Shown: positions 1-64,000 of the stretch, piece by piece | How positions within the stretch are numbered: position 1 is the first letter of the stretch | Layout: each line of letters begins with the position of its first letter | Assembly: GCA_964507055.1 (NCBI GenBank) | Contig: CAZDOJ010000001.1 | Location: forward strand, 1,170,050 to 1,234,049 | Length of the DNA stretch: 64,000 nt | Reading direction: 5' to 3' | Source of the DNA: an uncultured Gammaproteobacteria bacterium | Lineage (GTDB): Bacteria; Patescibacteriota; Microgenomatia; Levybacterales; UBA12049 | Translations under genes and position numbers: made by a program | The notes under the pieces: model-generated | What the model saw: the letters and a program-made list of their open reading frames with translations, nothing else | What the model was told of the DNA's origin: nothing | Databases searched by the model: none

Positions 1-352
1 TTACTCGAGGAAGATGTCCAATTGTGAGGGGTTTTTGTGGTTTGTCATCAGGAATAAAAAGTGGTGAATCCTCTCTAACCTCTTTTTTAGCTGGTGCTTG
101 TACAACTTTAGGAATAAATACCACTGAAATATCGATACCACTTTGCTCAGAGAGTATTCTCTTGATATCTGCAGCGAATCTTTTCTGCAAAAGATCAATA
201 ATCATTGTTGATGGAACAGCAATTGTTGCAATGCTTTCTTCAAGCGATAAGAGGTATGTATTTTTAAAGAGGGTATGAAAATTAGCTTGAGAGACTTTTG
301 TCTTCATCTCATCCAATACAACATTCCATAATTCAGCATTTGTCTTACTCAT
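1..352 (-). CDS. dnaA: Chromosomal replication initiator DnaA, N-terminal part (C-terminus lies beyond window start)
   Basis: Hand translation of the minus strand from ATG at 352: MSKTNAELWNVVLDEMKTKVSQANFHTLFKNTYLLSLEESIATIAVPSTMIIDLLQKRFAADIKRILSEQSGIDISVVFIP... matches DnaA domain I plus linker. The frame continues past position 1 without a stop. This is a different frame from the listed ORF 1..198. It is divergent from rpmH-rnpA, the classic origin-region arrangement. Confidence 0.8.
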   Translation of the reverse strand, partial: MSKTNAELWNVVLDEMKTKVSQANFHTLFKNTYLLSLEESIATIAVPSTMIIDLLQKRFAADIKRILSEQSGIDISVVFIPKVVQAPAKKEVREDSPLFIPDDKPQKPLTIGHLPRV

Positions 353-372
353 TCCTGTTAGCTATTAAATAT

Positions 373-381
373 TGTGGATAA
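373..381. promoter_or_regulatory. Consensus DnaA box (TGTGGATAA = reverse complement of TTATCCACA) in the dnaA/rpmH divergent intergenic region
   Basis: Exact 9-mer tgtggataa read directly, ~20 nt upstream of the dnaA start codon. Consistent with DnaA autoregulation. Only one perfect box is seen in this spacer. Confidence 0.6.
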
Positions 382-506
382 CTTTTTGTCAAGGTCTAGT
401 TTGGTTATTAATACGAAGTAAAATGAAAAGATTTATTTTGGGGAATTTTGAAATAATCTGTAATTGTAATGGTCCATTGCAGTCAATTGTCAACTGATAA
501 GAGTTA

Positions 507-515
507 TGGTATACT
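507..515 (+). promoter_or_regulatory. Extended -10 element TGgTATACT, 7 nt upstream of the rpmH ATG (leaderless-type promoter)
   Basis: Sequence ...ttaTGgTATACTtaggctcATGgaa; no Shine-Dalgarno sequence. Same architecture as many other genes in the window. Confidence 0.5.
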
Positions 516-522
516 TAGGCTC

Positions 523-660
523 ATGGAAAAAATGAATCTCAAAGCAAGTAAGATTAAGCGCCGACGAAAGCACGGCTTTTTGACACGAATGAAGACGAAT
601 GATGGTCAGAAAATGATCAAACGACGAAGAGACCAAGGTCGAAAAACATTAGCAGTTTAA
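523..660 (+). CDS. rpmH: 50S ribosomal protein L34
   Basis: MEKMNLKASKIKRRRKHGFLTRMKTNDGQKMIKRRRDQGRKTLAV has the L34 signature KRRRKHGF...RRR..GRK.L. It lies inside listed ORF 469..660. The start at ATG 523 was chosen because it sits 7 nt after the extended -10; an alternative ATG is at 532. Confidence 0.85.
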   Translation: MEKMNLKASKIKRRRKHGFLTRMKTNDGQKMIKRRRDQGRKTLAV

Positions 661-667
661 TTACTTC

Positions 668-997
668 ATGCTCGCTCAATCTTATCGGTTACCCTCCACA
701 GTTCGGTTCTCACACGCAAAGTTTATAAAAACACCACTTTTTAGTGTGCGGTATGTATCAAATAATTCAGAAGTGAGTAGGTTTGGATTTGTTGTCAGAA
801 AGTCTATAGATAAACGATCTGTAAAGCGAAATAGGATCCGAAGAGTATTTCGATCATGTATTGAACAACAACTTGCAATAATTAAGCCTGGTTATGACAT
901 GCTTTTTTTTCTAGAAAAAGGTATAATGGACAAATCGCAAACAGATTTATGTCAAATACTACTGCAACCATTGGGAGAACGAAAACTTTTGAAGTAA
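668..997 (+). CDS. rnpA: Ribonuclease P protein component
   Basis: Conserved RnpA motif ...FGFVVRKSIDKRSVKRNRIRRVFRS... (the RNR motif). Starts 7 nt after rpmH, in the canonical rpmH-rnpA order. Confidence 0.9.
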   Translation: MLAQSYRLPSTVRFSHAKFIKTPLFSVRYVSNNSEVSRFGFVVRKSIDKRSVKRNRIRRVFRSCIEQQLAIIKPGYDMLFFLEKGIMDKSQTDLCQILLQPLGERKLLK

Positions 998-1203
998 GAA
1001 ACTTAGTAATATCGCTACTTGTTGGTTATCAGAAATTTGTGTCTCCCCTGCTCCATCAATTGCTTGGTTTGAAAACAGCTTGTCGCTCAGTTCCGACATG
1101 CTCAGAATACGCACAAGAATCAATTCGTACCCACGGAACAGTTAAAGGTATGATATTATCTGTACGTCGTCTTATAAACTGTCAACCATTTTTTACTATA
1201 TGA
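949..1203 (+). CDS. yidD: Membrane protein insertion efficiency factor YidD
   Basis: Hallmark YQKFVSP...CRSVPTCSEYA...HG..KG..L...RL..CQP. Overlaps the rnpA 3' end, as usual. True start uncertain; the N-terminal ~15 aa may not be translated. Confidence 0.8.
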   Translation: MSNTTATIGRTKTFEVRNLVISLLVGYQKFVSPLLHQLLGLKTACRSVPTCSEYAQESIRTHGTVKGMILSVRRLINCQPFFTI

Positions 1204-2021
1204 ATATCTTTGATGTAATATTTCTACAACCTCTTTTTAATGTCATTGTTGGTATTTACCAGCTTTTGACTTCAGCAGGCATTCCAAATGCCCTCGGATT
1301 CTCTATTATTATTTTGACTGTTCTTATTCGCTTTGTGCTTTTTCCATTCATGCAACAAAGTCTTAGACAACAGAAGAAGATGCAAGAGCTCATGCCTGAA
1401 ATTAATAAGTTGAAGGAAAAGTACAAAAACGATCCGAAGTCAATGCAGATGGAACAAATGGCTTTATTCCGAGCAAAAGGCGTAAATCCTGCTTCTGGGT
1501 GCTTCCTTCTCCTTTTACAATTACCAGTTTTAATTTCTCTTTATCATGTACTCCTTAAAGTTGTCCAAGTTAAAACACCGGCTGAAATAAACAATCTTTT
1601 GTATGTAGATTCTTTGAAACTTAACCATTTGTGGGATACAAACTTCTTCGGCTTGGCTATGGGTAAAACACCAGCAGAACTTATGACTCAATACGGCCCA
1701 GCTTTATTACTAGTTGCTATAGTTACTGGTTTGCTTCAATTCGTTCAATCGAAGATGATGATGGCTCGAAAAGCTGACCAACCAAAATCTACAAAAAAGA
1801 ATGGCGAACCAGACTTCGCATCTGTTTTTCAGACTCAAACCCTCTATCTTCTTCCAGTCTTTGTAGGGTTCTTTGCACACACGCTTCCATTTGGTCTATC
1901 TCTCTACTGGAATACTTTAACGATTTTTGGTATCATACAGCAGTACATGGTCTCAGGTTGGGGCGGCCTCGCTGATTGGCTTCCAGGACAGAAAAAGGTA
2001 CAAGAAAGCAAATATAAATAA
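1200..2021 (+). CDS. yidC: Membrane protein insertase YidC/Oxa1 (short form)
   Basis: Multi-TM protein with conserved ...ILTVLIRFVLFPF...Q.KMQ.L.PE...LKEKYK.D...MQ.E.M.L....G.NP..GC.L.L.Q.P... Position after rnpA/yidD. Confidence 0.9.
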   Translation: MNIFDVIFLQPLFNVIVGIYQLLTSAGIPNALGFSIIILTVLIRFVLFPFMQQSLRQQKKMQELMPEINKLKEKYKNDPKSMQMEQMALFRAKGVNPASGCFLLLLQLPVLISLYHVLLKVVQVKTPAEINNLLYVDSLKLNHLWDTNFFGLAMGKTPAELMTQYGPALLLVAIVTGLLQFVQSKMMMARKADQPKSTKKNGEPDFASVFQTQTLYLLPVFVGFFAHTLPFGLSLYWNTLTIFGIIQQYMVSGWGGLADWLPGQKKVQESKYK

Positions 2022-2022
2022 T

Positions 2023-2493
2023 ATGGAACCTATTAAACTTACATCTGAAGAAAGAAAAGAAGTTGAAGCTTTAATCGAAAAGCTTTTTGTTCTCCTTGAA
2101 ATCGAAGGCACATTCACTCTTGAAGAACATGAAGATATTCTTGATGTCTTGATGGAAACAAAAGACTCAGGAATGGTAATTGGATATCATGGTGAAGTCC
2201 TTGAATCACTTCAATTGGTTCTTTCATTAGCTGTAGCTAAAAAGTTGGGACGATTTGTTCGAGTTTCAATCGAAGTTGATGGTTACAAGAAGAATAGAAC
2301 CGAATACCTTCACAATCTAGCGATCCAAGTAAAAGAGAAAGCTCTCTCAGAAAATAAAGAACAAGTGCTCTCTTCCCTTAAATCATGGGAACGACGCATT
2401 GTTCATCTTTACCTCCAAAGTGATGAACAAGTCACCTCAGAGTCTGAAGGTGAAGGAAAAGAGCGCGTTCTCATTGTACGACCACGCGACTAA
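2023..2493 (+). CDS. jag: Jag/KhpB-like RNA-binding protein (KH + R3H domains)
   Basis: KH-like IGYHGEVLESLQLVL and R3H-like SWERRIVHLYLQ. Start placed at ATG 2023 directly after the yidC stop; the listed ORF 1927 start overlaps yidC. Canonical yidC-jag order. Confidence 0.8.
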   Translation: MEPIKLTSEERKEVEALIEKLFVLLEIEGTFTLEEHEDILDVLMETKDSGMVIGYHGEVLESLQLVLSLAVAKKLGRFVRVSIEVDGYKKNRTEYLHNLAIQVKEKALSENKEQVLSSLKSWERRIVHLYLQSDEQVTSESEGEGKERVLIVRPRD

Positions 2494-3805
2494 GATTGAA
2501 TCTGTCCTCCTTGCCCTTCTCTTTCTTTTACTTCCCACACAACTCGGAAAACATTTTTGGCCGCAATTCTCATTGGTTGAGGGAATCCGTGTCGATTATC
2601 TTTCCCCTACTCTTTATGTGACAGATCTGCTTAGCGGATTACTTTTTTTCTTTTTTATCCTTCGCTTTGGTCGATCATTGTTTGTCTTCTTCTTGGGAAA
2701 TGCAAAAAGAGTAATTGTTTCGGTCGTAATTATAAGTTTTCTCTTGCTCAATGTTTTGCATGCTGAAAGAGTTAGTGTAAGTCTCTATTATTTGATTAAG
2801 CTTCTTGAGTTCTCATTTATTGGATTGTACATAGCGATCAATATTCAAAGACAAACACAACTATCACTTCTAGCACTTCTCTTTGTTGTTTCTACCTTTT
2901 TCCAGTCTCTCCTTGCGATTCTCCAATATCTTCAACAGGGATCACTGAACGGCTGGCTCTACTTCTTCGGGGAACGGATGTTTACTGGCTCAACACCTGG
3001 AATCGCAAATGCTGCAATCAATGGCGAATTAATACTTCGTCCGTATGGAACATTTCCTCATCCCAATGTCCTTGCTGGATACTTACTTCTCAGTCTTATT
3101 ATTATCTATTTCTTTCTTGTCCGTAGAGCTCGTGGGTTTATTAGAGCTTTTAGTATCTTTGTTCTCTGTTTCAGCAGTCTGGCACTGCTTTTGAGTTTAA
3201 GTCGAGTGGTTATCGGACTGTGGGTTTTGTTCCTAGCCTCCGTCCTTTTCTATCAGGTTTTTGTACGTCTTCGGACAGTGCATACAATTGTTATTGGGCT
3301 AATGTTTCTCATTCTTGGAGTTATTTTTGTAATTTTTTCTCCACTCGGTCAAACTCTAAGTTCTCGCTTTTTTCAAACATCGCTCCTTGAAGAATCGCTT
3401 GTTCAAAGGACTGAGCTTGTGCATCATTCATTAGCTATTATTCAAAATAATTTTGTTCTTGGAGTTGGTATGGGAAATTTCATACCAGCCCTCTCACCTC
3501 TTCAAGATCCACTTTCAATCGGTCTCTATCTCCAACCAGTCCATAATATTTATTTACTCCTTACTGCCGAAACTGGATTAATTGGGCTTATGGGTTTTCT
3601 TCTCTTCCTTTTTGTCACCTATCGTCACTTGGTTTTACAAATTCGTCAGACTCCCCTCTTTCGCACTGAATTTCTGGTGACCACTCTCCTGCTTTCAACT
3701 ATTTTAATGATCGGATTTTTTGACCATTACTTCATCTCGTTGCAGCAAGGGCAACTCCTTTTTGCAGCTATTCTTGGACTTTGCTGGATAAAACTTCGCG
3801 ACTAA
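2399..3805 (+). CDS. O-antigen ligase family (Wzy_C) polytopic membrane protein
   Basis: About 10 predicted TM helices. Conserved ...PTQLGKHFWP...IDYLSPTLY..D... N-terminus and ...GSTPGIANAAINGELILRPYGTFPHPNVLAGYL... loop typical of Wzy_C/RfaL-like proteins. Start uncertain (ATG 2399 or 2423); both overlap the jag 3' end. Confidence 0.7.
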   Translation: MFIFTSKVMNKSPQSLKVKEKSAFSLYDHATKIESVLLALLFLLLPTQLGKHFWPQFSLVEGIRVDYLSPTLYVTDLLSGLLFFFFILRFGRSLFVFFLGNAKRVIVSVVIISFLLLNVLHAERVSVSLYYLIKLLEFSFIGLYIAINIQRQTQLSLLALLFVVSTFFQSLLAILQYLQQGSLNGWLYFFGERMFTGSTPGIANAAINGELILRPYGTFPHPNVLAGYLLLSLIIIYFFLVRRARGFIRAFSIFVLCFSSLALLLSLSRVVIGLWVLFLASVLFYQVFVRLRTVHTIVIGLMFLILGVIFVIFSPLGQTLSSRFFQTSLLEESLVQRTELVHHSLAIIQNNFVLGVGMGNFIPALSPLQDPLSIGLYLQPVHNIYLLLTAETGLIGLMGFLLFLFVTYRHLVLQIRQTPLFRTEFLVTTLLLSTILMIGFFDHYFISLQQGQLLFAAILGLCWIKLRD

Positions 3806-3825
3806 TCCCTTGTTATAATGACTTT

Positions 3826-4350
3826 ATGCAATTGGTCCTTCCGTCAGAAAAATACAAAAATAGCTTTCTCCAAGCGTTGCAAGAATACCATGAGATTGAT
3901 GCCGATGATCGATTGGATATCTATGAATTGTCAGTCAAAGACTTAAAGACCGATTTCAAGTCATACATTAAGCATCTGCTTGCAGAATCCGAAGGCAAAC
4001 ATCTTCCCAAAGGTTATGTCCCACAAACAACATACTGGTTAATTGATGGAGATGTATTTATTGGACGTGTTTCCATAAGGCATCAGTTGACACAACATCT
4101 GTTACGGGAAGGCGGACACATTGGCTATGATATACGTCCTTCAAAGAGGATGATGGGTTATGGGAAAAAAGTTTTGGAATTGTCTTTACCAAAAGTAAAA
4201 GAGTTAGGAATTGATAAAGCTTTAGTTACTTGTAATGAAACCAACATTGGTTCCAAAAAGATCATTGAAGCAAATGGTGGAGTTTTGGAAAACAGTGTTG
4301 CGATGGGAAAAGGAAAACCGAATAAGCTCCGATACTGGATTGCTCTTTAA
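3826..4350 (+). CDS. GNAT family N-acetyltransferase
   Basis: ...GRVSIRHQLTQHLLREGGHIGYDIRPSKRMMGYGKKVLELSL... acetyl-CoA-binding motif. ATG 3826 follows the preceding gene's stop at 3805. The listed ORF start 3781 is a TTG overlapping the upstream gene. Confidence 0.75.
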   Translation: MQLVLPSEKYKNSFLQALQEYHEIDADDRLDIYELSVKDLKTDFKSYIKHLLAESEGKHLPKGYVPQTTYWLIDGDVFIGRVSIRHQLTQHLLREGGHIGYDIRPSKRMMGYGKKVLELSLPKVKELGIDKALVTCNETNIGSKKIIEANGGVLENSVAMGKGKPNKLRYWIAL

Positions 4351-4507
4351 TCGAATTATCAAACCGGATATTGTCTACGATAAAAATGAAATGGATGGTT
4401 ATAAATGGTTTACTTTTGAAGAGCTCCGACGTCTAAACCATCAACTGCAAGATCCTCATATTGTTCGGTTTATCAGAAAACTGCAGACGATACTTTTCCC
4501 TAAATAA
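4351..4507 (+). pseudogene. Possible C-terminal remnant of a NUDIX-like gene (frame differs from the GNAT CDS)
   Basis: Translation ...IIKPDIVYDKNEMDGYKWFTFEELRRLNHQLQDPHIVRFIRKL resembles a Nudix C-terminal helix (E..W....EL). No credible start or N-terminal Nudix box. Only the 3' part of listed ORF 4235..4507 lies beyond the GNAT stop. Confidence 0.25.
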
Positions 4508-4895
4508 CTCTAATTCTCGGAGAAAATAGATTTGACTCATGCAATTGTCTTTAGGAAATTCTTCTATCGATTCTGCAAGAGAAAGCTCATTTGAAACTTC
4601 GGGAATGAACGCTCATAGCATAAAAATTAGTTTTCATAGTCCCCTTTCACAGAGTTCCAGTTGATGCATCTGAAAAATCCGCGAACATCCGAAAACAAGA
4701 ATTATATTCTTATTTTTTTCATTTTCTGGATGTTACAGTAAATACCGCTTTTTTACGAAAAATACACGAGCAGTGAACTCAAAATTATATGAGTTAGACT
4801 TCTCCAATACGCCTGAAAGTTGTTCTCACAGTCAAAAAAGTTGACTAGTAATCACGTTTCTACAGAAGAGTTCTGTGCAATGTCACATGCGTTTT

Positions 4896-4924
4896 TTGCA
4901 AGCTGGGATGCGGTAGTATATTAT
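4896..4924 (+). promoter_or_regulatory. Sigma70-type promoter TTGCAA-17-TATTAT, 8 nt upstream of the DUF4012 gene ATG (leaderless)
   Basis: ttTTGCAAgctgggatgcggtagtaTATTATtaaagaacATG; no SD. Confidence 0.5.
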
Positions 4925-4932
4925 TAAAGAAC

Positions 4933-7620
4933 ATGGATCAGAATCATCCTAGGGTTACAACAGAGAAGCTCATCCAACTCCCCATCCTCATTATTGATAA
5001 GAAAGGGATGATTGGTGACGCTTTACAAAAAAAACTTCGGGAGCAACTACTTACTGTTTTTGTAACCTCCTCTTCTCTTGATTCTCACGATAACCTTATC
5101 GGAGTGTCGTGGAGAAAGCGGTTGCCTACAGTTCCTGACAATATGTATTCTCATATCTTTGTGGTTTATAACGGAGAAAAAGAGATTCTGGATATGCTTC
5201 CAGGGTTCGTTCAGAAAGCTCGTGAATCAAAAGGAAAAGTTATTTTTATCACTTCCCTCCCCGCGAGCTCCATAAAACTTTTTGCATATCTGCAGCATCA
5301 AGGGTTTCAGGATGTCCAAATTGTTCTTTACGGGGAAACCTTCGGTCCACAAAGTACAGATGTGAATGAAATGAATTTTCTTTTGAATCAGGTAAAAACC
5401 TATGGTCGAATAGAATTAACCAATGCAGGACTCGATACGCTCTACCCTATCTTAATCGAAGATGTTATCCGAGTGATTCAAGCAACAGCATTTGCAAACC
5501 AATACAGTCATAGAATAGTTTTTGCATTCCCCCATCATCCTTTCTCACAAATTTCAATTGCACGCATCCTTCAAAAGCTCGATCCACTATTAAAAACTGA
5601 TTATAAAAAGGGAAAACATGTCGCCCGAGAATACTACATTCCACAAGGTGGCGTGTACTATTTCCAGGATTATGATATTGAAGGCAAATTGCGAACCATT
5701 GATCTTACTCGGACTGGCAGTCGAAATCATGTGCCCCAGAAAAAAGCAAAACTTCACCTTCCAGATCCTGAAGCAAGCCGAAAACGGCTAATCCTTGTTG
5801 GTACCTTACTCAGCTCTTTATTTATTGCACCAATTGTTATTACACTCTTTTTTATGGGCTTAGGTGCAGGATTTCTTACGCTCTCTTTCTCTCAAGCGGA
5901 ACAAGGAAAGTTTGATAGGGCAGAGCAGACTGCTTCAATTGCACAATCATCCTTTCATGCTGCAAATGAACTGCTTCCAGGATTAGTCCTTATTTCAGCA
6001 ATTGCTCCAACCCAGCATGCACAGCTCCAAAATACAGTCACAGTGGGGGAGGAAGTTTCAGAAGCTGAAGGTGAGATTCTCCATGCACTCGTCATAATGA
6101 AAAATATATACGAGAAAAAAAGTCTTGATCCAAAGAATGATTTTTATCGTGCACTGGCGACTGTCAAAAATACTTTAATCACAGTGCAGAAGATGGAGGC
6201 AGAGGAGCAGCTGCCGGTACCAGTACTCGATCTGTTAAAGAAATATAATGGCGTTTTGCAGCTTGTTGAAGGAACTATCGATACTTGGCCCTCTCTCTTA
6301 GGTTTTGAAGGGAAGAGAACATACTTGCTCTTGTTCCAAAATAATATGGAGCTTCGTCCCGGTGGGGGATTCATCGGTTCATATGGCATTGTCACTCTGC
6401 AGAATGGGCAAATGGATAAAATACAAATTAATGATGTCTATGATGCAGATGGACAATTGAAACAAAAGATTGAGCCACCGTATGGTTTAAAACGATACCT
6501 CGGTGCGAGCAATTGGTTTTTGCGAGATAGTAACTTTGATGTTGACTATCCAAGGAATGCTGTCCAAGCAGCACAGTTTCTCAAACTAGAGACAGGACAA
6601 AATGTTGATGGCGTTATCGCAATTGATACGACTTTTCTAAAGGATATTATTGGTGCACTTGGCTCTGTTACCGTTCCTGATTACGAAGAGACCGTAACAG
6701 CGGATACCTTTTATTTGATGACACAAAATCATGCTGAAAAAGATTTCTTTCCAGGATCTCGCCAGAAGAAGGATTTCCTCCGAAGCCTTTCAAATGCATT
6801 AATGATTGAGATCTTTGAGAAAAAGAACTTCTCCTATGAAAAAATGCTTTTGACCATAGAATCTTCAATACGCCAAAAACACTTGCTTATGGCATTCTCA
6901 GATGAAGGAACGCAGACAGTGTTCTCAGTTAATGGACTTTCTTCAACGGTTAAAGATGGTCGAGTAGGGGAGAAAAATACATTTCTTGATTTCTTTGGTG
7001 TTGTCGATGCAAATGTCGGGACAAATAAGTCAAATTATTATTTGAAACGCTCAATGATCCAACAAGTTGCTTTCGATGGTGCTGGTGGGCTTCAAGTGAC
7101 TGCAGAAGTGTCATATGTGAATGCCAGTAAGCAAGGAAGTCTTTATGGAGGAAATTACAATAACTTTGTGAGATTCCTTATTCCGCAAGAAGCGGTATTG
7201 CAAGATATCGCTCTTGATAATGTATCAAGAGAAACAATTCCTGCTATAACGGATTCATCCATATATAGAGATGAAGCTTTTATTCAGCCACGTGGACTAG
7301 AGGTTGAACAAACAGAAGTATTGGGCAAGAAATCAATTGGTTTCTTCTTCATCGTACCTCCTGGACAATCAAAGACCGTAAAACTAACCTATACAATTCC
7401 AGATGCAGTTAACCTAAGAGATTCGTCATTTAAATACAATATGCGATTATTCAAGCAACCTGGAGCAGGGGAAGATCCTTATACATTATATATAACCTAT
7501 CCTAGTGGATTTAAACCAATAGCAGGGGAGAATGCTGCAATGGATTTAGGAGGGAAGCTCGTCTACGATATTAAATTTAATAAGGATACAGACTTAAGTA
7601 TAGGTTTCTCAAAGAGGTAA
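4933..7620 (+). CDS. Membrane-anchored DUF4012 domain protein with an N-terminal degenerate Rossmann-like domain
   Basis: Residues ~470-700 carry the DUF4012 signature ...LLLFQNNMELRPGGGFIGSYG...DADGQL.....PPYGL..YLGASNWFLRDSNFDVDYP... A single TM helix lies at ~aa 300 (LILVGTLLSSLFIAPIVITLFFMGLGAGFL). The N-terminal ~290 aa (ILIIDKKGMIGDALQKKL...VIFITSLPAS...YGETFGP) resemble a degenerate NAD-dependent epimerase fold lacking the Gly motif. Confidence 0.75.
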   Translation: MDQNHPRVTTEKLIQLPILIIDKKGMIGDALQKKLREQLLTVFVTSSSLDSHDNLIGVSWRKRLPTVPDNMYSHIFVVYNGEKEILDMLPGFVQKARESKGKVIFITSLPASSIKLFAYLQHQGFQDVQIVLYGETFGPQSTDVNEMNFLLNQVKTYGRIELTNAGLDTLYPILIEDVIRVIQATAFANQYSHRIVFAFPHHPFSQISIARILQKLDPLLKTDYKKGKHVAREYYIPQGGVYYFQDYDIEGKLRTIDLTRTGSRNHVPQKKAKLHLPDPEASRKRLILVGTLLSSLFIAPIVITLFFMGLGAGFLTLSFSQAEQGKFDRAEQTASIAQSSFHAANELLPGLVLISAIAPTQHAQLQNTVTVGEEVSEAEGEILHALVIMKNIYEKKSLDPKNDFYRALATVKNTLITVQKMEAEEQLPVPVLDLLKKYNGVLQLVEGTIDTWPSLLGFEGKRTYLLLFQNNMELRPGGGFIGSYGIVTLQNGQMDKIQINDVYDADGQLKQKIEPPYGLKRYLGASNWFLRDSNFDVDYPRNAVQAAQFLKLETGQNVDGVIAIDTTFLKDIIGALGSVTVPDYEETVTADTFYLMTQNHAEKDFFPGSRQKKDFLRSLSNALMIEIFEKKNFSYEKMLLTIESSIRQKHLLMAFSDEGTQTVFSVNGLSSTVKDGRVGEKNTFLDFFGVVDANVGTNKSNYYLKRSMIQQVAFDGAGGLQVTAEVSYVNASKQGSLYGGNYNNFVRFLIPQEAVLQDIALDNVSRETIPAITDSSIYRDEAFIQPRGLEVEQTEVLGKKSIGFFFIVPPGQSKTVKLTYTIPDAVNLRDSSFKYNMRLFKQPGAGEDPYTLYITYPSGFKPIAGENAAMDLGGKLVYDIKFNKDTDLSIGFSKR

Positions 7621-7621
7621 A

Positions 7622-8788
7622 CTACTTCAATGCTTCAATTCCTGGAAGACTTCCGTTTTCGATAAATTCAAGCATGGCACCCCCGCCTGTAGAAATATGA
7701 GTAATCTTTTCAAGATATTCTTTTTTTGCAAGTGCTGCTAAAGTATCTCCTCCACCAACGACAGAGATAGCATCGTCATTTTGTGTAATTGCGTAATAGA
7801 GAAAATCTGTACCTCTTTTAAATTCTTGATTCTCGATATATCCGACAGGACCGTTCCAGATAATTGTTTTTGCTTCATTAATAATAGCTCCAAAGTCTGC
7901 TTGCGTCTCCGGACCGATATCCAGTGCTAAATCCTTTGCTGCGAGACTTTCAACTTTCTTCACTTCACTTTCTTCGCTATCAAGGTCATCTCCAACGACA
8001 ACATCCTGTGGGATAAGTAATTGTGTTTGTTCTTTCTTAGCATGAGCAAGTAATTTTTTCGCGAGTGCTACATCTTCTGACGAAACAAGACTCTTTCCCG
8101 TTTTTAAGCCATCTGCAGCGAGGAAGGTATTTGCTAAGCCTCCACCAAGGATTACGTAATCAGCAACGCTTGTGAGTTTTTTGATAACTTTGATCTTTGT
8201 TGCAATCTTCTTTCCACCAATAATTGCGACAAATGGCTTTTTGGGATGCTTCATTACTTTATCAAGAATACTCACTTCTTTTTTCATAAGAAGCCCACCA
8301 TAAGAAGGGAGAACTGTTGGCAATCCCACGACAGAAATAGATTTTCTGTGGGATACTCCAAATCCATCATTTACATATGCATCTCCATAAGAAGCTAGTT
8401 GTTTGAGGAATTCAGGATCATTAGCTTTTTCTCCTGGATAGAATCGAATGTTTTCAAGCAGGATGACTTCATGCTCTTTTTGATTCTTTAACTGAGAATC
8501 ATCTTTCTGGAAATCATCTACTAATACTACTTTATAATCTGGGATATATTCACGGAGACGTTTTGCAACCGGAGCAAGTGAGTCTGCTGCATTTCGTTTC
8601 TCTGGATCTCCCAAATGTGCCATGAGGATAAGTTTATTTTTCTTTTTTAGGAGATGTTCAATTGTAGGAATGGATTGTTTAATTCGGACGTCATCGGCAA
8701 TTGATTGATTGGGGTTAAGCGTGACGTTAAAGTCTACTCGGAGAAGAATTGTCTTATTAGTTAAATCGACTTCGTCAATATACTTCAT
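7622..8788 (-). CDS. pgk: Phosphoglycerate kinase
   Basis: Full-length PGK: ...ILLRVDFNV...; ...YVNDGFGVSHR...; ...GGGAMLEF... Convergent with the DUF4012 gene, 1-nt gap. Confidence 0.95.
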   Translation of the reverse strand: MKYIDEVDLTNKTILLRVDFNVTLNPNQSIADDVRIKQSIPTIEHLLKKKNKLILMAHLGDPEKRNAADSLAPVAKRLREYIPDYKVVLVDDFQKDDSQLKNQKEHEVILLENIRFYPGEKANDPEFLKQLASYGDAYVNDGFGVSHRKSISVVGLPTVLPSYGGLLMKKEVSILDKVMKHPKKPFVAIIGGKKIATKIKVIKKLTSVADYVILGGGLANTFLAADGLKTGKSLVSSEDVALAKKLLAHAKKEQTQLLIPQDVVVGDDLDSEESEVKKVESLAAKDLALDIGPETQADFGAIINEAKTIIWNGPVGYIENQEFKRGTDFLYYAITQNDDAISVVGGGDTLAALAKKEYLEKITHISTGGGAMLEFIENGSLPGIEALK

Positions 8789-8839
8789 AGAATCTCATCT
8801 ACAGTATAACACTATTTGATAGTTTGCAAGTCCTTGGAT

Positions 8840-8868
8840 TTGCTAAATTAAGATAAAATCTATACAAT
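8840..8868 (+). promoter_or_regulatory. Promoter TTGCTA-17-TACAAT, 6 nt upstream of the ATG at 8875 (leaderless)
   Basis: tTTGCTAaattaagataaaatctaTACAATacacccATG. pgk on the opposite strand has TGtTATACT 14 nt from its ATG. This is a back-to-back divergent promoter region. Confidence 0.5.
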
Positions 8869-8874
8869 ACACCC

Positions 8875-10182
8875 ATGAACGCATCAGTTCTTGAAGCTTC
8901 ATATCCAATTGCATTTCAGCAAAAGGAAGCCGAAAAGCTAGGTGAATACCTACGGCAGCGTCAGTCTGTCAATTTTATCGGTATGAAACGCGTAGGAATA
9001 AGTAATTTCCTTCGTTTTTTCCTCAATCACACTGATATTATTCCAACCTACATTAGTAAAAAAGAACAACATCTTTTTATCCCAGTTGATTTAAATGATC
9101 TTGTGGAGCAAGAGATTTATCCTTTCTGGACATTAACACTTAAGCGTATCGTTGATGTCTCTGGGCAATCAGATCTTTCACCGGAAGTGAAAGAGAAAAT
9201 TAATGAGCTTTTTTTGAAAAGTATTCAATTCCAAGACTTATTTCTCGTCATTGAAAATATTCGTCACGCGTTGGTGCTCATAGGTGAAAGTGGCATGTAT
9301 CCAACGATCTTCTTTCTCAGATTTGATCGACTTAAGGATAAATTTAATTCATCATTTTTTGATAACTTGCAAGGACTTCGAGATGCGACAAATGATAATT
9401 TGACATATGTTTTTACAAGTTATCGAAGTTTGGTAAGTATTTTCCCAGGAGCAAGGGCAAACCTCTCAGTATTTGCTCAAACGATGTTTGCAAAACCCGC
9501 AAGTGATAGCGATATGCGGATTGTTTATGATGCATATAAACAGCGTTATAAGCTTGCACTTCAGCCTCCAGTAGAACAAGCTTTTTTTGAAGCAATTGGT
9601 GGTTATATGCAATACCTGCAACTAGGATTAATTCACCTTAATGAGGTGCAAAGAAAGAAGCTTCAAACCAAAGAAGATATCATGCATACACTTCTTTCGG
9701 ATGAACGGATTATGTTGCAGTCTGAAGAATTATGGGAAAGTCTGTTCCTTGAAGAACAAAAAGTCCTAACGCAAATTGTGAAAAAGCAATCAATTAGTGA
9801 AGACGATCGTGAGAAGGGCAAATATCTTTGGGAGACAGGATTTGTTTTTGAAGAAAGGGGAGGGCTTCGTGCTTTTAGTCCATTGTTTGAAGCATTTATC
9901 TCCCAGCTCGAAGAAGAAGAAAGTAAAAAGAAGAAGACAGCCCACCTCACAAAGAAAGAGCATTTACTCTTTACTTTACTGAAAGAGCAAATGGGGGAGA
10001 TCGTGGAACGAGAAAGTATTGTTGAAGTCGTTTGGCCAGAATCACAAGAATTCGGTGTCTCAGACTGGGCAATTGATCGGTTAGTTGCTCGAGTTCGTCT
10101 AAAGCTTCGAGATCAAGATACTCGCTATGAAATCCAAACAATCCGTACAAGAGGATATAAATTGACTCCACTTAAAGATTAA
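8875..10182 (+). CDS. Transcriptional regulator: N-terminal degenerate P-loop NTPase-like domain + C-terminal OmpR/PhoB-type winged helix
   Basis: C-terminus ...LTKKEHLLFTLLKEQMGEIVERESIVEVVWPES...VSDWAIDRLVARVRLKLRD...IQTIRTRGYKL is a trans_reg_C winged helix. The N-terminus ...SVNFIGMKRVGISNFLRFF... sits where a Walker A would be, but the Lys is replaced (GxxxxGIS). Confidence 0.7.
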   Translation: MNASVLEASYPIAFQQKEAEKLGEYLRQRQSVNFIGMKRVGISNFLRFFLNHTDIIPTYISKKEQHLFIPVDLNDLVEQEIYPFWTLTLKRIVDVSGQSDLSPEVKEKINELFLKSIQFQDLFLVIENIRHALVLIGESGMYPTIFFLRFDRLKDKFNSSFFDNLQGLRDATNDNLTYVFTSYRSLVSIFPGARANLSVFAQTMFAKPASDSDMRIVYDAYKQRYKLALQPPVEQAFFEAIGGYMQYLQLGLIHLNEVQRKKLQTKEDIMHTLLSDERIMLQSEELWESLFLEEQKVLTQIVKKQSISEDDREKGKYLWETGFVFEERGGLRAFSPLFEAFISQLEEEESKKKKTAHLTKKEHLLFTLLKEQMGEIVERESIVEVVWPESQEFGVSDWAIDRLVARVRLKLRDQDTRYEIQTIRTRGYKLTPLKD

Positions 10183-10206
10183 GCTGTTTCTTGCTACTCC
10201 GAACCG

Positions 10207-10215
10207 TGTTATAAT
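10207..10215 (+). promoter_or_regulatory. Extended -10 TGtTATAAT, 7 nt upstream of the valS ATG (leaderless)
   Basis: ccgTGtTATAATtagcctcATGgac. Confidence 0.5.
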
Positions 10216-10222
10216 TAGCCTC

Positions 10223-12382
10223 ATGGACAAGGCATACAATCATAAAGATAACGAAGAAAAGCTCTACGAACATTGGGAGAAAAAAGGGTACTTTCAGCCT
10301 GATATCAATCCTAAAGGTGAGCCCTATTCAATAGTTCTTCCTCCACCAAATGTAACAGGAACACTGCACAATGGACATGCTCTTATGCTTGTTATTCAGG
10401 ATATTCTGATCAGATACCATCGTATGAAAGGTTTCCAAACATTATGGCTTCCCGGAACTGATCATGCTGCAATAGCTACTCAATCAAAGGTTGAAAGTAT
10501 CATGTATAAAAAAGAAGGTAAAACTCGTCATGATCTTGGTCGGGAAGCTTTCTTGAAGAAAGTTGAAGCATTTGCTCAAGATAGTCACGATACAATCGTT
10601 AATCAGATAAAGCGAATGGGTGCATCCATCGATTGGACTCGTGAAGCGTACACCTTGGATAAAGATCGTAATCTTGCGGTTCGGACTGCATTTAAACAAA
10701 TGTATGATGACGACATCATCTATCGAGGCGAAACAATTGTTAACTGGGATCCGTATCTTCAGACGACAGTTTCAGATGATGAAATCGAATGGAAAGATCA
10801 ACAAACACCTTTTTACTATTTCCAATATGGACCTTTTGTTATTGCTACGGCTCGTCCTGAAACAAAGTTTGGGGACAAATATGTTGTTATGCATCCGGAT
10901 GACAAGCGGTATAAGCAATACGAGCATGGTCAAAAGATTGAAGTGGAATGGATTAATGGCAAGATTATTGCCACGATCTTAAAAGATAAAGCAATCGATA
11001 TGAAATTTGGAACAGGTGTCATGACTATTACTCCTTGGCATGATAAGACTGATTATGAGATTGCACAACGTCATAATCTTGATATTGAGCAAGTAATCGA
11101 CTTCAAAGGACTACTCCTTCCAATAGCCGGCGAGTTTGCTGGCATGCACATTAAGAAAGCTCGTCCTCAGTTGGTTAAGAAGCTAAAAGAGAAAGGCTTA
11201 GTAGTGAAGATTGAAGAGAATTACACCAACAGAATTGCTACAAACTATCGAGGTGGGGGAGTAATCGAGCCGCAAATTAAGAAGCAATGGATGGTTAATG
11301 TTAATAAGGAGTTTATCTTGAAGCATTCAGAAATTGAGGGCATAAAATCAGGCTCAAATGTTACTCTAAAGAAGTTAATGAAGCATGCTGTCGAAAGTGG
11401 TCAAACGACAATTACACCGTCACATTTTAAAAAGATTTATTATCATTGGATTGATAATCTTCGTGATTGGTGTATCTCTCGACAAATTTGGTACGGACAT
11501 CGAATTCCTGTTTGGTATAAGGGAGAAGAACTTTATTGTGGTATTGAGGCTCCAGAAGGTGATGGTTGGGAACAAGATTCAGATACGTTGGATACTTGGT
11601 TCTCAAGCGGTTTATGGACCTTCTCAACACTTGGTTGGCCTAACAAAACAGAAGATCTGAAAAAGTTTCATCCCACAAATGTTCTGGAAACCGGTTATGA
11701 TATTCTGTTTTTCTGGGTTGCAAGAATGATTTTAATGAGCACATATCTGACAGGGCAGATACCGTTTAAACAAGTTTTGCTTCATGGCCTAGTTCGGGAT
11801 GCCGATAAACAGAAAATGAGTAAGTCTAAAGGGAATGTCATCGATCCTCTCGATTGGTCTGACAAATATGGTACAGATGCCCTTCGTATAGCCCTTATTT
11901 ACTCTACAGCCGCTGGGAATGATATCCCTATGGCAGAAGAGAGAGTTCGAGGTATGAAGTTCTTTGCAAACAAACTTTGGAATATGGGGAGATTTATCGA
12001 GATGAACAAACCAGAAGGATACAATGGAAAATTAGAGGATTCTTTTGCAACACTGGAGCGACTTGCAAAGGATGGTACTGACAAGTCGTGGGTAAAAAAA
12101 GTGGAAAAGCTTTCGAATGAAACGGCAAAGAATATTGAAGCATTCAGGCTACACGAGGCAGCTCAAGAACTATACCAATTTACATGGCATGAATTTGCAG
12201 ATAAGTATATTGAGGATGTTAAAACAAGAGTGGATGATAACTCCTATACTACTCTTATTTCTCTCTATGCTATTCAGCTTCGATTGCTTCATCCGTTCAT
12301 GCCATTTGTTACTGAAGCAATCTATCAGCAAATGCCTGGACATGGCGAATCGATAATGATTGAGCCTTATCCAACTGCGTAA
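10223..12382 (+). CDS. valS: Valine--tRNA ligase (short form, 719 aa)
   Basis: HIGH-region PPPNVTGTLHNGHAL, KMSKS motif KMSKSKGNVIDP, editing-domain and anticodon-binding regions. Lacks the long C-terminal coiled-coil extension of typical ~880-950 aa ValRS. Confidence 0.9.
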   Translation: MDKAYNHKDNEEKLYEHWEKKGYFQPDINPKGEPYSIVLPPPNVTGTLHNGHALMLVIQDILIRYHRMKGFQTLWLPGTDHAAIATQSKVESIMYKKEGKTRHDLGREAFLKKVEAFAQDSHDTIVNQIKRMGASIDWTREAYTLDKDRNLAVRTAFKQMYDDDIIYRGETIVNWDPYLQTTVSDDEIEWKDQQTPFYYFQYGPFVIATARPETKFGDKYVVMHPDDKRYKQYEHGQKIEVEWINGKIIATILKDKAIDMKFGTGVMTITPWHDKTDYEIAQRHNLDIEQVIDFKGLLLPIAGEFAGMHIKKARPQLVKKLKEKGLVVKIEENYTNRIATNYRGGGVIEPQIKKQWMVNVNKEFILKHSEIEGIKSGSNVTLKKLMKHAVESGQTTITPSHFKKIYYHWIDNLRDWCISRQIWYGHRIPVWYKGEELYCGIEAPEGDGWEQDSDTLDTWFSSGLWTFSTLGWPNKTEDLKKFHPTNVLETGYDILFFWVARMILMSTYLTGQIPFKQVLLHGLVRDADKQKMSKSKGNVIDPLDWSDKYGTDALRIALIYSTAAGNDIPMAEERVRGMKFFANKLWNMGRFIEMNKPEGYNGKLEDSFATLERLAKDGTDKSWVKKVEKLSNETAKNIEAFRLHEAAQELYQFTWHEFADKYIEDVKTRVDDNSYTTLISLYAIQLRLLHPFMPFVTEAIYQQMPGHGESIMIEPYPTA

Positions 12383-12434
12383 TCCCTCGAAACTAGACAG
12401 AAAATGGTTATTGTGATAGAGTCAAAATCGGTCT

Positions 12435-12857
12435 ATGAAACGTAAAATACCTGAATCAGCCACAAAAGCTATCGCTTTATTCCCGAGTAATATCCGATCT
12501 ATTACCGATTTCCATTTCTCCAAAGCACATAGTCAACATATAAAAGTAGGAATTGTGAGTTCATTATCGTTATTTCTTCTTGGGTTGATATTTCTTCAAG
12601 GTGTTACATTATGGTACAACTTCCAGCAAAGAGAAGTGTATATGGAAGAACGTGCACATGTAGAAAAAGAAATTGTTTATTGGCAGGGAATTGCTGACAA
12701 ATATCAAGGATATAGGGATGTTTATTATAGAATAGCATCGCTTCAGTACAAGCTTGGGAATGTTGCAGCATCACAAGAATACGTTAAAAAAGCTTTAGAT
12801 TTGGATCCTAATTTCCCTGAGGGACACGTGTTGGGGACAAAAGTTGGGTTAGAATAA
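12435..12857 (+). CDS. Membrane-anchored TPR-like repeat protein (hypothetical)
   Basis: One TM helix (IVSSLSLFLLGLIFLQGV) then a TPR-like helical repeat ...YYRIASLQYKLGNVAASQEYVKKALDLDPNF... Confidence 0.45.
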   Translation: MKRKIPESATKAIALFPSNIRSITDFHFSKAHSQHIKVGIVSSLSLFLLGLIFLQGVTLWYNFQQREVYMEERAHVEKEIVYWQGIADKYQGYRDVYYRIASLQYKLGNVAASQEYVKKALDLDPNFPEGHVLGTKVGLE

Positions 12858-13565
12858 TTATTCTTTCTTCTCTTCAGCATCTGCTGCACCTTCTTCAGAT
12901 GCTTTTTCTTCATTTGATTCGCCTTCTTTAGTTTCTCCTTCTTCACCTTCAGCTGTTTCTCCCTCAGCACCTTCTTCTCCTTCTGCAGGCTCTTCAGGTT
13001 CTGGCTCTTCTACAACCAATTCATTAACTCTTGCAATTGTTTGTGTAGAGTCGGTGAGAATTGTAATTTCATCTGAAACTTTAAGATCAGCCACAGTTAC
13101 TTGATCTCCGATTGCTGCAAGATGTTCTACACTAACTTCAACATTCTCTGGAAGCTTGTCTGGAAGTGCTTCGACTTCAACTTCATTAAGATTTTGGAGA
13201 AGAAGACCAACCTTATCAGTAACAGCTTGTGCTTCTCCAATTAATAGAACAGGAACGACAGCCTTAACTTTAACTTTCAAATTAACTTGGTAGAAATCTA
13301 CATGAAGAGGCTCATTTATTGCATAATTCTTATGCATACTTTTTACTAAAACTGGCTTTGTTTTTCCATCAAAAGTAAGATCAATAAGTCCTGTATCACC
13401 AGCTTCTTTATATACCTTTTGGAAATCAGAGAGGGCTACTTGGATGGATTTTGATTCGAGACCTTTGCCGTAAACATTTGCAGGAAGAATCCCTTCTCGG
13501 CGGAGCTTTTTAACCTTTTTTCCTAATACTGTTCTTGATTCAGCACTAAGCTGTGGGTGTTTCAT
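12858..13565 (-). CDS. rplY: 50S ribosomal protein L25 / general stress protein Ctc, with an acidic Glu/Ala/Gly-rich C-terminal tail
   Basis: N-terminus ...RTVLGKKVKKLRREGILPANVYGKG...; the C-terminal ~50 aa are EPEPEEPAEGEEGAEGETAEGEEGETKEGESNEEKASEEGAADAEEKKE. Confidence 0.9.
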   Translation of the reverse strand: MKHPQLSAESRTVLGKKVKKLRREGILPANVYGKGLESKSIQVALSDFQKVYKEAGDTGLIDLTFDGKTKPVLVKSMHKNYAINEPLHVDFYQVNLKVKVKAVVPVLLIGEAQAVTDKVGLLLQNLNEVEVEALPDKLPENVEVSVEHLAAIGDQVTVADLKVSDEITILTDSTQTIARVNELVVEEPEPEEPAEGEEGAEGETAEGEEGETKEGESNEEKASEEGAADAEEKKE

Positions 13566-13678
13566 ATTAGTTATTCTATACTAACTTGTATGGATATACA
13601 AGAGCAGAAAGAGTGTATCAAATATCATCAGCACTGTCAAACTATGGGGTCGTTTGGGTACTGTATAATAGAGTAAAT

Positions 13679-14164
13679 ATGCGCGTTTTAGGTATAGATC
13701 CAGGAATTGGCAGAATGGGATGGGGAATTGTTGAAATACAAAGTGGTAAGGTGAAAGCAATTGATTATGGATGCATTGAAACTCCTAAAGAACATGCATT
13801 AGAACAAAGAATTGAAACCCTTTACAGTACACTTATAAAGATAATTCAAGCACATCAACCTGAAGCTTTGGCGATAGAATCATTATTTTTTAATAAAAAT
13901 GTTACAACAGCAATTGCTGTAGGGCAAGCAAGAGGAATTGTGCTCCTTGCGGCTGCACAAAATAAAATGAGTGTAACTTCATACACGCCTCAGCAAGTGA
14001 AATCCGGAATTACAGGGTATGGAAAGGCTGACAAGCTTCAAGTCGGGAATATGATTAAGATGGTCTTACATTTACAGAGCATACCCAAACCTGATGATAC
14101 AGCTGACGCATTGGCTATAGCTGTGACGCATGCTTTCTCTTATAAGTTGAAGGTTCGAGATTAG
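13679..14164 (+). CDS. ruvC: Crossover junction endodeoxyribonuclease RuvC
   Basis: MRVLGIDPGIGRMGWGIVE... with catalytic acidic residues. ATG 13679 lies 9 nt after TGTATAAT (13662-13669). The listed ORF 13586 start is an upstream extension. Confidence 0.9.
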   Translation: MRVLGIDPGIGRMGWGIVEIQSGKVKAIDYGCIETPKEHALEQRIETLYSTLIKIIQAHQPEALAIESLFFNKNVTTAIAVGQARGIVLLAAAQNKMSVTSYTPQQVKSGITGYGKADKLQVGNMIKMVLHLQSIPKPDDTADALAIAVTHAFSYKLKVRD

Positions 14165-15063
14165 TTAAAAAGCGAAGCGAAGAACTCCATTAATAATCGA
14201 AAAAAGCTTAACAATAATTCTATAAATCCGCCTTGATCACCGCCACCACCTGGATTCTCACTATCATCTATTGGGGAAGGTTCTCTAGATGGATTTGTTC
14301 CAATATCATCGATCGGCGTAATTTCAGGTGCATTAGTAACTGAGATTGAACCGGTTGGTATTGCTGAAACGGTAGGAATAGCTGTTGGGCATGACCCAAG
14401 ACATTCAGGGCTTGGTACTGGTTGTGTCGGATTTACGGTTGGTGAAACTTCTTGACTAATAGTAGGTTGAGGTTGAGCCCCATTATCATCTTCTGCAAAA
14501 TCCTGAACCCAATAGTTCCCTGTCCGTGCGATTCCTGTATAGAGATATTTAGGATCAAGCAGATTCACATTATGACTTGGGGAGGCTTTCCATTGATTAA
14601 ATATAGTGGTGGCATCACTAACTGTATTTGTTGCAATATTTTCTGCACCATAAGGTGCCCCACATTCTGCGGCTCTTTGATTTGGTGTTCTGTCTCGAGA
14701 ATCTTTATGATCAAGGTAATTTTTTGTGGACATGTCTTTACTCATCCATGCTGCCATTCTGTTGAGGTTCTCTGAAGATGAAAGTGCTGGGACATTATTT
14801 TCCTGCCTGTATGCATTAATAAGATCCAGCATCATGCGTTCTTCGTTATCAACTAATTGATCTGAGGCTGCAACTTCACAATTTGTAACTTGTGCTCGTG
14901 TTCTATGATCTTGATTTTTTTGCGTTTCATTAATAGCCACAAAGAGGATAAGCAAAAGGAGGATTAATGTTGAAAATACAATAACTGGATATTTCCTATA
15001 CCACGGTATTTTCTTTTCAGCGTGTTTCTTAACAAGTTTCTTTTTCGTTTTTGTAGTAGCCAT
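14161..15063 (-). CDS. CAP (SCP/PR-1-like) domain protein, membrane-anchored, with a Pro/Thr-rich linker
   Basis: N-terminal TM helix; CAP domain ...LINAYRQENNVPALSSSENLNRMAAWMSKDM...WKASPSHNVNLLDPKYLYTGIA...; then PTISQEVSPTVNPTQPVPSP... Inserted between ruvC and ruvAB on the opposite strand. Confidence 0.75.
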   Translation of the reverse strand: MATTKTKKKLVKKHAEKKIPWYRKYPVIVFSTLILLLLILFVAINETQKNQDHRTRAQVTNCEVAASDQLVDNEERMMLDLINAYRQENNVPALSSSENLNRMAAWMSKDMSTKNYLDHKDSRDRTPNQRAAECGAPYGAENIATNTVSDATTIFNQWKASPSHNVNLLDPKYLYTGIARTGNYWVQDFAEDDNGAQPQPTISQEVSPTVNPTQPVPSPECLGSCPTAIPTVSAIPTGSISVTNAPEITPIDDIGTNPSREPSPIDDSENPGGGGDQGGFIELLLSFFRLLMEFFASLFN

Positions 15064-15138
15064 AGTTCTATTATGTAGAGATTCTCTACACGTTGTAAAC
15101 AGGTAATTGTCTGTTATAATCTGGGTACTTTACTGCCT

Positions 15139-15717
15139 ATGATAGGAACACTGAAAGGAACTATTGATTACCGCGAAGATCCCGCACTTATTGTCGATGT
15201 ACATGGTGTAGGGTATCGAGTGTTTGTCCCAGCCTCTGTTCTCTCCAAAATTAATGGTACGGGTGATGAAATAAAACTTTTTACCCATACGCATGTTCGA
15301 GAAGATCTTTTAGAATTATATGGATTTACTGATCCTTCAGATTTAAAGCTATTTGAGTATCTTATCGGTGTTTCTGGCGTTGGTTGTCGAACTGCTCTTG
15401 GCATCTTTGCCGTTGGTTCGAAGAGTGCAATCGTTCAGGCGATCAGTAAGGGAGATGTTTCGTTTTTTACTTCTGTTCCTCGACTTGGGAAAAAGAATGG
15501 TCAAAAGATCATTATTGAGTTAAAGAATAAGATTGGTGCAAGCGGGGATCTTGATTTATCAGAATCTGGTGGAGGAGAACAATCTGAGTTACTATCAGCA
15601 TTAAAGGCATTCGGATTTTCAGTTGCAGAATCGCAAGAAGCAATACAAGCATTGCAAGGAAAAGGGGAGACCGTTGAAGAAAAAGTCCGTTTGGCATTGA
15701 AGTACCTAGGCAAATAA
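15139..15717 (+). CDS. ruvA: Holliday junction branch migration complex subunit RuvA
   Basis: MIGTLKGTI...; ...LIGVSGVG...; C-terminal domain. Confidence 0.9.
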
Positions 15718-15718
15718 T

Positions 15719-16747
15719 ATGGTAGACCCAACAATTATCAAAGAAGAAACAGCAACCCCTGAAGAAGAAGTGATGTTTACATCCCTCCGTGCTGGTTCCT
15801 GGACAGAATTTCATGGACAAACTGGGGTAAAGCAATCTTTACAAATCGCAATCGAAGCTGCAACAAAGCGTGATGAAGCTATAGAACATATTCTTTTATA
15901 TGGACCTCCAGGGCTTGGTAAAACTTCACTTGCTCATATCGTTGCAAAAGAAATGAATGCAAATATTCGAGTGACGACTGGCCCTGCGTTAGAGCGTGCG
16001 GGAGATTTGGCTTCTATTCTTACCAATCTCGAAAAAGGAGACATACTTTTTATCGATGAAATTCATCGCTTGAATAAAGCTGTCGAAGAAACAATGTATC
16101 CTGCAATGGAAGACTATGCTTTGGATATTGTACTCGGTAAAGGGCCATCTGCAAGAACGATGCGTTTAGATTTACCGCAGTTCACAATAATCGGAGCTAC
16201 TACTCGAGCTGGAATGCTTTCGGCACCTCTTCGAGATCGTTTCGGTGTGGTGCATCGATTGAATTTTTATGAACCTGAAGAACTTGGGAAGATTATTGTT
16301 GGTGCTGCGAAAAAGTTAAACATCTTGATCGACCCAGATAGTATTAAAGAAATAGCGAGACGTGCACGTGGAACTCCTCGTATTGCATTAAAGCTTCTTA
16401 AGCGAGTTCGTGACTATGCTCAAGTAAAAGGGAAAGGAGAAATTGATAGAAATGCAACAGATCAAGCATTGGCAATGCTTGAGGTGGATGAAAAAGGACT
16501 TGACCATTTGGACATAAAATTCCTCAAAGCCATCATAGAGAAGCACTCAGGCGGTCCTGTAGGTATTGAAACAATAGGTGCAACAATATCAGAAGACAGT
16601 GGAACTTTAGAGGATTTAGTTGAGCCTTATCTTTTGCAATTAGGTTTTCTAAAAAGGACTTCTCGCGGAAGAGTTGCAACACCTGCCGCTTATACACATA
16701 TTGGATTAGTTCATCCAGACCACGGCGAACAGAAGAAACTTTTGTGA
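15719..16747 (+). CDS. ruvB: Holliday junction branch migration DNA helicase RuvB
   Basis: Walker [18 protein letters not shown], ...[10 protein letters not shown]..., sensor motifs; 1-nt gap after ruvA. Confidence 0.95.
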
Positions 16748-16760
16748 TAAAATCTGCTTA

Positions 16761-18527
16761 ATGAAACATTTGGTTTTCCTCATTGTTTTTCTCTTTTCCC
16801 TCTTTTTTACTCCGTTAGTTCATGCTGATGAAGGATGGGTAATTACGGATTATCAATCCGATATAGCAATTCAAGAATCAGGCGAAGTTAGGGTTGTTGA
16901 AACGATTGATGTCGATTTCAAAGAGCTAGACAAACATGGAATCTATCGAGATATTCCTTATGCATATGAATCAAATGGTGAGCGGACATATACGGATATT
17001 TCTGTTTTAGGTGTGCTTCAAGACGATAAGAAAGCACAATACAGTAAATCTGTTAATGACGGATATATACGCATAAAAATAGGCGACCCCGATGAAACCA
17101 TTTCAGGAAGGCATTTGTATGTTATTACCTATACTGCGAAAGGAGTCTTAAAAGGATTTGCAGATCATGATGAATTATATTGGAACATTACCGGCAATCA
17201 ATGGGCAGTTCCAATCGCTCGAGTCGAAGCTACTGTGACCCTTCCAAAAGAAGGTATAACAAAAATTACCTGTTTTGAAGGATATGCAGGATCAACTGCA
17301 ATTTGTGATGCAAAGACAGAGTCACCTCAGCTTGCTCGATTTACAACCTATGGTGAGCTTGGGGCTGCACAAGGCTTAACTGTCGTTGTGGGCTATACAA
17401 AGGGAATAGTTCCATTATTGACAGTCGAGCGTCCTAAAACCTTTTTTGAGAAATTTATTGAATGGCCATCTTTGGCGACATTGGTTTTTGTTTTATTTGC
17501 CGGCATCGTAACTGTTCTGTATCGCTGGTTCATCCATGGACGTGATTATTGGTTTGCACAGAATATCTTTGGTAACAAAACAGAGCAAGGAACTCGTAAA
17601 CCAATCGGTGCACACGAAACAATTACTGTAGAATTCACTCCGCCAGAAAAACTCCGACCTGCCGAAATGGGCGTACTCATGGACGAGAAAGCAGACACCC
17701 ATGATATTGTAGCTACAATCATCGATCTTGCAACTCGAGGCTATCTCACAATTACGGAGATACCAAAGAAATGGATGTTTGGGAAAGTCGATTATTCACT
17801 CACAAAAAAAGAAAAAGATGAGCAAGGTCTACTTAATTATGAGAAGAAGCTTTTGCATAATCTCTTCAAATCAGGTAGCGAGATCAAGATGTCTGATTTG
17901 AAGACTACATTCTATGACGAACTACAAGAGGTTAAAAAAGAATTATATAAAGATGTTGTTGAAAAGGGATTATTCCCAACTGATCCTGAAAAAGTTCGAG
18001 GAAATTATTTAGGCATTGGTATCGTTCTAACAATTGCCAGTTTTTTTGGAATATTCATAAGTATAGGTTCAGAGTTTGTTTTTGGAGCTGACCTTGCTCT
18101 GGGAGGTGTTGTTATCGGAATACTGCTTATGCTTATGTCTGTACATATGCCACGCAGAACAGCTTATGGTCGAGAATTGTATCGTCGAGTTCGTGGATAC
18201 CATTTGTTTATAAACACTGCTGAGAAACATCGCCAAGTGTTCTTTGAGAAGAAAAATATGTTTAACGAAGTGCTTCCGTATGCAATTGCTTTTAGCCTTA
18301 CAGAGAAGTTCGCAAAGCAAATGAAAAATATTGGAATTGAACCCAAAACAACAGGTTGGTATAGTGGTGTTCATCCAATGCATGCCGCAGCATTTGGAGC
18401 AAGTATGAATGATTTCTCCAACTCGATGTCATCCGCAATTGCTTCAACTCCCTCAAGCAGCGGTGGATTCTCTGGTGGAGGATCTTCCGGTGGAGGTTTT
18501 GGTGGTGGTGGCGGTGGAAGCTGGTAA
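16761..18527 (+). CDS. DUF2207 domain membrane protein with a Gly-rich C-terminal tail
   Basis: Signal peptide MKHLVFLIVFLFSLFFTPLVHA; DUF2207-like extracellular domain; TM helices; C-terminus ...SSGGFSGGGSSGGGFGGGGGGSW typical of this family. Confidence 0.75.
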   Translation: MKHLVFLIVFLFSLFFTPLVHADEGWVITDYQSDIAIQESGEVRVVETIDVDFKELDKHGIYRDIPYAYESNGERTYTDISVLGVLQDDKKAQYSKSVNDGYIRIKIGDPDETISGRHLYVITYTAKGVLKGFADHDELYWNITGNQWAVPIARVEATVTLPKEGITKITCFEGYAGSTAICDAKTESPQLARFTTYGELGAAQGLTVVVGYTKGIVPLLTVERPKTFFEKFIEWPSLATLVFVLFAGIVTVLYRWFIHGRDYWFAQNIFGNKTEQGTRKPIGAHETITVEFTPPEKLRPAEMGVLMDEKADTHDIVATIIDLATRGYLTITEIPKKWMFGKVDYSLTKKEKDEQGLLNYEKKLLHNLFKSGSEIKMSDLKTTFYDELQEVKKELYKDVVEKGLFPTDPEKVRGNYLGIGIVLTIASFFGIFISIGSEFVFGADLALGGVVIGILLMLMSVHMPRRTAYGRELYRRVRGYHLFINTAEKHRQVFFEKKNMFNEVLPYAIAFSLTEKFAKQMKNIGIEPKTTGWYSGVHPMHAAAFGASMNDFSNSMSSAIASTPSSSGGFSGGGSSGGGFGGGGGGSW

Positions 18528-18958
18528 TGATGAAACAAGGAGTAGATTACCCAGGTATAACAATTGTGTATTTTTGCCATGATGGCAAAGGTAATTTCAT
18601 TTTTGGTAAACGTACCGAGCAAGCTCGAGATGAACAAGGAAAATGGGATATTGGAGGTGGGGGACTGGATTTGGGATTTACTGTTGAAGAGACATTGATA
18701 AAAGAGATTAAGGAAGAATATTGTACTGATGTTCTTGAGTACGAATTTTTAGGATATCGTGATGTTCATCGCAAACACAATGGTGGCAAAACACATTGGA
18801 TAGCCTTAGACTTTAAGGTCCTTATTGATCCTTCAAAAGTCGCAATAGGGGAGCCACATAAATTTTCTGATGTCAGAATGTTCCGTTTAGATAATTTGCC
18901 GGATCCTATTCACTCCCAGTTCCCGCATGCGTTAAAAAAATATAAAGATAAGCTTTAA
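18527..18958 (+). CDS. NUDIX hydrolase
   Basis: Nudix box GGGGLDLGFTVEETLIKEIKEE (Gx5Ex7REUxEExGU pattern). The start overlaps the DUF2207 stop (taATGatg). Confidence 0.8.
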   Translation: MMKQGVDYPGITIVYFCHDGKGNFIFGKRTEQARDEQGKWDIGGGGLDLGFTVEETLIKEIKEEYCTDVLEYEFLGYRDVHRKHNGGKTHWIALDFKVLIDPSKVAIGEPHKFSDVRMFRLDNLPDPIHSQFPHALKKYKDKL

Positions 18959-21309
18959 AGTGCTAAATGAAGTATTTGTTGAAAGAATGGATTGTATGTC
19001 ACAAACACTTGCAGCAATATAATAAAGATTATTGTACTGATAAGGAAGATATTCCCTTTTTTGATTGAGTGCCATCCAAAAGCGATAACGATAAGTAAGT
19101 GTGAATAGATAATACTGTTAAAGATAATAGTTCTTGCTTGCTCTACAGAGTGTGAACCTAGCAAGTAATTGTAGAAGAAGAACATGAACTCTGCTAATGC
19201 TAGTCCGATAAATCCAATGATATATAATCGATCAAAACTCAGAAGTTGTGAATTTGGATCTCTCGGTTTCATCGACAATACACTCCCATCTCTACTTCCT
19301 GTGGCTAAAGCCAGTGCAGGAATACTATCCGTGATGAGGTTTATCCATAAGATTTGCGTGGGGAGCAAAGGCAAAGGTAGATTAAAAAGAGTCGCAAAGA
19401 ATACAAGGAGGATTTTTGCAAGATTACCCGAGATAAGATAGAGAATCGCATTGACAATATTTTTATAGATAATGCGACCCTCCTCAATTGCTTTCACTAA
19501 TGTCGCGAAGTTATCATCAGCTAAAATAATGTCTGAAGCCTCTTTTGCTACGTCAGTGCCGGTTTTACCCATTGAAACACCAACATCAGCCTTCTTGAGT
19601 GCTAGAGCGTCATTAACGCCGTCTCCGGTAACGCCTACAACCATTCCTTGTTTCTGCAGTAGTGTTGCAATACGAAGCTTTTGTTCAGGTTTCGTACGTG
19701 CGAAGATCCTTGTTTTCAAAAGAATTGATGAGAGCTCTTCATCAGAAAGCTTTTCTAAATCTTCTCCAGTTACAACATCTTCATCTTTATCAATAAGGCT
19801 TACTTCTTTAGCAAGGGTCAAAGCTGTGAATTCATTGTCGCCTGTAACCATACTGACACGGATCCCTGCTGCGTGTGCTTTTTCAATTGCATCCTTTGTT
19901 TCAAGACGTGGAGGATCATACATAGCCATAAGACCGAGAAAAGTTAATTCAGTTTCAAGGCTTTCTCTTTTTTTATTTTCTATGTGTGTCGCACGTTTAT
20001 ACGCGAATCCAATCGTTCGTAATCCAGCCTTAGCAAACTCTTCAAATTGTTTTGTTACTTTCGCACGTTCTTCATCTGATATTTTGCATTTCGCAAGCAC
20101 GAATTCTGGAGCGCCTCGCACAAATGCATATTCATGCTCCCCATGGTGCCAAAGAGTTGTAATTGTCTTGGTATGGGAATCAAAAACATATTCATCAAGA
20201 ACTTTTCCACCTTCTGTTTTTGCTAGAGCTTCATGATTTTTTGCCCAAGCAAGCATAGCCCCATCCGTTTGATCTCCGATGATCTCAAATTCATTATTTG
20301 CTTTTTCGACAAGAGAAGCAGTATTGCCAAGAAGACATGAGCGTACAAAAAAATGTAAAGAATCTTTGTTAAGCAGCCATGTATCTTTTACTTTCATTTT
20401 ATTTTGTGTGATAGTACCTGTTTTGTCGACCAAAACAATTTGAATTGCTCCAAGAGTTTCAATTGCTGCCATCTTACGCACGATTGCATGCCGCTTTGCC
20501 ATGCGACTTGTGCCAACTGCAAATGCAATGGTGATAACTGCTGGCAAACCCTCTGGTATTGCGGCAACGCCAATCGTTCCTGCCACCAGTAATAATGGGA
20601 TAAGGTCTGCTTGATGATACAAACCTGCTGGAATAATGCTTAGTCCTGCTAACAATGCAAAGAGTGCTAGTAGCTTTGCCATGTGGTCAAAGCTTTTTTG
20701 CAGTGGGGTTTTTTCTTCATGGATTGATGTGAGTGTTTTTGCTATCTGTCCAAATTTGGTTTTCATCCCAATACCTTCGATCCTAGCCAATCCTTTTCCT
20801 TTGGTTATGAGCGTGCCCCAAAATACCTCGTCAGTAGTATTCTTTACAACTGAAAGTGATTCGCCTGTAAGAATTGACTCATCGACCTCAAGATTATCAG
20901 CGTCAATAAGCCTTCCGTCTGCGGGGATTCTATCACCTTCAGAAAGCACAATAATATCTCCCGGAACAATGTCTTCAGCAAGTATCTGTGCTTCCTTTCC
21001 ATCTCTTTTGACACGAGCAAGGGGGGCAGCATATTGTTTCAGCTTCTCCAACGATTTTTCTGCACGATATTCCTGGATGAATCCAAAACATGCATTTATG
21101 AGGATAACTGCCAGAATAAATCCTCCATCAATTCGATCTCCAATTGCAAAGAAGAAGACACCAGCAATTGCTAAAATTATATTAATAAGAGTCGGGAACT
21201 GTGCGAGAAAAATCTTTAAGGCTGAAGAAGTTGCATGAGCTGAAATAACATTCTTTCCTAGTTTAACTTGTATATTTTGTGCCTCATTTGAAGAAAGTCC
21301 TTTATCCAT
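18955..21309 (-). CDS. Cation-transporting P-type ATPase (Ca2+/Mg2+-ATPase-like, P2-type)
   Basis: TGES (LTGESLSV); phosphorylation site DKTGTIT; hinge VTGDGVNDALALKKADVGVSMG; 8-10 TM helices. Confidence 0.9.
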   Translation of the reverse strand: MDKGLSSNEAQNIQVKLGKNVISAHATSSALKIFLAQFPTLINIILAIAGVFFFAIGDRIDGGFILAVILINACFGFIQEYRAEKSLEKLKQYAAPLARVKRDGKEAQILAEDIVPGDIIVLSEGDRIPADGRLIDADNLEVDESILTGESLSVVKNTTDEVFWGTLITKGKGLARIEGIGMKTKFGQIAKTLTSIHEEKTPLQKSFDHMAKLLALFALLAGLSIIPAGLYHQADLIPLLLVAGTIGVAAIPEGLPAVITIAFAVGTSRMAKRHAIVRKMAAIETLGAIQIVLVDKTGTITQNKMKVKDTWLLNKDSLHFFVRSCLLGNTASLVEKANNEFEIIGDQTDGAMLAWAKNHEALAKTEGGKVLDEYVFDSHTKTITTLWHHGEHEYAFVRGAPEFVLAKCKISDEERAKVTKQFEEFAKAGLRTIGFAYKRATHIENKKRESLETELTFLGLMAMYDPPRLETKDAIEKAHAAGIRVSMVTGDNEFTALTLAKEVSLIDKDEDVVTGEDLEKLSDEELSSILLKTRIFARTKPEQKLRIATLLQKQGMVVGVTGDGVNDALALKKADVGVSMGKTGTDVAKEASDIILADDNFATLVKAIEEGRIIYKNIVNAILYLISGNLAKILLVFFATLFNLPLPLLPTQILWINLITDSIPALALATGSRDGSVLSMKPRDPNSQLLSFDRLYIIGFIGLALAEFMFFFYNYLLGSHSVEQARTIIFNSIIYSHLLIVIAFGWHSIKKGNIFLISTIIFIILLQVFVTYNPFFQQILHLAL

Positions 21310-21351
21310 CCTATCTTAGTTTACAGAACCTAGAAGGAAATGCAAAATTAA

Positions 21352-22917
21352 TTAGCCTTCTGCATTTCGGGGACGATATTGCAATGCTTCAGCTATATGG
21401 TTTGGATGAATCGCTTCGGAATCTTCAAGGTCTGCAATCGTTCTTGCAAGTTTAATGACGCGGTAATATGCACGTCCAGACAATCCCAAGCTATGCACTG
21501 CCTTTTTCAATAGTTCAATACAGTCTTGCGAAAGGGGACAGAATTCTTTTATAGCCTTATTGTTGAGATCTGCATTTGATGTAATATTTGTTCCTTTATA
21601 CCGTGCATGCTGTTTGTCTCGAGCCTTTTGAACGCGTTCTCGAACAGTTTGTGAGTTTTCCACATTTCCACTTTCTATTTCAGTCAACTTTTCCACATTG
21701 ACTGCGGGGATATCTAAATGAATATCAATTCTATCTAAAAGCGGTCCAGAAACACGCTTCTTATACCGAGATATCTGTGAAGGAGAACAGGCACAAGTAT
21801 GTGTCTTATCCCCAAGATATCCACATGGGCAAGGATTCTGACTTGCAATGAGCATGCACTTGGCAGGAAATGTCGTTTTTCCTTTTGAACGTGAGATAGA
21901 AACCATCGCATCTTCGATCGGTTGACGAAGGCTTTCGAGAATTATTCGGGGAAACTCCGGGAATTCGTCGAGAAAAAGTACTCCACGATGGGCAAGAGTT
22001 ATTTCTCCTGGACGAGGATTTGTGCCTCCACCAATAAGTCCAACAAGTGAAATTGTATGGTGGGGACTCCGAAATGGTCTTTTATAAATCATTGCTTCTT
22101 TTCCTAGTAAACCAGCAATACTGTATATCTTTGTAACTTCGAGCATTTCTTCGAAAGATAGTCTGGGCAGAATTGACGCAAGTGTCCTCGCAAGGAGGGT
22201 TTTTCCTGCTCCTGGAGGGCCTTTGAAGAGCATATTATGGGAACCTGCTGCTGCAATCTCGAGCGTTCTTTTTGCCTGCTGTTGTCCTCGAACATCTTTC
22301 AGATCATGATCATATGTATGATCGAGGATTACTTCGGCAAAGTTTACTTGAAGGATTTTTTCCAAAGGTTGTTGGCCCGAAAGATGAAAGAATAGTTCTT
22401 TTAAGGAAGGTACTGAAAATATTTCTACATCGTCTACAATCGCTGCCTCAGACGCATTTTGAGAGGGGAGAAAGAAGTTTTTTAATTGTAACTGGCTCGC
22501 CATAATTGCCTGAGTCAATGCTCCATTGATTGCTCGGACCCTTCCATCTAAGGAAAGTTCACCACTGAAGAGTGATTTGGAAGTATCCGCTTGTAATTGT
22601 CCAGATGCGATAAGTATTCCAAGTGCAATAGGAAGATCATATGAAGGTCCTTCTTTGGGAAGATCTGCGGGAGCCAAATTAATTGTGATTTTCCTTGCAG
22701 GGAAGTCTGCACCTGAATTTCTTATTGCGGCTCGTACTCGTTCTTTTGCTTCTTCAACAGCCTTGTCTGGCAGCCCAACAATGGTAAAAGAGGGTAGTCC
22801 TTGTGCTGCGATATCCACCTCAACTTCCACAGGAACCGCATCGAGACCAACCACTGCACCGGAAAATATTTTCGCTATCACACTATTTATAATATACTTT
22901 TTGGTGAAACTTGACAA
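21352..22917 (-). CDS. comM: YifB/ComM family Mg-chelatase-like AAA+ ATPase
   Basis: N-terminal Lon-protease-like domain ...VVGLDAVPVEVEVD...; AAA+ core ...MLFKGPPGAGKTLLAR...; C-terminal Mg_chelatase domain. A possible alternative GTG start at 22881 (MIAKIFSGAVVG...) lies 7 nt after a TATTAT box. Confidence 0.9.
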   Translation of the reverse strand: MSSFTKKYIINSVIAKIFSGAVVGLDAVPVEVEVDIAAQGLPSFTIVGLPDKAVEEAKERVRAAIRNSGADFPARKITINLAPADLPKEGPSYDLPIALGILIASGQLQADTSKSLFSGELSLDGRVRAINGALTQAIMASQLQLKNFFLPSQNASEAAIVDDVEIFSVPSLKELFFHLSGQQPLEKILQVNFAEVILDHTYDHDLKDVRGQQQAKRTLEIAAAGSHNMLFKGPPGAGKTLLARTLASILPRLSFEEMLEVTKIYSIAGLLGKEAMIYKRPFRSPHHTISLVGLIGGGTNPRPGEITLAHRGVLFLDEFPEFPRIILESLRQPIEDAMVSISRSKGKTTFPAKCMLIASQNPCPCGYLGDKTHTCACSPSQISRYKKRVSGPLLDRIDIHLDIPAVNVEKLTEIESGNVENSQTVRERVQKARDKQHARYKGTNITSNADLNNKAIKEFCPLSQDCIELLKKAVHSLGLSGRAYYRVIKLARTIADLEDSEAIHPNHIAEALQYRPRNAEG

Positions 22918-23113
22918 ACATTATTAAATAGTATTATTCTATAGGTGTTGATCGAATGCATAGATCTAACTAGCCAAAAAAGTTATATTCTAGATATTAA
23001 TAACTTTTAAGGGACAAAGAAAACCGTTTATCCTTAAAAAAGATAAACAAAATATGGAAGGTATAGAACGATAGAGTTTACAAAGTTTTATTGCTTTATA
23101 TCATTTCAGGAAA

Positions 23114-23149
23114 AAAAGATCTGCCTAAAAAACAGATCTTTTTTTTTGA
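23114..23149. terminator. Palindromic hairpin flanked by an A-run and a T-run (bidirectional intrinsic-terminator-like structure) in the comM/dnaG divergent intergenic region
   Basis: aaaaaaAGATCTGcctaaaaaaCAGATCTttttttttt: a 7-bp GC-containing stem plus A/T extensions, loop cctaaaaaa. There is no co-directional upstream CDS on either strand. Confidence 0.45.
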
Positions 23150-23194
23150 AAAGTTATCTTGAAAATTTCCATTTGAGACAACTCTATTCTTCCA

Positions 23195-23203
23195 TGTTAC
23201 AAT
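23195..23203 (+). promoter_or_regulatory. Extended -10 TGtTACAAT, 8 nt upstream of the dnaG ATG (leaderless)
   Basis: ccaTGtTACAATagcctcgtATGgac. Confidence 0.5.
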
Positions 23204-23211
23204 AGCCTCGT

Positions 23212-24972
23212 ATGGACGAAGTCGCTCAAATAAGAGAAAAAATAGATCTTGCTGCATTAATTTCTGAATATGTTCCATTAAAAAAGGCTGGTCGTAATTT
23301 CAAATCTCCATGTCCATTTCATACTGAAAAAAGTCCTTCGTTTGTTGTCTCTCCTGAACGGCAGATCTGGCATTGCTTTGGTTGCGGAAAAGGAGGAGAT
23401 TGTTACACATTCTTAATGGAGTATGAACGATTAGAATTTCCTGAAGCATTACGTTTGCTTGCAAAGCGGGCGGGTGTAGAGCTCACAAATAGGGGAAAAC
23501 GATCGGAGACAACTTCACAAAAAGAGCGATTATATCAAGCAAACAGTTTGGCAAAAGAGTTTTATCATTATGTGCTTACAAAGCATAAAGTAGGGGAGAG
23601 GGCACGAGAATATCTAAAGAATAGGGGAATCACAGAAGCCGTGGTTAAGACGTTTATGCTTGGCTTCTCTCCAAGTAATGGACACGCACTCACGGAGTAT
23701 TTAGTAGGGAAGAAAGGGTTCTCCAATGAAGAGGTTGTTTCAGCAGGCTTGGCATATCAGCGTGGATCGAATCCTCAAGATTTCTTCTGGGGAAGATTAA
23801 TGTTTCCCTTGATTGATCATAGAGATAATGTGGTTGGTTTCTCAGGAAGGATTTTAGATAATAATGATAAGACTTCGAAGTACATTAATACTCGAGAAAC
23901 CTTAATTTACCATAAAGGAGAACATTTCTATGGTTTATCTGTAACAAAAGACGCTATTCGAAGAACAGATCAGGCGATAATTGTGGAAGGAGAATTTGAT
24001 GTCATTTCATGCTTTGAGAATGGTATCGCCAATGTTGTGGGTGTTAAAGGAACTGCCTTGACAGAGAATCAAGTAAATTTACTTGCAAGATTCGCACAAA
24101 AAATTACTTTCTGTTTTGATGGAGACAAGGCTGGACAAGAAGCAATTAAACGAAGCTTATCTATTGTAGAAAAGAAAAATATTACGCCTACAGTAATAGA
24201 GATTCCTGGAGGAAAAGATCCTGACGAAGCACTCAAAAACGAGCCTGGCCTGTTCAAAAAGGCCGTGAAAGAAGAGAGTGGTGTGTACGACTTCTTATTT
24301 AAGAAGGCATTTGCTGCATATGACTTGGACTCTGCTGAAGGAAAAAAGCAAATTTCAGATGCCCTTTTGCCTTTTCTTGTTGAGATAAAGAATGAAATTA
24401 TTAAAGAGCATTTCCTTAGAAAGTTGAGCTCAGATTTAGGAACTTCGTATGAAAGTATTATTAAAGAACTTAATCGTTTACGTAGAAAAGAATTACCGAA
24501 AGTCGAGACAGTCGAAGAACCAAAAGTGAAAAAAGCAAAGGAAGAAGTGCTCGAAGAATATCTTTTTGCTTTAATTATCCAGCATTCTACGCCAATTCAT
24601 ATGGCTCAGCATGCTGTAAACACAATTGGATCAGTATTTGAACCTGAGCGAGCATATCAAAAATTGTTAAAAGTACTTAGCGATTCTACTTTGGATAGAT
24701 CTTTTACCACAAAATCATTTGGTGATACTTTACCGAAAGAACTTGTTTCAAATTACGATATAAGTTTACTGTATTCTTTACCAGCATTTATAGAGGAGAA
24801 ACAGCATACTGAAGAAATACAAGAAGTGACAAAAAAATTAAAACAATTATACGTGCAGAAAAGTCTTAAAGAACTCGCTTCAACCATTCAACAAAAGGAA
24901 GAAGCAGGAGAAGACGCAGATGATCTTAAAAAGATATATACAGAATTGTCTTCACAGTTGGATATTACATAA
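23212..24972 (+). CDS. dnaG: DNA primase
   Basis: Zn-ribbon CPFHTEKSPSFVVSPERQIWHCFGCGKGGD; RNA-polymerase domain; TOPRIM ...IIVEGEFDVIS... Confidence 0.95.
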   Translation: MDEVAQIREKIDLAALISEYVPLKKAGRNFKSPCPFHTEKSPSFVVSPERQIWHCFGCGKGGDCYTFLMEYERLEFPEALRLLAKRAGVELTNRGKRSETTSQKERLYQANSLAKEFYHYVLTKHKVGERAREYLKNRGITEAVVKTFMLGFSPSNGHALTEYLVGKKGFSNEEVVSAGLAYQRGSNPQDFFWGRLMFPLIDHRDNVVGFSGRILDNNDKTSKYINTRETLIYHKGEHFYGLSVTKDAIRRTDQAIIVEGEFDVISCFENGIANVVGVKGTALTENQVNLLARFAQKITFCFDGDKAGQEAIKRSLSIVEKKNITPTVIEIPGGKDPDEALKNEPGLFKKAVKEESGVYDFLFKKAFAAYDLDSAEGKKQISDALLPFLVEIKNEIIKEHFLRKLSSDLGTSYESIIKELNRLRRKELPKVETVEEPKVKKAKEEVLEEYLFALIIQHSTPIHMAQHAVNTIGSVFEPERAYQKLLKVLSDSTLDRSFTTKSFGDTLPKELVSNYDISLLYSLPAFIEEKQHTEEIQEVTKKLKQLYVQKSLKELASTIQQKEEAGEDADDLKKIYTELSSQLDIT

Positions 24973-25096
24973 CCCTTTAGAGGATTGGAACAAGAGCTTG
25001 TAAATAGATTTAAAAAGGAGTATTCTAATGGTGCGTCTCAAGGAAAATTGAGAGCTAAAAGCCTCTAACCAAACCAGACGGGTCGATAGGCCTAGT

Positions 25097-25124
25097 TTGC
25101 ATGCTTGCGTGAATGTGCTACAAT
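25097..25124 (+). promoter_or_regulatory. Promoter TTGCAT-16-TGcTACAAT, 7 nt upstream of the rpoD ATG (leaderless)
   Basis: gtTTGCATgcttgcgtgaatgTGcTACAATatacactATGtcc. Confidence 0.55.
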
Positions 25125-25131
25125 ATACACT

Positions 25132-26214
25132 ATGTCCCTGAAATTGTCACCACTACTAACTGATGTTGTTACTTCTGCAAAGAAGCGCGGTTATATCACC
25201 CAAGACGAAATCTTAGGTATTTACTCCAAACCAGAAGATCATATTGAAGACCTTGATGCACTATATGACAAACTCATGCGATCAAATATTGACGTATTTG
25301 AGTCAGTTGCACAACAGCAAGATAATCAAAAACCAATTGAGGATCTTGAAAAAGAGCTTGAAGCTTTGACTGTTCTAACAGAAGGTTCAGTCAGTGATCC
25401 TGTCAGAATGTACCTCAAAGAAATTGGTAGAATTCCACTTCTTAATTTTGATGAAGAAATTGAACTCGCAAAAAGAGTTGAAAATGGTGATGGTCGTGCA
25501 AAACAAAAACTTATTAATTCCAACCTTCGTTTGGTAGTTTCTATCGCAAAAAAGTATATTGGTCGAGGTTTGTCTCTTTTGGATCTTATTCAAGAAGGTA
25601 ACCAAGGACTTATTCGTGCAGTTGAAAAGTACGATTGGAGACGTGGATTTAAGTTTTCAACATATGCGACATGGTGGATTCGCCAATCTGTAACTCGTGC
25701 TATTGCTGATCAAGCTCGTACAATCCGTATTCCTGTACATATGGTTGAAAATATTAACCGTTTCTTGCGTTCCCAAAGAAGACTTATGCAGGAATTAGGT
25801 CGTGAACCTACTCCTGAAGAAGTTGCAGCGGTACTTGGTATTGAACCAGATAAAGCACTTGAAATCATCAAAATCTCACAGAATCCAGCATCTTTGGAAG
25901 CTCCAGTTGGAGATGAAGAAGATTCCCGACTTGGAGACTTTATTCATGACGTATCAGCTCCAACACTTTTTGATAGTGCATCTCGCGAACTTTTGAAAGA
26001 GCAAGTCGATCAAGTACTTGGCACACTTTCAGATCGTGAAAGAAGAGTATTAAAGGAACGATTTGGCTTGGATGATGGTCGACCAAAGACACTTGAAGAA
26101 GTTGGTCGTATGTTCCAAGTGACACGTGAGCGTATCCGTCAAATTGAAGCAAAAGCACTTCGAAAGCTTCGACACCCATCACGAGGGAATAAGCTTCGAG
26201 ATTACCTCGTTTAA
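25132..26214 (+). CDS. rpoD: RNA polymerase sigma factor, group 1 (RpoD/SigA-like), short form lacking region 1.1
   Basis: Regions 1.2-4.2: ...[16 protein letters not shown]...; ...[43 protein letters not shown]...; ...[30 protein letters not shown]... The listed ORF start 25105 is a TTG extension. Confidence 0.9.
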
Positions 26215-26215
26215 T

Positions 26216-26446
26216 CTATCTACTAATTTGTGGGCCACGATTTGGCCTAGTATCTCCTCGAGTTAATGTTACCGGTATCATATTTACTCTGTCATTCACT
26301 CTGCGAGGAGCAGCATTTGTTTGTAATCCTTTTAATGCACGCAAAACTGCTAGCTGCTGCATAGCTTCTATATACGATAAATTCTGATCCAGATATTGTA
26401 ATCTTTTTACTTCAGGGGGTATGCCCCAAATAATTCTTTCAGCCAT
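26216..26446 (-). CDS. Hypothetical small protein
   Basis: The ORF fills an otherwise 355-nt gap. Its ATG (26446..26444) lies 6 nt after a TATTAT box on the minus strand, matching the local leaderless pattern. No recognisable domain. Confidence 0.3.
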   Translation of the reverse strand: MAERIIWGIPPEVKRLQYLDQNLSYIEAMQQLAVLRALKGLQTNAAPRRVNDRVNMIPVTLTRGDTRPNRGPQISR

Positions 26447-26569
26447 ACACACATAATACTATAGGTTTATATTCTTGTCAAGTTTTCAGAATGTTTACTC
26501 TGTAAATATCTCGTTTAATTTTCTCATTGAAATTGTACGGTGAGTATGGTTATATAGAGCTGACAGACA

Positions 26570-28117
26570 ATGCTCAATGCAATAAAATCCTTTATTAACA
26601 ATGTTTTTTTACTATTCATAATTTTCATTACAGGTGCCGCAATATTGGTTTTAGAAGTTACTGCTACACGGATGCTTTCAGTTTATTTTGGGAATACCAT
26701 ATATACTTTTTCAAGTATTATTAGTGTTATTCTTCTTGCGTTAAGTTTGGGTTACTTTATGGGCGGAAGACTTGCAGATAAAAAGGGGAGTGAGTTCCTT
26801 TTTTATCAACTTATAGCCTTAAGTGGATTAAGTGTCTTTGTTCTTCACTTAGTCCACATATATCTTATTCCTCAATTGAGTACGCAATTAACATTACGCG
26901 ATGGTCCGTTAGTTTCTTCACTATTACTTTTCTTGCTTCCGGGATTACTTCTTGGCATGCTTTCTCCCTTAGTCGCCCAACTTCAAAAGGCACGGTTAAA
27001 AAAGCAGGGGATCGGCCATATAACGGGTGATGTCTTTTTCTGGTCAACACTCGGCAGTATTTTTGGTAGCATTGGTGCTGGATTTTATCTTATTCCTACC
27101 TATGGTATTCGAGAAATAATTATCGGAGTAGCTATTATTCTTTTTTGTATTGGGTTATTAGGTATGTTTATTCCTCGCCATAAAAATTCATCCATTGGAA
27201 AGGTTGTTGTACTATTCTTAACCCTTCCTATTGTCCATTTGACTTTGATTTCATTTAACTTGCTACGTGAGAATCCTGCTGTTGTTTATAGGGATGAAGG
27301 TCTGTATGACAATATCGTTATTTACGATGGAGAGTTCTTTGATACGCCTGCAAGATTTTTACAGCAAGCAACAGATGCTTCTAGTGCTATGTATCTTTCA
27401 TCAGATGAGCTTGTCTATGACTATACAAAATATTATGAAGTTTACAAGCTCGTAACGAATCGTCCTCAACATGCTTTGGTGATAGGTGGAGGAGCATATT
27501 CTGTCCCGAAGGCTTTATTGCAAGATGATCCCAAGGTTATTGTTGATGTTGCTGAGATTGAACCAGAACTTTTATCAATAGGGCAGAAATACTTTCGTGT
27601 ACCCAAAGATTCGCGACTTAAGAACCATGTAGAGGATGGAAGACGATTTATGATGGATTCGAATTCTAAATACGATATTATTTTTAGCGACGCGTATCAT
27701 TTCTCAATTCCGGCCCATTTAACAACGAAGGAGTTTTTTGAGCTGAGCAAGAGTAGACTTTCCCAAGATGGGGTATTCGTAGCAAATATTATTGGTAACC
27801 TTGGAGAGCAGTCTCCTTCGTTCCTCTTTTCTGAGATGAAAACTTTTAAGAGTGTCTATCCCAACAGTTACTTCTTTGCGGTTGATACGTTTGAGCCTAA
27901 TGTCCCACAAAATATCGTAATGGTTGGTTACAATGGTGAAACGGGAGTTAATTTGCTATCTGTTGATACGACTGAGCCTTTTTTAACACAGCTTCCGTCA
28001 CATCGTATTGATCTCGATAAATATGATCTTGCTCCACATGCTATCTTTACAGACAATTATGCACCGGTAGAATACTTTATTAGTAAGCGATTAACGGAGA
28101 AAGCTCAAGAGAATTGA
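26570..28117 (+). CDS. Fused polytopic membrane domain + spermidine synthase-like (PABS) methyltransferase-fold protein
   Basis: N-terminal ~200 aa contain 6-7 TM helices; the C-terminal domain ...HALVIGGGAYSVPKALL...VDVAEIEPELLSIGQKYF...DGRRFM....KYDIIFSDAY... is spermidine/spermine synthase-like. Confidence 0.75.
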   Translation: MLNAIKSFINNVFLLFIIFITGAAILVLEVTATRMLSVYFGNTIYTFSSIISVILLALSLGYFMGGRLADKKGSEFLFYQLIALSGLSVFVLHLVHIYLIPQLSTQLTLRDGPLVSSLLLFLLPGLLLGMLSPLVAQLQKARLKKQGIGHITGDVFFWSTLGSIFGSIGAGFYLIPTYGIREIIIGVAIILFCIGLLGMFIPRHKNSSIGKVVVLFLTLPIVHLTLISFNLLRENPAVVYRDEGLYDNIVIYDGEFFDTPARFLQQATDASSAMYLSSDELVYDYTKYYEVYKLVTNRPQHALVIGGGAYSVPKALLQDDPKVIVDVAEIEPELLSIGQKYFRVPKDSRLKNHVEDGRRFMMDSNSKYDIIFSDAYHFSIPAHLTTKEFFELSKSRLSQDGVFVANIIGNLGEQSPSFLFSEMKTFKSVYPNSYFFAVDTFEPNVPQNIVMVGYNGETGVNLLSVDTTEPFLTQLPSHRIDLDKYDLAPHAIFTDNYAPVEYFISKRLTEKAQEN

Positions 28118-28155
28118 TACGCTCTTTTTACAAAATTTACTTTATAATATAGTAA

Positions 28156-28686
28156 ATGGATAAAAAAAGTGCTGCACAGGTTGTTAAGTCACCTGTATTT
28201 AAACTTATAGCCTCAGTGTTCGGTATAATCTTTTTGATTCTGACATTCTTCATTACTCTCGCTCCGGATACGTTTAGTGGCTATGGTTATTTAGGAATAT
28301 TTCTTTTTAATATTTTTAATACAAGTATTCTTATCATGCCGATTCTTCTCGAACGCTTTGATCTTTGGGGAATTGTATTCTTTTCGGCATTGGGCAACAT
28401 TCCCAATACGAGTGTTAACTATTTAGTAGGGGATACCAGTAAAAGACTGTTTCCTCATAACTCAGTCATAACATTGCTTAAAAAATGGATGCACAAAAAA
28501 TATGGTTTAATTGTTGTCTACCTCATTGCAATTATTCCATTACCTATTGATATTAATGGTTTGCTTGCTGGGTATGTAGGAATTCCTTTTAAATGGTATA
28601 TTTTGGTCAACTTTTTGGGTAGAGCTACTTCATTTTTGTTAGCGGGTTTGGGCGTCTGGACCTTTGCTCAAGCAATGGGTTGGTAA
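28156..28686 (+). CDS. VTT-domain (DedA/YqaA-like) small membrane protein
   Basis: 4-5 TM helices; ...IIPLPIDINGLLAGYVGIPFKWYILVNFLGRAT... resembles the VTT/SNARE-associated domain. ATG 7 nt after TATAAT (tttTATAATatagtaaATG). Confidence 0.5.
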   Translation: MDKKSAAQVVKSPVFKLIASVFGIIFLILTFFITLAPDTFSGYGYLGIFLFNIFNTSILIMPILLERFDLWGIVFFSALGNIPNTSVNYLVGDTSKRLFPHNSVITLLKKWMHKKYGLIVVYLIAIIPLPIDINGLLAGYVGIPFKWYILVNFLGRATSFLLAGLGVWTFAQAMGW

Positions 28687-28742
28687 AAGTAAAGGCTGGA
28701 TTTCTCCTTCGGTAGATGTTAAAATAACCCTTACCGTTATAT

Positions 28743-28817
28743 TCCGCGATAGCTCAGCGGTAGAGCAGGAAGCTGTTAACTTCAAGGTCCAAGGTTCGAA
28801 TCCTTGTCGCGGAGCCA
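28743..28817 (+). tRNA. tRNA-Asn (anticodon GTT), CCA encoded
   Basis: Manual fold: acceptor tccgcga/tcgcgga; D-arm gctc-agcggta-gagc; anticodon loop cuGUUaa; T-arm caagg-ttcgaat-ccttg; discriminator g plus CCA. Confidence 0.85.
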
Positions 28818-28864
28818 AATAAAAGCTCTCAATAAAAATTACTTTAATTTGATATCACATAAAT

Positions 28865-29293
28865 ATGGCAACAATACATCCTTGGATTAACTTCAACGGT
28901 AATGCAGAAGAAGCATTTACTTTTTATAAATCAGTATTCGGCGGAGAGTTTGCGAAAGTAGTACGTTTCAAAGACATTGCGAGTGATGAATTCCCAATAC
29001 CAGAAAAAGAAGAAAATAAAATAATGCACATTGCCTTATCTATCGGTACAGGTACTATGTTGATAGCAAATGATGTTCCAGAAGTCTTGGGACGAGTAAA
29101 TGAGAATGAAAATAGAAGCAAGATTTTAGTAAATACGGAAAGTAAAGAAGAGGCGGACAGATTATTTACTGGCCTTTCGGCTGGCGGAGAAGTAGAAGGA
29201 CCTATGGGTGATGGCCCTTACGGGTCATATATGGGTATGTTTCGCGATAAATACGGCATTGAGTGGATAATAGAATTTTCTCGTGATAAATAA
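28865..29293 (+). CDS. VOC family protein (PhnB/glyoxalase-like)
   Basis: ...WINFNGNAEEAFTFYKSVFGGE... plus C-terminal ...GPYGSYMGMFRDKYGIEW typical of PhnB-like VOC proteins. Confidence 0.7.
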   Translation: MATIHPWINFNGNAEEAFTFYKSVFGGEFAKVVRFKDIASDEFPIPEKEENKIMHIALSIGTGTMLIANDVPEVLGRVNENENRSKILVNTESKEEADRLFTGLSAGGEVEGPMGDGPYGSYMGMFRDKYGIEWIIEFSRDK

Positions 29294-29395
29294 ATACGTT
29301 ATCCAATGTTGTAACTAGGCTTGAATATATTTCCTATAAAGGAATGGATAATAAAGGCTGACTAGATTGATTAATTGTAGTAACATAGGTTCTAT

Positions 29396-29420
29396 GAGGT
29401 GAAGCACCTCTTTCTTTTTA
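29396..29420 (+). terminator. Rho-independent terminator (6-bp GC-rich stem, 3-nt loop, T-tract)
   Basis: GAGGTGaagCACCTCtttctttttacc, ~100 nt after the VOC gene stop. Confidence 0.5.
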
Positions 29421-29426
29421 CCGATT

Positions 29427-29714
29427 ATGGTTAAGACATGCCTCAAAGGACATACTTTTGAAAAAACCAGTGATTGTCCCACATGTCCAATTTGTATCTC
29501 AAAAGAAATGACCGAGCAATATGGACAGGAATTTCCTAAGATCGGTAATCCTGCATTAAGTGCTCTCGATCATTCAGGTATACATCATTTTACAGACCTT
29601 ACAAAATACTCAGAGAAAGAATTGCTGGCTTTGCATGGGTTTGGTCCCAAAGCATTGGGTATATTGAGAAATTCTCTTAGCGAAAGAGGATTATCATTTA
29701 AGAAAAATGAATAG
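29427..29714 (+). CDS. Small Zn-ribbon + helix-hairpin-helix-like protein (hypothetical)
   Basis: CxxC...CPxC cluster (CLKGH...CPTCPIC), then ...KELLALHGFGPKALGILRNSL resembling an HhH / RNAP alpha-CTD-like motif. Confidence 0.45.
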   Translation: MVKTCLKGHTFEKTSDCPTCPICISKEMTEQYGQEFPKIGNPALSALDHSGIHHFTDLTKYSEKELLALHGFGPKALGILRNSLSERGLSFKKNE

Positions 29715-29876
29715 AGACTGGCACAAAGAACATCAAAAGCAGTGTTATTGCCGTCCCTTACCTGCTAATCTCCAACAAAAATAGCTTCAGAATAATATAG
29801 TAGGACTCTTCCTCAAAATTTACATTTATACGGTAATCTCGAACTATAATAAAGTATGTATCTTATTAAGGATTGA

Positions 29877-29886
29877 CTTAATTAAG
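29877..29886. promoter_or_regulatory. Perfect 10-bp palindrome CTTAATTAAG ~25 nt upstream of arsR (candidate ArsR operator)
   Basis: Read directly; self-complementary; overlaps the predicted arsR promoter region. Confidence 0.3.
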
Positions 29887-29910
29887 TAAAAGCTTTAAAA
29901 TAGATTTGTT

Positions 29911-30231
29911 ATGGATATGTATGCAGCCTTAGCTGAACCAACACGAAGAAACATTTTGGAGCTGTTAGCAAATAGTGGACAAATGACAGCAACTGAAATT
30001 AGTAATAAATTTGATGTGAGTGCACCTGCAATTTCTCAACATCTTAAAGTTCTCAAAGAAGCAAAACTTGTAGATATGGAGAAGCGTGCACAACAACGTA
30101 TTTACACCATAAATCCTGAGCCAATGCTTGAAATGGGAGGTTGGTTGGAGAAGCTCGCGAAAGTTTGGGAAGAACGATACAACAGACTAGAAACTTTATT
30201 AGCACGAGAAAAAAGGAAGGAGGTGAAATAG
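29911..30231 (+). CDS. ArsR/SmtB family transcriptional regulator
   Basis: ...LAEPTRRNILELLANSGQMTATEISNKFDVSAPAISQHLKVLKEAKLV... wHTH of ArsR family. Confidence 0.85.
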   Translation: MDMYAALAEPTRRNILELLANSGQMTATEISNKFDVSAPAISQHLKVLKEAKLVDMEKRAQQRIYTINPEPMLEMGGWLEKLAKVWEERYNRLETLLAREKRKEVK

Positions 30232-30232
30232 T

Positions 30233-30751
30233 ATGGCACAAAAAATTCAATTAGCTTTGTGGTTTGATAAGGAATGTGAAGAGGCTATAAACTTATACGT
30301 CGACACATTCAATAATCGTCCACATGCAACAGGTAAAACATCCAGAATTGTCAGTATCAAGAGATATCCTGAAGGCATGGATGAGGAGCACATGAAAGGT
30401 ATGGACGGAAAGGTCCTGACTGCGTTCTTTGAACTCGAGGGACAGACTTTTCAAGCTCTTGATGGTGGACCGTTATTTAAATTTAACGAATCACTTTCAC
30501 TTTCAGTAGATTGTGAAGATCAGGAGGAAGTTGATTACTTCTGGAATAAGCTTACAGCCGATGGTGGTGAAGAATCGCAATGTGGTTGGTTGAAAGATAA
30601 ATTCGGTCTTTCATGGCAGATTGTCCCAAGACGATTGGGCGAGTTGCTCGAAGATCCAGATCGAGAAAAGTCAGATCGAGCTTTGAAAGCAATGCTGCAG
30701 ATGCAGAAGATTGATGTTCAAAAGCTTGAAGATGCTTTTAACGGTAAATAG
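30233..30751 (+). CDS. VOC family protein (PhnB-like)
   Basis: ...LWFDKECEEAINLYVDTF...DGGP.FKFNES.S....C.......W..L.....ESQCGWLKDKFGLSWQIVP... Strong SD GGAGGTG 7 nt upstream. Confidence 0.7.
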   Translation: MAQKIQLALWFDKECEEAINLYVDTFNNRPHATGKTSRIVSIKRYPEGMDEEHMKGMDGKVLTAFFELEGQTFQALDGGPLFKFNESLSLSVDCEDQEEVDYFWNKLTADGGEESQCGWLKDKFGLSWQIVPRRLGELLEDPDREKSDRALKAMLQMQKIDVQKLEDAFNGK

Positions 30752-30796
30752 TCCTCATTGTAGGATTAAATATAAAAAGAAAGGAGGTGGAAATTT

Positions 30797-31285
30797 ATGT
30801 CAAGAAATAACTTACAAGTAGATAAAGAAAATAAAATAACAATAATGGAACGCGTATTCAGTGCTTCTCGAGACCTTATTTGGAAGGCACATACTGATCC
30901 TGAGCTGATGAGGCAATGGTGGGGGGCAAATGAATACGAAGTTATCATTGAAAAAATGGATATTCGAGAAGGCGGAGAGTGGAGAATGGTTCATAAAGGG
31001 AAAGATGAACAAGGTAATCCAGTTGAGTATGCTTTCTATGGTGAATATAAAGAAATTAAAGAACCAGAATCTATCACATGGACATTCAATTTCGAACCAA
31101 TGGGCCCTGGCCATGAAATAACTGAAACATTCTATCTCGAAGAAGTTGAAGATGGGAAAACAAAGATTCGAACAGTTTCTCATTACAAATCTGATGAAGA
31201 TCTCGAAGGAATGATTCAATCCGGTATGGAGGATGGAGCAGTTGAGACTTGGGATCGACTTGAAGAACTTACAGCAAAGATGTAA
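30797..31285 (+). CDS. SRPBCC family protein (AHSA1 / activator-of-Hsp90-ATPase-like domain)
   Basis: ...ITIMERVFSASRDLIWKAHTDPELMRQWWG...; typical of ArsR-linked SRPBCC proteins. Strong SD AAGGAGGTGG 6 nt upstream. Confidence 0.7.
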   Translation: MSRNNLQVDKENKITIMERVFSASRDLIWKAHTDPELMRQWWGANEYEVIIEKMDIREGGEWRMVHKGKDEQGNPVEYAFYGEYKEIKEPESITWTFNFEPMGPGHEITETFYLEEVEDGKTKIRTVSHYKSDEDLEGMIQSGMEDGAVETWDRLEELTAKM

Positions 31286-31345
31286 TATATCTGTCCCTCT
31301 TCCTCAATGGAGGAGGGACATCTTTGTTTGAGAAAGGAGGTATAT

Positions 31346-31621
31346 ATGTGTCGCAATATTAAAACACTTTTTAATTTTGATCCACCAGCAACAAAAGAAG
31401 AAATAGATGCAGCTTCATTACAGTTTGTTCGCAAGCTTTCAGGATTCAATCATCCTTCAAAAGTAAATGAGGAAGCATTTAATATTGCAGTTGATGAAGT
31501 TTCGGTTATTGCAAGTAAACTATTGAAAGCTCTTGTAACAAATGCAGAACCAAAAGATAGGGAAGTTGAAGCCGAAAAAGCTCATGAAAGAGCTGTTAAA
31601 CGATTTGGTTTGCAGGAATAA
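31346..31621 (+). CDS. DUF2277 family protein
   Basis: MCRNIKTLFNFDPPATKEEIDAASLQFVRKLSGF... matches the DUF2277 N-terminal signature. ATG 31346 is preceded by SD AAGGAGG; the listed ORF start 31307 is upstream of this SD. Confidence 0.7.
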   Translation: MCRNIKTLFNFDPPATKEEIDAASLQFVRKLSGFNHPSKVNEEAFNIAVDEVSVIASKLLKALVTNAEPKDREVEAEKAHERAVKRFGLQE

Positions 31622-32239
31622 TCACTTCTTTCTTTTGTGCCAGAAAAACCAGACAACAAAAATTGCGAGTAAGATGAATACGCCGTATTCAAATAACTTC
31701 GTATATCGTTGTACTTCCTGCCATTTCTCTCCCAATGTCCAACCGATACTAATTAATAATCCGTTCCATACAGCACTACCAATACCTGTATAAAGAATAA
31801 ACTTTCTTAGGGGCATTTTGGTAATTCCTGCGGGGATGGATACAACGCTGCGAAGCGTTGGGATAACGCGTCCAAATAAAACAAGCTTTGCACCATGTTT
31901 ATCAAACCATGATATTCCCTTTACAACATCATCTTTACCAATACCCAGCCATTTCCCATACTTCGTTGCAGCAGATAAAACTCGTTTCTCTCCTAATTTA
32001 CAGCTAAGATAGTAAAGGAAAAGTGCTCCAAGAATAGAACCAAGTGTTGCAGCTAAAAGAGTAGCAGGGAACCAAAGCTTGCCTTGGTTAACCAGAAACC
32101 CCGTCAGTGGAAGTATGACTTCAGAAGGAATAGGTGCAAATATGCTTTCAAGAGCAATTAAAAGTATGATTCCAATGTAACCAGTTGTTTCGATAAATGA
32201 TGTCACAAAACCAATTACATCGGTGAATATAAAGTTCAT
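31622..32239 (-). CDS. DedA family membrane protein
   Basis: ...YIGIILLIALESIFAPIPSEVILPLTGFLVNQGKL...; ...LVLFGRVIPTLRSVVSIPAGITKMPLRKF... ATG 6 nt after TATAAT on the minus strand. Confidence 0.85.
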   Translation of the reverse strand: MNFIFTDVIGFVTSFIETTGYIGIILLIALESIFAPIPSEVILPLTGFLVNQGKLWFPATLLAATLGSILGALFLYYLSCKLGEKRVLSAATKYGKWLGIGKDDVVKGISWFDKHGAKLVLFGRVIPTLRSVVSIPAGITKMPLRKFILYTGIGSAVWNGLLISIGWTLGEKWQEVQRYTKLFEYGVFILLAIFVVWFFWHKRKK

Positions 32240-32321
32240 TTTGTCATTATATAGTATCTAACCATGAGCTTTGTAGGAATGGTGTAATGTCATATTATTT
32301 GCTGTACACTATAGATAGTCT

Positions 32322-33782
32322 ATGGAAGTTGTACGTTCTGCGATTCTCTTTTTCGGTTGGCCTGTTCTCATTGCTGGAAGCATTTTTCTTTATGTGCAAA
32401 CGTACAGATTTTATAATGACGTGCAAAAAAATGTTTGGGGTAAACTAGTCCTCGCAATGGTTGCTGGATGGCTTTTGACTATGTACAGTCTTGGCATCGT
32501 TTCAACAGCGTTTATGATGGTTAACCTTCGTGAAGGTGTGATGTTTGTATTACCGATATTTGGATTATGGTTTGTGACGATGATCATGGTTGTCAGAACA
32601 GTTCTTATCTGGAATAAAGAAGCAGTCAATCTTAATAAGTTTAATTCTCAATTAAAAACGCTTGTCGAGGAACGAACGCAAGAGTTAGAGGATGAAAAGA
32701 ATATTTTGGAAGGGGAGCGGAAAAAACTACGATTGGTTATCGCAGGAATTAAAGATGGTGTGTTGGCAATTGATTTGAATAAAAATATTGTCATGGGTAA
32801 CGATGCTATTGCTCAGATGTCTGGATATTATATTGATGAACTTGTGGGTAAACCACTTTTTGAAGTCTTTAAGTTATTTGAAAAGAATGATCCAATAAAT
32901 CAGGAAGAGGTTCTCCCACCATTCAAAAAAGGCTATGAAGGCGTTCTGTCTCATAAAACCCAAGTTGCTCTTTTAGGTAACAATACAGAGCGTTTTGTCG
33001 AAATTACCGTGAGCCAAATACGCGAAGGTATGCTATTAAATGTTGGTTATATCATTCTATTCCACGACATTACTGAGCAGGTAAATCTGGATAAAATGAA
33101 ATTGGATTTCGTATCTATGGCCGCACATGAACTTCGTACACCTTTGACATCAATCAACTCATATTTGTCTGTATTAAATGATAAGAAGATCCCTTTGACA
33201 CCAGATGAACAAGCGACATACTTACAGCGAATCAGTGCTGCAAGTAATAATTTACGTGATCACGTAGAAAACCTCCTTAACATTACAAAGATTGAGCGGA
33301 AGACTATGCGATTAAGTCCTAAATCTCTTAATTGGGTTGAATCTGTCAAAGGTTTTATAACGCCTTTGTTGGATGCAGCAAAGCAAAAAGATATCACGGT
33401 CACTGTCCAAGAACCGCAAGCATTTATTCCCAATGTCTATGCTGACCCGTTACTTACGGAAGAAATTATTAGTAATTTGGTACAAAATGCAATCAACTTT
33501 TCTCCAGCTGGTGCAACCGTCGATATAACCTTCGAGGTAAAGGATGGCTATGTTGTAACGCATATTACTGACACTGGTGAAGGAATCCCTCTTGATGCAA
33601 TTCCACATCTTTTTACAAAGTTCTTTAGAGTTGAAGGAACACTTGAGCAGGGAAGTAAAGGAACAGGTTTGGGGTTGTATATTTCAAAGGCAATTACTGA
33701 AATGCACAAAGGACAAATATGGGTTGAGTCACAGGAAAAGAAAGGTTCAACATTTTCATTTACTTTACCAATATTTAAATAA
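32322..33782 (+). CDS. Sensor histidine kinase (2 TM + PAS-like + HisKA + HATPase_c)
   Basis: H-box MAAHELRTPLTSINSYLSVL; N/G boxes ...NLVQNAINFSP...; ...GTGLGLYISKAITEMHKGQIWVESQ... No response regulator adjacent. Confidence 0.9.
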   Translation: MEVVRSAILFFGWPVLIAGSIFLYVQTYRFYNDVQKNVWGKLVLAMVAGWLLTMYSLGIVSTAFMMVNLREGVMFVLPIFGLWFVTMIMVVRTVLIWNKEAVNLNKFNSQLKTLVEERTQELEDEKNILEGERKKLRLVIAGIKDGVLAIDLNKNIVMGNDAIAQMSGYYIDELVGKPLFEVFKLFEKNDPINQEEVLPPFKKGYEGVLSHKTQVALLGNNTERFVEITVSQIREGMLLNVGYIILFHDITEQVNLDKMKLDFVSMAAHELRTPLTSINSYLSVLNDKKIPLTPDEQATYLQRISAASNNLRDHVENLLNITKIERKTMRLSPKSLNWVESVKGFITPLLDAAKQKDITVTVQEPQAFIPNVYADPLLTEEIISNLVQNAINFSPAGATVDITFEVKDGYVVTHITDTGEGIPLDAIPHLFTKFFRVEGTLEQGSKGTGLGLYISKAITEMHKGQIWVESQEKKGSTFSFTLPIFK

Positions 33783-33824
33783 GGCGTTTGCTATAATATC
33801 TAAGTCAGCAACGAATCGTTGTTT

Positions 33825-35351
33825 ATGAAAAGCTCACCAGCATCATCGACGAAACTTGAGCAGTACTTTCAAAAGTACCGAGATAATATTGTTGGTGTTG
33901 ATCACTCCTTTCAAAGCCCCTACGGCGAACAAAAACTTCAATACTTCGATTGGACTGCGAGTGGTAGGTTGTATGCACCAATTGAGGACAAGATGAAAAA
34001 TACCTTCGGTCCATTTGTAGCGAATACACATACAGAAACAACAGAAACAGGAACTGCAATGACATTGGCTTACCACAATGCTCAAGAAGTTATTAAAAAC
34101 CATGTTAATGCTCATGCTGATGATATCCTCATTATGGCTGGGACTGGTATGACAGGGGCGATTAGCAAACTACAAAGAATTCTTGGGTTAAAGTATACAG
34201 ATCAATTAAAACGGCATGCTGCTTTAGTCCAGAATTATCCAATGCAAATTTTTCTAGCAGAGGAGGACATACCAGTAGTCTTTATTACACATATGGAACA
34301 TCATTCAAATCAAACATCTTGGGTTGAATCTGATGCAGAAGTTGTCATCGTTCCTACTGGAAAAGACGGTGAAATTGATCCTGTAAAGCTTAAGGAATTA
34401 TTAGAGAAATATAAAAATAGAAAGGTGAAGATAGGATCGTTTACGGCGTGTTCCAATGTTACCGGGATACTTACTCCATATCATGCATTAGCAAAGATAA
34501 TGCATGATTACGATGGACTTTGTTTTGTTGATTTTGCAGCATGTGCTCCATATATTGACATTGATATGCATCCTAAAAATAAGGTCGAAGAATTGGATGC
34601 TATTTTCTTTTCTCCCCACAAATTTCTCGGCGGACCAGGAACTTCAGGGGTTCTAATCTTTAATGCGAAATTGTATCCATCACAAATGCCTCCAGATCAT
34701 CCGGGTGGTGGTACTGTTGCATGGACAAATCCATGGGGGGAACAGCACTATCATGAAAATCCTGAGATTCGTGAAGATGGAGGGACACCAGGTTTTCTCC
34801 AAACAATTCGTACTGCATTAGCAATCCAATTAAAAGAACAAATGGGAGTAAAGAATATCTTGGATAGGGAAGATGAGATGATTCCAATGCTTTTAAAAGG
34901 ATTACGTAATATCGATAGTATTCATGTCTTAGACGATAAAGGGAGAAATCGGTTAGGTGTGATTTCATTTTATAGCGAATCGATTCATTATAATTTAATT
35001 GTAAAACTCTTAAATGATCGCTTTGGTATCCAGACAAGAGGCGGGTGTTCTTGTGCCGGGACATATGGACATTGTCTGTTTAATATTGGACCTGAACAAT
35101 CAAAAAAAATTACAGATACGATAGACAAAGGGGACCAGTCTACAAAGCCAGGATGGGTGAGAGTGTCGCTTCATCCTACTATCCAAACTTCAGAAGTAGA
35201 AGGTTTCATTGCTGCAGTAAAAGAAATACAACTTCATATAAAGGAATGGGGAAAAGATTATTCTTATGACAAGCAATCAAATGAATTCATTCATAAAAAT
35301 GAAAGTCAAAAAGAAAATAAGAAGCGAATTAAAAAGTGGTTTGAACTCTAA
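33825..35351 (+). CDS. Aminotransferase class V-fold PLP-dependent enzyme (cysteine desulfurase/selenocysteine-lyase-like)
   Basis: ...DWTASGRLYAPIEDKM...; PLP lysine region ...FFSPHKFLGGPGTSGVLIF...; the listed ORF start 33819 is TTG, ATG at 33825. Confidence 0.8.
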   Translation: MKSSPASSTKLEQYFQKYRDNIVGVDHSFQSPYGEQKLQYFDWTASGRLYAPIEDKMKNTFGPFVANTHTETTETGTAMTLAYHNAQEVIKNHVNAHADDILIMAGTGMTGAISKLQRILGLKYTDQLKRHAALVQNYPMQIFLAEEDIPVVFITHMEHHSNQTSWVESDAEVVIVPTGKDGEIDPVKLKELLEKYKNRKVKIGSFTACSNVTGILTPYHALAKIMHDYDGLCFVDFAACAPYIDIDMHPKNKVEELDAIFFSPHKFLGGPGTSGVLIFNAKLYPSQMPPDHPGGGTVAWTNPWGEQHYHENPEIREDGGTPGFLQTIRTALAIQLKEQMGVKNILDREDEMIPMLLKGLRNIDSIHVLDDKGRNRLGVISFYSESIHYNLIVKLLNDRFGIQTRGGCSCAGTYGHCLFNIGPEQSKKITDTIDKGDQSTKPGWVRVSLHPTIQTSEVEGFIAAVKEIQLHIKEWGKDYSYDKQSNEFIHKNESQKENKKRIKKWFEL

Positions 35352-35921
35352 TTATTTCTCAAACATAACAGGGATAACAAGTGGGCCAAGTTCTCCATCA
35401 TTAAACTCTGTATTGGTTCGTTCAATGACTAATTTGCCTGCAGAGGTTGTTGCTTCTGCTTTTGTGAATACGACGGCACCTGTAAATGGCACGAAACTGT
35501 CAGTCTTTGTGCTTTCAAGTGCTTTAAATGGCTTTAGAAAAAGAATTTTACCTTTATCATCTTCTAATCGCACCATTAACTGATCGGCATAGTACCATCC
35601 TCCCACCGCTTCTCCCGTGACTCGAAACGGACTTGTAACAAGTGTATTTGGTTTTGGTTCAGTCGTTTTTATAACGTCTTTAAGTAGTACACCATTGTAA
35701 ACTTCTACAAATACTTGTTTACCTTTCGTGTAACACTCCCGTGGTTTTGAATTGACTACAAGGTTGCCCGCTTCGGCACATTCTTCAAATGTTTTTATTT
35801 CTGTTGCAGCTTTCGGTTTGAGATTACCAAGTAGATTTGGAAAGAAAAAGAAGACGCCTACGGCAGCGAGGACGAGTGTGACGACAAGGGCAATAATTGC
35901 GTATTTCATGGCAGTATACAA
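35352..35921 (-). CDS. Gmad2 immunoglobulin-like domain protein, membrane-anchored
   Basis: N-terminal TM helix, then a beta-rich domain ...TSPFRVTGEAVGGWYYADQLMVRLEDDKGKIL... resembling Gmad2/GerMN-type Ig-like domains. Confidence 0.5.
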   Translation of the reverse strand: MYTAMKYAIIALVVTLVLAAVGVFFFFPNLLGNLKPKAATEIKTFEECAEAGNLVVNSKPRECYTKGKQVFVEVYNGVLLKDVIKTTEPKPNTLVTSPFRVTGEAVGGWYYADQLMVRLEDDKGKILFLKPFKALESTKTDSFVPFTGAVVFTKAEATTSAGKLVIERTNTEFNDGELGPLVIPVMFEK

Positions 35922-35965
35922 TTATTATAATACAGAATCCAAAAAATCAATATAGGTGAAGTGGT

Positions 35966-36775
35966 TTATACTCGTTCAGACACGATTCTATTCTCTTTAA
36001 CTCCTACGATATGTAATCCTAATGCTGGTAGTAGTAGTGTTCTTCCAGTCGTTCTTATCTTTTCTCGTGTGGTTTGAGCAGTAGGGACTTTTTTCCCAGG
36101 AAGTATTGTTGGATGATTCCTATTTCCAAACAATGTATAAACAGAATTATCTTCGATCATCTTTGGATAGTCATTGAGCTTTACTAGCAATTTGCCGTAT
36201 CGGATCCTTGCACGTTTTGTTTTCTTCGATTCCTTTTCATGAAACGTATTCCATACATCAAATTGTTTTTGTGTCAGATGCATAGAACCAGTGCATGTTG
36301 GTGTATGACATATACAAATATGTGAGCAGGGCTTACAGTATTTATCTGGACTGAGTTGATATGAAATTGTTAACTCTTCTCCTGGAAGTATTTTTCTTAG
36401 TGCAAAAAATAAAGTATGTCCTTTATAGGTATATATCCAACAATTTGGTTCGCAGGAATGATTGAGCATATGTGCTCCCGTTTGCTGTAAATCTTCTGGA
36501 TAGATTGCAGCATAGTCGTGATAATAAAGAAGATATAATCCATCTTTTTCACTTGTATCTTCTTCTGCAATTTTGATTACCTTACCTATATAATCGCTTA
36601 TCACAATTCCAGCGGAAATTTCTTTTCTTGCAAAAATTCCACGGCCTTTTTCCTCAGTTTGTTTTATTTCCCAAAATGAATTATCCAAAAGAATCATGAA
36701 GGCGATTGTATCGTATGTGTTGCAGTGCTGGCAAGAGAAACGTATACTACTATCTATGAAGAAGCGATTAACCAT
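35966..36775 (-). CDS. SET-domain protein (putative lysine methyltransferase) with post-SET Cys cluster
   Basis: ...KGRGIFARKEISAGIVISDYIG...; ...GAHMLNHSCEPNCWIY...; ...GEELTISY...; Cys cluster CKPCSHICICHTPTCTG. True start may be the internal Met at 36697. Confidence 0.75.
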   Translation of the reverse strand: MVNRFFIDSSIRFSCQHCNTYDTIAFMILLDNSFWEIKQTEEKGRGIFARKEISAGIVISDYIGKVIKIAEEDTSEKDGLYLLYYHDYAAIYPEDLQQTGAHMLNHSCEPNCWIYTYKGHTLFFALRKILPGEELTISYQLSPDKYCKPCSHICICHTPTCTGSMHLTQKQFDVWNTFHEKESKKTKRARIRYGKLLVKLNDYPKMIEDNSVYTLFGNRNHPTILPGKKVPTAQTTREKIRTTGRTLLLPALGLHIVGVKENRIVSERV

Positions 36776-36898
36776 TAAAGATAAAAAATTACGAGAAAAA
36801 GTTCGCGAGGGTAGGGAAGGATCAAAAAAGGATTTTATTGAGTTATTAAAGCGTGCTGTAAAGAGCTAGAAGGCATCTGAAATAATTAAGACGGTATA

Positions 36899-37375
36899 TT
36901 ATTCATCTTTTTGTTCATCATATTCAATCTTATAAAAGAACTTCCACATACTGATGCCTGTTTTCTTTTGTTCTTTTCCTTCTGTAGATAATAAATCTCC
37001 GTTATTCATTTCCATAAGCTCGTAAATACTTCGGTACATTCTCCACGCAGTTTTATAGGTAACTCCTAGTTCTCGTTGTAGCTGCTTAATAGTTATTTCG
37101 CCTCGGGTTTGTGTCATAAGAAAGCATGTATAAAACCATAAGCGAAGTGGAGTAGAGGATTTTTCAAAGATTGTCCCACTTAACGGGTATATATGGTTGC
37201 GACAATCCTTGCATGCGTAGGCGGTTCTATTTTTTATCTTGTAGTGTTTTGTAGTAGATTTACACAGTTCGCAATAGACGCCTTTCGGGTACTGTAGTTT
37301 TTTTATTTCCTCCAAACACATATCGTCATCTGGGAATCTTTGGAGGAAGTCGTGAAAAGAAAATTCTCCTTGCAT
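36899..37375 (-). mobile_element. IS1595-family transposase N-terminal fragment (Zn-ribbon + HTH only; DDE domain absent)
   Basis: MQGEFSFHDFLQRFPDDDMCLEEIKKLQYPKGVYCELCKSTTKHYKIKNRTAYACKDCRNHIYPLSGTIFEKSSTPLRLWFYTCFLMTQTRGEITIKQLQRELGVTYKTAWRMYRSI parallels the IS1595/ISXO2 transposase N-terminus. The ORF is 158 aa versus ~320 aa for intact enzymes. Confidence 0.65.
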
Positions 37376-37539
37376 AAAAACATATTAATGAACCTAATAG
37401 CGTGTTGTCAAGGGATAGGGGATAATATTGCCTATTGACGACTGGATGGGCAATTGTCTATGATGGATTTAATCTTAATAAACCATTAAACGAAATGAGT
37501 TTTTAAATTATAACTCCTTTCGCTATAGTGATATTAATT

Positions 37540-39855
37540 ATGAAACATAAACTTACTGCCACTCTCGATCATGTGATAACATTTCTACTCTTAGTAGTAG
37601 CTGGTATTACACCTCTTCTTTTCTTCAATCAAACAACTGAATTTTATGAAATGCCAAAACTTATTTTCCTAGTTGTCTCTGTTCTTGTTCTTATGGGTAT
37701 GTGGATCTTCTCTTGGATATTAAAAGGGAAGGTAATGATCACAAGAACTCCTCTTGATATTCCTTTATTAGTACTTCTCGTCGTTGTCGTTGCCTCAGCA
37801 TACTTCAGTGAATCACGATTCTCAGCAATTTACGGTAATTTCCCACGTGTTCACGGCTCTGCTGTGGCTTGGGTTACTTATATATTGTTGTACTTCGTGA
37901 CCGTTTCACACTTGCGTAACCTCACACAGATCAAGACCTTCATGTATACATTATATGGTAGTGGATTGGTCGTAGCTTTAATAAGTGTGCTCTCATACTT
38001 TGGATTATTCCTCCCATTGGATTTCGCAAAAGCGGTTAACTTTACTCCAACTGGTTCATCATTCTCAACAGTAGCATTCTTGCTTTTGCTCTTACCGTTC
38101 CCAGTATTATCTTTGATAAACCCTAACAAGTATCTTCCAACTGTTCCAGCTGTAGTCTTGGCATCAGTATTTGGTGTAACAATAGCACTCCTCGGGGGAG
38201 TAGCAACTTATATCGCAATGCTTTTGGTATTCGCACTTGCAGTCTTCGTTTCAAAACCTGCACAACTGCAAAAGACTGTAGCAATGTTCTTGATCCCTGT
38301 AGCGTTAACAGCTTTGACATTAGTACTGTCATACGTTCCACTGCCAGGCGGTATGAGTCAAATGCAGGCTAATTTCCCTAAAGAAATCCAACTTCCTTTC
38401 GCAACATCATGGAAAGTATCAGCATCAGCATTCCGAGATGCACCATTCATCGGAACAGGTCCTGCAACATATCTTTTCAACTTCACAAGTTACAAGCCAT
38501 TGGAATTCAACCAATTTGACTTCTGGAACTTCTCATTCGATACAGCGTACAATGAATTCTTGCAAGTACTTGGAACCTTGGGAATACTCGGACTCGTATC
38601 TCTCTTCCTCCTTTGCTTGATCGTTCTTAACTCAGCACGAAAGAATATGTCTCTCGACAATGCTGAAGCAACTCAAGAAGGTCATGATGGCTCAAGTGAA
38701 AGTGCACATGTATTACTTCCAGCATTAGCAATCAGTGGATTACTCAGTATCGTCTTACTCGCAATCCATGCAACAACTTTGGTCTCAATCGTTACAACTT
38801 TGTTCATCCTCGCAGCGTTCATGGTTTCACAGAAATCAGTAAGGGGTAGAGTAATGAAACTCTCAATGGGTATCAAAGCATCAACTTCAGAGAACAAGCA
38901 ATTCGATTTGTTCCCAGTACTCTTGTTCGTAGCTTTCTTAGTCGCAGCAGTTCCAGTCTTGGTTCAAACATTCAATACTGCAATGGCTGACTACTATCAC
39001 CGCCAAGCATTAACTCAAGCAAACCAAAATGGTACAAAGACATATGAGTTCTTGCAAAAAGCTGAATCAGCAAACCCATACATCGACCTTTACAGAGTTG
39101 ATATGGCACAAACTAACTTCGCTCTCGCAAATGCACTTGCAGCTCAAAAAGGCCCATCTGCACAGAACGAAAAAGGATCTTTGACAGACGCTGATAAGAA
39201 GACTATCCAAACACTTCTTTCACAATCAATCAACGAAAGTCGAGCAAGTGTAGCTTTGAGTCCACGATCATCACGAAACTGGGAAGTGCTTGCATCAATT
39301 TACCGAAACATCTCAGGGGTAGCACAGAATGCACTTGTATACTCACTTGATAGTTATGGCCGAGCAATCCAAAGAGATCCATTGAACCCAGCACTCAGAG
39401 TTAATGTAGGCGGTATCTATTACTCAATCAAGAACTATGATCTCGCTATTCGATTCTTCTCAGACGCAGCGAACTTGAAGCCAGACTATGCAAATGCATA
39501 CTTCAACTTAGCAATCGCTCTTCGAGATAAAGGCGACTTACAAAATGCGAAAGCAGTTGCAGAACAAGCAGTTAAGCTCTTATCAGAAAATAAAGAAACA
39601 CCTGACTACAAGACAGCATCAACTCTCTTGACTGAACTTAACAAAAAGATCGCTGACTCAGCAGATGAAACACCAACTCAGGCTTCATCATCAGCTCAGC
39701 AACAGCCAACAGCTCTTGAAAACGAAAACCTTGAAGATGTAAACGTAGACGGATTGGACAATGCACCATCAGTAACACCAGCACCAACTGTCCGACCAAA
39801 TCCAGCAGCTAACTTACCACAGGGCATCAACCCAACAGCTGCTCCAAGAAGATAA
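37540..39855 (+). CDS. O-antigen ligase-like (Wzy_C) polytopic membrane protein with C-terminal TPR repeats and a Pro/Thr-rich tail
   Basis: About 12 TM helices; TPR-like ...NAYFNLAIALRDKGDLQNAKAVAEQAVKL...; tail ...SVTPAPTVRPNPAANLPQGINPTAAPRR. The listed ORF start 37528 is GTG; ATG at 37540. Confidence 0.7.
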   Translation: MKHKLTATLDHVITFLLLVVAGITPLLFFNQTTEFYEMPKLIFLVVSVLVLMGMWIFSWILKGKVMITRTPLDIPLLVLLVVVVASAYFSESRFSAIYGNFPRVHGSAVAWVTYILLYFVTVSHLRNLTQIKTFMYTLYGSGLVVALISVLSYFGLFLPLDFAKAVNFTPTGSSFSTVAFLLLLLPFPVLSLINPNKYLPTVPAVVLASVFGVTIALLGGVATYIAMLLVFALAVFVSKPAQLQKTVAMFLIPVALTALTLVLSYVPLPGGMSQMQANFPKEIQLPFATSWKVSASAFRDAPFIGTGPATYLFNFTSYKPLEFNQFDFWNFSFDTAYNEFLQVLGTLGILGLVSLFLLCLIVLNSARKNMSLDNAEATQEGHDGSSESAHVLLPALAISGLLSIVLLAIHATTLVSIVTTLFILAAFMVSQKSVRGRVMKLSMGIKASTSENKQFDLFPVLLFVAFLVAAVPVLVQTFNTAMADYYHRQALTQANQNGTKTYEFLQKAESANPYIDLYRVDMAQTNFALANALAAQKGPSAQNEKGSLTDADKKTIQTLLSQSINESRASVALSPRSSRNWEVLASIYRNISGVAQNALVYSLDSYGRAIQRDPLNPALRVNVGGIYYSIKNYDLAIRFFSDAANLKPDYANAYFNLAIALRDKGDLQNAKAVAEQAVKLLSENKETPDYKTASTLLTELNKKIADSADETPTQASSSAQQQPTALENENLEDVNVDGLDNAPSVTPAPTVRPNPAANLPQGINPTAAPRR

Positions 39856-39959
39856 ACTTCACTACCAAGTGGAGTTTCTTCTTTTATAAGTCCCTTTTAG
39901 TATTTATTCCCTGAGCCGAGCCGAAGGGTACTAATCTTGTATTATGCCTTCGACGTTGC

Positions 39960-40601
39960 TCAGGCAAAAAGGGTTTCGTGGTCTCCGCGGATAATGAGTA
40001 CTTCTCCATCACGAAGTGTTTTGTGAGGTATACGACTATCAATCATAAACTGTACTGTCTTACCAATCTCTGCTGATTCAGGATGATTTGATTGATAATG
40101 AGGTACGATAGAGTAGGGTAAAACATCAAGTCCGTTCCAAATAATTTCTGTTTGATAACCTTCAGGAATTACATTTGGATCATCAACTATCTCAATGCCT
40201 CGAAGTGAAGGAGCAAGGACACAAACACCGGCACTGTAACCTCCGTAGACAAGTTTATCCTCTTCCAATAACTGTTTTATAATCTCATCAGCTCCACTGC
40301 ATTTAAAAGCCCTTCTGAGGACAAATGCGTTACCACCTCGTACCCAAATTAATTCATATTTTTCAAGTTCGACACGAAGTTCTTCTTTCTGCCCAAAATA
40401 CTTTTTAAGGTCAATCTCCGTTACATCCAATCCTAAAGCTGTGAGCTCTTCTTTATCTTTAATATTTCGTTCCTGAATCTCTTCTGGACTTCTGAAGTCG
40501 ACAGCATTGGCAATAAGAGCTACTTTTGTACCACCTTTAAGCAGTTTGAGAAGTTCATCGGAATGATTTCCTAAACGATATGATGAAATATAGAGTCGCA
40601 T
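39960..40601 (-). CDS. Peptidase S51 family (peptidase E-like) protein
   Basis: ...ELIWVRGGNAFVLRRAF...; ...LVYGGYSAGVCVLAPSL...; ...IVPHYQS... Start at internal Met 40601; the listed ORF's upstream 72 aa overlap the neighbouring gene and are not credible. Confidence 0.75.
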   Translation of the reverse strand: MRLYISSYRLGNHSDELLKLLKGGTKVALIANAVDFRSPEEIQERNIKDKEELTALGLDVTEIDLKKYFGQKEELRVELEKYELIWVRGGNAFVLRRAFKCSGADEIIKQLLEEDKLVYGGYSAGVCVLAPSLRGIEIVDDPNVIPEGYQTEIIWNGLDVLPYSIVPHYQSNHPESAEIGKTVQFMIDSRIPHKTLRDGEVLIIRGDHETLFA

Positions 40602-40623
40602 AGAAACAGTATACCAGGAGCAA

Positions 40624-43600
40624 TTATTGGAGAAGAGAGCCACCTTGAATGAGTGAGCCTCCTTGGATAAGCACGTCACTGATTGCTGCGGTATTAATCT
40701 GCGGGTACCTATCAATTTGGAGTACAAGGTCATTACTTCGTGCCACTCTGAAACAGAAAGTTTGTGGATTACGATCATATGTTGTGTTATCGATAAGCGA
40801 GAAATCCCACATACCAACTTGATCTCCTGTCATTGCCGAAACAGAATTAGTGAAGTTATTTGCCTCTTCGTAATCTTGGTTTACCTTGGTATATGGAGGA
40901 TATGTTGGATCAGATCCGTTGGCTGTCAAATTATCCCCATCCGCAGGTGTAGCATTATTGTTAAATGAGATGGCTGTACCACTTCCCGGTATGCCTACAT
41001 CAGTCCATGTGCTCGGTGTTCCTCCTGTCGGTGCGATGCAGGAACCTGTCCCCGGATCCACAAATTGCAATTTATATTGTCGTCCATTTATTGCAAGCGA
41101 ATCAGGATAGTAGAGGAGGAGACGAAGTCTGAATTGTTCATTGGCTGTCGTGAGTGTATATGGAGTATCTTGTACTTGAAGCGGGGTAACCACACTAACA
41201 GCATTATTATTTGCAAACCATCTATATGAAGTAAGTGTTTCCAAATTACGATCAAAACCAAACCCATACGGTTCTGTGCTGTCGTCAGCGGCTGCACAAA
41301 TTTCTGTATATGTAGCCGTTGCTACGGTTGTCCATGTTTGACCAACTCCATCCCACTGCGACGACCACAGATCACATGTTGCAGCATTATCATGGTAAAT
41401 AAGCATCATAGTATTGGTAAGAAGATCGCTGTAAAGCTGTACACCTTCGATAACATCTGGATTTGCGGTCTTCGTAATATTTGCTGTAGTCGTAAAACCT
41501 CCGCCACTCGTCCATGTAATGTAAGCGATATCGTCATCTGTTGCAGTATTAGGTACATATGTCCACATCGCTTTGCCAGTATTATTTTCGAAGGCTGTAT
41601 CAACTACATTATTCGTTGTGGCAGATGGACAGGAAGCTGTGGTCCCGTTCATTGTTGCAGCTGCTCCGGTCCATACACCAAATCTAATAAGACATGTCGT
41701 ACCTTCTTGTAAACCAAGAGAAATATTATTACTTGTTGAAACAGGGTCACCCGCAGCCATAACCCATTGTAAATCGTTGGTAAAACCTGATGCTACAGTT
41801 GATTCTGCTTGCCATGTACCACTGGTAAATTCTCTCATGACTAAGTTATTTCCAGTCGTACCCCAGAAAATCATAGGTGTGCCACTGCTTGTCTCCCAGG
41901 CAATATCAAAGGCTTGTTCATTACTTGTGGCTGTAACTGTTGAAGTTGATTCATCAAACTGATTTACAAATGAATTTGTAGCCCCATCCCAAATCATCGC
42001 TCCCACACGTGCATTGTTGGTGAGATATCCGACGAGAATCGAATCGGAATTCAATAGGGGTTCCAAACGCACCCATTTTTTATAAACATCAAATGCAGTC
42101 CCGGCCGTGGACATCGAGGCAAAAGTTGTACCTGCATCCCACACACCATTAACTCGTTTAAAGTAGCGGAGTTGATTTGAACTATAATTACTAACAACAA
42201 GCAATGCGTCTCCAGAAATATCCTCATAGGCAATATCAAACGGCCTTGTCACATCAGCACTTCCACTTCCTAAAGGTAAATTCTTATCAAGGGACCATGA
42301 TGAACCATTCCAAGTCAAAACCATCACAGGATCATTGGTCGTATTATCAATAAGTGCCACGATCTTTTCACCGGTTTTTGGACTACTTACTTCACGAAAC
42401 CATCGACTATCAGTAGGTGTTGCAGACATGTTTGTGGCTGTATTAAAGGCTGTACCTGTCCAAATACGCGAGAAGGTATTACTTCCGCCGTTATCCTCAT
42501 ATGTCAGAACACCGGAGGTAGAATTAAGTGCATCTGAGGCAATTTGCCATTGTCTAGCTTCTTTGAAATCGCCAACTGTGATTGGTCCAAGTAAATAGAA
42601 TTCAGGCGAAACTTGAGGGAAGAGGATTGTATACCGAAATTCTTGCGTTTTACCTTTCTTCAGATTCACATCCCATGTGATCTTTTTAAAATCACCGACT
42701 GTTTCTTCTTTACCTCCGTTACTAATTTTCTCTGTTTTAAAGTCCGAAGGCATGAATTCTTCAACCTTTCCACTGTAATCTTCTTGAGGGGTTACCGTGA
42801 ATAAAACAGTATACGAAGCACGTGGGTAAATACGGGTAGGGAAGCTCTTTCTGTCGATATCAAATTTTGGTGCGTCTTCGACTTTGAAATAATCTTCAAT
42901 CTGTCTTTTCTCTCCATCTACTTCAGCAACCATTTTCATTTGATAGATTCCTGGTCCACTGATAAGGTAAATTGACGTAAAATCAGCCTCATTTGTTACA
43001 GTAATTGGACCACATTTGCCACTGTCTAAGACATTGCCTTCATCAGTAGAATATTCTTTTACAGTGCCTTTGGGGTCGGTGACTGTTAGCCATACTTTTG
43101 CTGTATCTTCGCCTGTGGCACATTGTGTTTCTCCTCGGTCATTTAATACACCCATGCCGATTGTTGCTACATCGCCAGGCTTATAAATGGATTTATTGGT
43201 ATTTACCGCAAGAACACCCCATGTAAAGTCTTGGCTTATATCAACATTTCCTTCAAGTGTACGCATTTGAAGACTTAATACATATTTACCTGGTTTGAAA
43301 TTGGGCATGTCTTTTGGATGGACGATGAGCTTGTGTTTTTCATCATTCAGATCTACTTCTGTTTCGACAGAAGAGCCTTTATCGCGACCTTGATAGGTGA
43401 TATGTGCTGAAACAAGTTCTTTGAGGCCATCTTTGGAGCTTTGGGCAATCTTTTGGAATTTCGCATCAGTCACATCAAAGGCGAATTCTGGGAGCTTTGC
43501 TGCTGGAACATTAAAAGAATCTTTGGGTTCTGCAGTAAGTTGCATTTCAACTATTTCGCGATTTACAAGTGGAGGAGGAGAAGCGTTATCATTTCGATAC

Positions 43601-43671
43601 AACCAGAAAACAGCACCAACAATAAGAAGTACACAGCCTATCCAACCAATAATTTCAAGCGTCTTTTTCAT
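40624..43671 (-). CDS. Large (1,015 aa) membrane-anchored extracellular protein, beta-rich, Thr/Asn/Trp-rich (hypothetical)
   Basis: N-terminal signal-anchor IIGWIGCVLLIVGAVFWL, then ~980 aa with no recognisable catalytic motif. Many NxT/S sequons and conserved Trp spacing suggest repeated beta modules. C-terminus ...IQGGSLIQGGSLLQ. TGtTATAAT lies 17 nt upstream. Confidence 0.6.
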   Translation of the reverse strand: MKKTLEIIGWIGCVLLIVGAVFWLYRNDNASPPPLVNREIVEMQLTAEPKDSFNVPAAKLPEFAFDVTDAKFQKIAQSSKDGLKELVSAHITYQGRDKGSSVETEVDLNDEKHKLIVHPKDMPNFKPGKYVLSLQMRTLEGNVDISQDFTWGVLAVNTNKSIYKPGDVATIGMGVLNDRGETQCATGEDTAKVWLTVTDPKGTVKEYSTDEGNVLDSGKCGPITVTNEADFTSIYLISGPGIYQMKMVAEVDGEKRQIEDYFKVEDAPKFDIDRKSFPTRIYPRASYTVLFTVTPQEDYSGKVEEFMPSDFKTEKISNGGKEETVGDFKKITWDVNLKKGKTQEFRYTILFPQVSPEFYLLGPITVGDFKEARQWQIASDALNSTSGVLTYEDNGGSNTFSRIWTGTAFNTATNMSATPTDSRWFREVSSPKTGEKIVALIDNTTNDPVMVLTWNGSSWSLDKNLPLGSGSADVTRPFDIAYEDISGDALLVVSNYSSNQLRYFKRVNGVWDAGTTFASMSTAGTAFDVYKKWVRLEPLLNSDSILVGYLTNNARVGAMIWDGATNSFVNQFDESTSTVTATSNEQAFDIAWETSSGTPMIFWGTTGNNLVMREFTSGTWQAESTVASGFTNDLQWVMAAGDPVSTSNNISLGLQEGTTCLIRFGVWTGAAATMNGTTASCPSATTNNVVDTAFENNTGKAMWTYVPNTATDDDIAYITWTSGGGFTTTANITKTANPDVIEGVQLYSDLLTNTMMLIYHDNAATCDLWSSQWDGVGQTWTTVATATYTEICAAADDSTEPYGFGFDRNLETLTSYRWFANNNAVSVVTPLQVQDTPYTLTTANEQFRLRLLLYYPDSLAINGRQYKLQFVDPGTGSCIAPTGGTPSTWTDVGIPGSGTAISFNNNATPADGDNLTANGSDPTYPPYTKVNQDYEEANNFTNSVSAMTGDQVGMWDFSLIDNTTYDRNPQTFCFRVARSNDLVLQIDRYPQINTAAISDVLIQGGSLIQGGSLLQ

Positions 43672-43801
43672 GGGACAGAGGTAGTACTATTATAACAAAG
43701 CTATGTAAGATCTCGGCCTAGATTTAAATGAGAATTAGTACTATTTGATATAGATTGTGTGATTGAATTTAGATGGGAATATGAAATAATCAAATCAATT
43801 G

Positions 43802-46534
43802 ATGAAAAGGCTAGGCTTATCTTTTTTACTTCTTCCGTTTCTTTTTCTTTCTTTAACTCAATCAGCATTCGCTGCTACATATAATCTTTCTGGAATAGTT
43901 ACAAACGCTGGTGGGGCGGGTATATCTGGTGCGTCAGTTGAAGTATTGGAAGTAAATACTAATAATGTTGTTGCTAATACAACTACTTCTTCCTCTGGAA
44001 ACTATAACGTAAGTGTGGAAGATGGAATATATGATATTCGAATTACACCACCTTCCGGTAGCGGGTTTAATCCTTCATTGATAGTAGATTATAATATCTC
44101 AAATAACTCAACTTTGAATATCACCCTTGGAGGAACTTCAATTGTTGTAAGCGGTAAAGTTACTGATTATCAGAATAATGATCTTAAAAATTCAAATATC
44201 ACACTTAAAAATCTCACGAGTAATATATATTTTTATGGACAAACTGATATAAATGGAAATTATTCAGTGGCTGCTCCTACTGGAGATTATCAATTGCTAA
44301 TCGAAGGCTCTGCTCAGGGAAATGAGTCAGAGCATGTCCCTGAGAAATGGCAAGCCATTGCAGAGAATATTACGCTATCTCAAAATAAGGTAATTAATTA
44401 TTCTGTTCAGGTTAAAAAAGTCGAAGTGTATATCAAAAATCCTTCTAACGAACCCGTCGAAAGTGCATTGATCAACGGAGTATTTGCCAGGAATGATCAA
44501 TCAACATTAGGTGGTGCTTCAGCATTTACAACCAACGCATATGATATTGGACTTCATACTGATGCAGATGGAAAAGCTGTATTTTTTCTTTTTCCAACTG
44601 ACTCTAATAATGGGGGATATAACTTTGTTGTTACGCCACCATCAGGGAGTCCTTACACCATGGCTGTAGCAAACAATATAAGTGTCTCTGATGATAGAAC
44701 AGTGGATATTCAAGTATCACCACCAGTTACAGTTAATGGGACAATTAAGGATCATCTGGGAAATCCACTTAACAATACAGGTATTTCTCTACAAAATAAT
44801 GCAACAGGAACATACTTTAATGGACAGACAGATGGAAATGGAAATTATTCTATTGAAATCCCTACGGGCGGCTACAGATTAATGTTTGAAGGATCAGCTC
44901 AAGCAAATGGATCCTCGAATATTCCTGAAAAGTGGCAAACAATTGCCGAAAATATTACAATAACGCAGAATGCTACAATTGATTACTCTTTGCAGGTAAA
45001 AAGAGTGGAAGTAACCGTTGTGGATGCTTCTAATAATCCTGTTGAAAATGCACATATTAATGGTGTTTTTGCTAGAAATGATCAAATAACGATAGGTGGA
45101 GTGTCTGCCTTTACTACAAATGCATATGACGATGGACTTAACACGGATGCTGATGGTAAGGCAGTTTTTTGGCTTTTCCCGACAGATACGAATAATGGAG
45201 GTTATCGATTTGTAGTTACTCCGCCGGCAGGGAATCCTAACACTATTGCCGTTGCAGATAATATTGAAGTAACTACAGATAGAACTGTAGATATATCAGT
45301 TTCTCCGCCAGTTACGGTGAGTGGTACTATTACTGGTTATCAAAATGCTCCGCTTAAAAATACGAACCTATCATTCCGTAATAGTTTATTTTCTTCTGAT
45401 TTTTATGCTCAAACGAATGAGAATGGTGAATACACTGTAGATATACCAAAGGGTACATATCAGATCCTTATTGAGGGTTCCACACAAGGGAATGAAACAA
45501 ATATGGTTCCTCAATTTTGGCAGGTAGGGGTTAATGATTTAGCAATAACAGCAAATAAGACGGTTGACTATCAGTTGGCACTAAAGAAATTGGAATTGCA
45601 TGTCCAAAATTCAAGTGGTGTTTCACTTGCAAATGCAAAAGTTCAGTTTGATGGTTTCATAACGCAACAACTTGAAATTGCAAATACTCAAGCATTTGGA
45701 AGCTCATCTTATAGAGATGGAGTAGTAACAGACTCTTCAGGAAATGTTACCTTGTGGTTATTCCCAACAAATACACAAGATGGTTCATATAATATTGTTA
45801 TTTATCCTCCAGAGGAGAGTGACTATACCATGGGTATCTTGGATAACTTTGAAATTGAGTCAGATACTTCAAGAACAGTTGTACTTCAAAGTCCTCAGGT
45901 AGAAACAACCTTGCAATCAGTGGCGGACACTTATATAAAAGAAGGGACAAAAAATCAAAATGAAGGTGCATCTACTTTTATCAGGTTACAATCAGCAGGC
46001 AATAATCGGGGAATTGTTCGGTTTAGTCAATCTGAAATTGAGTCTGCAATTAATGGTTCTCAGAATTATACTGCAAAGCTTCGATTTACAATAACAGATA
46101 ATGGAAATAATTGGGGTACGAATGGTAGAACAGTCGGTGCTCATAGAATAATGTATGATTGGGTAGAAGGCAATGGCTTCAATGATGGTAATATTCCTGA
46201 GAGCAGGGGAACAGGAAACGGTACAACGTGGAATTGTGCTATCGATTCTAATATTGCAAATGCTATGGCCAATTGCAATGGTGCTTCAGCGTGGAATATG
46301 AATTCTGTAAACTCTGTCTTTTCTTCAACTGCTAGTGCTTCCACTATCATCACGAATAATCAAAGTGGCATTGTTGAATTTGATGTAACAGCAGATGTTC
46401 AATTTTTCTTAAATAACGTAAACCAGAATTATGGATGGTTGCTTAAGAAAGAAAATGAAGGACAGCCTGGTAAGGTACAGTTTGGCTCAAAAGAGTCAGC
46501 TCAAGCTCCACAATTAATTATAGTTGCTCATTAG
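43802..46534 (+). CDS. Secreted repeat protein: signal peptide, 3 x ~195-aa CarboxypepD_reg-like repeat units, C-terminal DNRLRE-like domain (assignment tentative)
   Basis: Signal peptide MKRLGLSFLLLPFLFLSLTQSAFA. The repeat SGKVTDYQNNDLKNSNITL...YGQTDINGNYSV..PTGDYQLLIEGSAQGNE...EKWQ.IAENIT... recurs three times. C-terminus ...VADTYIKEGTKNQNEGASTFIRLQSAGNNRGIVRFSQSEI....SQNYTAKLRFTI... Confidence 0.6.
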   Translation: MKRLGLSFLLLPFLFLSLTQSAFAATYNLSGIVTNAGGAGISGASVEVLEVNTNNVVANTTTSSSGNYNVSVEDGIYDIRITPPSGSGFNPSLIVDYNISNNSTLNITLGGTSIVVSGKVTDYQNNDLKNSNITLKNLTSNIYFYGQTDINGNYSVAAPTGDYQLLIEGSAQGNESEHVPEKWQAIAENITLSQNKVINYSVQVKKVEVYIKNPSNEPVESALINGVFARNDQSTLGGASAFTTNAYDIGLHTDADGKAVFFLFPTDSNNGGYNFVVTPPSGSPYTMAVANNISVSDDRTVDIQVSPPVTVNGTIKDHLGNPLNNTGISLQNNATGTYFNGQTDGNGNYSIEIPTGGYRLMFEGSAQANGSSNIPEKWQTIAENITITQNATIDYSLQVKRVEVTVVDASNNPVENAHINGVFARNDQITIGGVSAFTTNAYDDGLNTDADGKAVFWLFPTDTNNGGYRFVVTPPAGNPNTIAVADNIEVTTDRTVDISVSPPVTVSGTITGYQNAPLKNTNLSFRNSLFSSDFYAQTNENGEYTVDIPKGTYQILIEGSTQGNETNMVPQFWQVGVNDLAITANKTVDYQLALKKLELHVQNSSGVSLANAKVQFDGFITQQLEIANTQAFGSSSYRDGVVTDSSGNVTLWLFPTNTQDGSYNIVIYPPEESDYTMGILDNFEIESDTSRTVVLQSPQVETTLQSVADTYIKEGTKNQNEGASTFIRLQSAGNNRGIVRFSQSEIESAINGSQNYTAKLRFTITDNGNNWGTNGRTVGAHRIMYDWVEGNGFNDGNIPESRGTGNGTTWNCAIDSNIANAMANCNGASAWNMNSVNSVFSSTASASTIITNNQSGIVEFDVTADVQFFLNNVNQNYGWLLKKENEGQPGKVQFGSKESAQAPQLIIVAH
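44150..45900 (+). repeat. Intragenic tandem repeats, 3 copies of ~590 bp, inside the secreted repeat protein gene
   Basis: Protein-level repeats start near aa 118, 306 and 506 with ~50-60% identity. Confidence 0.6.
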
Positions 46535-46598
46535 CTCTACGAGTAAATTATTAGTTCTCTAATTTCTTTTAATAAAATTATTGTATAATTATTTATGT

Positions 46599-47579
46599 AT
46601 GAAATGGTGGGCGTATGGATTACTTATTATAACAATTCCTCTTTCTGTTCTTTATCTCTATCAACTCTATGATCAGCAGACATATGTAGGGAATCCACTT
46701 ACTCGGACAACAAAATGTCCTTATACATATATCAATCAACAACGGTGTGAGCCAGATACTGCTCCCAAAAAGAGAGAATATGTTGAATTACGAAATGACC
46801 TTATGGACTTAATTGAAGGTCAGAAGAATGAAGGTCGACTCACAGATGCTGCTGTCTATTTCCGTGATCTACAAAATGGACCGGTTCTTGGTATAAATTC
46901 TCAGGATTTTTTCATACCAGCAAGTTTATTGAAGCTTCCTTTGATGGTAACATACCTTAAGAAGGCAGAATCAGATCCTGACCTTCTACAAAAAAAGATT
47001 ACAATAACAAGTGATATGCAATCACTCGACCAAAATGTCGTCCCTCGTGATGGTGCTCAAGTTGGTAAAACCTATACTCGTGAAGAACTTCTTAACTTAC
47101 TTATTTCGCAATCAGATAACATTTCATGGAAAGCATTACTCACAGATCTACGTGCTAATTATTCTGAGGAAGATTTTGTCGGAACATTGAGTGATCTTGG
47201 TATCGTTGACCCTCGAAAGCAAGATGATCAGCAATATATTACGACACAAAATTATGCTTCTGTATATCGAATTCTTTACAACTCTTCCTACCTTAATATG
47301 GAAATGTCTGATAAAGCATTGGAGATTTTGTCCAAATCAGAATTTAAAGATGGAATTGTTGCTGGTGTCCCTGCCAATGTCCAAATAGCTCATAAGTTTG
47401 GTGAGCAAAAAAATGGTGAGGAGCAGCAACTTCATGATTGTGGTATTGTTTATTATCCTCAAAATCCATATATTATTTGTGTTATGACTAAGGGAGCAGA
47501 TATCTCAGACCTAGAATCAGTTATCCAAAAGGTTTCGAAAGACGTCTACACTGAAGTAGAAGTAAGGAATGCGGACTAA
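46599..47579 (+). CDS. Class A beta-lactamase-related serine hydrolase (PF13354-like), membrane-anchored, paralog 1
   Basis: TM anchor; SxxK FIPASLLKLP; SDN loop SQSDNISWKAL; KTG-equivalent HKFGEQ; C-terminal ...LHDCGIVYYPQNPYIICVMTKG... ATG 46599 is 9 nt after TGTATAAT; the listed ORF start 46581 is TTG. Confidence 0.7.
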   Translation: MKWWAYGLLIITIPLSVLYLYQLYDQQTYVGNPLTRTTKCPYTYINQQRCEPDTAPKKREYVELRNDLMDLIEGQKNEGRLTDAAVYFRDLQNGPVLGINSQDFFIPASLLKLPLMVTYLKKAESDPDLLQKKITITSDMQSLDQNVVPRDGAQVGKTYTREELLNLLISQSDNISWKALLTDLRANYSEEDFVGTLSDLGIVDPRKQDDQQYITTQNYASVYRILYNSSYLNMEMSDKALEILSKSEFKDGIVAGVPANVQIAHKFGEQKNGEEQQLHDCGIVYYPQNPYIICVMTKGADISDLESVIQKVSKDVYTEVEVRNAD

Positions 47580-47583
47580 GCTT

Positions 47584-48564
47584 ATGAAAATGTTCTCATT
47601 TATTATCTTAGCTCTGATTATTGGATTTGTAGGTGGGTATTTTATAAATAAATTATCTTCACAAAGTCTACCTATTCAAAGAGAAGACTGTGAATCTAAA
47701 TATGAGTTTATTAATAGTAGGATTGGTTGCCAACAGAATATTATAGATAAAAGAGAGTATACAGAATTTACTTCGGATTTGGAAACTTATATAGCTCAAG
47801 AAAAGGATAAAGGACATGTTTTCCACGTATCCGTTTACTTTCGTGATCTTATAGCTGGGCCAACATTTGGTATTAATTCAGGCGAAAAATTTGTACCTGC
47901 AAGTCTTTTGAAACTACCAATGATTATGACATATCTAAGTCTGTCTGAACAAACACCTGATATTCTAACTCAGAAAATAGTTTATAACAATATAAGATTA
48001 AATGCTGAACAATCGACAAGTAACATTCCTCAACTAGAAAAAAATAAGGAATATTCTATAGATGATTTGATTTCTAGAACAATTATATATTCTGACAATA
48101 AGTCCGAAGCTCTATTACGAAATTATCTGTCGACTACATATCCTAAAGATAATTTGTTAATTCAAACAATGACGGATCTTGGCTTAGTCGATCCAAGAGA
48201 TCCAATTGAAAATACTCTTACAGTCAAAGCATATGGAACTTTGTTCAGGCAATTATATAACAGTAGTTATCTTTCTCCAGCGATGTCTGAGAAGGCTTTA
48301 AAATTATTGGCGAAAAGTAAGTTCAAAAATGGAATATCTGGTGGGTTACCGAAAGATATAAAAGCAGCACACAAATTTGGTGAACGTGAGGAAGTAAATC
48401 AAAATGAAAAACAGCTTCATGATTGTGGAATTGTCTACTATCCTAATAATCCATACCTTCTTTGTGTAATGACACGTGGTGATGATATGCAAGAGCTCGA
48501 ATCTGTAATCAAAACGATATCAGAAAAAGTATATAAAGAAGTTGACTCCAGAAGAATACAATAA
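47584..48564 (+). CDS. Class A beta-lactamase-related serine hydrolase, membrane-anchored, paralog 2 (tandem duplicate)
   Basis: Same motifs (FVPASLLKLP, YSDNKSEALL, HKFGERE, LHDCGIVYYPNNPYLLCVMTRG). About 45% identity to the upstream paralog. Start could be 47569 (11-nt overlap), 47584 or 47590. Confidence 0.7.
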   Translation: MKMFSFIILALIIGFVGGYFINKLSSQSLPIQREDCESKYEFINSRIGCQQNIIDKREYTEFTSDLETYIAQEKDKGHVFHVSVYFRDLIAGPTFGINSGEKFVPASLLKLPMIMTYLSLSEQTPDILTQKIVYNNIRLNAEQSTSNIPQLEKNKEYSIDDLISRTIIYSDNKSEALLRNYLSTTYPKDNLLIQTMTDLGLVDPRDPIENTLTVKAYGTLFRQLYNSSYLSPAMSEKALKLLAKSKFKNGISGGLPKDIKAAHKFGEREEVNQNEKQLHDCGIVYYPNNPYLLCVMTRGDDMQELESVIKTISEKVYKEVDSRRIQ

Positions 48565-48682
48565 TTTCTGTACTTTGTGTTGCAAGTACCAGAGCTTTTT
48601 CGGTTAATCAGTACTCACCAATTTTCTTTTATTCTTGAACCGTAAAGAACCAAGCTCTTTACGAATGAAAGTCGTAGTGATT

Positions 48683-51600
48683 TTATTCTAATGGTGTTGC
48701 TGCGGATAATTCTTGTGGTTTTTCTGTACCGATCTGCATAATCATTTCAGTTGTTGAGAATGCTACTCCAACTGGAACCTCTTTGACCGCATCAACTGGT
48801 GCTACATCTGTTAGGGCTCCTGCAACTCCTAAGAAGTATTGCTTACCAGCTTCTAAGTTATTCAATACATTTGCTTTCCCACCGATGATGATGGTAACTT
48901 TCTCACCAGCCAATGCATCACCAGCAGCGATACCCACTACTGTTGTCTTTGCTTCATCTGTCGCATCTGCGATCATGACTTCTTCTGTATCTGAGATGTA
49001 AAGTGCATCTCCCTTTGTGATGTCTTCACCAGCTGTTGCTGATATAGTGATCGCTCCAGCGAGATCGATATTGCCGCCAACTTTGATGTTTTCTTTGGTT
49101 TCAACATTCTTTGCGACGATATTGCCTTTGGTAATCATTGTTCCGTTCTTGTCGATAACCATTGCTCCGTTGAAGATGTCGAGTAAGTTAGCAAGTGGTG
49201 ACTTCTGCAAGAACAAGATACCATCAGTTGGTTCTTCACCATTTTCGATTGGTGTACCGAAGACACTGATTTCATTTTCTGTGACAGAGAGTGTGCCGCC
49301 GACATTGATTCTGTCATCAACTGTGAGGACGCCAGCAACATTCGTATCTTCAAGTGTTGTCTTACCAGTTACCATTACATCACCTGAGATTGTTGTGTCA
49401 CCGAGGTATGATTTTCCAAATGACTTGAATGTATCCTGGATTGTTGCAGTGTATGCAGTGAATTCACCACTAACAGTTGCAGTTGAGAAGAATCCATGAT
49501 CAGTAGGGGATGCAGAATCCGATGCAATCAAGAGATCAGGTGATGTGAGATCTTCAGCTGATGGAGTAGGTTCTGCACTTTCACTTGCAGTTGGCGTAGC
49601 AGATGGTGAACCGACGCCACTTGTTGGAGTAGGGGTCGCTGATACATTGAGACTTGCGATGAGGTCATCAATTCTCTGACTCAAACTTGCAAGATCAGCT
49701 GAATTTGAAGCATTGTTGATTGCTTCAAGTTGTGCATTTAAGTTAGCGAGAACTGCATCTGTTGAAGCAACTCTGTCTCCAAGTGTTGCAGCATCGCTTG
49801 CTGCTTTTTCTGCGAGATCTTGTGCTGCTGCAAGTGCTGCTGCCTTTGCTGCTTCTTGTGACTCAAGGTTAGTGAGCCGTGTATCAAGTTGATTTGTCTT
49901 CTCTTCAAGACTGATTGCACTTGCTTGGAGTGATCCGATCGCAGTTGTCTTATTTGTGAGACTGTTGTTAACTGCGAGGAATGCATCAGCCAATGAACCG
50001 TTAACAACCTGACCGTCGATTTGCATATTTGATGGGAGGACAACTTCACCTGTTGTGATTTGTGTATCTTCATCAGTAAGGATAGCCAATTGGTTACTTG
50101 GATCAGCAAAGGTGACGTTAACAAATGTCATGACCTTGCCAACACCTGTGCCAGTGAAGTCTTCAAGTGCTTTACCGATAACTTGTCCTGGCTTGGTTGC
50201 TTTCATCGCGATACCAGCAACTGATGAAGAAGTGAGGTAATCGCCCTTTTTAATCTGTCCATTTTCTGTACTCACCTTGACTGGGACACGTCCAGCGAGA
50301 GCAACTGGAACTGCCTTGCCACCACTGATCATTTGTTCATTTTGTGATAGTCTAAAGCCTGGTTTTTCGCTGTAAACACCAATTATTGTAGTATCATATG
50401 TACCCTCTGATTTCTTGACGTTTTCAGCAACATCTTTGTCGATAGAGAGGATGTCACCAGCTTGCAGTGAATTGTCTTGTGTACCATAGTCTTCAGCCAA
50501 ATCATAGTTGCCGCCATTTGTTGTAAGTGTTCCGGACAATGTCGCGTTTCCAGTACTGTCGATAGAGAAGAGTTCTTGATTCGCAGCATTCTTCCACATG
50601 AATTTATTTGCATCCATACCTGTGTAGTCAGCAGCTAATTTACTAACCACATTACCTGTAATTCCTTCGATTGTTCCTGAGAGCAAGTCGAGGAGAGGAG
50701 TCCGAATTGTACCTGATGTTGTTAATGTTCCATTACCATCAATTGTTAATTCACTATTGTTACCGAATGCAGCTGCACTTGCAGTTAGATCTCCAAGGAT
50801 ATCGAAGTTCGCGTTGTGAGTCCAATCAGACAATCCATCATATGCTGCTTCCCCTGCATTTGGATTAGCATATCCAACATTCGCAAATGCCATAATCTTA
50901 CCCACAGACGGGTTCCAATTATTTGGATTAGAATGGTATTCCGCTAATTCTCCTGCATGGATTGAAGTTCTTTCGTTTTCTTCAAATAGAACATTTTCAG
51001 AAACTCGTACAGATCCATCATAATCTTCTAGAGCTTTACCGATAACTCGACCCCCTTTAGTTGCTTTCATAGCAACACCAGGAATTGAAGAACTGGTAAG
51101 GTAATCACCAATCTGAATAGGACCATTTTCTGTCGAGACTTTAAGCGGTACACGTCCTGCCAATCCTACCGGTTGTCTATTTGGAGATTTTACATTGTAA
51201 CCAATGATACCGTCAGCAATTGGGTTTGTTGAAACGATACCAATCATGTTGTCATCGTAAGTTCCATTAGATGCTGAAACCATGTAGTTTCCACCAGTTG
51301 ATGAGACGATGTCACCAGGTTCTACTGTACCATCAGTGTCATAGAATTCAGCTAAGTCAGCTTGGCCAGAAGTAGAACAGTCTCCAATTACAGCTTCGTT
51401 AAGTGCAACTCCGTTACCTGTACCGCCACCAGTTTGACATAGACGCTGTGTTTTAGCTCCTGATGCTGCATCAATTCTTACTTGTCCCTCAAAGTCATGT
51501 GTGCCAGTTCCGGTGACTTCAAGGTTTTCAGCAATTTCAATAACAGTATCAGTAGGGGAACTTATAACAGGTCTTGTCCCATCAAGATCAAAAGCAAGAT

Positions 51601-54600
51601 CAGTATTATCAGTTCCACCAGCACCTTGGAATTCAATACTACCGTTGGTGTTGTTATCAATTGTTTCACCATTCTGAAGTACAATATCGTTTGTAATATC
51701 TGTTGTTGCAATGTTAATACCATTGGTTATTGATCCTGCGAACCCGCCTGATACACCCAAGATTCTGATTGCACTTGTAACAGCTGCCGACTGGTTCTCA
51801 GAGTTTACGAGACAGAGGAGACATTCAACACCATCTGCATTTGTTGTACCAGTTGCAGCATTGACGATTTCAAATCCTCGAAGATTTGAATCACCATCAT
51901 TTTGTGTGAGTACCAATCGTGAACCATACAATGTGTCACTTGAAGAACCACCCTGTGCAGTGTAATCGAGTGAAAGACCGATATTGTTACCAGTAGATGA
52001 ATCAACATCAAGATCAAAGACACCAGTTGAAAGTGAATTGAGTGTACTGTCATTTGATGCAGCATCGATGAAGATTCTTTGTCCTGCTGCTTGGGTAAAT
52101 GTTGTTCCACCAGCTTCAGTTAGTGTTAAGAATGAAGTACCATTTCTGTTAACGATGAAGTCTCCAGTAGCTCCACTGACACCAAGGTTAACATTGATGT
52201 TGGAAGCACTTGATGGTTGGAGTGTGATATTACCAGTCCCACTACCAACGATTGTTGTACCAATTTCAGACTTCAACCAGAGATCACCATTGGATAGGGC
52301 AGAGAGTGATGATTGAGATCCACCGCCAGTTGATCCGAAGAGTATCTGACCATTTGTTGTGCCATTCAATCCAATTGTCAGTATGGATGAAGTAGCTGAT
52401 GCATCTGCAAATGAGAAGAGGGTATTTGTCCCGTCTGTTAATCCGAGTGTTCCACCATTTGCGAATGAGATCAATGGGTTACTGAAATTAAAGTTGATGT
52501 TACCAGTTGATTGAACTTGGAATAAGTCACCATTTCCAACAGTCAATGGAGCAGCTGGTGTCGCATCTCCGAATCCTACGTTTCCTTGGAAGTATGCAGT
52601 GCCATTTGAGTTCAACTTAACGCCGTATGAAGTATTAAGTGTTGGAACTGCTGCACCAGTCAATGCTGTACCAGTATCAATGATTGAGTTGGTTGTTGTT
52701 GTTAAGTATCCAGTTTGGTTATTTGATGATGTTCCTCGATATACTCGGTATGATGTCGCACCTGCAACTGCTGTCCAGTTGATTGTAACTCTCTGGCCAA
52801 GAGTAACTGCTTGTGCATTTTCAGGACTTGTAGTTGTTTCACCACCAGCTGCATCAAGTGCTGTAACTTTGTAGTAATAGGTGCCCGTTGCGAGTGTTCC
52901 ACCACCAGCTGCAGTACCCATAGATAATGCTCCAGGAGCTGACATGTTAAGACCCATGTTATTCCCAGCTCCAAGAACGAATTTCTCTTGTGGAGTTGCT
53001 GTACCAAATCCTACATTTCCACCAGCAACGATCAAGCCGTAGTTCGTAGCACTTGCTCCACTTGCATCGAAGTATCCTGCGATGTTTGTCGCACTATTTG
53101 TTGTTGTATTAACGATCGATCGGACACCATATGATGTGTGGTTAGCATTTACATTGGTTCCAGATCGTGCGATATCAAGCATGTATGTTGTACCACTTGC
53201 TCCACCATTGGTTGCTGAATTTGTGATAGCAACTGCTGGAGTAGAAACATTTGTTGTACTGATTTGAAGAACATCACTTGCTGTTGCATTGGAGATAACA
53301 CCAGTTGAGAAGTTCTTGTTGAAGTAACCGAATTGGACCGTACCAGAGTTAGCTGTTGATGTGAATCCACCTGCACAAGCCAAGTTACCATTACTGTTGG
53401 TAACTGTACAACCTGTTGATGCTGAAGTTCCAGCGATGTTAACATCTCCAGTTTGTGTATTACTTTGGAGGTTAAGTGCTCCTGAACCATTTGCATTTAC
53501 ACTGACTGCTGCGTTTGTTGTGGTAGCAGCGATCACTGGTGCTGATCCGGAAAGATTAATTGTATTTGTACCCATTGTGAGGACGCCACTACCAAATGTT
53601 ACTGGTCGGTTCGTTGTGGTATTGATTCCAAGTGTTGCTGATCCACCAGTTGCATCGATGATTGGAGCAGTACCAGTTAGGTTGATTGCGTTGGATGCGA
53701 GTGCTGTTGTCGCACCTGATACTGTCAAACCACCAGCTACTGTTGTCGTACTTCCTGATGCACCGATTGCGAGTGATGAAGCACCGCCACCGATATTCAA
53801 AGTTGATGTCTGAACTGTGTTAAACAAGTTAACAGTTGATCCTGATGTTGCTGAGATATCGCCTCCGTTAACGATCAAATCACCAGTCATTGTTGTCGCA
53901 TTTGTTCCGAGGAATGAATATGTTGGGTTCGTTGAGCCGTTACCAAATGAGATATTTTCTGAGCTGTTTGTGGTGTTGATGTTAATGTAATTATTTGCAC
54001 CTTCTTGAACATCAAGAGCATCAGTATTGTTATCAACTAAGTTTGCAGTAATATCACTTCCTGCACCATTTGCTGTAAGTGAAACTGTTGTTCCGGAAAG
54101 AGCAATTGCATCGCCGCCATCACCGATGTTTGCTGCACCATTTGCAGTGAGTGTACCAGCAACTGTTAATCCATTATTAACTGTTGTTGTTCCAGTAGCA
54201 GCTCCGAGTGAAACAGTTGTTGCAGCACCACCGATGTTCAATGTTGTTGCGACTGTGTTGAAGACATTTGCAGTTGATTTCGCAGCGATCAATGTTGATT
54301 GCGTAGAACCATCAATTGTCAAACCATTTGATGCTGTAACTGCACCGGTCAATGTAGAGATGCCATCAACTGTTAATGTACCATTTGTTGAGATGTTTCC
54401 AGTGTTTGCGATTGTAGCACCAGTTGATCCGTAACCGCCGCCGACATTTACTGTATCGAATCCTGCGGTTGCATTTGTTGCAGCGATTGATGTTGCGTTA
54501 GGGAAGTTAATTGTTGTTCCTCGGATGTTGCCTGTTGCATTGGTTGCACCCAAAGTGTATGTCGTTGCAGCTCCACCAATATTGAGTGTTGTTGCTCCAG

Positions 54601-57600
54601 TATTGAAGAGGGAAGCTGTGCCAGCAGTTGTTGTAAGATCTCCACCATTCAATGCTGCATCTCCAGCACTAGTGATATCTCCACTTGCACCAGCAACTGA
54701 GAAGTTAGTACCTGATATATCATTTGCTCCGAATGAAAGTGCTGTTCCGATATCTGCATTACTAACATCAAGAGCTGTTGTGACATTGCCACTTGGAGTT
54801 CCAGCAATTCTCAATGCGATTGGTAATGCTCGATTAGTGTCTTTGTTGTCTATCAAAACGAGTTGTGTAGGATCTGCAGTTCCAGCACCATCAGCTCGTG
54901 AGATTTCGACGCCACCTGTTGAACCTGTTGCTGTTGTAACAGTGAATTTAGAATCAGCTGTTGTGTCAGCAAGTGTGAATGCGATGTCTCTGTTGTTTGT
55001 TGTAGTGATTGCATTGCCATTGTCATATGCACTTTGGAGACTTTGTGATGCACCGTCACATTTAACAACTTGATTTGAGCCATTGACACAAACACCAGTT
55101 CCAGCAGCAGTTGTCAAACCATTCAATGTTATGAATGAATCAGCGTCTGATGTAATTGTTACGCCATTTGTTCCATTTGGTGAGAAGTTAGATTGACCAT
55201 TTGCTGTAAATGTCTGACCTGATGCAACTGTCAAACCACTGTTCACAGTTGTTGTTCCACCATTTGCTCCGAGTGCGATTGTTGTAGCAGCACCACCGAT
55301 GTTGAGTGTAGTAGCTCCGGAATTAACCAAGTTGAATGTACCAGCAGTTGTTGTAAGATCTCCACCATTAACAGCAACGTCACCAGTTGCAGTAACATTA
55401 CCAGTTAATGTTGAAGCACCATCAACTGTTAATGTACCGTTTGCTTGGATATTTCCAGCGTTACTGACTGAAACGCCAGTTGACCCGTAACCACCGCCGA
55501 TTGAGAGGGAATCAGCATTGAATGCAGCGGTCAACGCAGAGATTGTTGTTGCATTGTTGAAGTTGATTGTTGTTCCTCGGAGGTTACCAGTCGCATTAGT
55601 TGCACCGATTGTGTATGCGGTTGCAGCACCACCCATGTTAAGTGTTAATGCATTTGTATTGAATACTGTTGCTGTTCCTGTACCTGATGTAGTGATGTCA
55701 CTTCCATTGACAGCTAAGTCACCTGATGTAGTGATGTTACCAGTTGATCCAACGATCCCGAAGTTGGTTGCAGATACGTTACTTGCTCCAAGTGCGATAC
55801 CTGTTGTGATACTTGCATCACTGACGTCGATACCTGTTGTTACGCCGCCGCCACCTGAGGATGTTACTTTCAAACCAGCTGGAATTGCTCTATTTGTGTC
55901 AGCATTGTCGATCAAGATAAGTTGTGCAGGATCGTTTGTACCAGCTCCATTTGCTCTTGAGAATGTAGAGAATCCAGTTGATCCATCAGCTGTTGTTACT
56001 GCAAAGTTAGAATCAGTTGCAGTATCAGCAAGTGTGAATCCGATATTTCGAGCATCAGTTGTTGTTATGGTATTTCCATTGTTGTATGCAGTTTGCAGGT
56101 TAAGAGATGCTGCATTACATGTACCAACATTGTTTGATCCATCGAGACAGAGTGTAGTACCAGCAACTGACTGAAGTCCTGTTAATACCAAAGTTGAATC
56201 AGCATCTGTTGCAAATGTAATGTCGTTTGTACTATTTGGTGAGAATGAAACTGCACCAGCTGTTGTGAGTGTACTGTTGTTACCGACAGTCAAAGCATTT
56301 CGTACAGTTGTTGTACCAGTTGTTGCACCGAGAGCAACTGTTGTTGCAGCACCACCAATGTTAAGTGTGGTAGCGGTTGTATTGAATAAGTTACCTGTTG
56401 TCTTTGATGAAACCAAGTCTGATGTTGATGCACCATTAATTGTTACACCATTCGATGCTGTAACTGCACCAGTCAATGTTGATGCTCCATCAACTGTGAG
56501 TGCACCATTTGCTTGAACATCTCCAGCACTACTTACTGAAACGCCAGTTGATCCGTAACCGCCACCGATAGCTGTTGAACTGATGTTAAGAGCAGCTGAA
56601 TTTGCTGTGATAGTTGTCGCGTTAGGGAAGTTGATTGTTGTACCTCGGATATTCTGTGTTGCAGTTGTTGCACCTGTTGTCAGTGTTGTTGCTGCACTTC
56701 CCATTGTTACTGTTGTTGCATTTGTATCGAAGATTGAACCGGTTGTTGCAGTTGTTGAAAGTGTTCCACCATTGACTGCGACATTGCCAGCTGTTGTGAC
56801 ATTACCGTTTGCACCAGAGATAGAGAAGTTACTTGCAGATACATCGTTTGCTCCGAGTGAAAGTGCAGTGACGATACTTGCGTCTGAAAGATCAAGTGCA
56901 GTTGTAATTCCGCCACCACCTGTTGATGTAATAGCCAATCCAGTTGGAAGTGGTCGGTTAGCATCTGCATTATCGATAAGAACTAATTGATTTGGATCAG
57001 ATGTTCCAGCACCATTTGCTCGTGAGAAGACTGTTCCACCAGTTGATCCATCAGCTGTTGTGATAGTGAAGTTAGAATCAGTAGCAGTGTCAGCAAGTGT
57101 GAATCCAATGTTTCTATTGTTTGTTGATGTGATGGTATTTCCATTATCATATGCAGCTTGCAAACTTGCGTTTGCTGTCAAATCACATTTAACAACTTGG
57201 TTGGAACCATTTACACAAAGTGTTGGTTGTGCACCTGATGCTGTTGTCAAACCACTGACAGTCAAGAATGAATCAGAATCAGTTGCGATTGTGACACCAT
57301 TTGTACTGTTAGGTGAGAATGAAACTGCACCACTTGTTGTCAAAGCACTGTTGTTTGCAACAGTCAAAGCATTTCGGATCGTTGTTGTACCAGTTGTTGC
57401 ACCGAGTGAAACAGTTGTAGCAGCGTTACCGATGTTAAGTGTCGTAGCACCAGTATTGAAGATATTTCCAGTTGCAAATGTTGTTGTAATATCTCCACCA
57501 TTTACTGCGATATCACCTGATGATGTGATGTTTCCAGTTAAGTTAGAAGTACCATCAACTGTTAAGTTACCATTTGCTTGGATGGTGCCAGCATTACTGA

Positions 57601-60600
57601 CTGAAACTCCTGTTGAACCATAACCGCCACCGATTGTAGCAGCATCGATTGTTACTGTCGCACCACTTGCATTCAATGCTGTTGCATTTGGAAGTGCGAT
57701 TGTTTGGTTATTGATTGTTGCTGTACCACTTGCACCGCCGATGTTCAATGTTGTTGCTGCTCCAGCGAAGTTCACTGTTGTTGCAGTTGCATCAACTAAG
57801 TTGAATGTTGTTTCATCAGTTGAGATTGTTCCACCATTTGCAGCGATTGATCCGTTAGCTGAAAGATTACCATTTGAACCAGTGAGTGAGAAGTTGGTTG
57901 CAGTGATGTCATTTGCACCAAGTGAAAGTGCATTACCGATTTCAGCATCTGAGAGATCAAGTGCTGTAGTGATACCACCAGCTGCTGCTTGTACTTTAAT
58001 ACCTGCAGCAACTGCTCTGTTTGTATCCAAGTTATCAACCAAGATCAATTGGTTTGGATCAGCTGTTCCACTACCATTTGCTCGAGTGAACGATGAGAAT
58101 CCAGTTGATCCATCAGCTGTAGTGATAGTGAAGTTAGCATCAGTTGTTGTATCAGCGAGTGTGAATCCGATATCTCGAGCATCTGTTGTAGCGATTGTGT
58201 TGCCAGCATTGTATGCAGCTTGCAAACTGAATGACGCCGCTGAACATGTACCGACATTACTTGATCCATCAACACAAAGTGTTGTTCCAGTAACTGATTG
58301 CAAACCAGTTAATACCAAAGTTGAGTCAGCATCAGTGTTGATTGTAATATCACTTGTGCTTGCAGGTGTAAGTGAAACTGCACCAGTTGTAGTGAGTGAA
58401 CTGTTGTTAGCAATTGAAAGATTATTGTTCACAGTTGTTGTGCCAGTTGCTGCACCGAGTGAAAGAGTTGTAGCAGCACCACCGACATTCAATGTTGTTG
58501 CAGTTGTATTAAAGAGGGAAGCTGTTGTTTGATTTGTAGTAACGTCGCCGCCGTTAACAGCAACGTCTGCTGCAGCTGTTACATTTCCAGTCAAAGTTGA
58601 AACACCATCAACTGTTAATGTACCGTTTGCTTGGATATTACCAGCGTTAGAGATAGTAGCACCAGTTGAACCGTAACCGCCACCGATTGCTACTGAATCA
58701 AATGTCGCTGCTGCACCAGCTGCTGCAAATGTTGTAGCGTTAGGGAAGTTGATTGTTGTACCTCGGATATTTCCTGTTGCTGCTGTTCCACCAATTGTGT
58801 ATGTTGTCGCAGCACCACCGATATTCAATGTCGTAGCAGTTGTGTTAAAGAGGGAAGCAGTTGTCGCTGATGTCGTAACATCGCCACCATTCACAGCAAC
58901 ATCACCAGTTGTTGTGATGTTTCCAGTGCTACCTGCGATAGAGAAGTTGCTTGCAGTGACATCATTTGCTCCGAGTGAAAGTGCGTTACCGATTGTTGCA
59001 TCTGAAAGATCAAGTGCAGTTGTTACTCCAGCTCCACCAGCGGAACCGATCTTCAATCCAACTGGGAGGATTCGGTCTGCATCCAAGTTGTCGATCAAGA
59101 CTAATTGTGTTGGATCATTTGTACCAGCACCGTTTGCTCGTGCGAATACTGAGTAACTGGTTGAGTCATCAGCAGTTGTTACTGAGAAGTTCGAATCAGT
59201 TGCAGTATTTGCAAGTGTGAAGTCGATATTTCTGTTGTTTGTTGTTGTGATAGTGTTGCCATTGGTATATGCAGCTTGCAAACCTTGTGACGCAGAGTTA
59301 CATGTCCCAACATTATTGCTACCATCGATACAAAGTGCAGTACCTGTAAGTGATTGCAAACCAGTCAAGATCAATGTTGAATCGGCATCAGTTGCGAAAG
59401 TAATGTCATTTGTACTGTTTGGTGAGAATGAAACAGCACCCGCACTTGTTAATGTTCTGTTATTTCCGATTGTTAAATTGTTGTTCACAGTTGTTGTACC
59501 GGTTGTTGCACCAAGAGAGAGGGTAGTAGCAGCGCCGCCAACATTCAATGTAGTGACACCAGAGTTAAGAAGATTAAATGTTGTTGCACTTGATGTTAGG
59601 TCCCCACCATTGATAGCGACATCAGCTGTCGCAGTAACATTACCAGTCAAAGCAGAAGTACCATCAATTGTTAAGTTACCATTCGCTTGGATATCTCCAG
59701 CATTTGAAAGTGTTGTTCCAGTCGTTCCATAACCGCCACCGATAGCAATAGTATCAAATGTCGCAGCAGCTTGTGGAGCAGTGAAGGATGTAGCGTTAGC
59801 GAAGTTGATAGTCGCATTTCGGATGTTTGCTACACCAGTTGTTGCACCTAAGTTAACAGTTGTTGCAGCGCTACCGATATTCAATGTTGTTGCATTGGTA
59901 TTGAACAAATTACCGGTTGTTTGTGATGTAGCAATAGTACCTGAATTAGCATTGATATTTCCTGAGAATGTACTTGCACCAGTTCCTAAGAATGAATATG
60001 TTGGGTTAGTGGTTACATTACCGAATGAAAGATTCTCAGAACCATTTGTTGTGTTCAAGTTAATGTAGTTATTTGAACCTTCCTGGATATCAAGAGCGTT
60101 TGCATTGTTATCAACTACAGTTGCAGTTAAGTTATTGTTAAGTGTTGTTGTCCCAGTTCCTGCACCGAGAGCAACAGTTGTAGCAACTCCACCGATATTT
60201 AGTGTTGTAGCATTGGTATTAAGAAGATTGAATGTTGTTTGTGATGTTGTAAGATCTCCGCCATTTACAGCAACATCACTTGCAGCGGTAACATTTCCAG
60301 TTAATATTGATGTGCTATCAACTGTCAAAGTTCCATTGGTTGAAACATTCCCGGCATTACTTACTGTCAAACCAGTAGAGCCATAACCTCCGCCGACGTT
60401 TAATGTATCGATATTTGCAGTTGCTCCTGCTGCGTTAATTGCAGTTGCATTTGGAAGAGAGAGGGTAGCGTTGTTGATCGTTGCTGTTCCACTATTTGCA
60501 CCGATGGTAACATTGGTAGCAGTGCCGCCAGCATTCAATGTTGTGACTCCAGAGTTAAGAAGATTGAATGTTGTTGCAGAAGATGTAAGATCTCCACCAT

Positions 60601-63600
60601 TGATAGCGACATCAGCTGTCGCAGTAACATTACCAGTCAAAGCAGAAGTACCATCAATTGTTAAGTTACCATTTGCTTGAACATTTCCTGTACTGCCAAG
60701 TGTTACACCAGTTGAACCGTATCCACCGCCAGCATTTACGACATCGAATCCTGCAGTTGCTGAATTTCCGTCGATTGTTGTTGCGTTCGGGAAGTTGATT
60801 GTCGTACCTCGGATATTTCCAGTCGCATTGGTTGCACCCAAAGTGTATGTCGTAGCCGCACCACCAACATTCAATGTTGTAACGCCGGTGTTAAGAAGAT
60901 TGAATGTACCAGCACTTGATGTTAAGTCTCCACCATTTACAGCTACATCAGCTGAAGTTGTGATGTTGCCAGTTGCGGTGATTGTTCCTGAAGTGTTGAT
61001 GTTGCCGTTAGAACCAGTGATAGAGAAGTTGGTAGCGGTAACATCATTCGCACCAAGTGAGAGAGCATTGACTATCTCAGCATCTGAAAGATCAAGAGCA
61101 TTTGTAATTCCACCAGCTGCAGCTTGGATCTTAATACCAGCTGGTAATGCTTCGTTTGTATCCAAGTTCTCGATCAATTGTAATTGTGCTGGTGGAGTAG
61201 TATTTGTACCGTTAGCCAAACCGAAGTATGAATAGCCAGTTGAACCAGCAGCAGTTGTCACTGTGAAGTTGGAATCAGTTGAAGTATTAGCTAAGTTGAA
61301 TGCGATGTCTCGTGCATCTGATGTCGTGATTGTGTTACCACCAGCATATGCATTTTGGAGACTGAGTGTTGCATTTGCACACTGAACAACATTGTTTCCA
61401 CCGTCGAGACAGAGTGGGGTACCAGTTGTTGTACCCAAACCATTCAAGATGATTGTTGAATCTGTATCAGTTGTAAATGTGATGTCATTGGTACTGTCTG
61501 GAGCAAATGTAGAAGCACCATTTGCGTCGAATGATTGACCAGTTGCGACTGTTGCACCGCCATTGAATGTTGCGAGTCCTGTTGCAGTTGTTACTCCATC
61601 AATAAGAAGGTCATTGTTGATATTTGTTGTGCCAGTTGCTGCACCCAAGTTAAGTGCAGTTGCTGCACCACCGATATTGATTGTAGTTGCTGTTGTATTG
61701 AGTAAGTTAAATGTACTTGCACCAGTTGTTAAGTCACCACCATTGATAGCGACATCACCAGTTGCTGTTACGTTACCAGTCAATGCGGAAGTGCCATCGA
61801 TAGTCACATTACCGTTTGCTTGGATGTTGCCAGCGTTAGAGATTGAAACGCCAGTTGAGCCGTAACCGCCGCCAACATTTAATGTATCAAATCCAGCAGT
61901 TGCTGAAGTTCCATCGATAGTTGTTGCATTGTTAAAGTTGATTGTCGTACCTCGGATATTTCCAGTCGCATTGGTTGCACCCAAAGTGTATGTCGTAGCC
62001 GCACCGCCAACATTCAATGTCGTAGCATTGCTGTTGAACAAGTTAGCTGTTGTTTGGTTGGTAGCGAGTGTACCTGAATTAGCATTTATGTTCCCAGTTG
62101 CAGTGATAGTTCCACTTGTTGTGATGTTGCCGTTAGAACCAGTGATCGAGAAGTTGGTGGCAGCTACATCATTAGCACCAAGTGAGAGTGCATTAACGAT
62201 TTCAGCATCTGAAAGATCCAATGCATTAGTGATACCACCAGCAGCTGATTGAACTTTTATGCCAGCAGCAACTGCTCGATCAGTGTCTTGATTGTCAACC
62301 AAGATCAGTTGTGCTGGGTCTGAAGTGCCTGCACCATTTGCTCGAGCGAAGATACTTGTACCAGTTGAACCATCAGCTGTTGTTACTGTGAAGTTAGAAT
62401 CAGTTGTAGTGTTCGTCAATGTGAAGGCGATGTCTTTTGCGTCTGTTGTGTCGATTGTATTTCCACCAACATATGCATTTTGGAGACTGAGTGTTGCATT
62501 TGCACATTGGACAACATTGTTACTGCCATCGAGACAAAGTGAAGTGCCAGCTGCTGTACCAAGCCCAGTCAAGACAAATGTTGAGTCAGCATCAGTTGCA
62601 AAAGTAATGTCATTTGTACCATTTGGTGTAAATGTACTTGTACCATTTGCAGTCAATGTTTGACCTGATGGGATAGTTGCACCACCATTGAATGTTGCTA
62701 CGCCAGTTGCTGTCAACGCATTATTAACTGTAGTTGTTCCAGATGATGCACCAAGTGAAAGGGTAGTAGCAGCATTGCCAATATTCAATGTTGTAACTCC
62801 AGAGTTAAGAAGATTGAATGTTGTTGCAGAAGATGTAAGATCTCCACCGTTGACTGCAACGTCGGCAGCAGCAGTTACATTACCAGTCAATGTTGAGATG
62901 CCATCAACTGTCAAAGTTCCATTTGCTTGGATATTTCCAGAGTTACTGATCGTTGCACCAGTAGAACCATAACCACCGCCGATAGCAACTGAGTCAAAAG
63001 TAGCAGCAGCTTGTGGAGCAGTGAATGATGTAGCGTTAGCGAAGTTGATAGTCGCATTTCGGATGTTAGCAATACCAGTTGTTGCACCCAAGTTAACAGT
63101 AGTGGCAGCACTACCAACATTGAGTGTCGTAGCAGTTGTATTGAATAAGTTACCAGTAGTTTGTGATGTAGCAATTGTTCCAGAGTTAGCATTGATGTTC
63201 CCACTGAATGTACTTGCACCGGTTCCGAGGAATGAATATGTCGGATTTGTTGTCGTGTTACCAAATGTGATGTTTTCTGCACCGTCAGTTGTGTTTACAT
63301 TGATGTAGTTGTTACTGCCTTGCTGAATATCAAGAGCATTTGCATTGTTGTCGACCATATTAACAGTCAAGTTATTGTGTAATGTTGTTGTTCCGGTTCC
63401 GGCACCAAGTTCAATTGTTGTAGCATCGCCACCGATATTTAATGTTGTAGCATTGGTATCAAGTAAGTTAAATGTAGAAGCAGATGTCGTCAAGTCACCA
63501 CCATTGATAGCGACATCTCCAGTTGCAGTGACATCACCAGTAAGTGTTGAAGTTCCATCAATTGTGAGTGAACCATTCGCTGAGATATCACCAGCACTAC

Positions 63601-64000
63601 TGATAGTAGTACCAGTTGATCCATAGCCATTACCAACATTCAAAGCGTCGATGTTTGCAGTTGCTCCTGCTGCATTGATTGCAGTAGCATTTGGAAGTGA
63701 TAGGGTAGCGTTATTGATTGTTGTTGTGCCTGTACTCGCACCAAGAACGAGTGAAGTAGCAGCACCGCCTAGATTCACTGTCGTAGCATTCGCATTAAAT
63801 ACATTTGCAGTACCAGCAGTAGTTGTAAGTGATCCACCGTTCACTGCTACGTTTCCAGCAGTAGTAATGTTTCCATTAGAACCAGTGATAGAGAAGTTTG
63901 TTGCAGCAACATCATTAGCACCGAGAGATAATGCATTGACGATCTCTGCATCGGAAAGATCAAGAGCGTTAGTGATACCACCAGCAGCAGCTTGAATCTT
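48683..64000 (-). CDS. Giant (>5,100 aa) repeat-rich surface/fibre-like protein, partial (N-terminus beyond window end)
   Basis: Continuous minus-strand ORF from the window edge to a stop at 48683, with no in-frame stop in the last 156 nt. About 3,600 aa of Thr/Ala/Gly/Asn-rich nested tandem repeats; motifs GGGYGSTG, NGGDLT, TTLN[IV]GGAATT, C.DGSNNV..C. These are followed by an FN3-like module (...INWTAVAGATSYRVYR...), two ~120-aa related modules (...ALAGRVP[LV]KVSTENG.I..GDYLTSSS..G[VI]AMKATK.G.VIGKALED...), a coiled coil (~49700-49900), a P/T/S linker and a C-terminal ~300-aa domain. Confidence 0.85.
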   Translation of the reverse strand, partial: KIQAAAGGITNALDLSDAEIVNALSLGANDVAATNFSITGSNGNITTAGNVAVNGGSLTTTAGTANVFNANATTVNLGGAATSLVLGASTGTTTINNATLSLPNATAINAAGATANIDALNVGNGYGSTGTTISSAGDISANGSLTIDGTSTLTGDVTATGDVAINGGDLTTSASTFNLLDTNATTLNIGGDATTIELGAGTGTTTLHNNLTVNMVDNNANALDIQQGSNNYINVNTTDGAENITFGNTTTNPTYSFLGTGASTFSGNINANSGTIATSQTTGNLFNTTATTLNVGSAATTVNLGATTGIANIRNATINFANATSFTAPQAAATFDSVAIGGGYGSTGATISNSGNIQANGTLTVDGISTLTGNVTAAADVAVNGGDLTSSATTFNLLNSGVTTLNIGNAATTLSLGASSGTTTVNNALTATGVATFNGGATIPSGQTLTANGTSTFTPNGTNDITFATDADSTFVLTGLGTAAGTSLCLDGSNNVVQCANATLSLQNAYVGGNTIDTTDAKDIAFTLTNTTTDSNFTVTTADGSTGTSIFARANGAGTSDPAQLILVDNQDTDRAVAAGIKVQSAAGGITNALDLSDAEIVNALSLGANDVAATNFSITGSNGNITTSGTITATGNINANSGTLATNQTTANLFNSNATTLNVGGAATTYTLGATNATGNIRGTTINFNNATTIDGTSATAGFDTLNVGGGYGSTGVSISNAGNIQANGNVTIDGTSALTGNVTATGDVAINGGDLTTGASTFNLLNTTATTINIGGAATALNLGAATGTTNINNDLLIDGVTTATGLATFNGGATVATGQSFDANGASTFAPDSTNDITFTTDTDSTIILNGLGTTTGTPLCLDGGNNVVQCANATLSLQNAYAGGNTITTSDARDIAFNLANTSTDSNFTVTTAAGSTGYSYFGLANGTNTTPPAQLQLIENLDTNEALPAGIKIQAAAGGITNALDLSDAEIVNALSLGANDVTATNFSITGSNGNINTSGTITATGNITTSADVAVNGGDLTSSAGTFNLLNTGVTTLNVGGAATTYTLGATNATGNIRGTTINFPNATTIDGNSATAGFDVVNAGGGYGSTGVTLGSTGNVQANGNLTIDGTSALTGNVTATADVAINGGDLTSSATTFNLLNSGVTTLNAGGTATNVTIGANSGTATINNATLSLPNATAINAAGATANIDTLNVGGGYGSTGLTVSNAGNVSTNGTLTVDSTSILTGNVTAASDVAVNGGDLTTSQTTFNLLNTNATTLNIGGVATTVALGAGTGTTTLNNNLTATVVDNNANALDIQEGSNNYINLNTTNGSENLSFGNVTTNPTYSFLGTGASTFSGNINANSGTIATSQTTGNLFNTNATTLNIGSAATTVNLGATTGVANIRNATINFANATSFTAPQAAATFDTIAIGGGYGTTGTTLSNAGDIQANGNLTIDGTSALTGNVTATADVAINGGDLTSSATTFNLLNSGVTTLNVGGAATTLSLGATTGTTTVNNNLTIGNNRTLTSAGAVSFSPNSTNDITFATDADSTLILTGLQSLTGTALCIDGSNNVGTCNSASQGLQAAYTNGNTITTTNNRNIDFTLANTATDSNFSVTTADDSTSYSVFARANGAGTNDPTQLVLIDNLDADRILPVGLKIGSAGGAGVTTALDLSDATIGNALSLGANDVTASNFSIAGSTGNITTTGDVAVNGGDVTTSATTASLFNTTATTLNIGGAATTYTIGGTAATGNIRGTTINFPNATTFAAAGAAATFDSVAIGGGYGSTGATISNAGNIQANGTLTVDGVSTLTGNVTAAADVAVNGGDVTTNQTTASLFNTTATTLNVGGAATTLSLGAATGTTTVNNNLSIANNSSLTTTGAVSLTPASTSDITINTDADSTLVLTGLQSVTGTTLCVDGSSNVGTCSAASFSLQAAYNAGNTIATTDARDIGFTLADTTTDANFTITTADGSTGFSSFTRANGSGTADPNQLILVDNLDTNRAVAAGIKVQAAAGGITTALDLSDAEIGNALSLGANDITATNFSLTGSNGNLSANGSIAANGGTISTDETTFNLVDATATTVNFAGAATTLNIGGASGTATINNQTIALPNATALNASGATVTIDAATIGGGYGSTGVSVSNAGTIQANGNLTVDGTSNLTGNITSSGDIAVNGGDITTTFATGNIFNTGATTLNIGNAATTVSLGATTGTTTIRNALTVANNSALTTSGAVSFSPNSTNGVTIATDSDSFLTVSGLTTASGAQPTLCVNGSNQVVKCDLTANASLQAAYDNGNTITSTNNRNIGFTLADTATDSNFTITTADGSTGGTVFSRANGAGTSDPNQLVLIDNADANRPLPTGLAITSTGGGGITTALDLSDASIVTALSLGANDVSASNFSISGANGNVTTAGNVAVNGGTLSTTATTGSIFDTNATTVTMGSAATTLTTGATTATQNIRGTTINFPNATTITANSAALNISSTAIGGGYGSTGVSVSSAGDVQANGALTVDGASTLTGAVTASNGVTINGASTSDLVSSKTTGNLFNTTATTLNIGGAATTVALGATTGTTTVRNALTVGNNSTLTTAGAVSFSPNSTNDITFATDADSTLVLTGLQSVAGTTLCLDGSNNVGTCNAASLNLQTAYNNGNTITTTDARNIGFTLADTATDSNFAVTTADGSTGFSTFSRANGAGTNDPAQLILIDNADTNRAIPAGLKVTSSGGGGVTTGIDVSDASITTGIALGASNVSATNFGIVGSTGNITTSGDLAVNGSDITTSGTGTATVFNTNALTLNMGGAATAYTIGATNATGNLRGTTINFNNATTISALTAAFNADSLSIGGGYGSTGVSVSNAGNIQANGTLTVDGASTLTGNVTATGDVAVNGGDLTTTAGTFNLVNSGATTLNIGGAATTIALGANGGTTTVNSGLTVASGQTFTANGQSNFSPNGTNGVTITSDADSFITLNGLTTAAGTGVCVNGSNQVVKCDGASQSLQSAYDNGNAITTTNNRDIAFTLADTTADSKFTVTTATGSTGGVEISRADGAGTADPTQLVLIDNKDTNRALPIALRIAGTPSGNVTTALDVSNADIGTALSFGANDISGTNFSVAGASGDITSAGDAALNGGDLTTTAGTASLFNTGATTLNIGGAATTYTLGATNATGNIRGTTINFPNATSIAATNATAGFDTVNVGGGYGSTGATIANTGNISTNGTLTVDGISTLTGAVTASNGLTIDGSTQSTLIAAKSTANVFNTVATTLNIGGAATTVSLGAATGTTTVNNGLTVAGTLTANGAANIGDGGDAIALSGTTVSLTANGAGSDITANLVDNNTDALDVQEGANNYININTTNSSENISFGNGSTNPTYSFLGTNATTMTGDLIVNGGDISATSGSTVNLFNTVQTSTLNIGGGASSLAIGASGSTTTVAGGLTVSGATTALASNAINLTGTAPIIDATGGSATLGINTTTNRPVTFGSGVLTMGTNTINLSGSAPVIAATTTNAAVSVNANGSGALNLQSNTQTGDVNIAGTSASTGCTVTNSNGNLACAGGFTSTANSGTVQFGYFNKNFSTGVISNATASDVLQISTTNVSTPAVAITNSATNGGASGTTYMLDIARSGTNVNANHTSYGVRSIVNTTTNSATNIAGYFDASGASATNYGLIVAGGNVGFGTATPQEKFVLGAGNNMGLNMSAPGALSMGTAAGGGTLATGTYYYKVTALDAAGGETTTSPENAQAVTLGQRVTINWTAVAGATSYRVYRGTSSNNQTGYLTTTTNSIIDTGTALTGAAVPTLNTSYGVKLNSNGTAYFQGNVGFGDATPAAPLTVGNGDLFQVQSTGNINFNFSNPLISFANGGTLGLTDGTNTLFSFADASATSSILTIGLNGTTNGQILFGSTGGGSQSSLSALSNGDLWLKSEIGTTIVGSGTGNITLQPSSASNINVNLGVSGATGDFIVNRNGTSFLTLTEAGGTTFTQAAGQRIFIDAASNDSTLNSLSTGVFDLDVDSSTGNNIGLSLDYTAQGGSSSDTLYGSRLVLTQNDGDSNLRGFEIVNAATGTTNADGVECLLCLVNSENQSAAVTSAIRILGVSGGFAGSITNGINIATTDITNDIVLQNGETIDNNTNGSIEFQGAGGTDNTDLAFDLDGTRPVISSPTDTVIEIAENLEVTGTGTHDFEGQVRIDAASGAKTQRLCQTGGGTGNGVALNEAVIGDCSTSGQADLAEFYDTDGTVEPGDIVSSTGGNYMVSASNGTYDDNMIGIVSTNPIADGIIGYNVKSPNRQPVGLAGRVPLKVSTENGPIQIGDYLTSSSIPGVAMKATKGGRVIGKALEDYDGSVRVSENVLFEENERTSIHAGELAEYHSNPNNWNPSVGKIMAFANVGYANPNAGEAAYDGLSDWTHNANFDILGDLTASAAAFGNNSELTIDGNGTLTTSGTIRTPLLDLLSGTIEGITGNVVSKLAADYTGMDANKFMWKNAANQELFSIDSTGNATLSGTLTTNGGNYDLAEDYGTQDNSLQAGDILSIDKDVAENVKKSEGTYDTTIIGVYSEKPGFRLSQNEQMISGGKAVPVALAGRVPVKVSTENGQIKKGDYLTSSSVAGIAMKATKPGQVIGKALEDFTGTGVGKVMTFVNVTFADPSNQLAILTDEDTQITTGEVVLPSNMQIDGQVVNGSLADAFLAVNNSLTNKTTAIGSLQASAISLEEKTNQLDTRLTNLESQEAAKAAALAAAQDLAEKAASDAATLGDRVASTDAVLANLNAQLEAINNASNSADLASLSQRIDDLIASLNVSATPTPTSGVGSPSATPTASESAEPTPSAEDLTSPDLLIASDSASPTDHGFFSTATVSGEFTAYTATIQDTFKSFGKSYLGDTTISGDVMVTGKTTLEDTNVAGVLTVDDRINVGGTLSVTENEISVFGTPIENGEEPTDGILFLQKSPLANLLDIFNGAMVIDKNGTMITKGNIVAKNVETKENIKVGGNIDLAGAITISATAGEDITKGDALYISDTEEVMIADATDEAKTTVVGIAAGDALAGEKVTIIIGGKANVLNNLEAGKQYFLGVAGALTDVAPVDAVKEVPVGVAFSTTEMIMQIGTEKPQELSAATPLE
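52750..64000 (-). repeat. Nested coding tandem repeats inside the giant gene: basic unit ~1.3 kb (~430 aa), plus near-identical higher-order copies 3,240 bp apart
   Basis: Antisense ORF peptides at 59781/63021 and at 60105/63345 are ~80-85% identical with an exactly 3,240-bp offset. The GGGYGSTG motif recurs about every 430 aa. Confidence 0.8.

Follow-up and report, generated by a model that had tools for sequence, protein, structure and literature searches.

A probable giant extracellular fibre with gp12-type chaperone modules, encoded in the Levybacteria lineage of Patescibacteria

The window (the whole 64,000-nucleotide stretch of DNA analysed here) ends in a single minus-strand open reading frame that we favour reading as the C-terminal portion, at least 5,105 residues long, of a giant extracellular fibre from Levybacteria-lineage Patescibacteria (CPR), resembling a phage tail fibre or spike in how it is built and assembled. 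Translation of the window gives 5,105 sense codons and a single terminal stop (48683..64000, minus strand, as are all features below; stop codon at 48683–48685), thus confirming the frame of more than 5,100 codons that an earlier note on this DNA had described over the last 15.3 kb. The frame reaches base 64000, i.e., the window edge, without closing, and its 5' end and the N-terminus of the protein lie beyond the window. Since the other five frames over the same 15.3 kb contain 63–457 stops each, an open frame of this length is not due to chance. The encoded protein is made up of a repeat stalk, a variable head, two tandem beta-tulip modules, a long helix, a disordered linker, and a terminal beta domain.

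Apart from type IV pili, little is known of how ultrasmall CPR bacteria locate their partner cells and stay attached to them. Recognition of a gp12-type chaperone gives two exact predicted cleavage sites, and a swappable head, as the likely determinant of specificity, could help to predict and compare host range from genomes. It would also mean that cells have reused a mechanism of phage virion assembly for surface structures that exceed phi29 gp12 (854 aa) more than fivefold in size.

Chaperone modules and the region downstream

The earlier note had pointed to a duplicated module of ~120 aa and, finding no motif by which to assign the protein, had left its fold open. The two copies are located at aa 4201–4339 (module 1; 50984..51400; module HMM E 2e-50) and aa 4484–4637 (module 2; 50090..50551), separated by a spacer (aa 4340–4483; 50552..50983) that includes a short fibre-like segment, and module 2 is the best-conserved part of the C-terminal region. 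Judged by profile and motif, the duplicated module is an intramolecular-chaperone, self-cleaving-type beta-tulip domain of the phi29 gp12 type (MEROPS G2), and the question of its fold can thus be answered. A profile of 41 module sequences, searched against the PDB, matched the cleaved fragment of phi29 gp12 (3gqh; E 8.9e-6), full-length gp12 (6qz9; E 1.6e-5), the E695Q “pre-mature” gp12 (3suc; E 1.6e-4), and domain D4 of Dpo31 (E 2.1e-4), with gp12 and Dpo31 D4 being the only significant matches at the sequence level. The predicted beta-tulip fold of the modules can be superposed on the C-terminal domain of gp12. Pfam Peptidase_G2 (PF11962) recognizes the homologous module of a relative (P0046; 37.1 bits, cut-off 25); as aa 3601–5105 of the window protein have no direct match to it at E<0.1, membership of G2 rests on the family profile and the predicted fold. 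We regard it as highly likely that this is a phage-fibre-like protein with genuine G2-type chaperone modules.

Both modules carry the motif D-L-A-E, which aligns with D692-F-A-E695 of gp12, namely the first residues of the cleaved fragment 3gqh. The predicted self-cleavage motifs are D4215-L-A-E4218 in module 1 (51347..51358) and D4500-L-A-E4503 in module 2 (50492..50503), where D4215/E4218 and D4500/E4503 fall on gp12 D692/E695, and the predicted cuts would lie between A4214 and D4215 and between Y4499 and D4500. The stretch NYDLAEDY of module 2 is identical in three orthologues (L002, L003, and L004), and the first module of L004 is without the D..E motif. Within the family, the pattern D-x-A-E-x-[YF] is strongly conserved, at about 95%: among 127 modules, D is found in 121, E in 122, and all four positions, A and Y/F included, in 121–122 each. 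In gp12, E695 reportedly has a role in cleavage, and the E695Q variant is said to represent the uncleaved form; the sequence of 3suc reads DFAQYF, with Q in place of E695. Cleavage of the gp12 C-terminal domain takes place after folding (PMC3357383), Dpo31 D4 begins at Asp664 and is invariably found cleaved off (PMC13317679), and beta-tulip proteins are trimers (PMC7602432). With these proteins as analogues, the balance tips slightly toward self-cleavage actually happening in the window protein.

Neither module is the last domain, with 766 and 468 residues following modules 1 and 2, respectively. The coiled coil, the Pro/Thr/Ser linker, and the separate C-terminal domain that had been noted earlier all reappeared in an AF2 model of the C-terminus, a check that the earlier note had proposed. 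The coiled coil is a single 116-residue helix (aa 4670–4785; 49646..49993; model residues 191–306), within which weak coiled-coil-type Pfam matches are also found; matches to SMC and PspA coiled coils were set aside as compositional. The Pro/Thr/Ser-rich linker is predicted to be disordered (aa 4786–4840; 49481..49645; pLDDT <40, model residues 307–361). Beta-rich parts cover aa 4864–5090, consisting of short, solenoid- or fibre-like strands that are conserved in the family (aa 4864–4959; 49124..49411; pLDDT 60–70) and a C-terminal beta domain (aa 4974–5090; 48731..49081; pLDDT about 90). The latter is probably a third, degenerate beta-tulip copy. The module HMM reaches it with an iE of 0.0019 in the window protein and 0.0092 in L002, and it shows a weak match to Pfam Phage_cement_2 (E 1e-3); an hhalign comparison of the domain with the module is non-significant (probability 1.5%). 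Its D-L-A-E is replaced by D-L-A-G (Gly for Glu), and since this presumed third copy has lost the Glu, the self-cleavage motif appears to be unnecessary for the beta-tulip fold.

Since both predicted self-cleavage sites precede the coiled coil, the linker, and the terminal domain, these three parts may be a removable assembly device and not an adhesive tip. Alternatively, the beta-tulip modules could be permanent, non-cleaving trimer nodes, with the entire C-terminal region acting as a distal adhesive tip. gp12 and Dpo31 both end in the chaperone, whereas here both modules are internal, and discarding the roughly 470 conserved residues past module 2 would be wasteful. Moreover, the closest subfamily keeps the terminal knob, capsid decoration and cement proteins match the modules structurally as well as gp12 does, and there are beta-tulips, those of the gp8.5 head fibre and of capsid decoration proteins, that remain in place as permanent trimer nodes. 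On the other hand, the residues for cleavage and catalysis in gp12 and Dpo31 are matched exactly by the D-x-A-E-x-[YF] motif in the alignment, and it is these two proteins that the profile singles out in the PDB. In addition, the module is the very last domain in two complete relatives (L038 and L073), as it is in gp12, and the presumed third copy speaks for a motif that is dispensable for the fold. Permanent nodes thus seem to us rather unlikely.

Repeat stalk and variable head

The stalk (aa 1–3479; 53564..64000) was described through repeat anchors and motif counts. Both these counts and the composition of the protein (T 17%, A 13%, G 13%, N 11%) agree with the nested, Thr/Ala/Gly/Asn-rich repeats with GGGYG, NGGDLT, and Cys-pair motifs reported before. 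With LDLSDA-type anchors at aa 13, 594, 969, 1663, 2014, 2369, 2724, and 3077, the stalk comprises at least eight macro-units of ~355 aa (351–375), two of them expanded to 581 and 694 aa. Each macro-unit opens with a fibrous A-B-A part and closes with a node domain of ~170 aa, which holds a disulfide-type Cys-x9-Cys pair. Element A is a ~54-aa “VNGGDLTT...LNIGGAATT” sub-repeat (22 copies, spaced about 112 aa apart), and element B is the GGGYGSTG element (GGGYG-type motif, 11 copies). An inserted “VDNNxxALDIQxGxNNYINxNT” element is present in three copies, and the protein contains seven C..G...V..C pairs.

The stalk matches PHROG 4527 “short tail fiber” (E 2.7e-33) and has no match in Pfam, NCBIfam, or the PDB, where a stalk profile gave chance matches only (cadherin-6 at E 0.03, and RACK1). 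The same sub-repeats are found in “tail fiber domain-containing” proteins bearing S74 chaperones. A representative macro-unit (aa 2396–2750; 55751..56815) was modelled, following the earlier suggestion to run AlphaFold on one repeat. This did yield a model but no fold match: the AF2 monomer is, as modelled, an extended chain with almost no intrachain secondary structure (mean pLDDT 73), which explains why Foldseek found no match in the PDB. A match to a well-characterised family, which the earlier note had named as grounds for revising its reading, was obtained for the C-terminal modules only, and no known fold could be matched to the head or to the stalk, which makes up about 70% of the protein.

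Directly upstream of the first chaperone module lies the head, which covers roughly 550–670 aa (aa ~3548–4214; 51359..53359). It contains a region with a “GNVGFGTATP” tail-fibre-type motif, an FN3-like module, and a beta-rich region with two Cys pairs. The FN3-like module (aa ~3685–3800, with WTAVAGATSYRVYR; 52601..52948), which had been picked out before, is homologous to modules of other proteins (P0122, P0129, and P0231) that match Pfam GH85_C/fn3, but it has no direct Pfam match itself. In the closest orthologue (L002), aa ~3549–4093 are swapped for an unrelated cassette of ~420 aa, which makes the head a putative specificity determinant and suggests that it sets binding specificity. Identity to another orthologue (L003) is lowest across aa 4118–4317, i.e., the C-terminal end of the head and module 1. 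On sequence grounds, the head is a likelier binding part than the C-terminal region downstream of it, and we give attachment to a host or partner through the head, a role assigned by analogy, an even chance of being correct.

The head might also be an enzyme, such as a tailspike-like depolymerase or a cell-wall hydrolase, which would turn the fibre into a predatory or parasitic weapon instead of a passive adhesin. Indeed, gp12-type chaperones usually come after enzymatic beta-helix domains (gp12, Dpo31; PMC13317679), and giant genes of ultrasmall bacteria have been tied to cell-wall degradation (bioRxiv 10.1101/2023.11.21.568195). Furthermore, the cassette of L002 weakly matches a ConA-like glycan-handling family (3keto-disac_hyd, E 3e-4). 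However, aa 3430–4215 contain no catalytic family according to Pfam, NCBIfam, the PDB, and a full HMMER scan, and yield just FN3-like and unnamed repeat modules. An enzymatic head is, in our view, improbable.

A chromosomal gene for a probable surface fibre, and the proposed assembly

Several observations point to the cell surface, and we hold with good confidence that the giant protein is extracellular and anchored at its N-terminus. All 20 of its Cys residues are in close pairs. Complete relatives begin with a signal peptide or TM anchor, or else with a cytoplasmic HTH domain followed by a single TM helix, and all eight that were examined have one or the other arrangement. In the search for the N-terminus, exact DNA comparison with genome and metagenome contig collections gave no match, the neighbouring genes led only to a 9.6-kb Logan contig (their proteins are also carried by a contig of 1,318,932 bp), an ENA relative (L082) was seen to run off its contig, and P0166 turned out to be a small separate gene. 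The neighbouring genes in the window all encode N-terminal hydrophobic anchors or signal peptides, in line with the secreted neighbours mentioned in the earlier note. Its reading of a surface fibre or adhesin from a small-genome (CPR-type) bacterium fits as well, the closest named relatives being Levyibacteriota/Patescibacteria. The sortase or S-layer motif that it had proposed looking for is absent: there is no LPx[TSA]G sorting signal anywhere in the window protein (C-terminus ...SAATPLE) and no Pfam match to SLH domains, and a sortase- or S-layer-anchored Gram-positive adhesin was thus rejected. A YadA-like trimeric autotransporter was discarded too, as the window protein has no Pfam matches to YadA head, stalk, or anchor domains and ends in a beta-tulip-like domain, not a membrane anchor.

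Every recognisable domain has structural relatives in phages (gp12 chaperone, cement proteins, PHROG tail fibre), homologues show weak K1-lyase_C and XM1 gp53 matches, and the module is also found in the jumbo phages Atu_ph07 and Phosso, so the gene could conceivably encode the tail fibre or spike of a prophage, tailocin, or huge phage and not a cellular surface structure. Yet the gene sits in ordinary chromosome among housekeeping and envelope genes: the window also encodes PGK, RuvB, DnaG, a P-type ATPase, and an aminoacyl-tRNA synthetase of class I, with no capsid, portal, terminase, or baseplate genes nearby, and the flanking genes recur in three cellular genomes. In the phage collection, those two jumbo phages were the only ones matched by the module, weakly, and the stalk unit matched none of the 50,697 phage records. 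The window protein, with its modules near the C-terminus, probably belongs to an unnamed Patescibacteria fibre family, defined by such modules together with an N-terminal signal anchor or HTH plus TM. This very widespread gene family is almost entirely unannotated; a protein search gave more than 1,000 members, and the Patescibacteria species representatives in GTDB hold at least 574 loci, many longer than 3,000 aa. The N-termini of its complete relatives are, moreover, unlike those of virion proteins. That this particular gene encodes a phage tail fibre or spike is therefore very improbable.

The giant gene is real and conserved; both an assembly artefact and a pseudogene can be dismissed. 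Syntenic, collinear orthologues are found in independent assemblies of three related genomes, namely OZ246394.1 (87% identity across aa 701–3548), Levyibacteriota MAG_784 (63% across aa 918–5094), and JTS-RE358, and L002, L003, and L004 are open for at least 4,190, 4,216, and 3,933 codons, respectively. Two observations could be cited for an assembly chimera in which repeats have collapsed, or for a pseudogene in decay: a short-read Logan contig breaks off within the gene, 765 nt from its 3' end, and a homologue is split into many short ORFs on one long-read ENA contig. Both readings are effectively refuted already by the open orthologues, by 15.3 kb without the stops or frameshifts that the earlier note had wished to see excluded, by 21 of the 80 best loci that run for 3,000 aa or more with no stop, and by repeat units that have diverged to 65–77% DNA identity (longest exact repeat 80 bp; one 50-bp repeat with a 24-bp period and no further array in Tandem Repeats Finder).

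For the assembly of the fibre, we infer the steps of export, trimerisation, cleavage, and head binding by analogy with gp12 and Dpo31. Three chains would be exported and held at the membrane by their N-terminal signal anchors, after which trimerisation would begin at the C-terminal beta-tulip modules and the coiled coil, fixing the register. Folding of the head and stalk into an intertwined trimer would come next. Each chain would then cut itself just before Asp4215 and/or Asp4500, freeing a chaperone-containing C-terminal piece of about 600–890 aa and leaving the head (aa ~3548–4214) as the distal tip of a fibre whose length we roughly estimate to be on the order of 100–200 nm. The head would finally bind a ligand on the host or partner cell.

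In many relatives, the same fibre starts with a MerR/HTH_17 domain on the cytoplasmic side, followed by a single TM helix. Quite tentatively, we suggest that Patescibacteria have domesticated the self-cleaving G2 chaperone of phages to build cell-length, membrane-anchored fibres for recognition with exchangeable heads, the HTH–TM relatives serving as contact sensors. If true, the latter could couple contact outside the cell directly to DNA binding, as fibre-tethered one-component sensors. In MYRF-type factors a phage chaperone domain serves trimerisation and cleavage, and the fibre sensor would loosely be their bacterial counterpart.

Comparison with known systems

When searched in three pieces against Pfam, NCBIfam, and the PDB, the whole protein gave nothing above threshold; a “UBA_RAD5A” match on the LDLSDAEIVNAL motif is compositional. 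Aureispira GhpA (5,898 aa, PDB 9flp), a giant surface filament for cell–cell capture, is a conceptual analogue only, since this grappling hook was rejected as a relative (module profile E 1.6, no match with the stalk profile). Large surface proteins of Absconditicoccaceae-type Patescibacteria (PMC13059738) and the products of Omnitrophota giant genes (bioRxiv 10.1101/2023.11.21.568195) are likewise surface-targeted and repeat-rich, with a proposed role in host contact. The source of the window is, like these carriers of giant genes, an ultrasmall bacterium that probably depends on a host. The domains reported for those giant proteins are FN3, cadherin-like, ConA, and integrin-type adhesion domains or cell-wall hydrolases, and the literature searched on Patescibacteria and Omnitrophota giant proteins describes no phage G2-type chaperone architecture.

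The “tail fiber domain-containing proteins” of bacteria and phages, which carry the endosialidase-type S74 chaperone, share the ~54-aa sub-repeats and “GNVGIGT..P” type motifs with the window protein. One of them (P0164; 620 aa, secreted) combines a signal peptide and the same stalk elements with an S74 chaperone. PF13884 (Peptidase_S74), present in this and other smaller stalk homologues (P0199, P0215, and P0229), has no match anywhere in the window protein, whose length is roughly tenfold greater and whose chaperone is of the G2 type, unrelated to S74. The beta-tulip proteins of capsid decoration and cement, as well as gp8.5, are small (about 110–280 aa), bind capsids, and are without the D-x-A-E motif; the module profile matches the gp8.5 head fibre non-significantly (E 0.19).

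The closest known systems, having the equivalent domain, are gp12 of the Bacillus phage phi29, its pre-neck appendage or tail spike (MEROPS G2, PF11962; 3gq7, 3gqh, 3suc), and domain D4 of Dpo31, the tail spike of a marine podovirus. gp12 combines one terminal chaperone with an enzymatic beta-helix in 854 aa, whereas the window protein is chromosomally encoded, exceeds 5,100 aa, and carries two tandem modules and probably a degenerate third one. It further differs from gp12 in its repeat stalk without a known fold and in the roughly 470 residues (coiled coil, linker, solenoid, and knob) that follow module 2.

The giant reading frame and its surroundings

The giant minus-strand gene at 48683-64000 had been described as an open reading frame (ORF) of more than 5,100 codons running off the window edge, and this holds: translation gives 5,105 sense codons and one terminal stop, with the frame unclosed at base 64000. 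Since 63-457 stops interrupt each of the remaining five frames over these 15.3 kb, we regard it as a genuine coding frame; its product is rich in Thr (17%), Ala (13%), Gly (13%), and Asn (11%). A locus scan using the C-terminal alignment as query and one genome per GTDB species yielded orthologous loci in a 1.61-Mb chromosome (L002, OZ246394.1; 91% identical), a Levyibacteriota MAG (L003; 62%), and another Patescibacteria MAG (L004; 55%). Their ORFs are open over the entire 10 kb upstream flank and extend off the locus (4,190, 4,216, and 3,933 open codons, respectively). The L002 protein is collinear with that of the window at 87% identity over aa 701-3548 and the L003 protein at 63% over aa 918-5094. 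Among the 80 best loci, 21 contain a stretch of 3,000 aa or more without a stop.

An assembly artefact was rejected on account of the diverged stalk units (pairwise identity 52-73% in protein, 65-77% in DNA), a longest exact DNA repeat of 80 bp, and the open orthologues in three other genomes. Tandem Repeats Finder reported a single 50-bp repeat (24-bp period) and no array of stalk units. A short-read contig with the same neighbours (L001, Logan SRR14271336_31922) stops 765 nt inside the gene's 3' end, in the non-repetitive C-terminal domain and outside the repeats. A close homologue of about 15 kb (L082, ENA ERZ25039513 contig_57579) is broken into more than 10 short called genes, which looks like frameshift errors of long-read assembly and not real decay; protein databases therefore contain many fragments of such genes.

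The window also encodes PGK, a class I aminoacyl-tRNA synthetase, RuvB, DnaG, a P-type ATPase, a DUF4012 protein, and one tRNA-Asn, and no phage morphogenesis genes were found among the genes of its 64 kb. As the giant gene has its nearest named relatives in Levyibacteriota and other Microgenomates/Patescibacteria, the titles "uncultured Gammaproteobacteria" or "Pseudomonadales" carried by many of the closest records (including L002) look like taxonomic mislabels.

The neighbours agree with the earlier note, which had placed the gene beside secreted proteins. Directly downstream lie two tandem Beta-lactamase2-family genes (332 and 331 aa; 46581-48564, plus strand), both with an N-terminal hydrophobic anchor; the pair also adjoins the orthologues in L002 and L003, and the next two downstream genes are present in L003 in the same order. 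A secreted 911-aa protein with four CarboxypepD_reg domains (43799-46534, plus strand) and a 1,015-aa protein (40624-43671, minus strand) belong, together with the giant gene, to a conserved envelope-protein block. The latter has an N-terminal transmembrane (TM) helix, no confident Pfam domain, and a syntenic 1,024-aa ORF in L003. Its end is overlapped for about 190 nt by a mechanically called Peptidase_S51 ORF (39960-40817, minus strand); given a shorter Logan call of 213 aa, translation of this ORF probably begins downstream of the listed TTG. A SET-domain gene (E 2.5e-19; 35966-36775, minus strand) adjoins a 158-aa ORF with an IS1595-type transposase zinc ribbon (36899-37375, minus strand).

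Homologues of tail-spike chaperones

The duplicated module recognized earlier indeed occurs twice, at aa 4201-4339 (module 1) and 4484-4637 (module 2). With the C-terminal 956 aa as query, a family search retrieved 1,063 proteins, nearly all of them from Patescibacteria; among the 120 listed, 70 carry one module, 49 carry two, and 1 carries three. A profile (A1) built from 41 diverse modules was run against PDB sequences, where its significant matches are phage tail-spike chaperones only: the cleaved C-terminal fragment of gp12, the phi29 tail spike with a self-cleaving chaperone (3gqh, E 8.9e-6), full gp12 (E 1.6e-5), its "pre-mature" mutant (3suc, E 1.6e-4), and domain D4 of the marine tail spike Dpo31 (E 2.1e-4). 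The modules' D-L-A-E aligns exactly onto D-F-A-E, the opening residues of the released gp12 fragment, where the uncleaved 3suc has D-F-A-Q. In gp12, cleavage of the C-terminal domain follows folding (PMC3357383), and Dpo31 D4, starting at Asp664, was found cleaved off in every case (PMC13317679). The motif is conserved across 127 module instances (D, A, and Y/F in 121 each, E in 122). Judged by sequence, both modules are thereby established as homologues of gp12-type chaperones with a conserved cleavage motif. The Pfam Peptidase_G2 model has no match in the window protein; it does match the module of the homologue P0046. In L004, the first module (orthologue aa 2997-3132) reads SHYARTDE in place of D-x-A-E and may be inactive; the second retains NYDLAEDY.

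Trimeric beta-tulip capsid cement/decoration proteins and the head-fibre base gp8.5 reach structural scores similar to gp12, in agreement with their published kinship to 3SUC (PMC7602432). Self-cleavage would be predicted ahead of D4215 and/or D4500. The main rival holds that the modules are permanent trimer nodes, with the coiled coil and knob as the tip; their internal, non-terminal position and the analogy to gp8.5 favour it, but the near-invariant D..E motif and sequence matches exclusively to self-cleaving chaperones speak against it.

Beyond module 2, AF2 bears out the proposed coiled coil, Pro/Thr/Ser linker, and distinct terminal part. In the model, aa 4670-4785 form a helix of 116 residues, the linker (aa 4786-4840) is disordered, aa 4864-4959 contain short beta strands, and about aa 4984-5089 make up a well-predicted C-terminal beta domain. 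This last domain is probably a third, degenerate beta-tulip that lost the catalytic Glu. It opens with GGNIDLAGAIT...GDALYIS...VVGIAA, parallel to GGNYDLAEDY...GDILSI...IIGVYS in module 2; weak matches to it come from the module HMM (iE 0.0019 in the window protein, 0.0092 in L002) and from Phage_cement_2 in Pfam, and hhalign against the module was not significant.

Stalk repeats and a variable head

The nested repeats proposed for the stalk, including the Cys pairs, were all recovered. The motif [LI]D[LV]S[DN]A (aa 13, 594, 969, 1663, 2014, 2369, 2724, and 3077) delimits macro-units of 351-375 aa and two expanded units of 581 and 694 aa. A regular unit consists of an A-B-A fibrous part followed by a node domain of about 170 aa, which contains a C-x9-C pair (7 copies). 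The A element (about 54 aa; VNGGDLTT...FNLFNT.ATTLNIGGAATT..LGA..GTTT) has 22 copies and the B element, containing GGGYGSTG, 11. The expanded stalk units owe their length to three copies of an inserted element of about 60 aa (VDNN..ALDIQ.G.NNYIN.NTT...ENI.FGN.TTNPTYSFLG) at aa 225-285, 1305-1365, and 3310-3365 (roughly window 63146-63328, 59906-60088, and 53906-54073). In P0164 and P0166, which are small secreted homologues, this element is likewise present, after the signal peptide. All 20 cysteines of the giant protein lie in close pairs, as expected for an extracellular protein.

Between stalk and module 1 lies a head of about 670 aa (aa 3548-4214) with GNVGFGTATP motifs of tail-fibre type. 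The anticipated FN3-like module is present (aa ~3685-3800) and related to GH85_C/fn3-scoring modules of other proteins; the beta-rich region of the head matched no named family. In L002, an unrelated cassette of about 420 aa, weakly matching the ConA-like family 3keto-disac_hyd (E 3e-4), replaces window aa ~3549-4093. The more distant L003 keeps the window head type at about 50% identity; its identity is lowest (36-47%) at aa 4118-4317, the C-terminal end of the head plus module 1, and highest (up to 84%) in the stalk and module 2. Domain order and a variable head are direct observations. Phage receptor-binding proteins exchange distal-domain cassettes on a conserved shaft, a pattern that the head swap would fit by analogy.

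Proposed assembly, topology, and relatives

We propose that trimerization would nucleate from the C-terminal beta-tulips and coiled coil, upon which head and stalk would fold into an intertwined trimer. AF2 models the monomer of one stalk unit as an extended chain that lacks intrachain secondary structure, which is consistent with such folding. Self-cleavage could then leave the head exposed as the distal tip of the fibre, where it may bind a ligand on a partner cell.

Topology was read from complete relatives (2,398-3,440 aa), whose N-termini all fall into two classes: a signal peptide or signal anchor (L073, L038, L053, L063, and L057; also P0290, P0346, and P0361) or a single TM helix preceded by one or two MerR/HTH_17 domains on the cytoplasmic side (L024, L025, and L066; also P0280, P0305, P0036, and others). 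An N-in, C-out orientation is therefore expected. The 620-aa stalk homologue P0164 combines a classical signal peptide with a C-terminal S74 chaperone, which is unrelated to the G2-type.

Bacteria commonly encode "tail fiber domain-containing" proteins with S74 chaperones. Some Patescibacteria have been described as carrying very large surface proteins (PMC13059738), and Omnitrophota also possess giant genes (bioRxiv 10.1101/2023.11.21.568195). Neither G2-type modules in giant CPR proteins, nor their tandem arrangement, nor HTH-TM-fibre variants turned up in the literature searched, which is weak evidence of novelty as literature coverage was partial.

Members of this HTH type are numerous (785-3,440 aa; including P0050 and P0118) and consist of one or two MerR/HTH_17 domains, a TM helix, an extracellular fibre, and a G2-type module. 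Coupling a surface fibre to a DNA-binding domain in this way is unusual. They resemble ToxR-like one-component sensors, and also MYRF, in which a DNA-binding domain is joined to a phage chaperone domain.

Follow-up and report, generated by a model that had tools for sequence, protein, structure and literature searches.

The analyzed sequence, referred to below as the window, is a stretch of 64,000 nt from a single assembly (GCA_964507055.1, CAZDOJ010000001.1:1170050-1234049) and contains no N. Outside the gene that is the subject of this analysis, the window has the appearance of a bacterial chromosome of the ordinary kind (about 38% G+C), with genes for DnaG, a P-type ATPase, a histidine kinase and two beta-lactamase-like proteins as well as one tRNA. 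The minus strand carries a giant ORF that has its stop codon at position 48683 and is open up to nucleotide 64000, i.e. the end of the window, such that only the 3' part of the gene (at least 5,105 codons) is covered, the 5' part and the N-terminus being located beyond the window. Residues are numbered throughout so that aa i corresponds to nt 64000-3(i-1).

48683..64000, minus strand: giant ORF, 3' part (no upstream stop; dN/dS of 0.14 between orthologs over 3,480 codons)
48686..53530, minus strand: C-terminal region without repeats, aa 3491-5105 (from the sequence read-out)

The low dN/dS value across these codons indicates that the giant ORF is a real coding gene. The C-terminal region contains a domain of about 150 aa in duplicate, together with a coiled coil and a linker rich in Thr, Pro and Ser; its Pfam matches are weak and of the coiled-coil type only, and its homologs (best identity 42%) come mainly from MAGs labeled as Patescibacteria or CPR, with a few labeled otherwise. 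The nearest relative of the repeat region outside the 'uncultured Gammaproteobacteria' MAGs is found in a Candidatus Levyibacteriota MAG, and the host of the giant gene is probably an ultra-small bacterium of the Patescibacteria type, similar to Levybacteria. 'Gammaproteobacteria' is the label on several of the MAGs that carry the gene. The gene has a chromosomal location and conserved synteny among bacteria. Among more distant homologs, the N-terminus is of the MerR-type HTH or of the integrase SAM-like kind; three more distant relatives start with the MerR-type HTH domain, followed in two of the three by a hydrophobic stretch.

The repeat array spans aa 1 to approximately 3490 and is composed of subunits of about 112 aa, as determined by iterated profile search (jackhmmer; 23 subunit matches). 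The regular unit of about 352 aa (1,056 nt) comprises a subunit A, a subunit A' and a B module that contains a conserved pair of cysteines and the ALDLSDA motif. Positions 54137-59905 are occupied by about five and a half of these units, with DNA identity of 68-69%. In a blastn self-comparison, the same level of identity was found at a period of 1,056-1,065 nt, the offset of 1,059 nt giving 68.4% over 4.8 kb, and the successive Cys modules in the window are spaced by 375, 693, 352, 353, 356 and 353 aa. Near the end of the window, the pattern becomes irregular, with additional A subunits and a variant subunit, Ac, that carries an insert of about 55 aa (VDNNANALDIQ.GSNNYIN.NTT..EN..FGN..TNPTYSFLG). 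This insert module (family D11) is present at aa 228 and aa 1308, and in a diverged form at aa 3334; the third copy is 40-44% identical to the other two at the amino acid level and 82% identical to its ortholog in OZ246394.1. Tandem Repeats Finder, with its period limit of 500, reported nothing for the array, in which identity is too low for this method. A longer period, of 3,240 nt, is superimposed over the shorter ones of 336 and about 1,056 nt.

53868..54049, minus strand: insert module, third and more diverged copy, at the end of the array (family D11, alignment)
54137..59905, minus strand: array of regular units, about 1,056 nt each, with the composition A + A' + Cys-pair B (blastn, marker spacings, jackhmmer)
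59432..60573, minus strand: block copy 2, about aa 1143-1523 (73.7% nucleotide identity to copy 1)
59787..59827, minus strand: 41-nt exact run common to both block copies, partner 63027-63067 (exact-repeat comparison)
59946..60127, minus strand: insert module of block copy 2 (family D11, alignment)
60574..62671, minus strand: stretch between the block copies (background identity at 3,240 nt, or 1,080 aa)
62672..63813, minus strand: block copy 1, about aa 64-443 (single run at 3,240 nt; reciprocal best subunit matches)
63186..63367, minus strand: insert module of block copy 1 (family D11, motif positions, alignment)

In the minus-strand reading frame, a clear diagonal is displaced by exactly 3,240 nt (1,080 aa). 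It consists of a single run of 1,142 nt (59432-60573 vs. 62672-63813), along which DNA identity is 0.74-0.75, far above chance (0.31 ± 0.007 over all offsets); outside the block, identity at this offset stays at background (0.2-0.4) throughout the rest of the array. The two copies in the window (the 5' part of the gene lying beyond it) share 73.7% of the nucleotides over the 1,142 nt, with identities of 80, 92 and 52% at codon positions 1, 2 and 3, respectively; over aa 53-430 vs. 1133-1510, identity is 74.9% for nucleotides and 80% for amino acids. The dS between the copies is 1.10 and the dN/dS is 0.13. At the 3,240-nt offset, exact matches extend to 41 nt at most, with another run of 23 nt, and no k-mer of 55 nt or longer is common to both copies.

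Block copy 1 comprises a subunit A, the insert-bearing Ac, a second A and half of an A' (its first half). The stretch that separates the two copies contains the Cys module B1, a short unit made up of A, A' and B2, and an additional A subunit. Reciprocal best matches between subunits at the 1,080-aa offset are confined to the block (u53-u1133, 68% of amino acids; u165-u1245, 83%; u272-u1352, 86%), and the modules that follow pair otherwise (B1-B2, 75%; B1-B3, 62%; B2-B4, 60%), the best partner of u641 being u1021 (77%). Thus, the array does not repeat as a whole multimer, the diagonal covering 1,142 of the 3,240 nt and B1 having its best match in B2, and neither are the copies far more alike than the monomers (74-75% for the blocks vs. 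68-69% for the units, with some ordinary subunit pairs reaching 72-74% DNA identity). What the 3,240-nt offset reflects is the duplication of a block some 380 aa long, which is neither a super-repeat of 3.2 kb nor near-identical.

These results modify the original prediction in several respects. The off-diagonal line that it implied at about 3.2 kb is there, in the form of the one 1,142-nt run, and the offset of the two peptide pairs described as 3,240 bp apart and 80-85% identical is real, but their coordinates were 1-2 nt out of frame. When read in frame, the first pair (aa 232-326 vs. 1312-1406; nt 63023-63307 vs. 59783-60067) is 90.5% identical and the second (aa 126-218 vs. 1206-1298) 74.2% identical, compared with a median of about 11% for peptide pairs at other offsets; the second pair lacks offset specificity, having other partners at up to 70-71%. 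The term 'near-identical' does not apply to copies with 73.7% DNA identity, dS of about 1.1 and no exact run above 41 nt. Likewise, a super-repeat of 3,240 bp or about 1,080 aa is not borne out, given that only 1,142 nt lie on the diagonal and the flanking Cys modules pair differently, and the array has no period of about 430 aa, the proposed basic repeat; its regular unit measures about 352 aa (1,056 nt) and is assembled from the subunits of about 112 aa.

Comparison with other genomes bears on the stability of the array. A genome scan identified an ortholog in OZ246394.1, a chromosome-level MAG of 1.61 Mb, where two loci merge into 36,545 nt with a single open frame of 12,181 codons that is open at both ends; in two further relatives, the frame stays open for 12,972 codons or more and for 13,498 codons or more. 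The ortholog is colinear with window positions 53591-64000 (82% nucleotide identity), residue i of the window corresponding to residue i+8418 of the ortholog. In an ungapped alignment over 3,480 codons, identity is 81.5% for nucleotides and 87.4% for amino acids, and dS is 0.68. In the global alignment, there are zero gaps across aa 1-3451, as against ten small indels in the next 300, non-repeat residues, i.e. 0 indels in 10.35 kb of repeats vs. 10 in the next 0.9 kb. The layout of modules is likewise conserved: B modules in OZ246394.1 are spaced by 694, 351, 355, 355 and 353 aa, matching the window, and, among the irregularly spaced insert modules of the 36.5-kb frame (aa 2250, 3561, 8646, 9726 and 11752), the spacings of 1,080 and 2,026 aa are identical to those in the window. 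Because the array remains gapless at a dS of 0.68, the number of units has been unchanged over a long time. The repeat number is stable, and there is no sign of phase-variable length here.

The positional ortholog is the best match within the ortholog gene for 59 of the 68 windows of 300 nt. In a neighbor-joining distance tree of the insert-bearing blocks, win_230 groups with OZ_8648 and win_1310 with OZ_9728, so that each copy is paired with its positional ortholog and the duplication therefore predates the split between the lineages. Nucleotide identity in the block is about the same between paralogs (74.9%) and between orthologs (76.3% and 74.9%), which suggests either that the duplication is only slightly older than the split or that conversion is under-credited.

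The best match in a metagenome scan for conspecific strains was 56%. A Logan contig recovered via the adjacent beta-lactamase-like gene is 100% identical to the window and ends 765 nt into the giant gene. An identical architecture in the more distant L007 (about 65% amino acid identity) was considered and rejected despite similar spacings, its best matches being scattered over many diagonals; across long times, units may turn over. P0001 (1,778 aa) was rejected as a short form of the protein, because it derives from a frameshifted gene of which it represents the 3' portion; the contig that carries it stops within the repeats.

The part of the gene in the window (15.3 kb) contains no repeated k-mer of 99 nt or longer, and only 4 distinct 77-mers are repeated, the longest exact repeat being 80 nt; therefore, collapse from reads of at least 100 nt is not expected. 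The same layout is moreover found in OZ246394.1, the genome of another organism that was assembled separately. In the relatives, exact repeats reach 433 nt. In the SPAdes MAG CAYTCO01, the giant gene is split over at least 4 contigs, with exact internal repeats of 55-92 nt forming the contig ends, and in L004-L006, L010, L011, L013 and L023 contigs end inside the array. In this family, assembly fails through fragmentation at short exact tracts, not through collapse of long, diverged repeats. The breakpoints in assemblies of the gene family are short exact conversion tracts of about 55-430 nt rather than the long diverged repeats. When annotation or assembly quality is checked, the region that had been flagged needs no handling as a collapse or phase-variation risk.

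Recombination between units has left a mosaic of patches 60-110 nt in length that are 98-100% identical between paralogous units in the window and 53-82% identical to the ortholog. The patches include three exact repeats that are candidate conversion tracts.

59604..59683, minus strand: 80-nt exact repeat, candidate conversion tract, partner 60594-60673 (offset 990)
60546..60598, minus strand: 53-nt exact repeat, candidate conversion tract, partner 62796-62848 (offset 2,250)
60792..60862, minus strand: 71-nt exact repeat, candidate conversion tract, partner 61935-62005 (offset 1,143)

For the 80-nt repeat, paralog identity is 1.0 vs. 0.53-0.80 for the ortholog. Variants of the subunit-start motif, about 25 aa in length, are located in different units in the window and in OZ246394.1: SSATTFNLLNSGVTTLN is found in units 383, 1133 and 1463 in the window and in unit 1021 in the ortholog. 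Judging by these patterns, recombination between units takes the form of non-reciprocal gene conversion over short tracts (about 50-110 nt) that preserves length. The duplicated block itself shows such exchange, concerted site patterns being in excess over cross patterns (45 vs. 22). Thus, of the anticipated recombination between repeats, the component that stands is short conversion tracts, both blocks included, and not crossing-over that changes length; unequal recombination and phase-variable fiber length are contradicted by an ortholog at 81.5% nucleotide identity and a dS of 0.68 with zero gaps over the 3,451-aa array. In the comparison of repeat number with related genomes that the original prediction called for, OZ246394.1 has the same layout of units, without a gap in the array. 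The warning of assembly risk was apt inasmuch as the relatives are fragmented at exact internal repeats in short-read assemblies, but collapse of the pair in the window is implausible. The reading of the locus as a gene for a giant, fiber-like repeat protein survives.

Taken together, we consider it likely, with a probability of roughly 0.8, that the locus represents an old internal duplication of about 1.14 kb in a giant fiber-like gene that evolves under purifying selection, with a stable number of units and conversion over short tracts. The duplicated block would have consisted of three and a half shaft subunits of about 112 aa, one of them with the insert of about 55 aa, and would have arisen before the split between the lineages. 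Purifying selection on the protein would then be the main force keeping the copies alike, with silent sites nearly randomized, and the number and order of units would be stably inherited, while conversion tracts, about 50-110 nt long in the window and reaching at most a few hundred nt in the relatives, would move variants between units at constant length.

It appears rather unlikely that the likeness of the blocks is maintained mainly by ongoing gene conversion (concerted evolution) instead of by purifying selection on an old duplicate. Among the four-sequence site patterns in the block, 45 are concerted compared to 22 cross patterns (p = 0.003), with clusters of concerted sites at aa 71-100, 311-340 and 371-430; the 41-nt exact run at 59787-59827, which together with the 23-nt run at the same offset would fit such a process, falls in a bin with an excess of these sites, and in some windows of 300 nt identity is higher between the block copies (0.81-0.84) than between a copy and its ortholog (0.67-0.80). 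However, orthology patterns form the majority (78) and dominate several bins (16:3, 11:1, 12:0 and 13:0), the tree joins the orthologs, and the dS of 1.10 between the copies is as high as or higher than that between the orthologs of the two blocks (1.02 and 0.87).

Recent, near-identical, tandem higher-order repeats of 3.2 kb, prone to slippage and to collapse in assembly and conferring a phase-variable fiber length, are already largely refuted and now seem very improbable. Such repeats would account for the existence of the 3,240-nt diagonal, for the exact repeats of up to 433 nt in relatives and for the splitting of the gene in related MAGs at exact repeats of 55-92 nt, but the copies are only 75% identical in DNA, with a dS of 1.1, no exact run above 41 nt and no 55-mer in common, the repeated part amounts to just 1.14 of the 3.24 kb, Tandem Repeats Finder is silent on the array, and zero indels separate the 3,451-aa array from an ortholog at a dS of 0.68. 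An assembly artifact, whereby one block was misplaced or duplicated by the assembler, is scarcely credible even for a family in which repeat-rich genes are hard to assemble and contigs end inside the array, considering that one base in four differs between the copies, which accordingly do not come from the same reads, that the assembly of another organism places both copies at the same positions without an indel, and that the window contains no N.

Within the preferred reading of an old duplication under purifying selection, selection may act on the length of the shaft. A more specific version, which we regard as doubtful, is that the fiber shaft is length-locked, the number of units being under strong selection and conversion redistributing a motif of about 25 aa over positions that stay fixed. 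This possibility is compatible with the data because of the contrast of 0 vs. 10 indels and the occurrence of the same motif variants at different unit positions. If so, the length of the shaft could, for example, determine how far a tiny episymbiotic cell sits from its host, and the shuffling of motifs could provide a built-in variation of the fiber surface without a change in length. That a giant repeat protein contains an internal duplication that has diverged is in itself an ordinary finding; its evolutionary interest is modest and lies in the indel-free array and the shuffling of motifs. The case is one of a very long array in which the number of units is frozen across substantial divergence and conversion tracts still move sequence, and it is of some interest for the evolution of giant fiber proteins in ultra-small bacteria, without constituting a new kind of system.

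As for the nature of the protein, sequence searches of the 5,105 aa against Pfam, NCBIfam and PDB yielded no domain or structure match, and a literature search found no description of the family. Thr, Ala, Gly and Asn together make up 59% of the array, Cys occurs solely as i,i+10 pairs, and the part of the protein in the window contains no hydrophobic segment. Each subunit opens with a motif of about 44 aa (VNGGDLTT..TFNL.N..ATTLNIGG.ATT..LG) that is common to small 'tail fiber domain-containing' proteins with the tail-fiber chaperone domain Peptidase_S74 or the Mtd_N domain (47-73% identity). PHROG 4527, 'short tail fiber protein', matches eight stretches (E = 1e-34), repeatedly and only at profile positions of about 2842-2946 out of 3730, which suggests that the match represents the common shaft motif and not the full architecture; matches to tail-fiber genes of cyanophages extend over about 50 aa. 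AlphaFold monomer models of the regular unit and of the insert-bearing block (pLDDT 73-77) show almost no secondary structure and were for that reason set aside as unusable for fold assignment; a Foldseek search of both models against PDB gave 0 matches. Considering composition and motif, the protein is probably an extracellular and possibly oligomeric fiber shaft.

The similarity to the shafts of phage tail fibers (PHROG 4527 and the Peptidase_S74 and Mtd_N proteins) is limited to the motif of about 44 aa. Unlike phage tail-fiber genes, the gene in the window is chromosomal and far longer, and neither the Peptidase_S74 chaperone nor Mtd_N was detected by the Pfam scan of the 5,105 aa of the window part, the N-terminus lying beyond the window.

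Giant repeat adhesins include proteins of the RTX/Bap type, such as the Marinomonas ice-binding adhesin, SiiE and LapA, as well as Ebh. With these, the protein shares a very long ORF, the bulk of which is a repeat array and which accounts for a considerable fraction of a small genome, and, to judge from the paired Cys and the low-complexity Thr/Ala/Gly/Asn composition, a probable extracellular location; the combination of a very long ORF, purifying selection and a mostly repetitive sequence is in keeping with a giant repeat-array surface protein. It differs from the giant adhesins in that the repeats in the window are not Ig-like and have no Pfam domain, and in that the number of units is conserved between species. 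In several giant adhesins, moreover, the DNA repeats are nearly identical, in contrast to the 68-69% DNA identity between the units in the window. The Giant1-5 proteins of Apilactobacillus kunkeei are reported to be giant repeat-array surface proteins (PMC12863079).

The giant genes of Omnitrophota and other phyla are reported to encode Archaeovorin and Dockerin types with tubes of antiparallel beta-helix; a term search of that report found CPR bacteria only as background on predatory bacteria, and fragmentation of assemblies is noted there to hide giant genes (West-Roberts et al., bioRxiv 10.1101/2023.11.21.568195). The gene analyzed here resembles them in the presence of giant ORFs (at least 12,000-13,500 aa in the relatives) in uncultivated bacteria, hidden by fragmentation, and is set apart, going by this description, as a different type of protein.

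Finally, in common with higher-order and contingency repeats, the array has a longer period superimposed over shorter ones. It does not have the near-identical, slippable tandem repeats of a contingency locus, given a longest exact repeat of 80 nt and a dS of 1.1 between the blocks, and it differs from both kinds of repeats in that the longer period is represented by two partial copies which are no more alike than the basic units and in that it shows no variation in length.

We found no indels relative to the orthologue (OZ246394.1) in the 3,451-aa repeat array of the giant gene, compared with ten small indels in the first 300 residues past the array (ORF aa 3452-3763, about nt 52712-53647). 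Thus, the constraint on length is stronger in the repeats than in the unique sequence. The non-repeat C-terminal region holds a repetition of its own, an internal duplication of a ~150-aa domain (window 50160-50296 vs. 51024-51160, minus strand) with the motif DLAE.Y...GD.V...GRVP.KVSTENG.I..GDYLTSS...G.AMKA, for which a Pfam scan of the window ORF gave no family match; a coiled coil and a Thr/Pro/Ser linker come after it.

In relatives, contigs of short-read MAGs stop within the repeat array (L004, L005, L006 and L013 of CAYTCO01; L010 and L011; L023). In CAYTCO01, a SPAdes MAG, the sequences at the contig ends recur exactly, over 55-92 nt, in the interior of sister contigs. This pattern is the hallmark of a de Bruijn graph that breaks where a repeat is equal to or longer than the k-mer length. 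In L023 (JGI metagenome 3300005138), a frameshift breaks the syntenic gene inside a B module, the module with the Cys pair (nt ~1660-1810), and therefore the called protein of 1,778 aa (P0001) is only the 3' piece of this gene; the frameshift could be a sequencing error or the mark of a pseudogene. A contig from another public assembly, Logan SRR14271336_31922 (L032), is 100% identical to window 39836-49447; its last 765 nt fall in the giant gene, all within the 3' non-repeat part.

The giant gene is adjoined by a tandem pair of genes, which overlap by 11 nt and are partially similar to each other; this gene order, with two beta-lactamase-like genes beside the giant gene, is kept in L023.

Genes adjoining the giant gene
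46581-47579, plus strand, beta-lactamase-like (Beta-lactamase2) gene, first of the pair
47569-48564, plus strand, beta-lactamase-like (Beta-lactamase2) gene, second of the pair

Open reading frames of 150-273 aa lie opposite the giant gene. Rather than genes, they are most likely a side effect of its coding strand, which is repetitive and biased in composition.

ORFs antisense to the giant gene
49017-49499, plus strand
53361-53813, plus strand
54525-55073, plus strand
55518-56174, plus strand
57060-57623, plus strand
57711-58532, plus strand
59217-59732, plus strand

Among distant homologous giant ORFs, a MerR-type HTH domain was observed at the start of L015, L014 and L019, and L020 and L022 have N-termini that resemble each other; of this pair, the domain scan covers L020 only.

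Starts of distant homologues
L015, from nt ~7170, MerR-type HTH and hydrophobic stretch
L014, from nt ~5440, MerR-type HTH and hydrophobic stretch
L019, from nt ~8030, MerR-type HTH
L020, from nt ~7270, phage-integrase SAM-like domains
L022, from nt ~7690, N-terminus resembling that of L020

A DNA-binding-type domain opening a giant fibre-like protein is odd; it is known from these distant homologues, the N-terminus of the window gene being off-window.

MAG records with the orthologous or a related gene are titled 'uncultured Gammaproteobacteria' (L001/L003 of OZ246394.1, L004-L008, L011-L013 and L020). These titles look like mislabels because the other relatives and the C-terminal homologues come mostly from Patescibacteria or Levyibacteriota.

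The frame of the orthologue, merged from loci L001 and L003, comprises 12,181 codons and is open at both ends, and in two further relatives (L009+L002 and L008+L012) the open frame reaches at least 12,972 codons in one and at least 13,498 in the other. Judged from these sequences, the giant gene is far larger than its part in the window (48683-64000, minus strand); a gene of ~40 kb or more would occupy roughly 3% of a 1.3-1.6 Mb genome.
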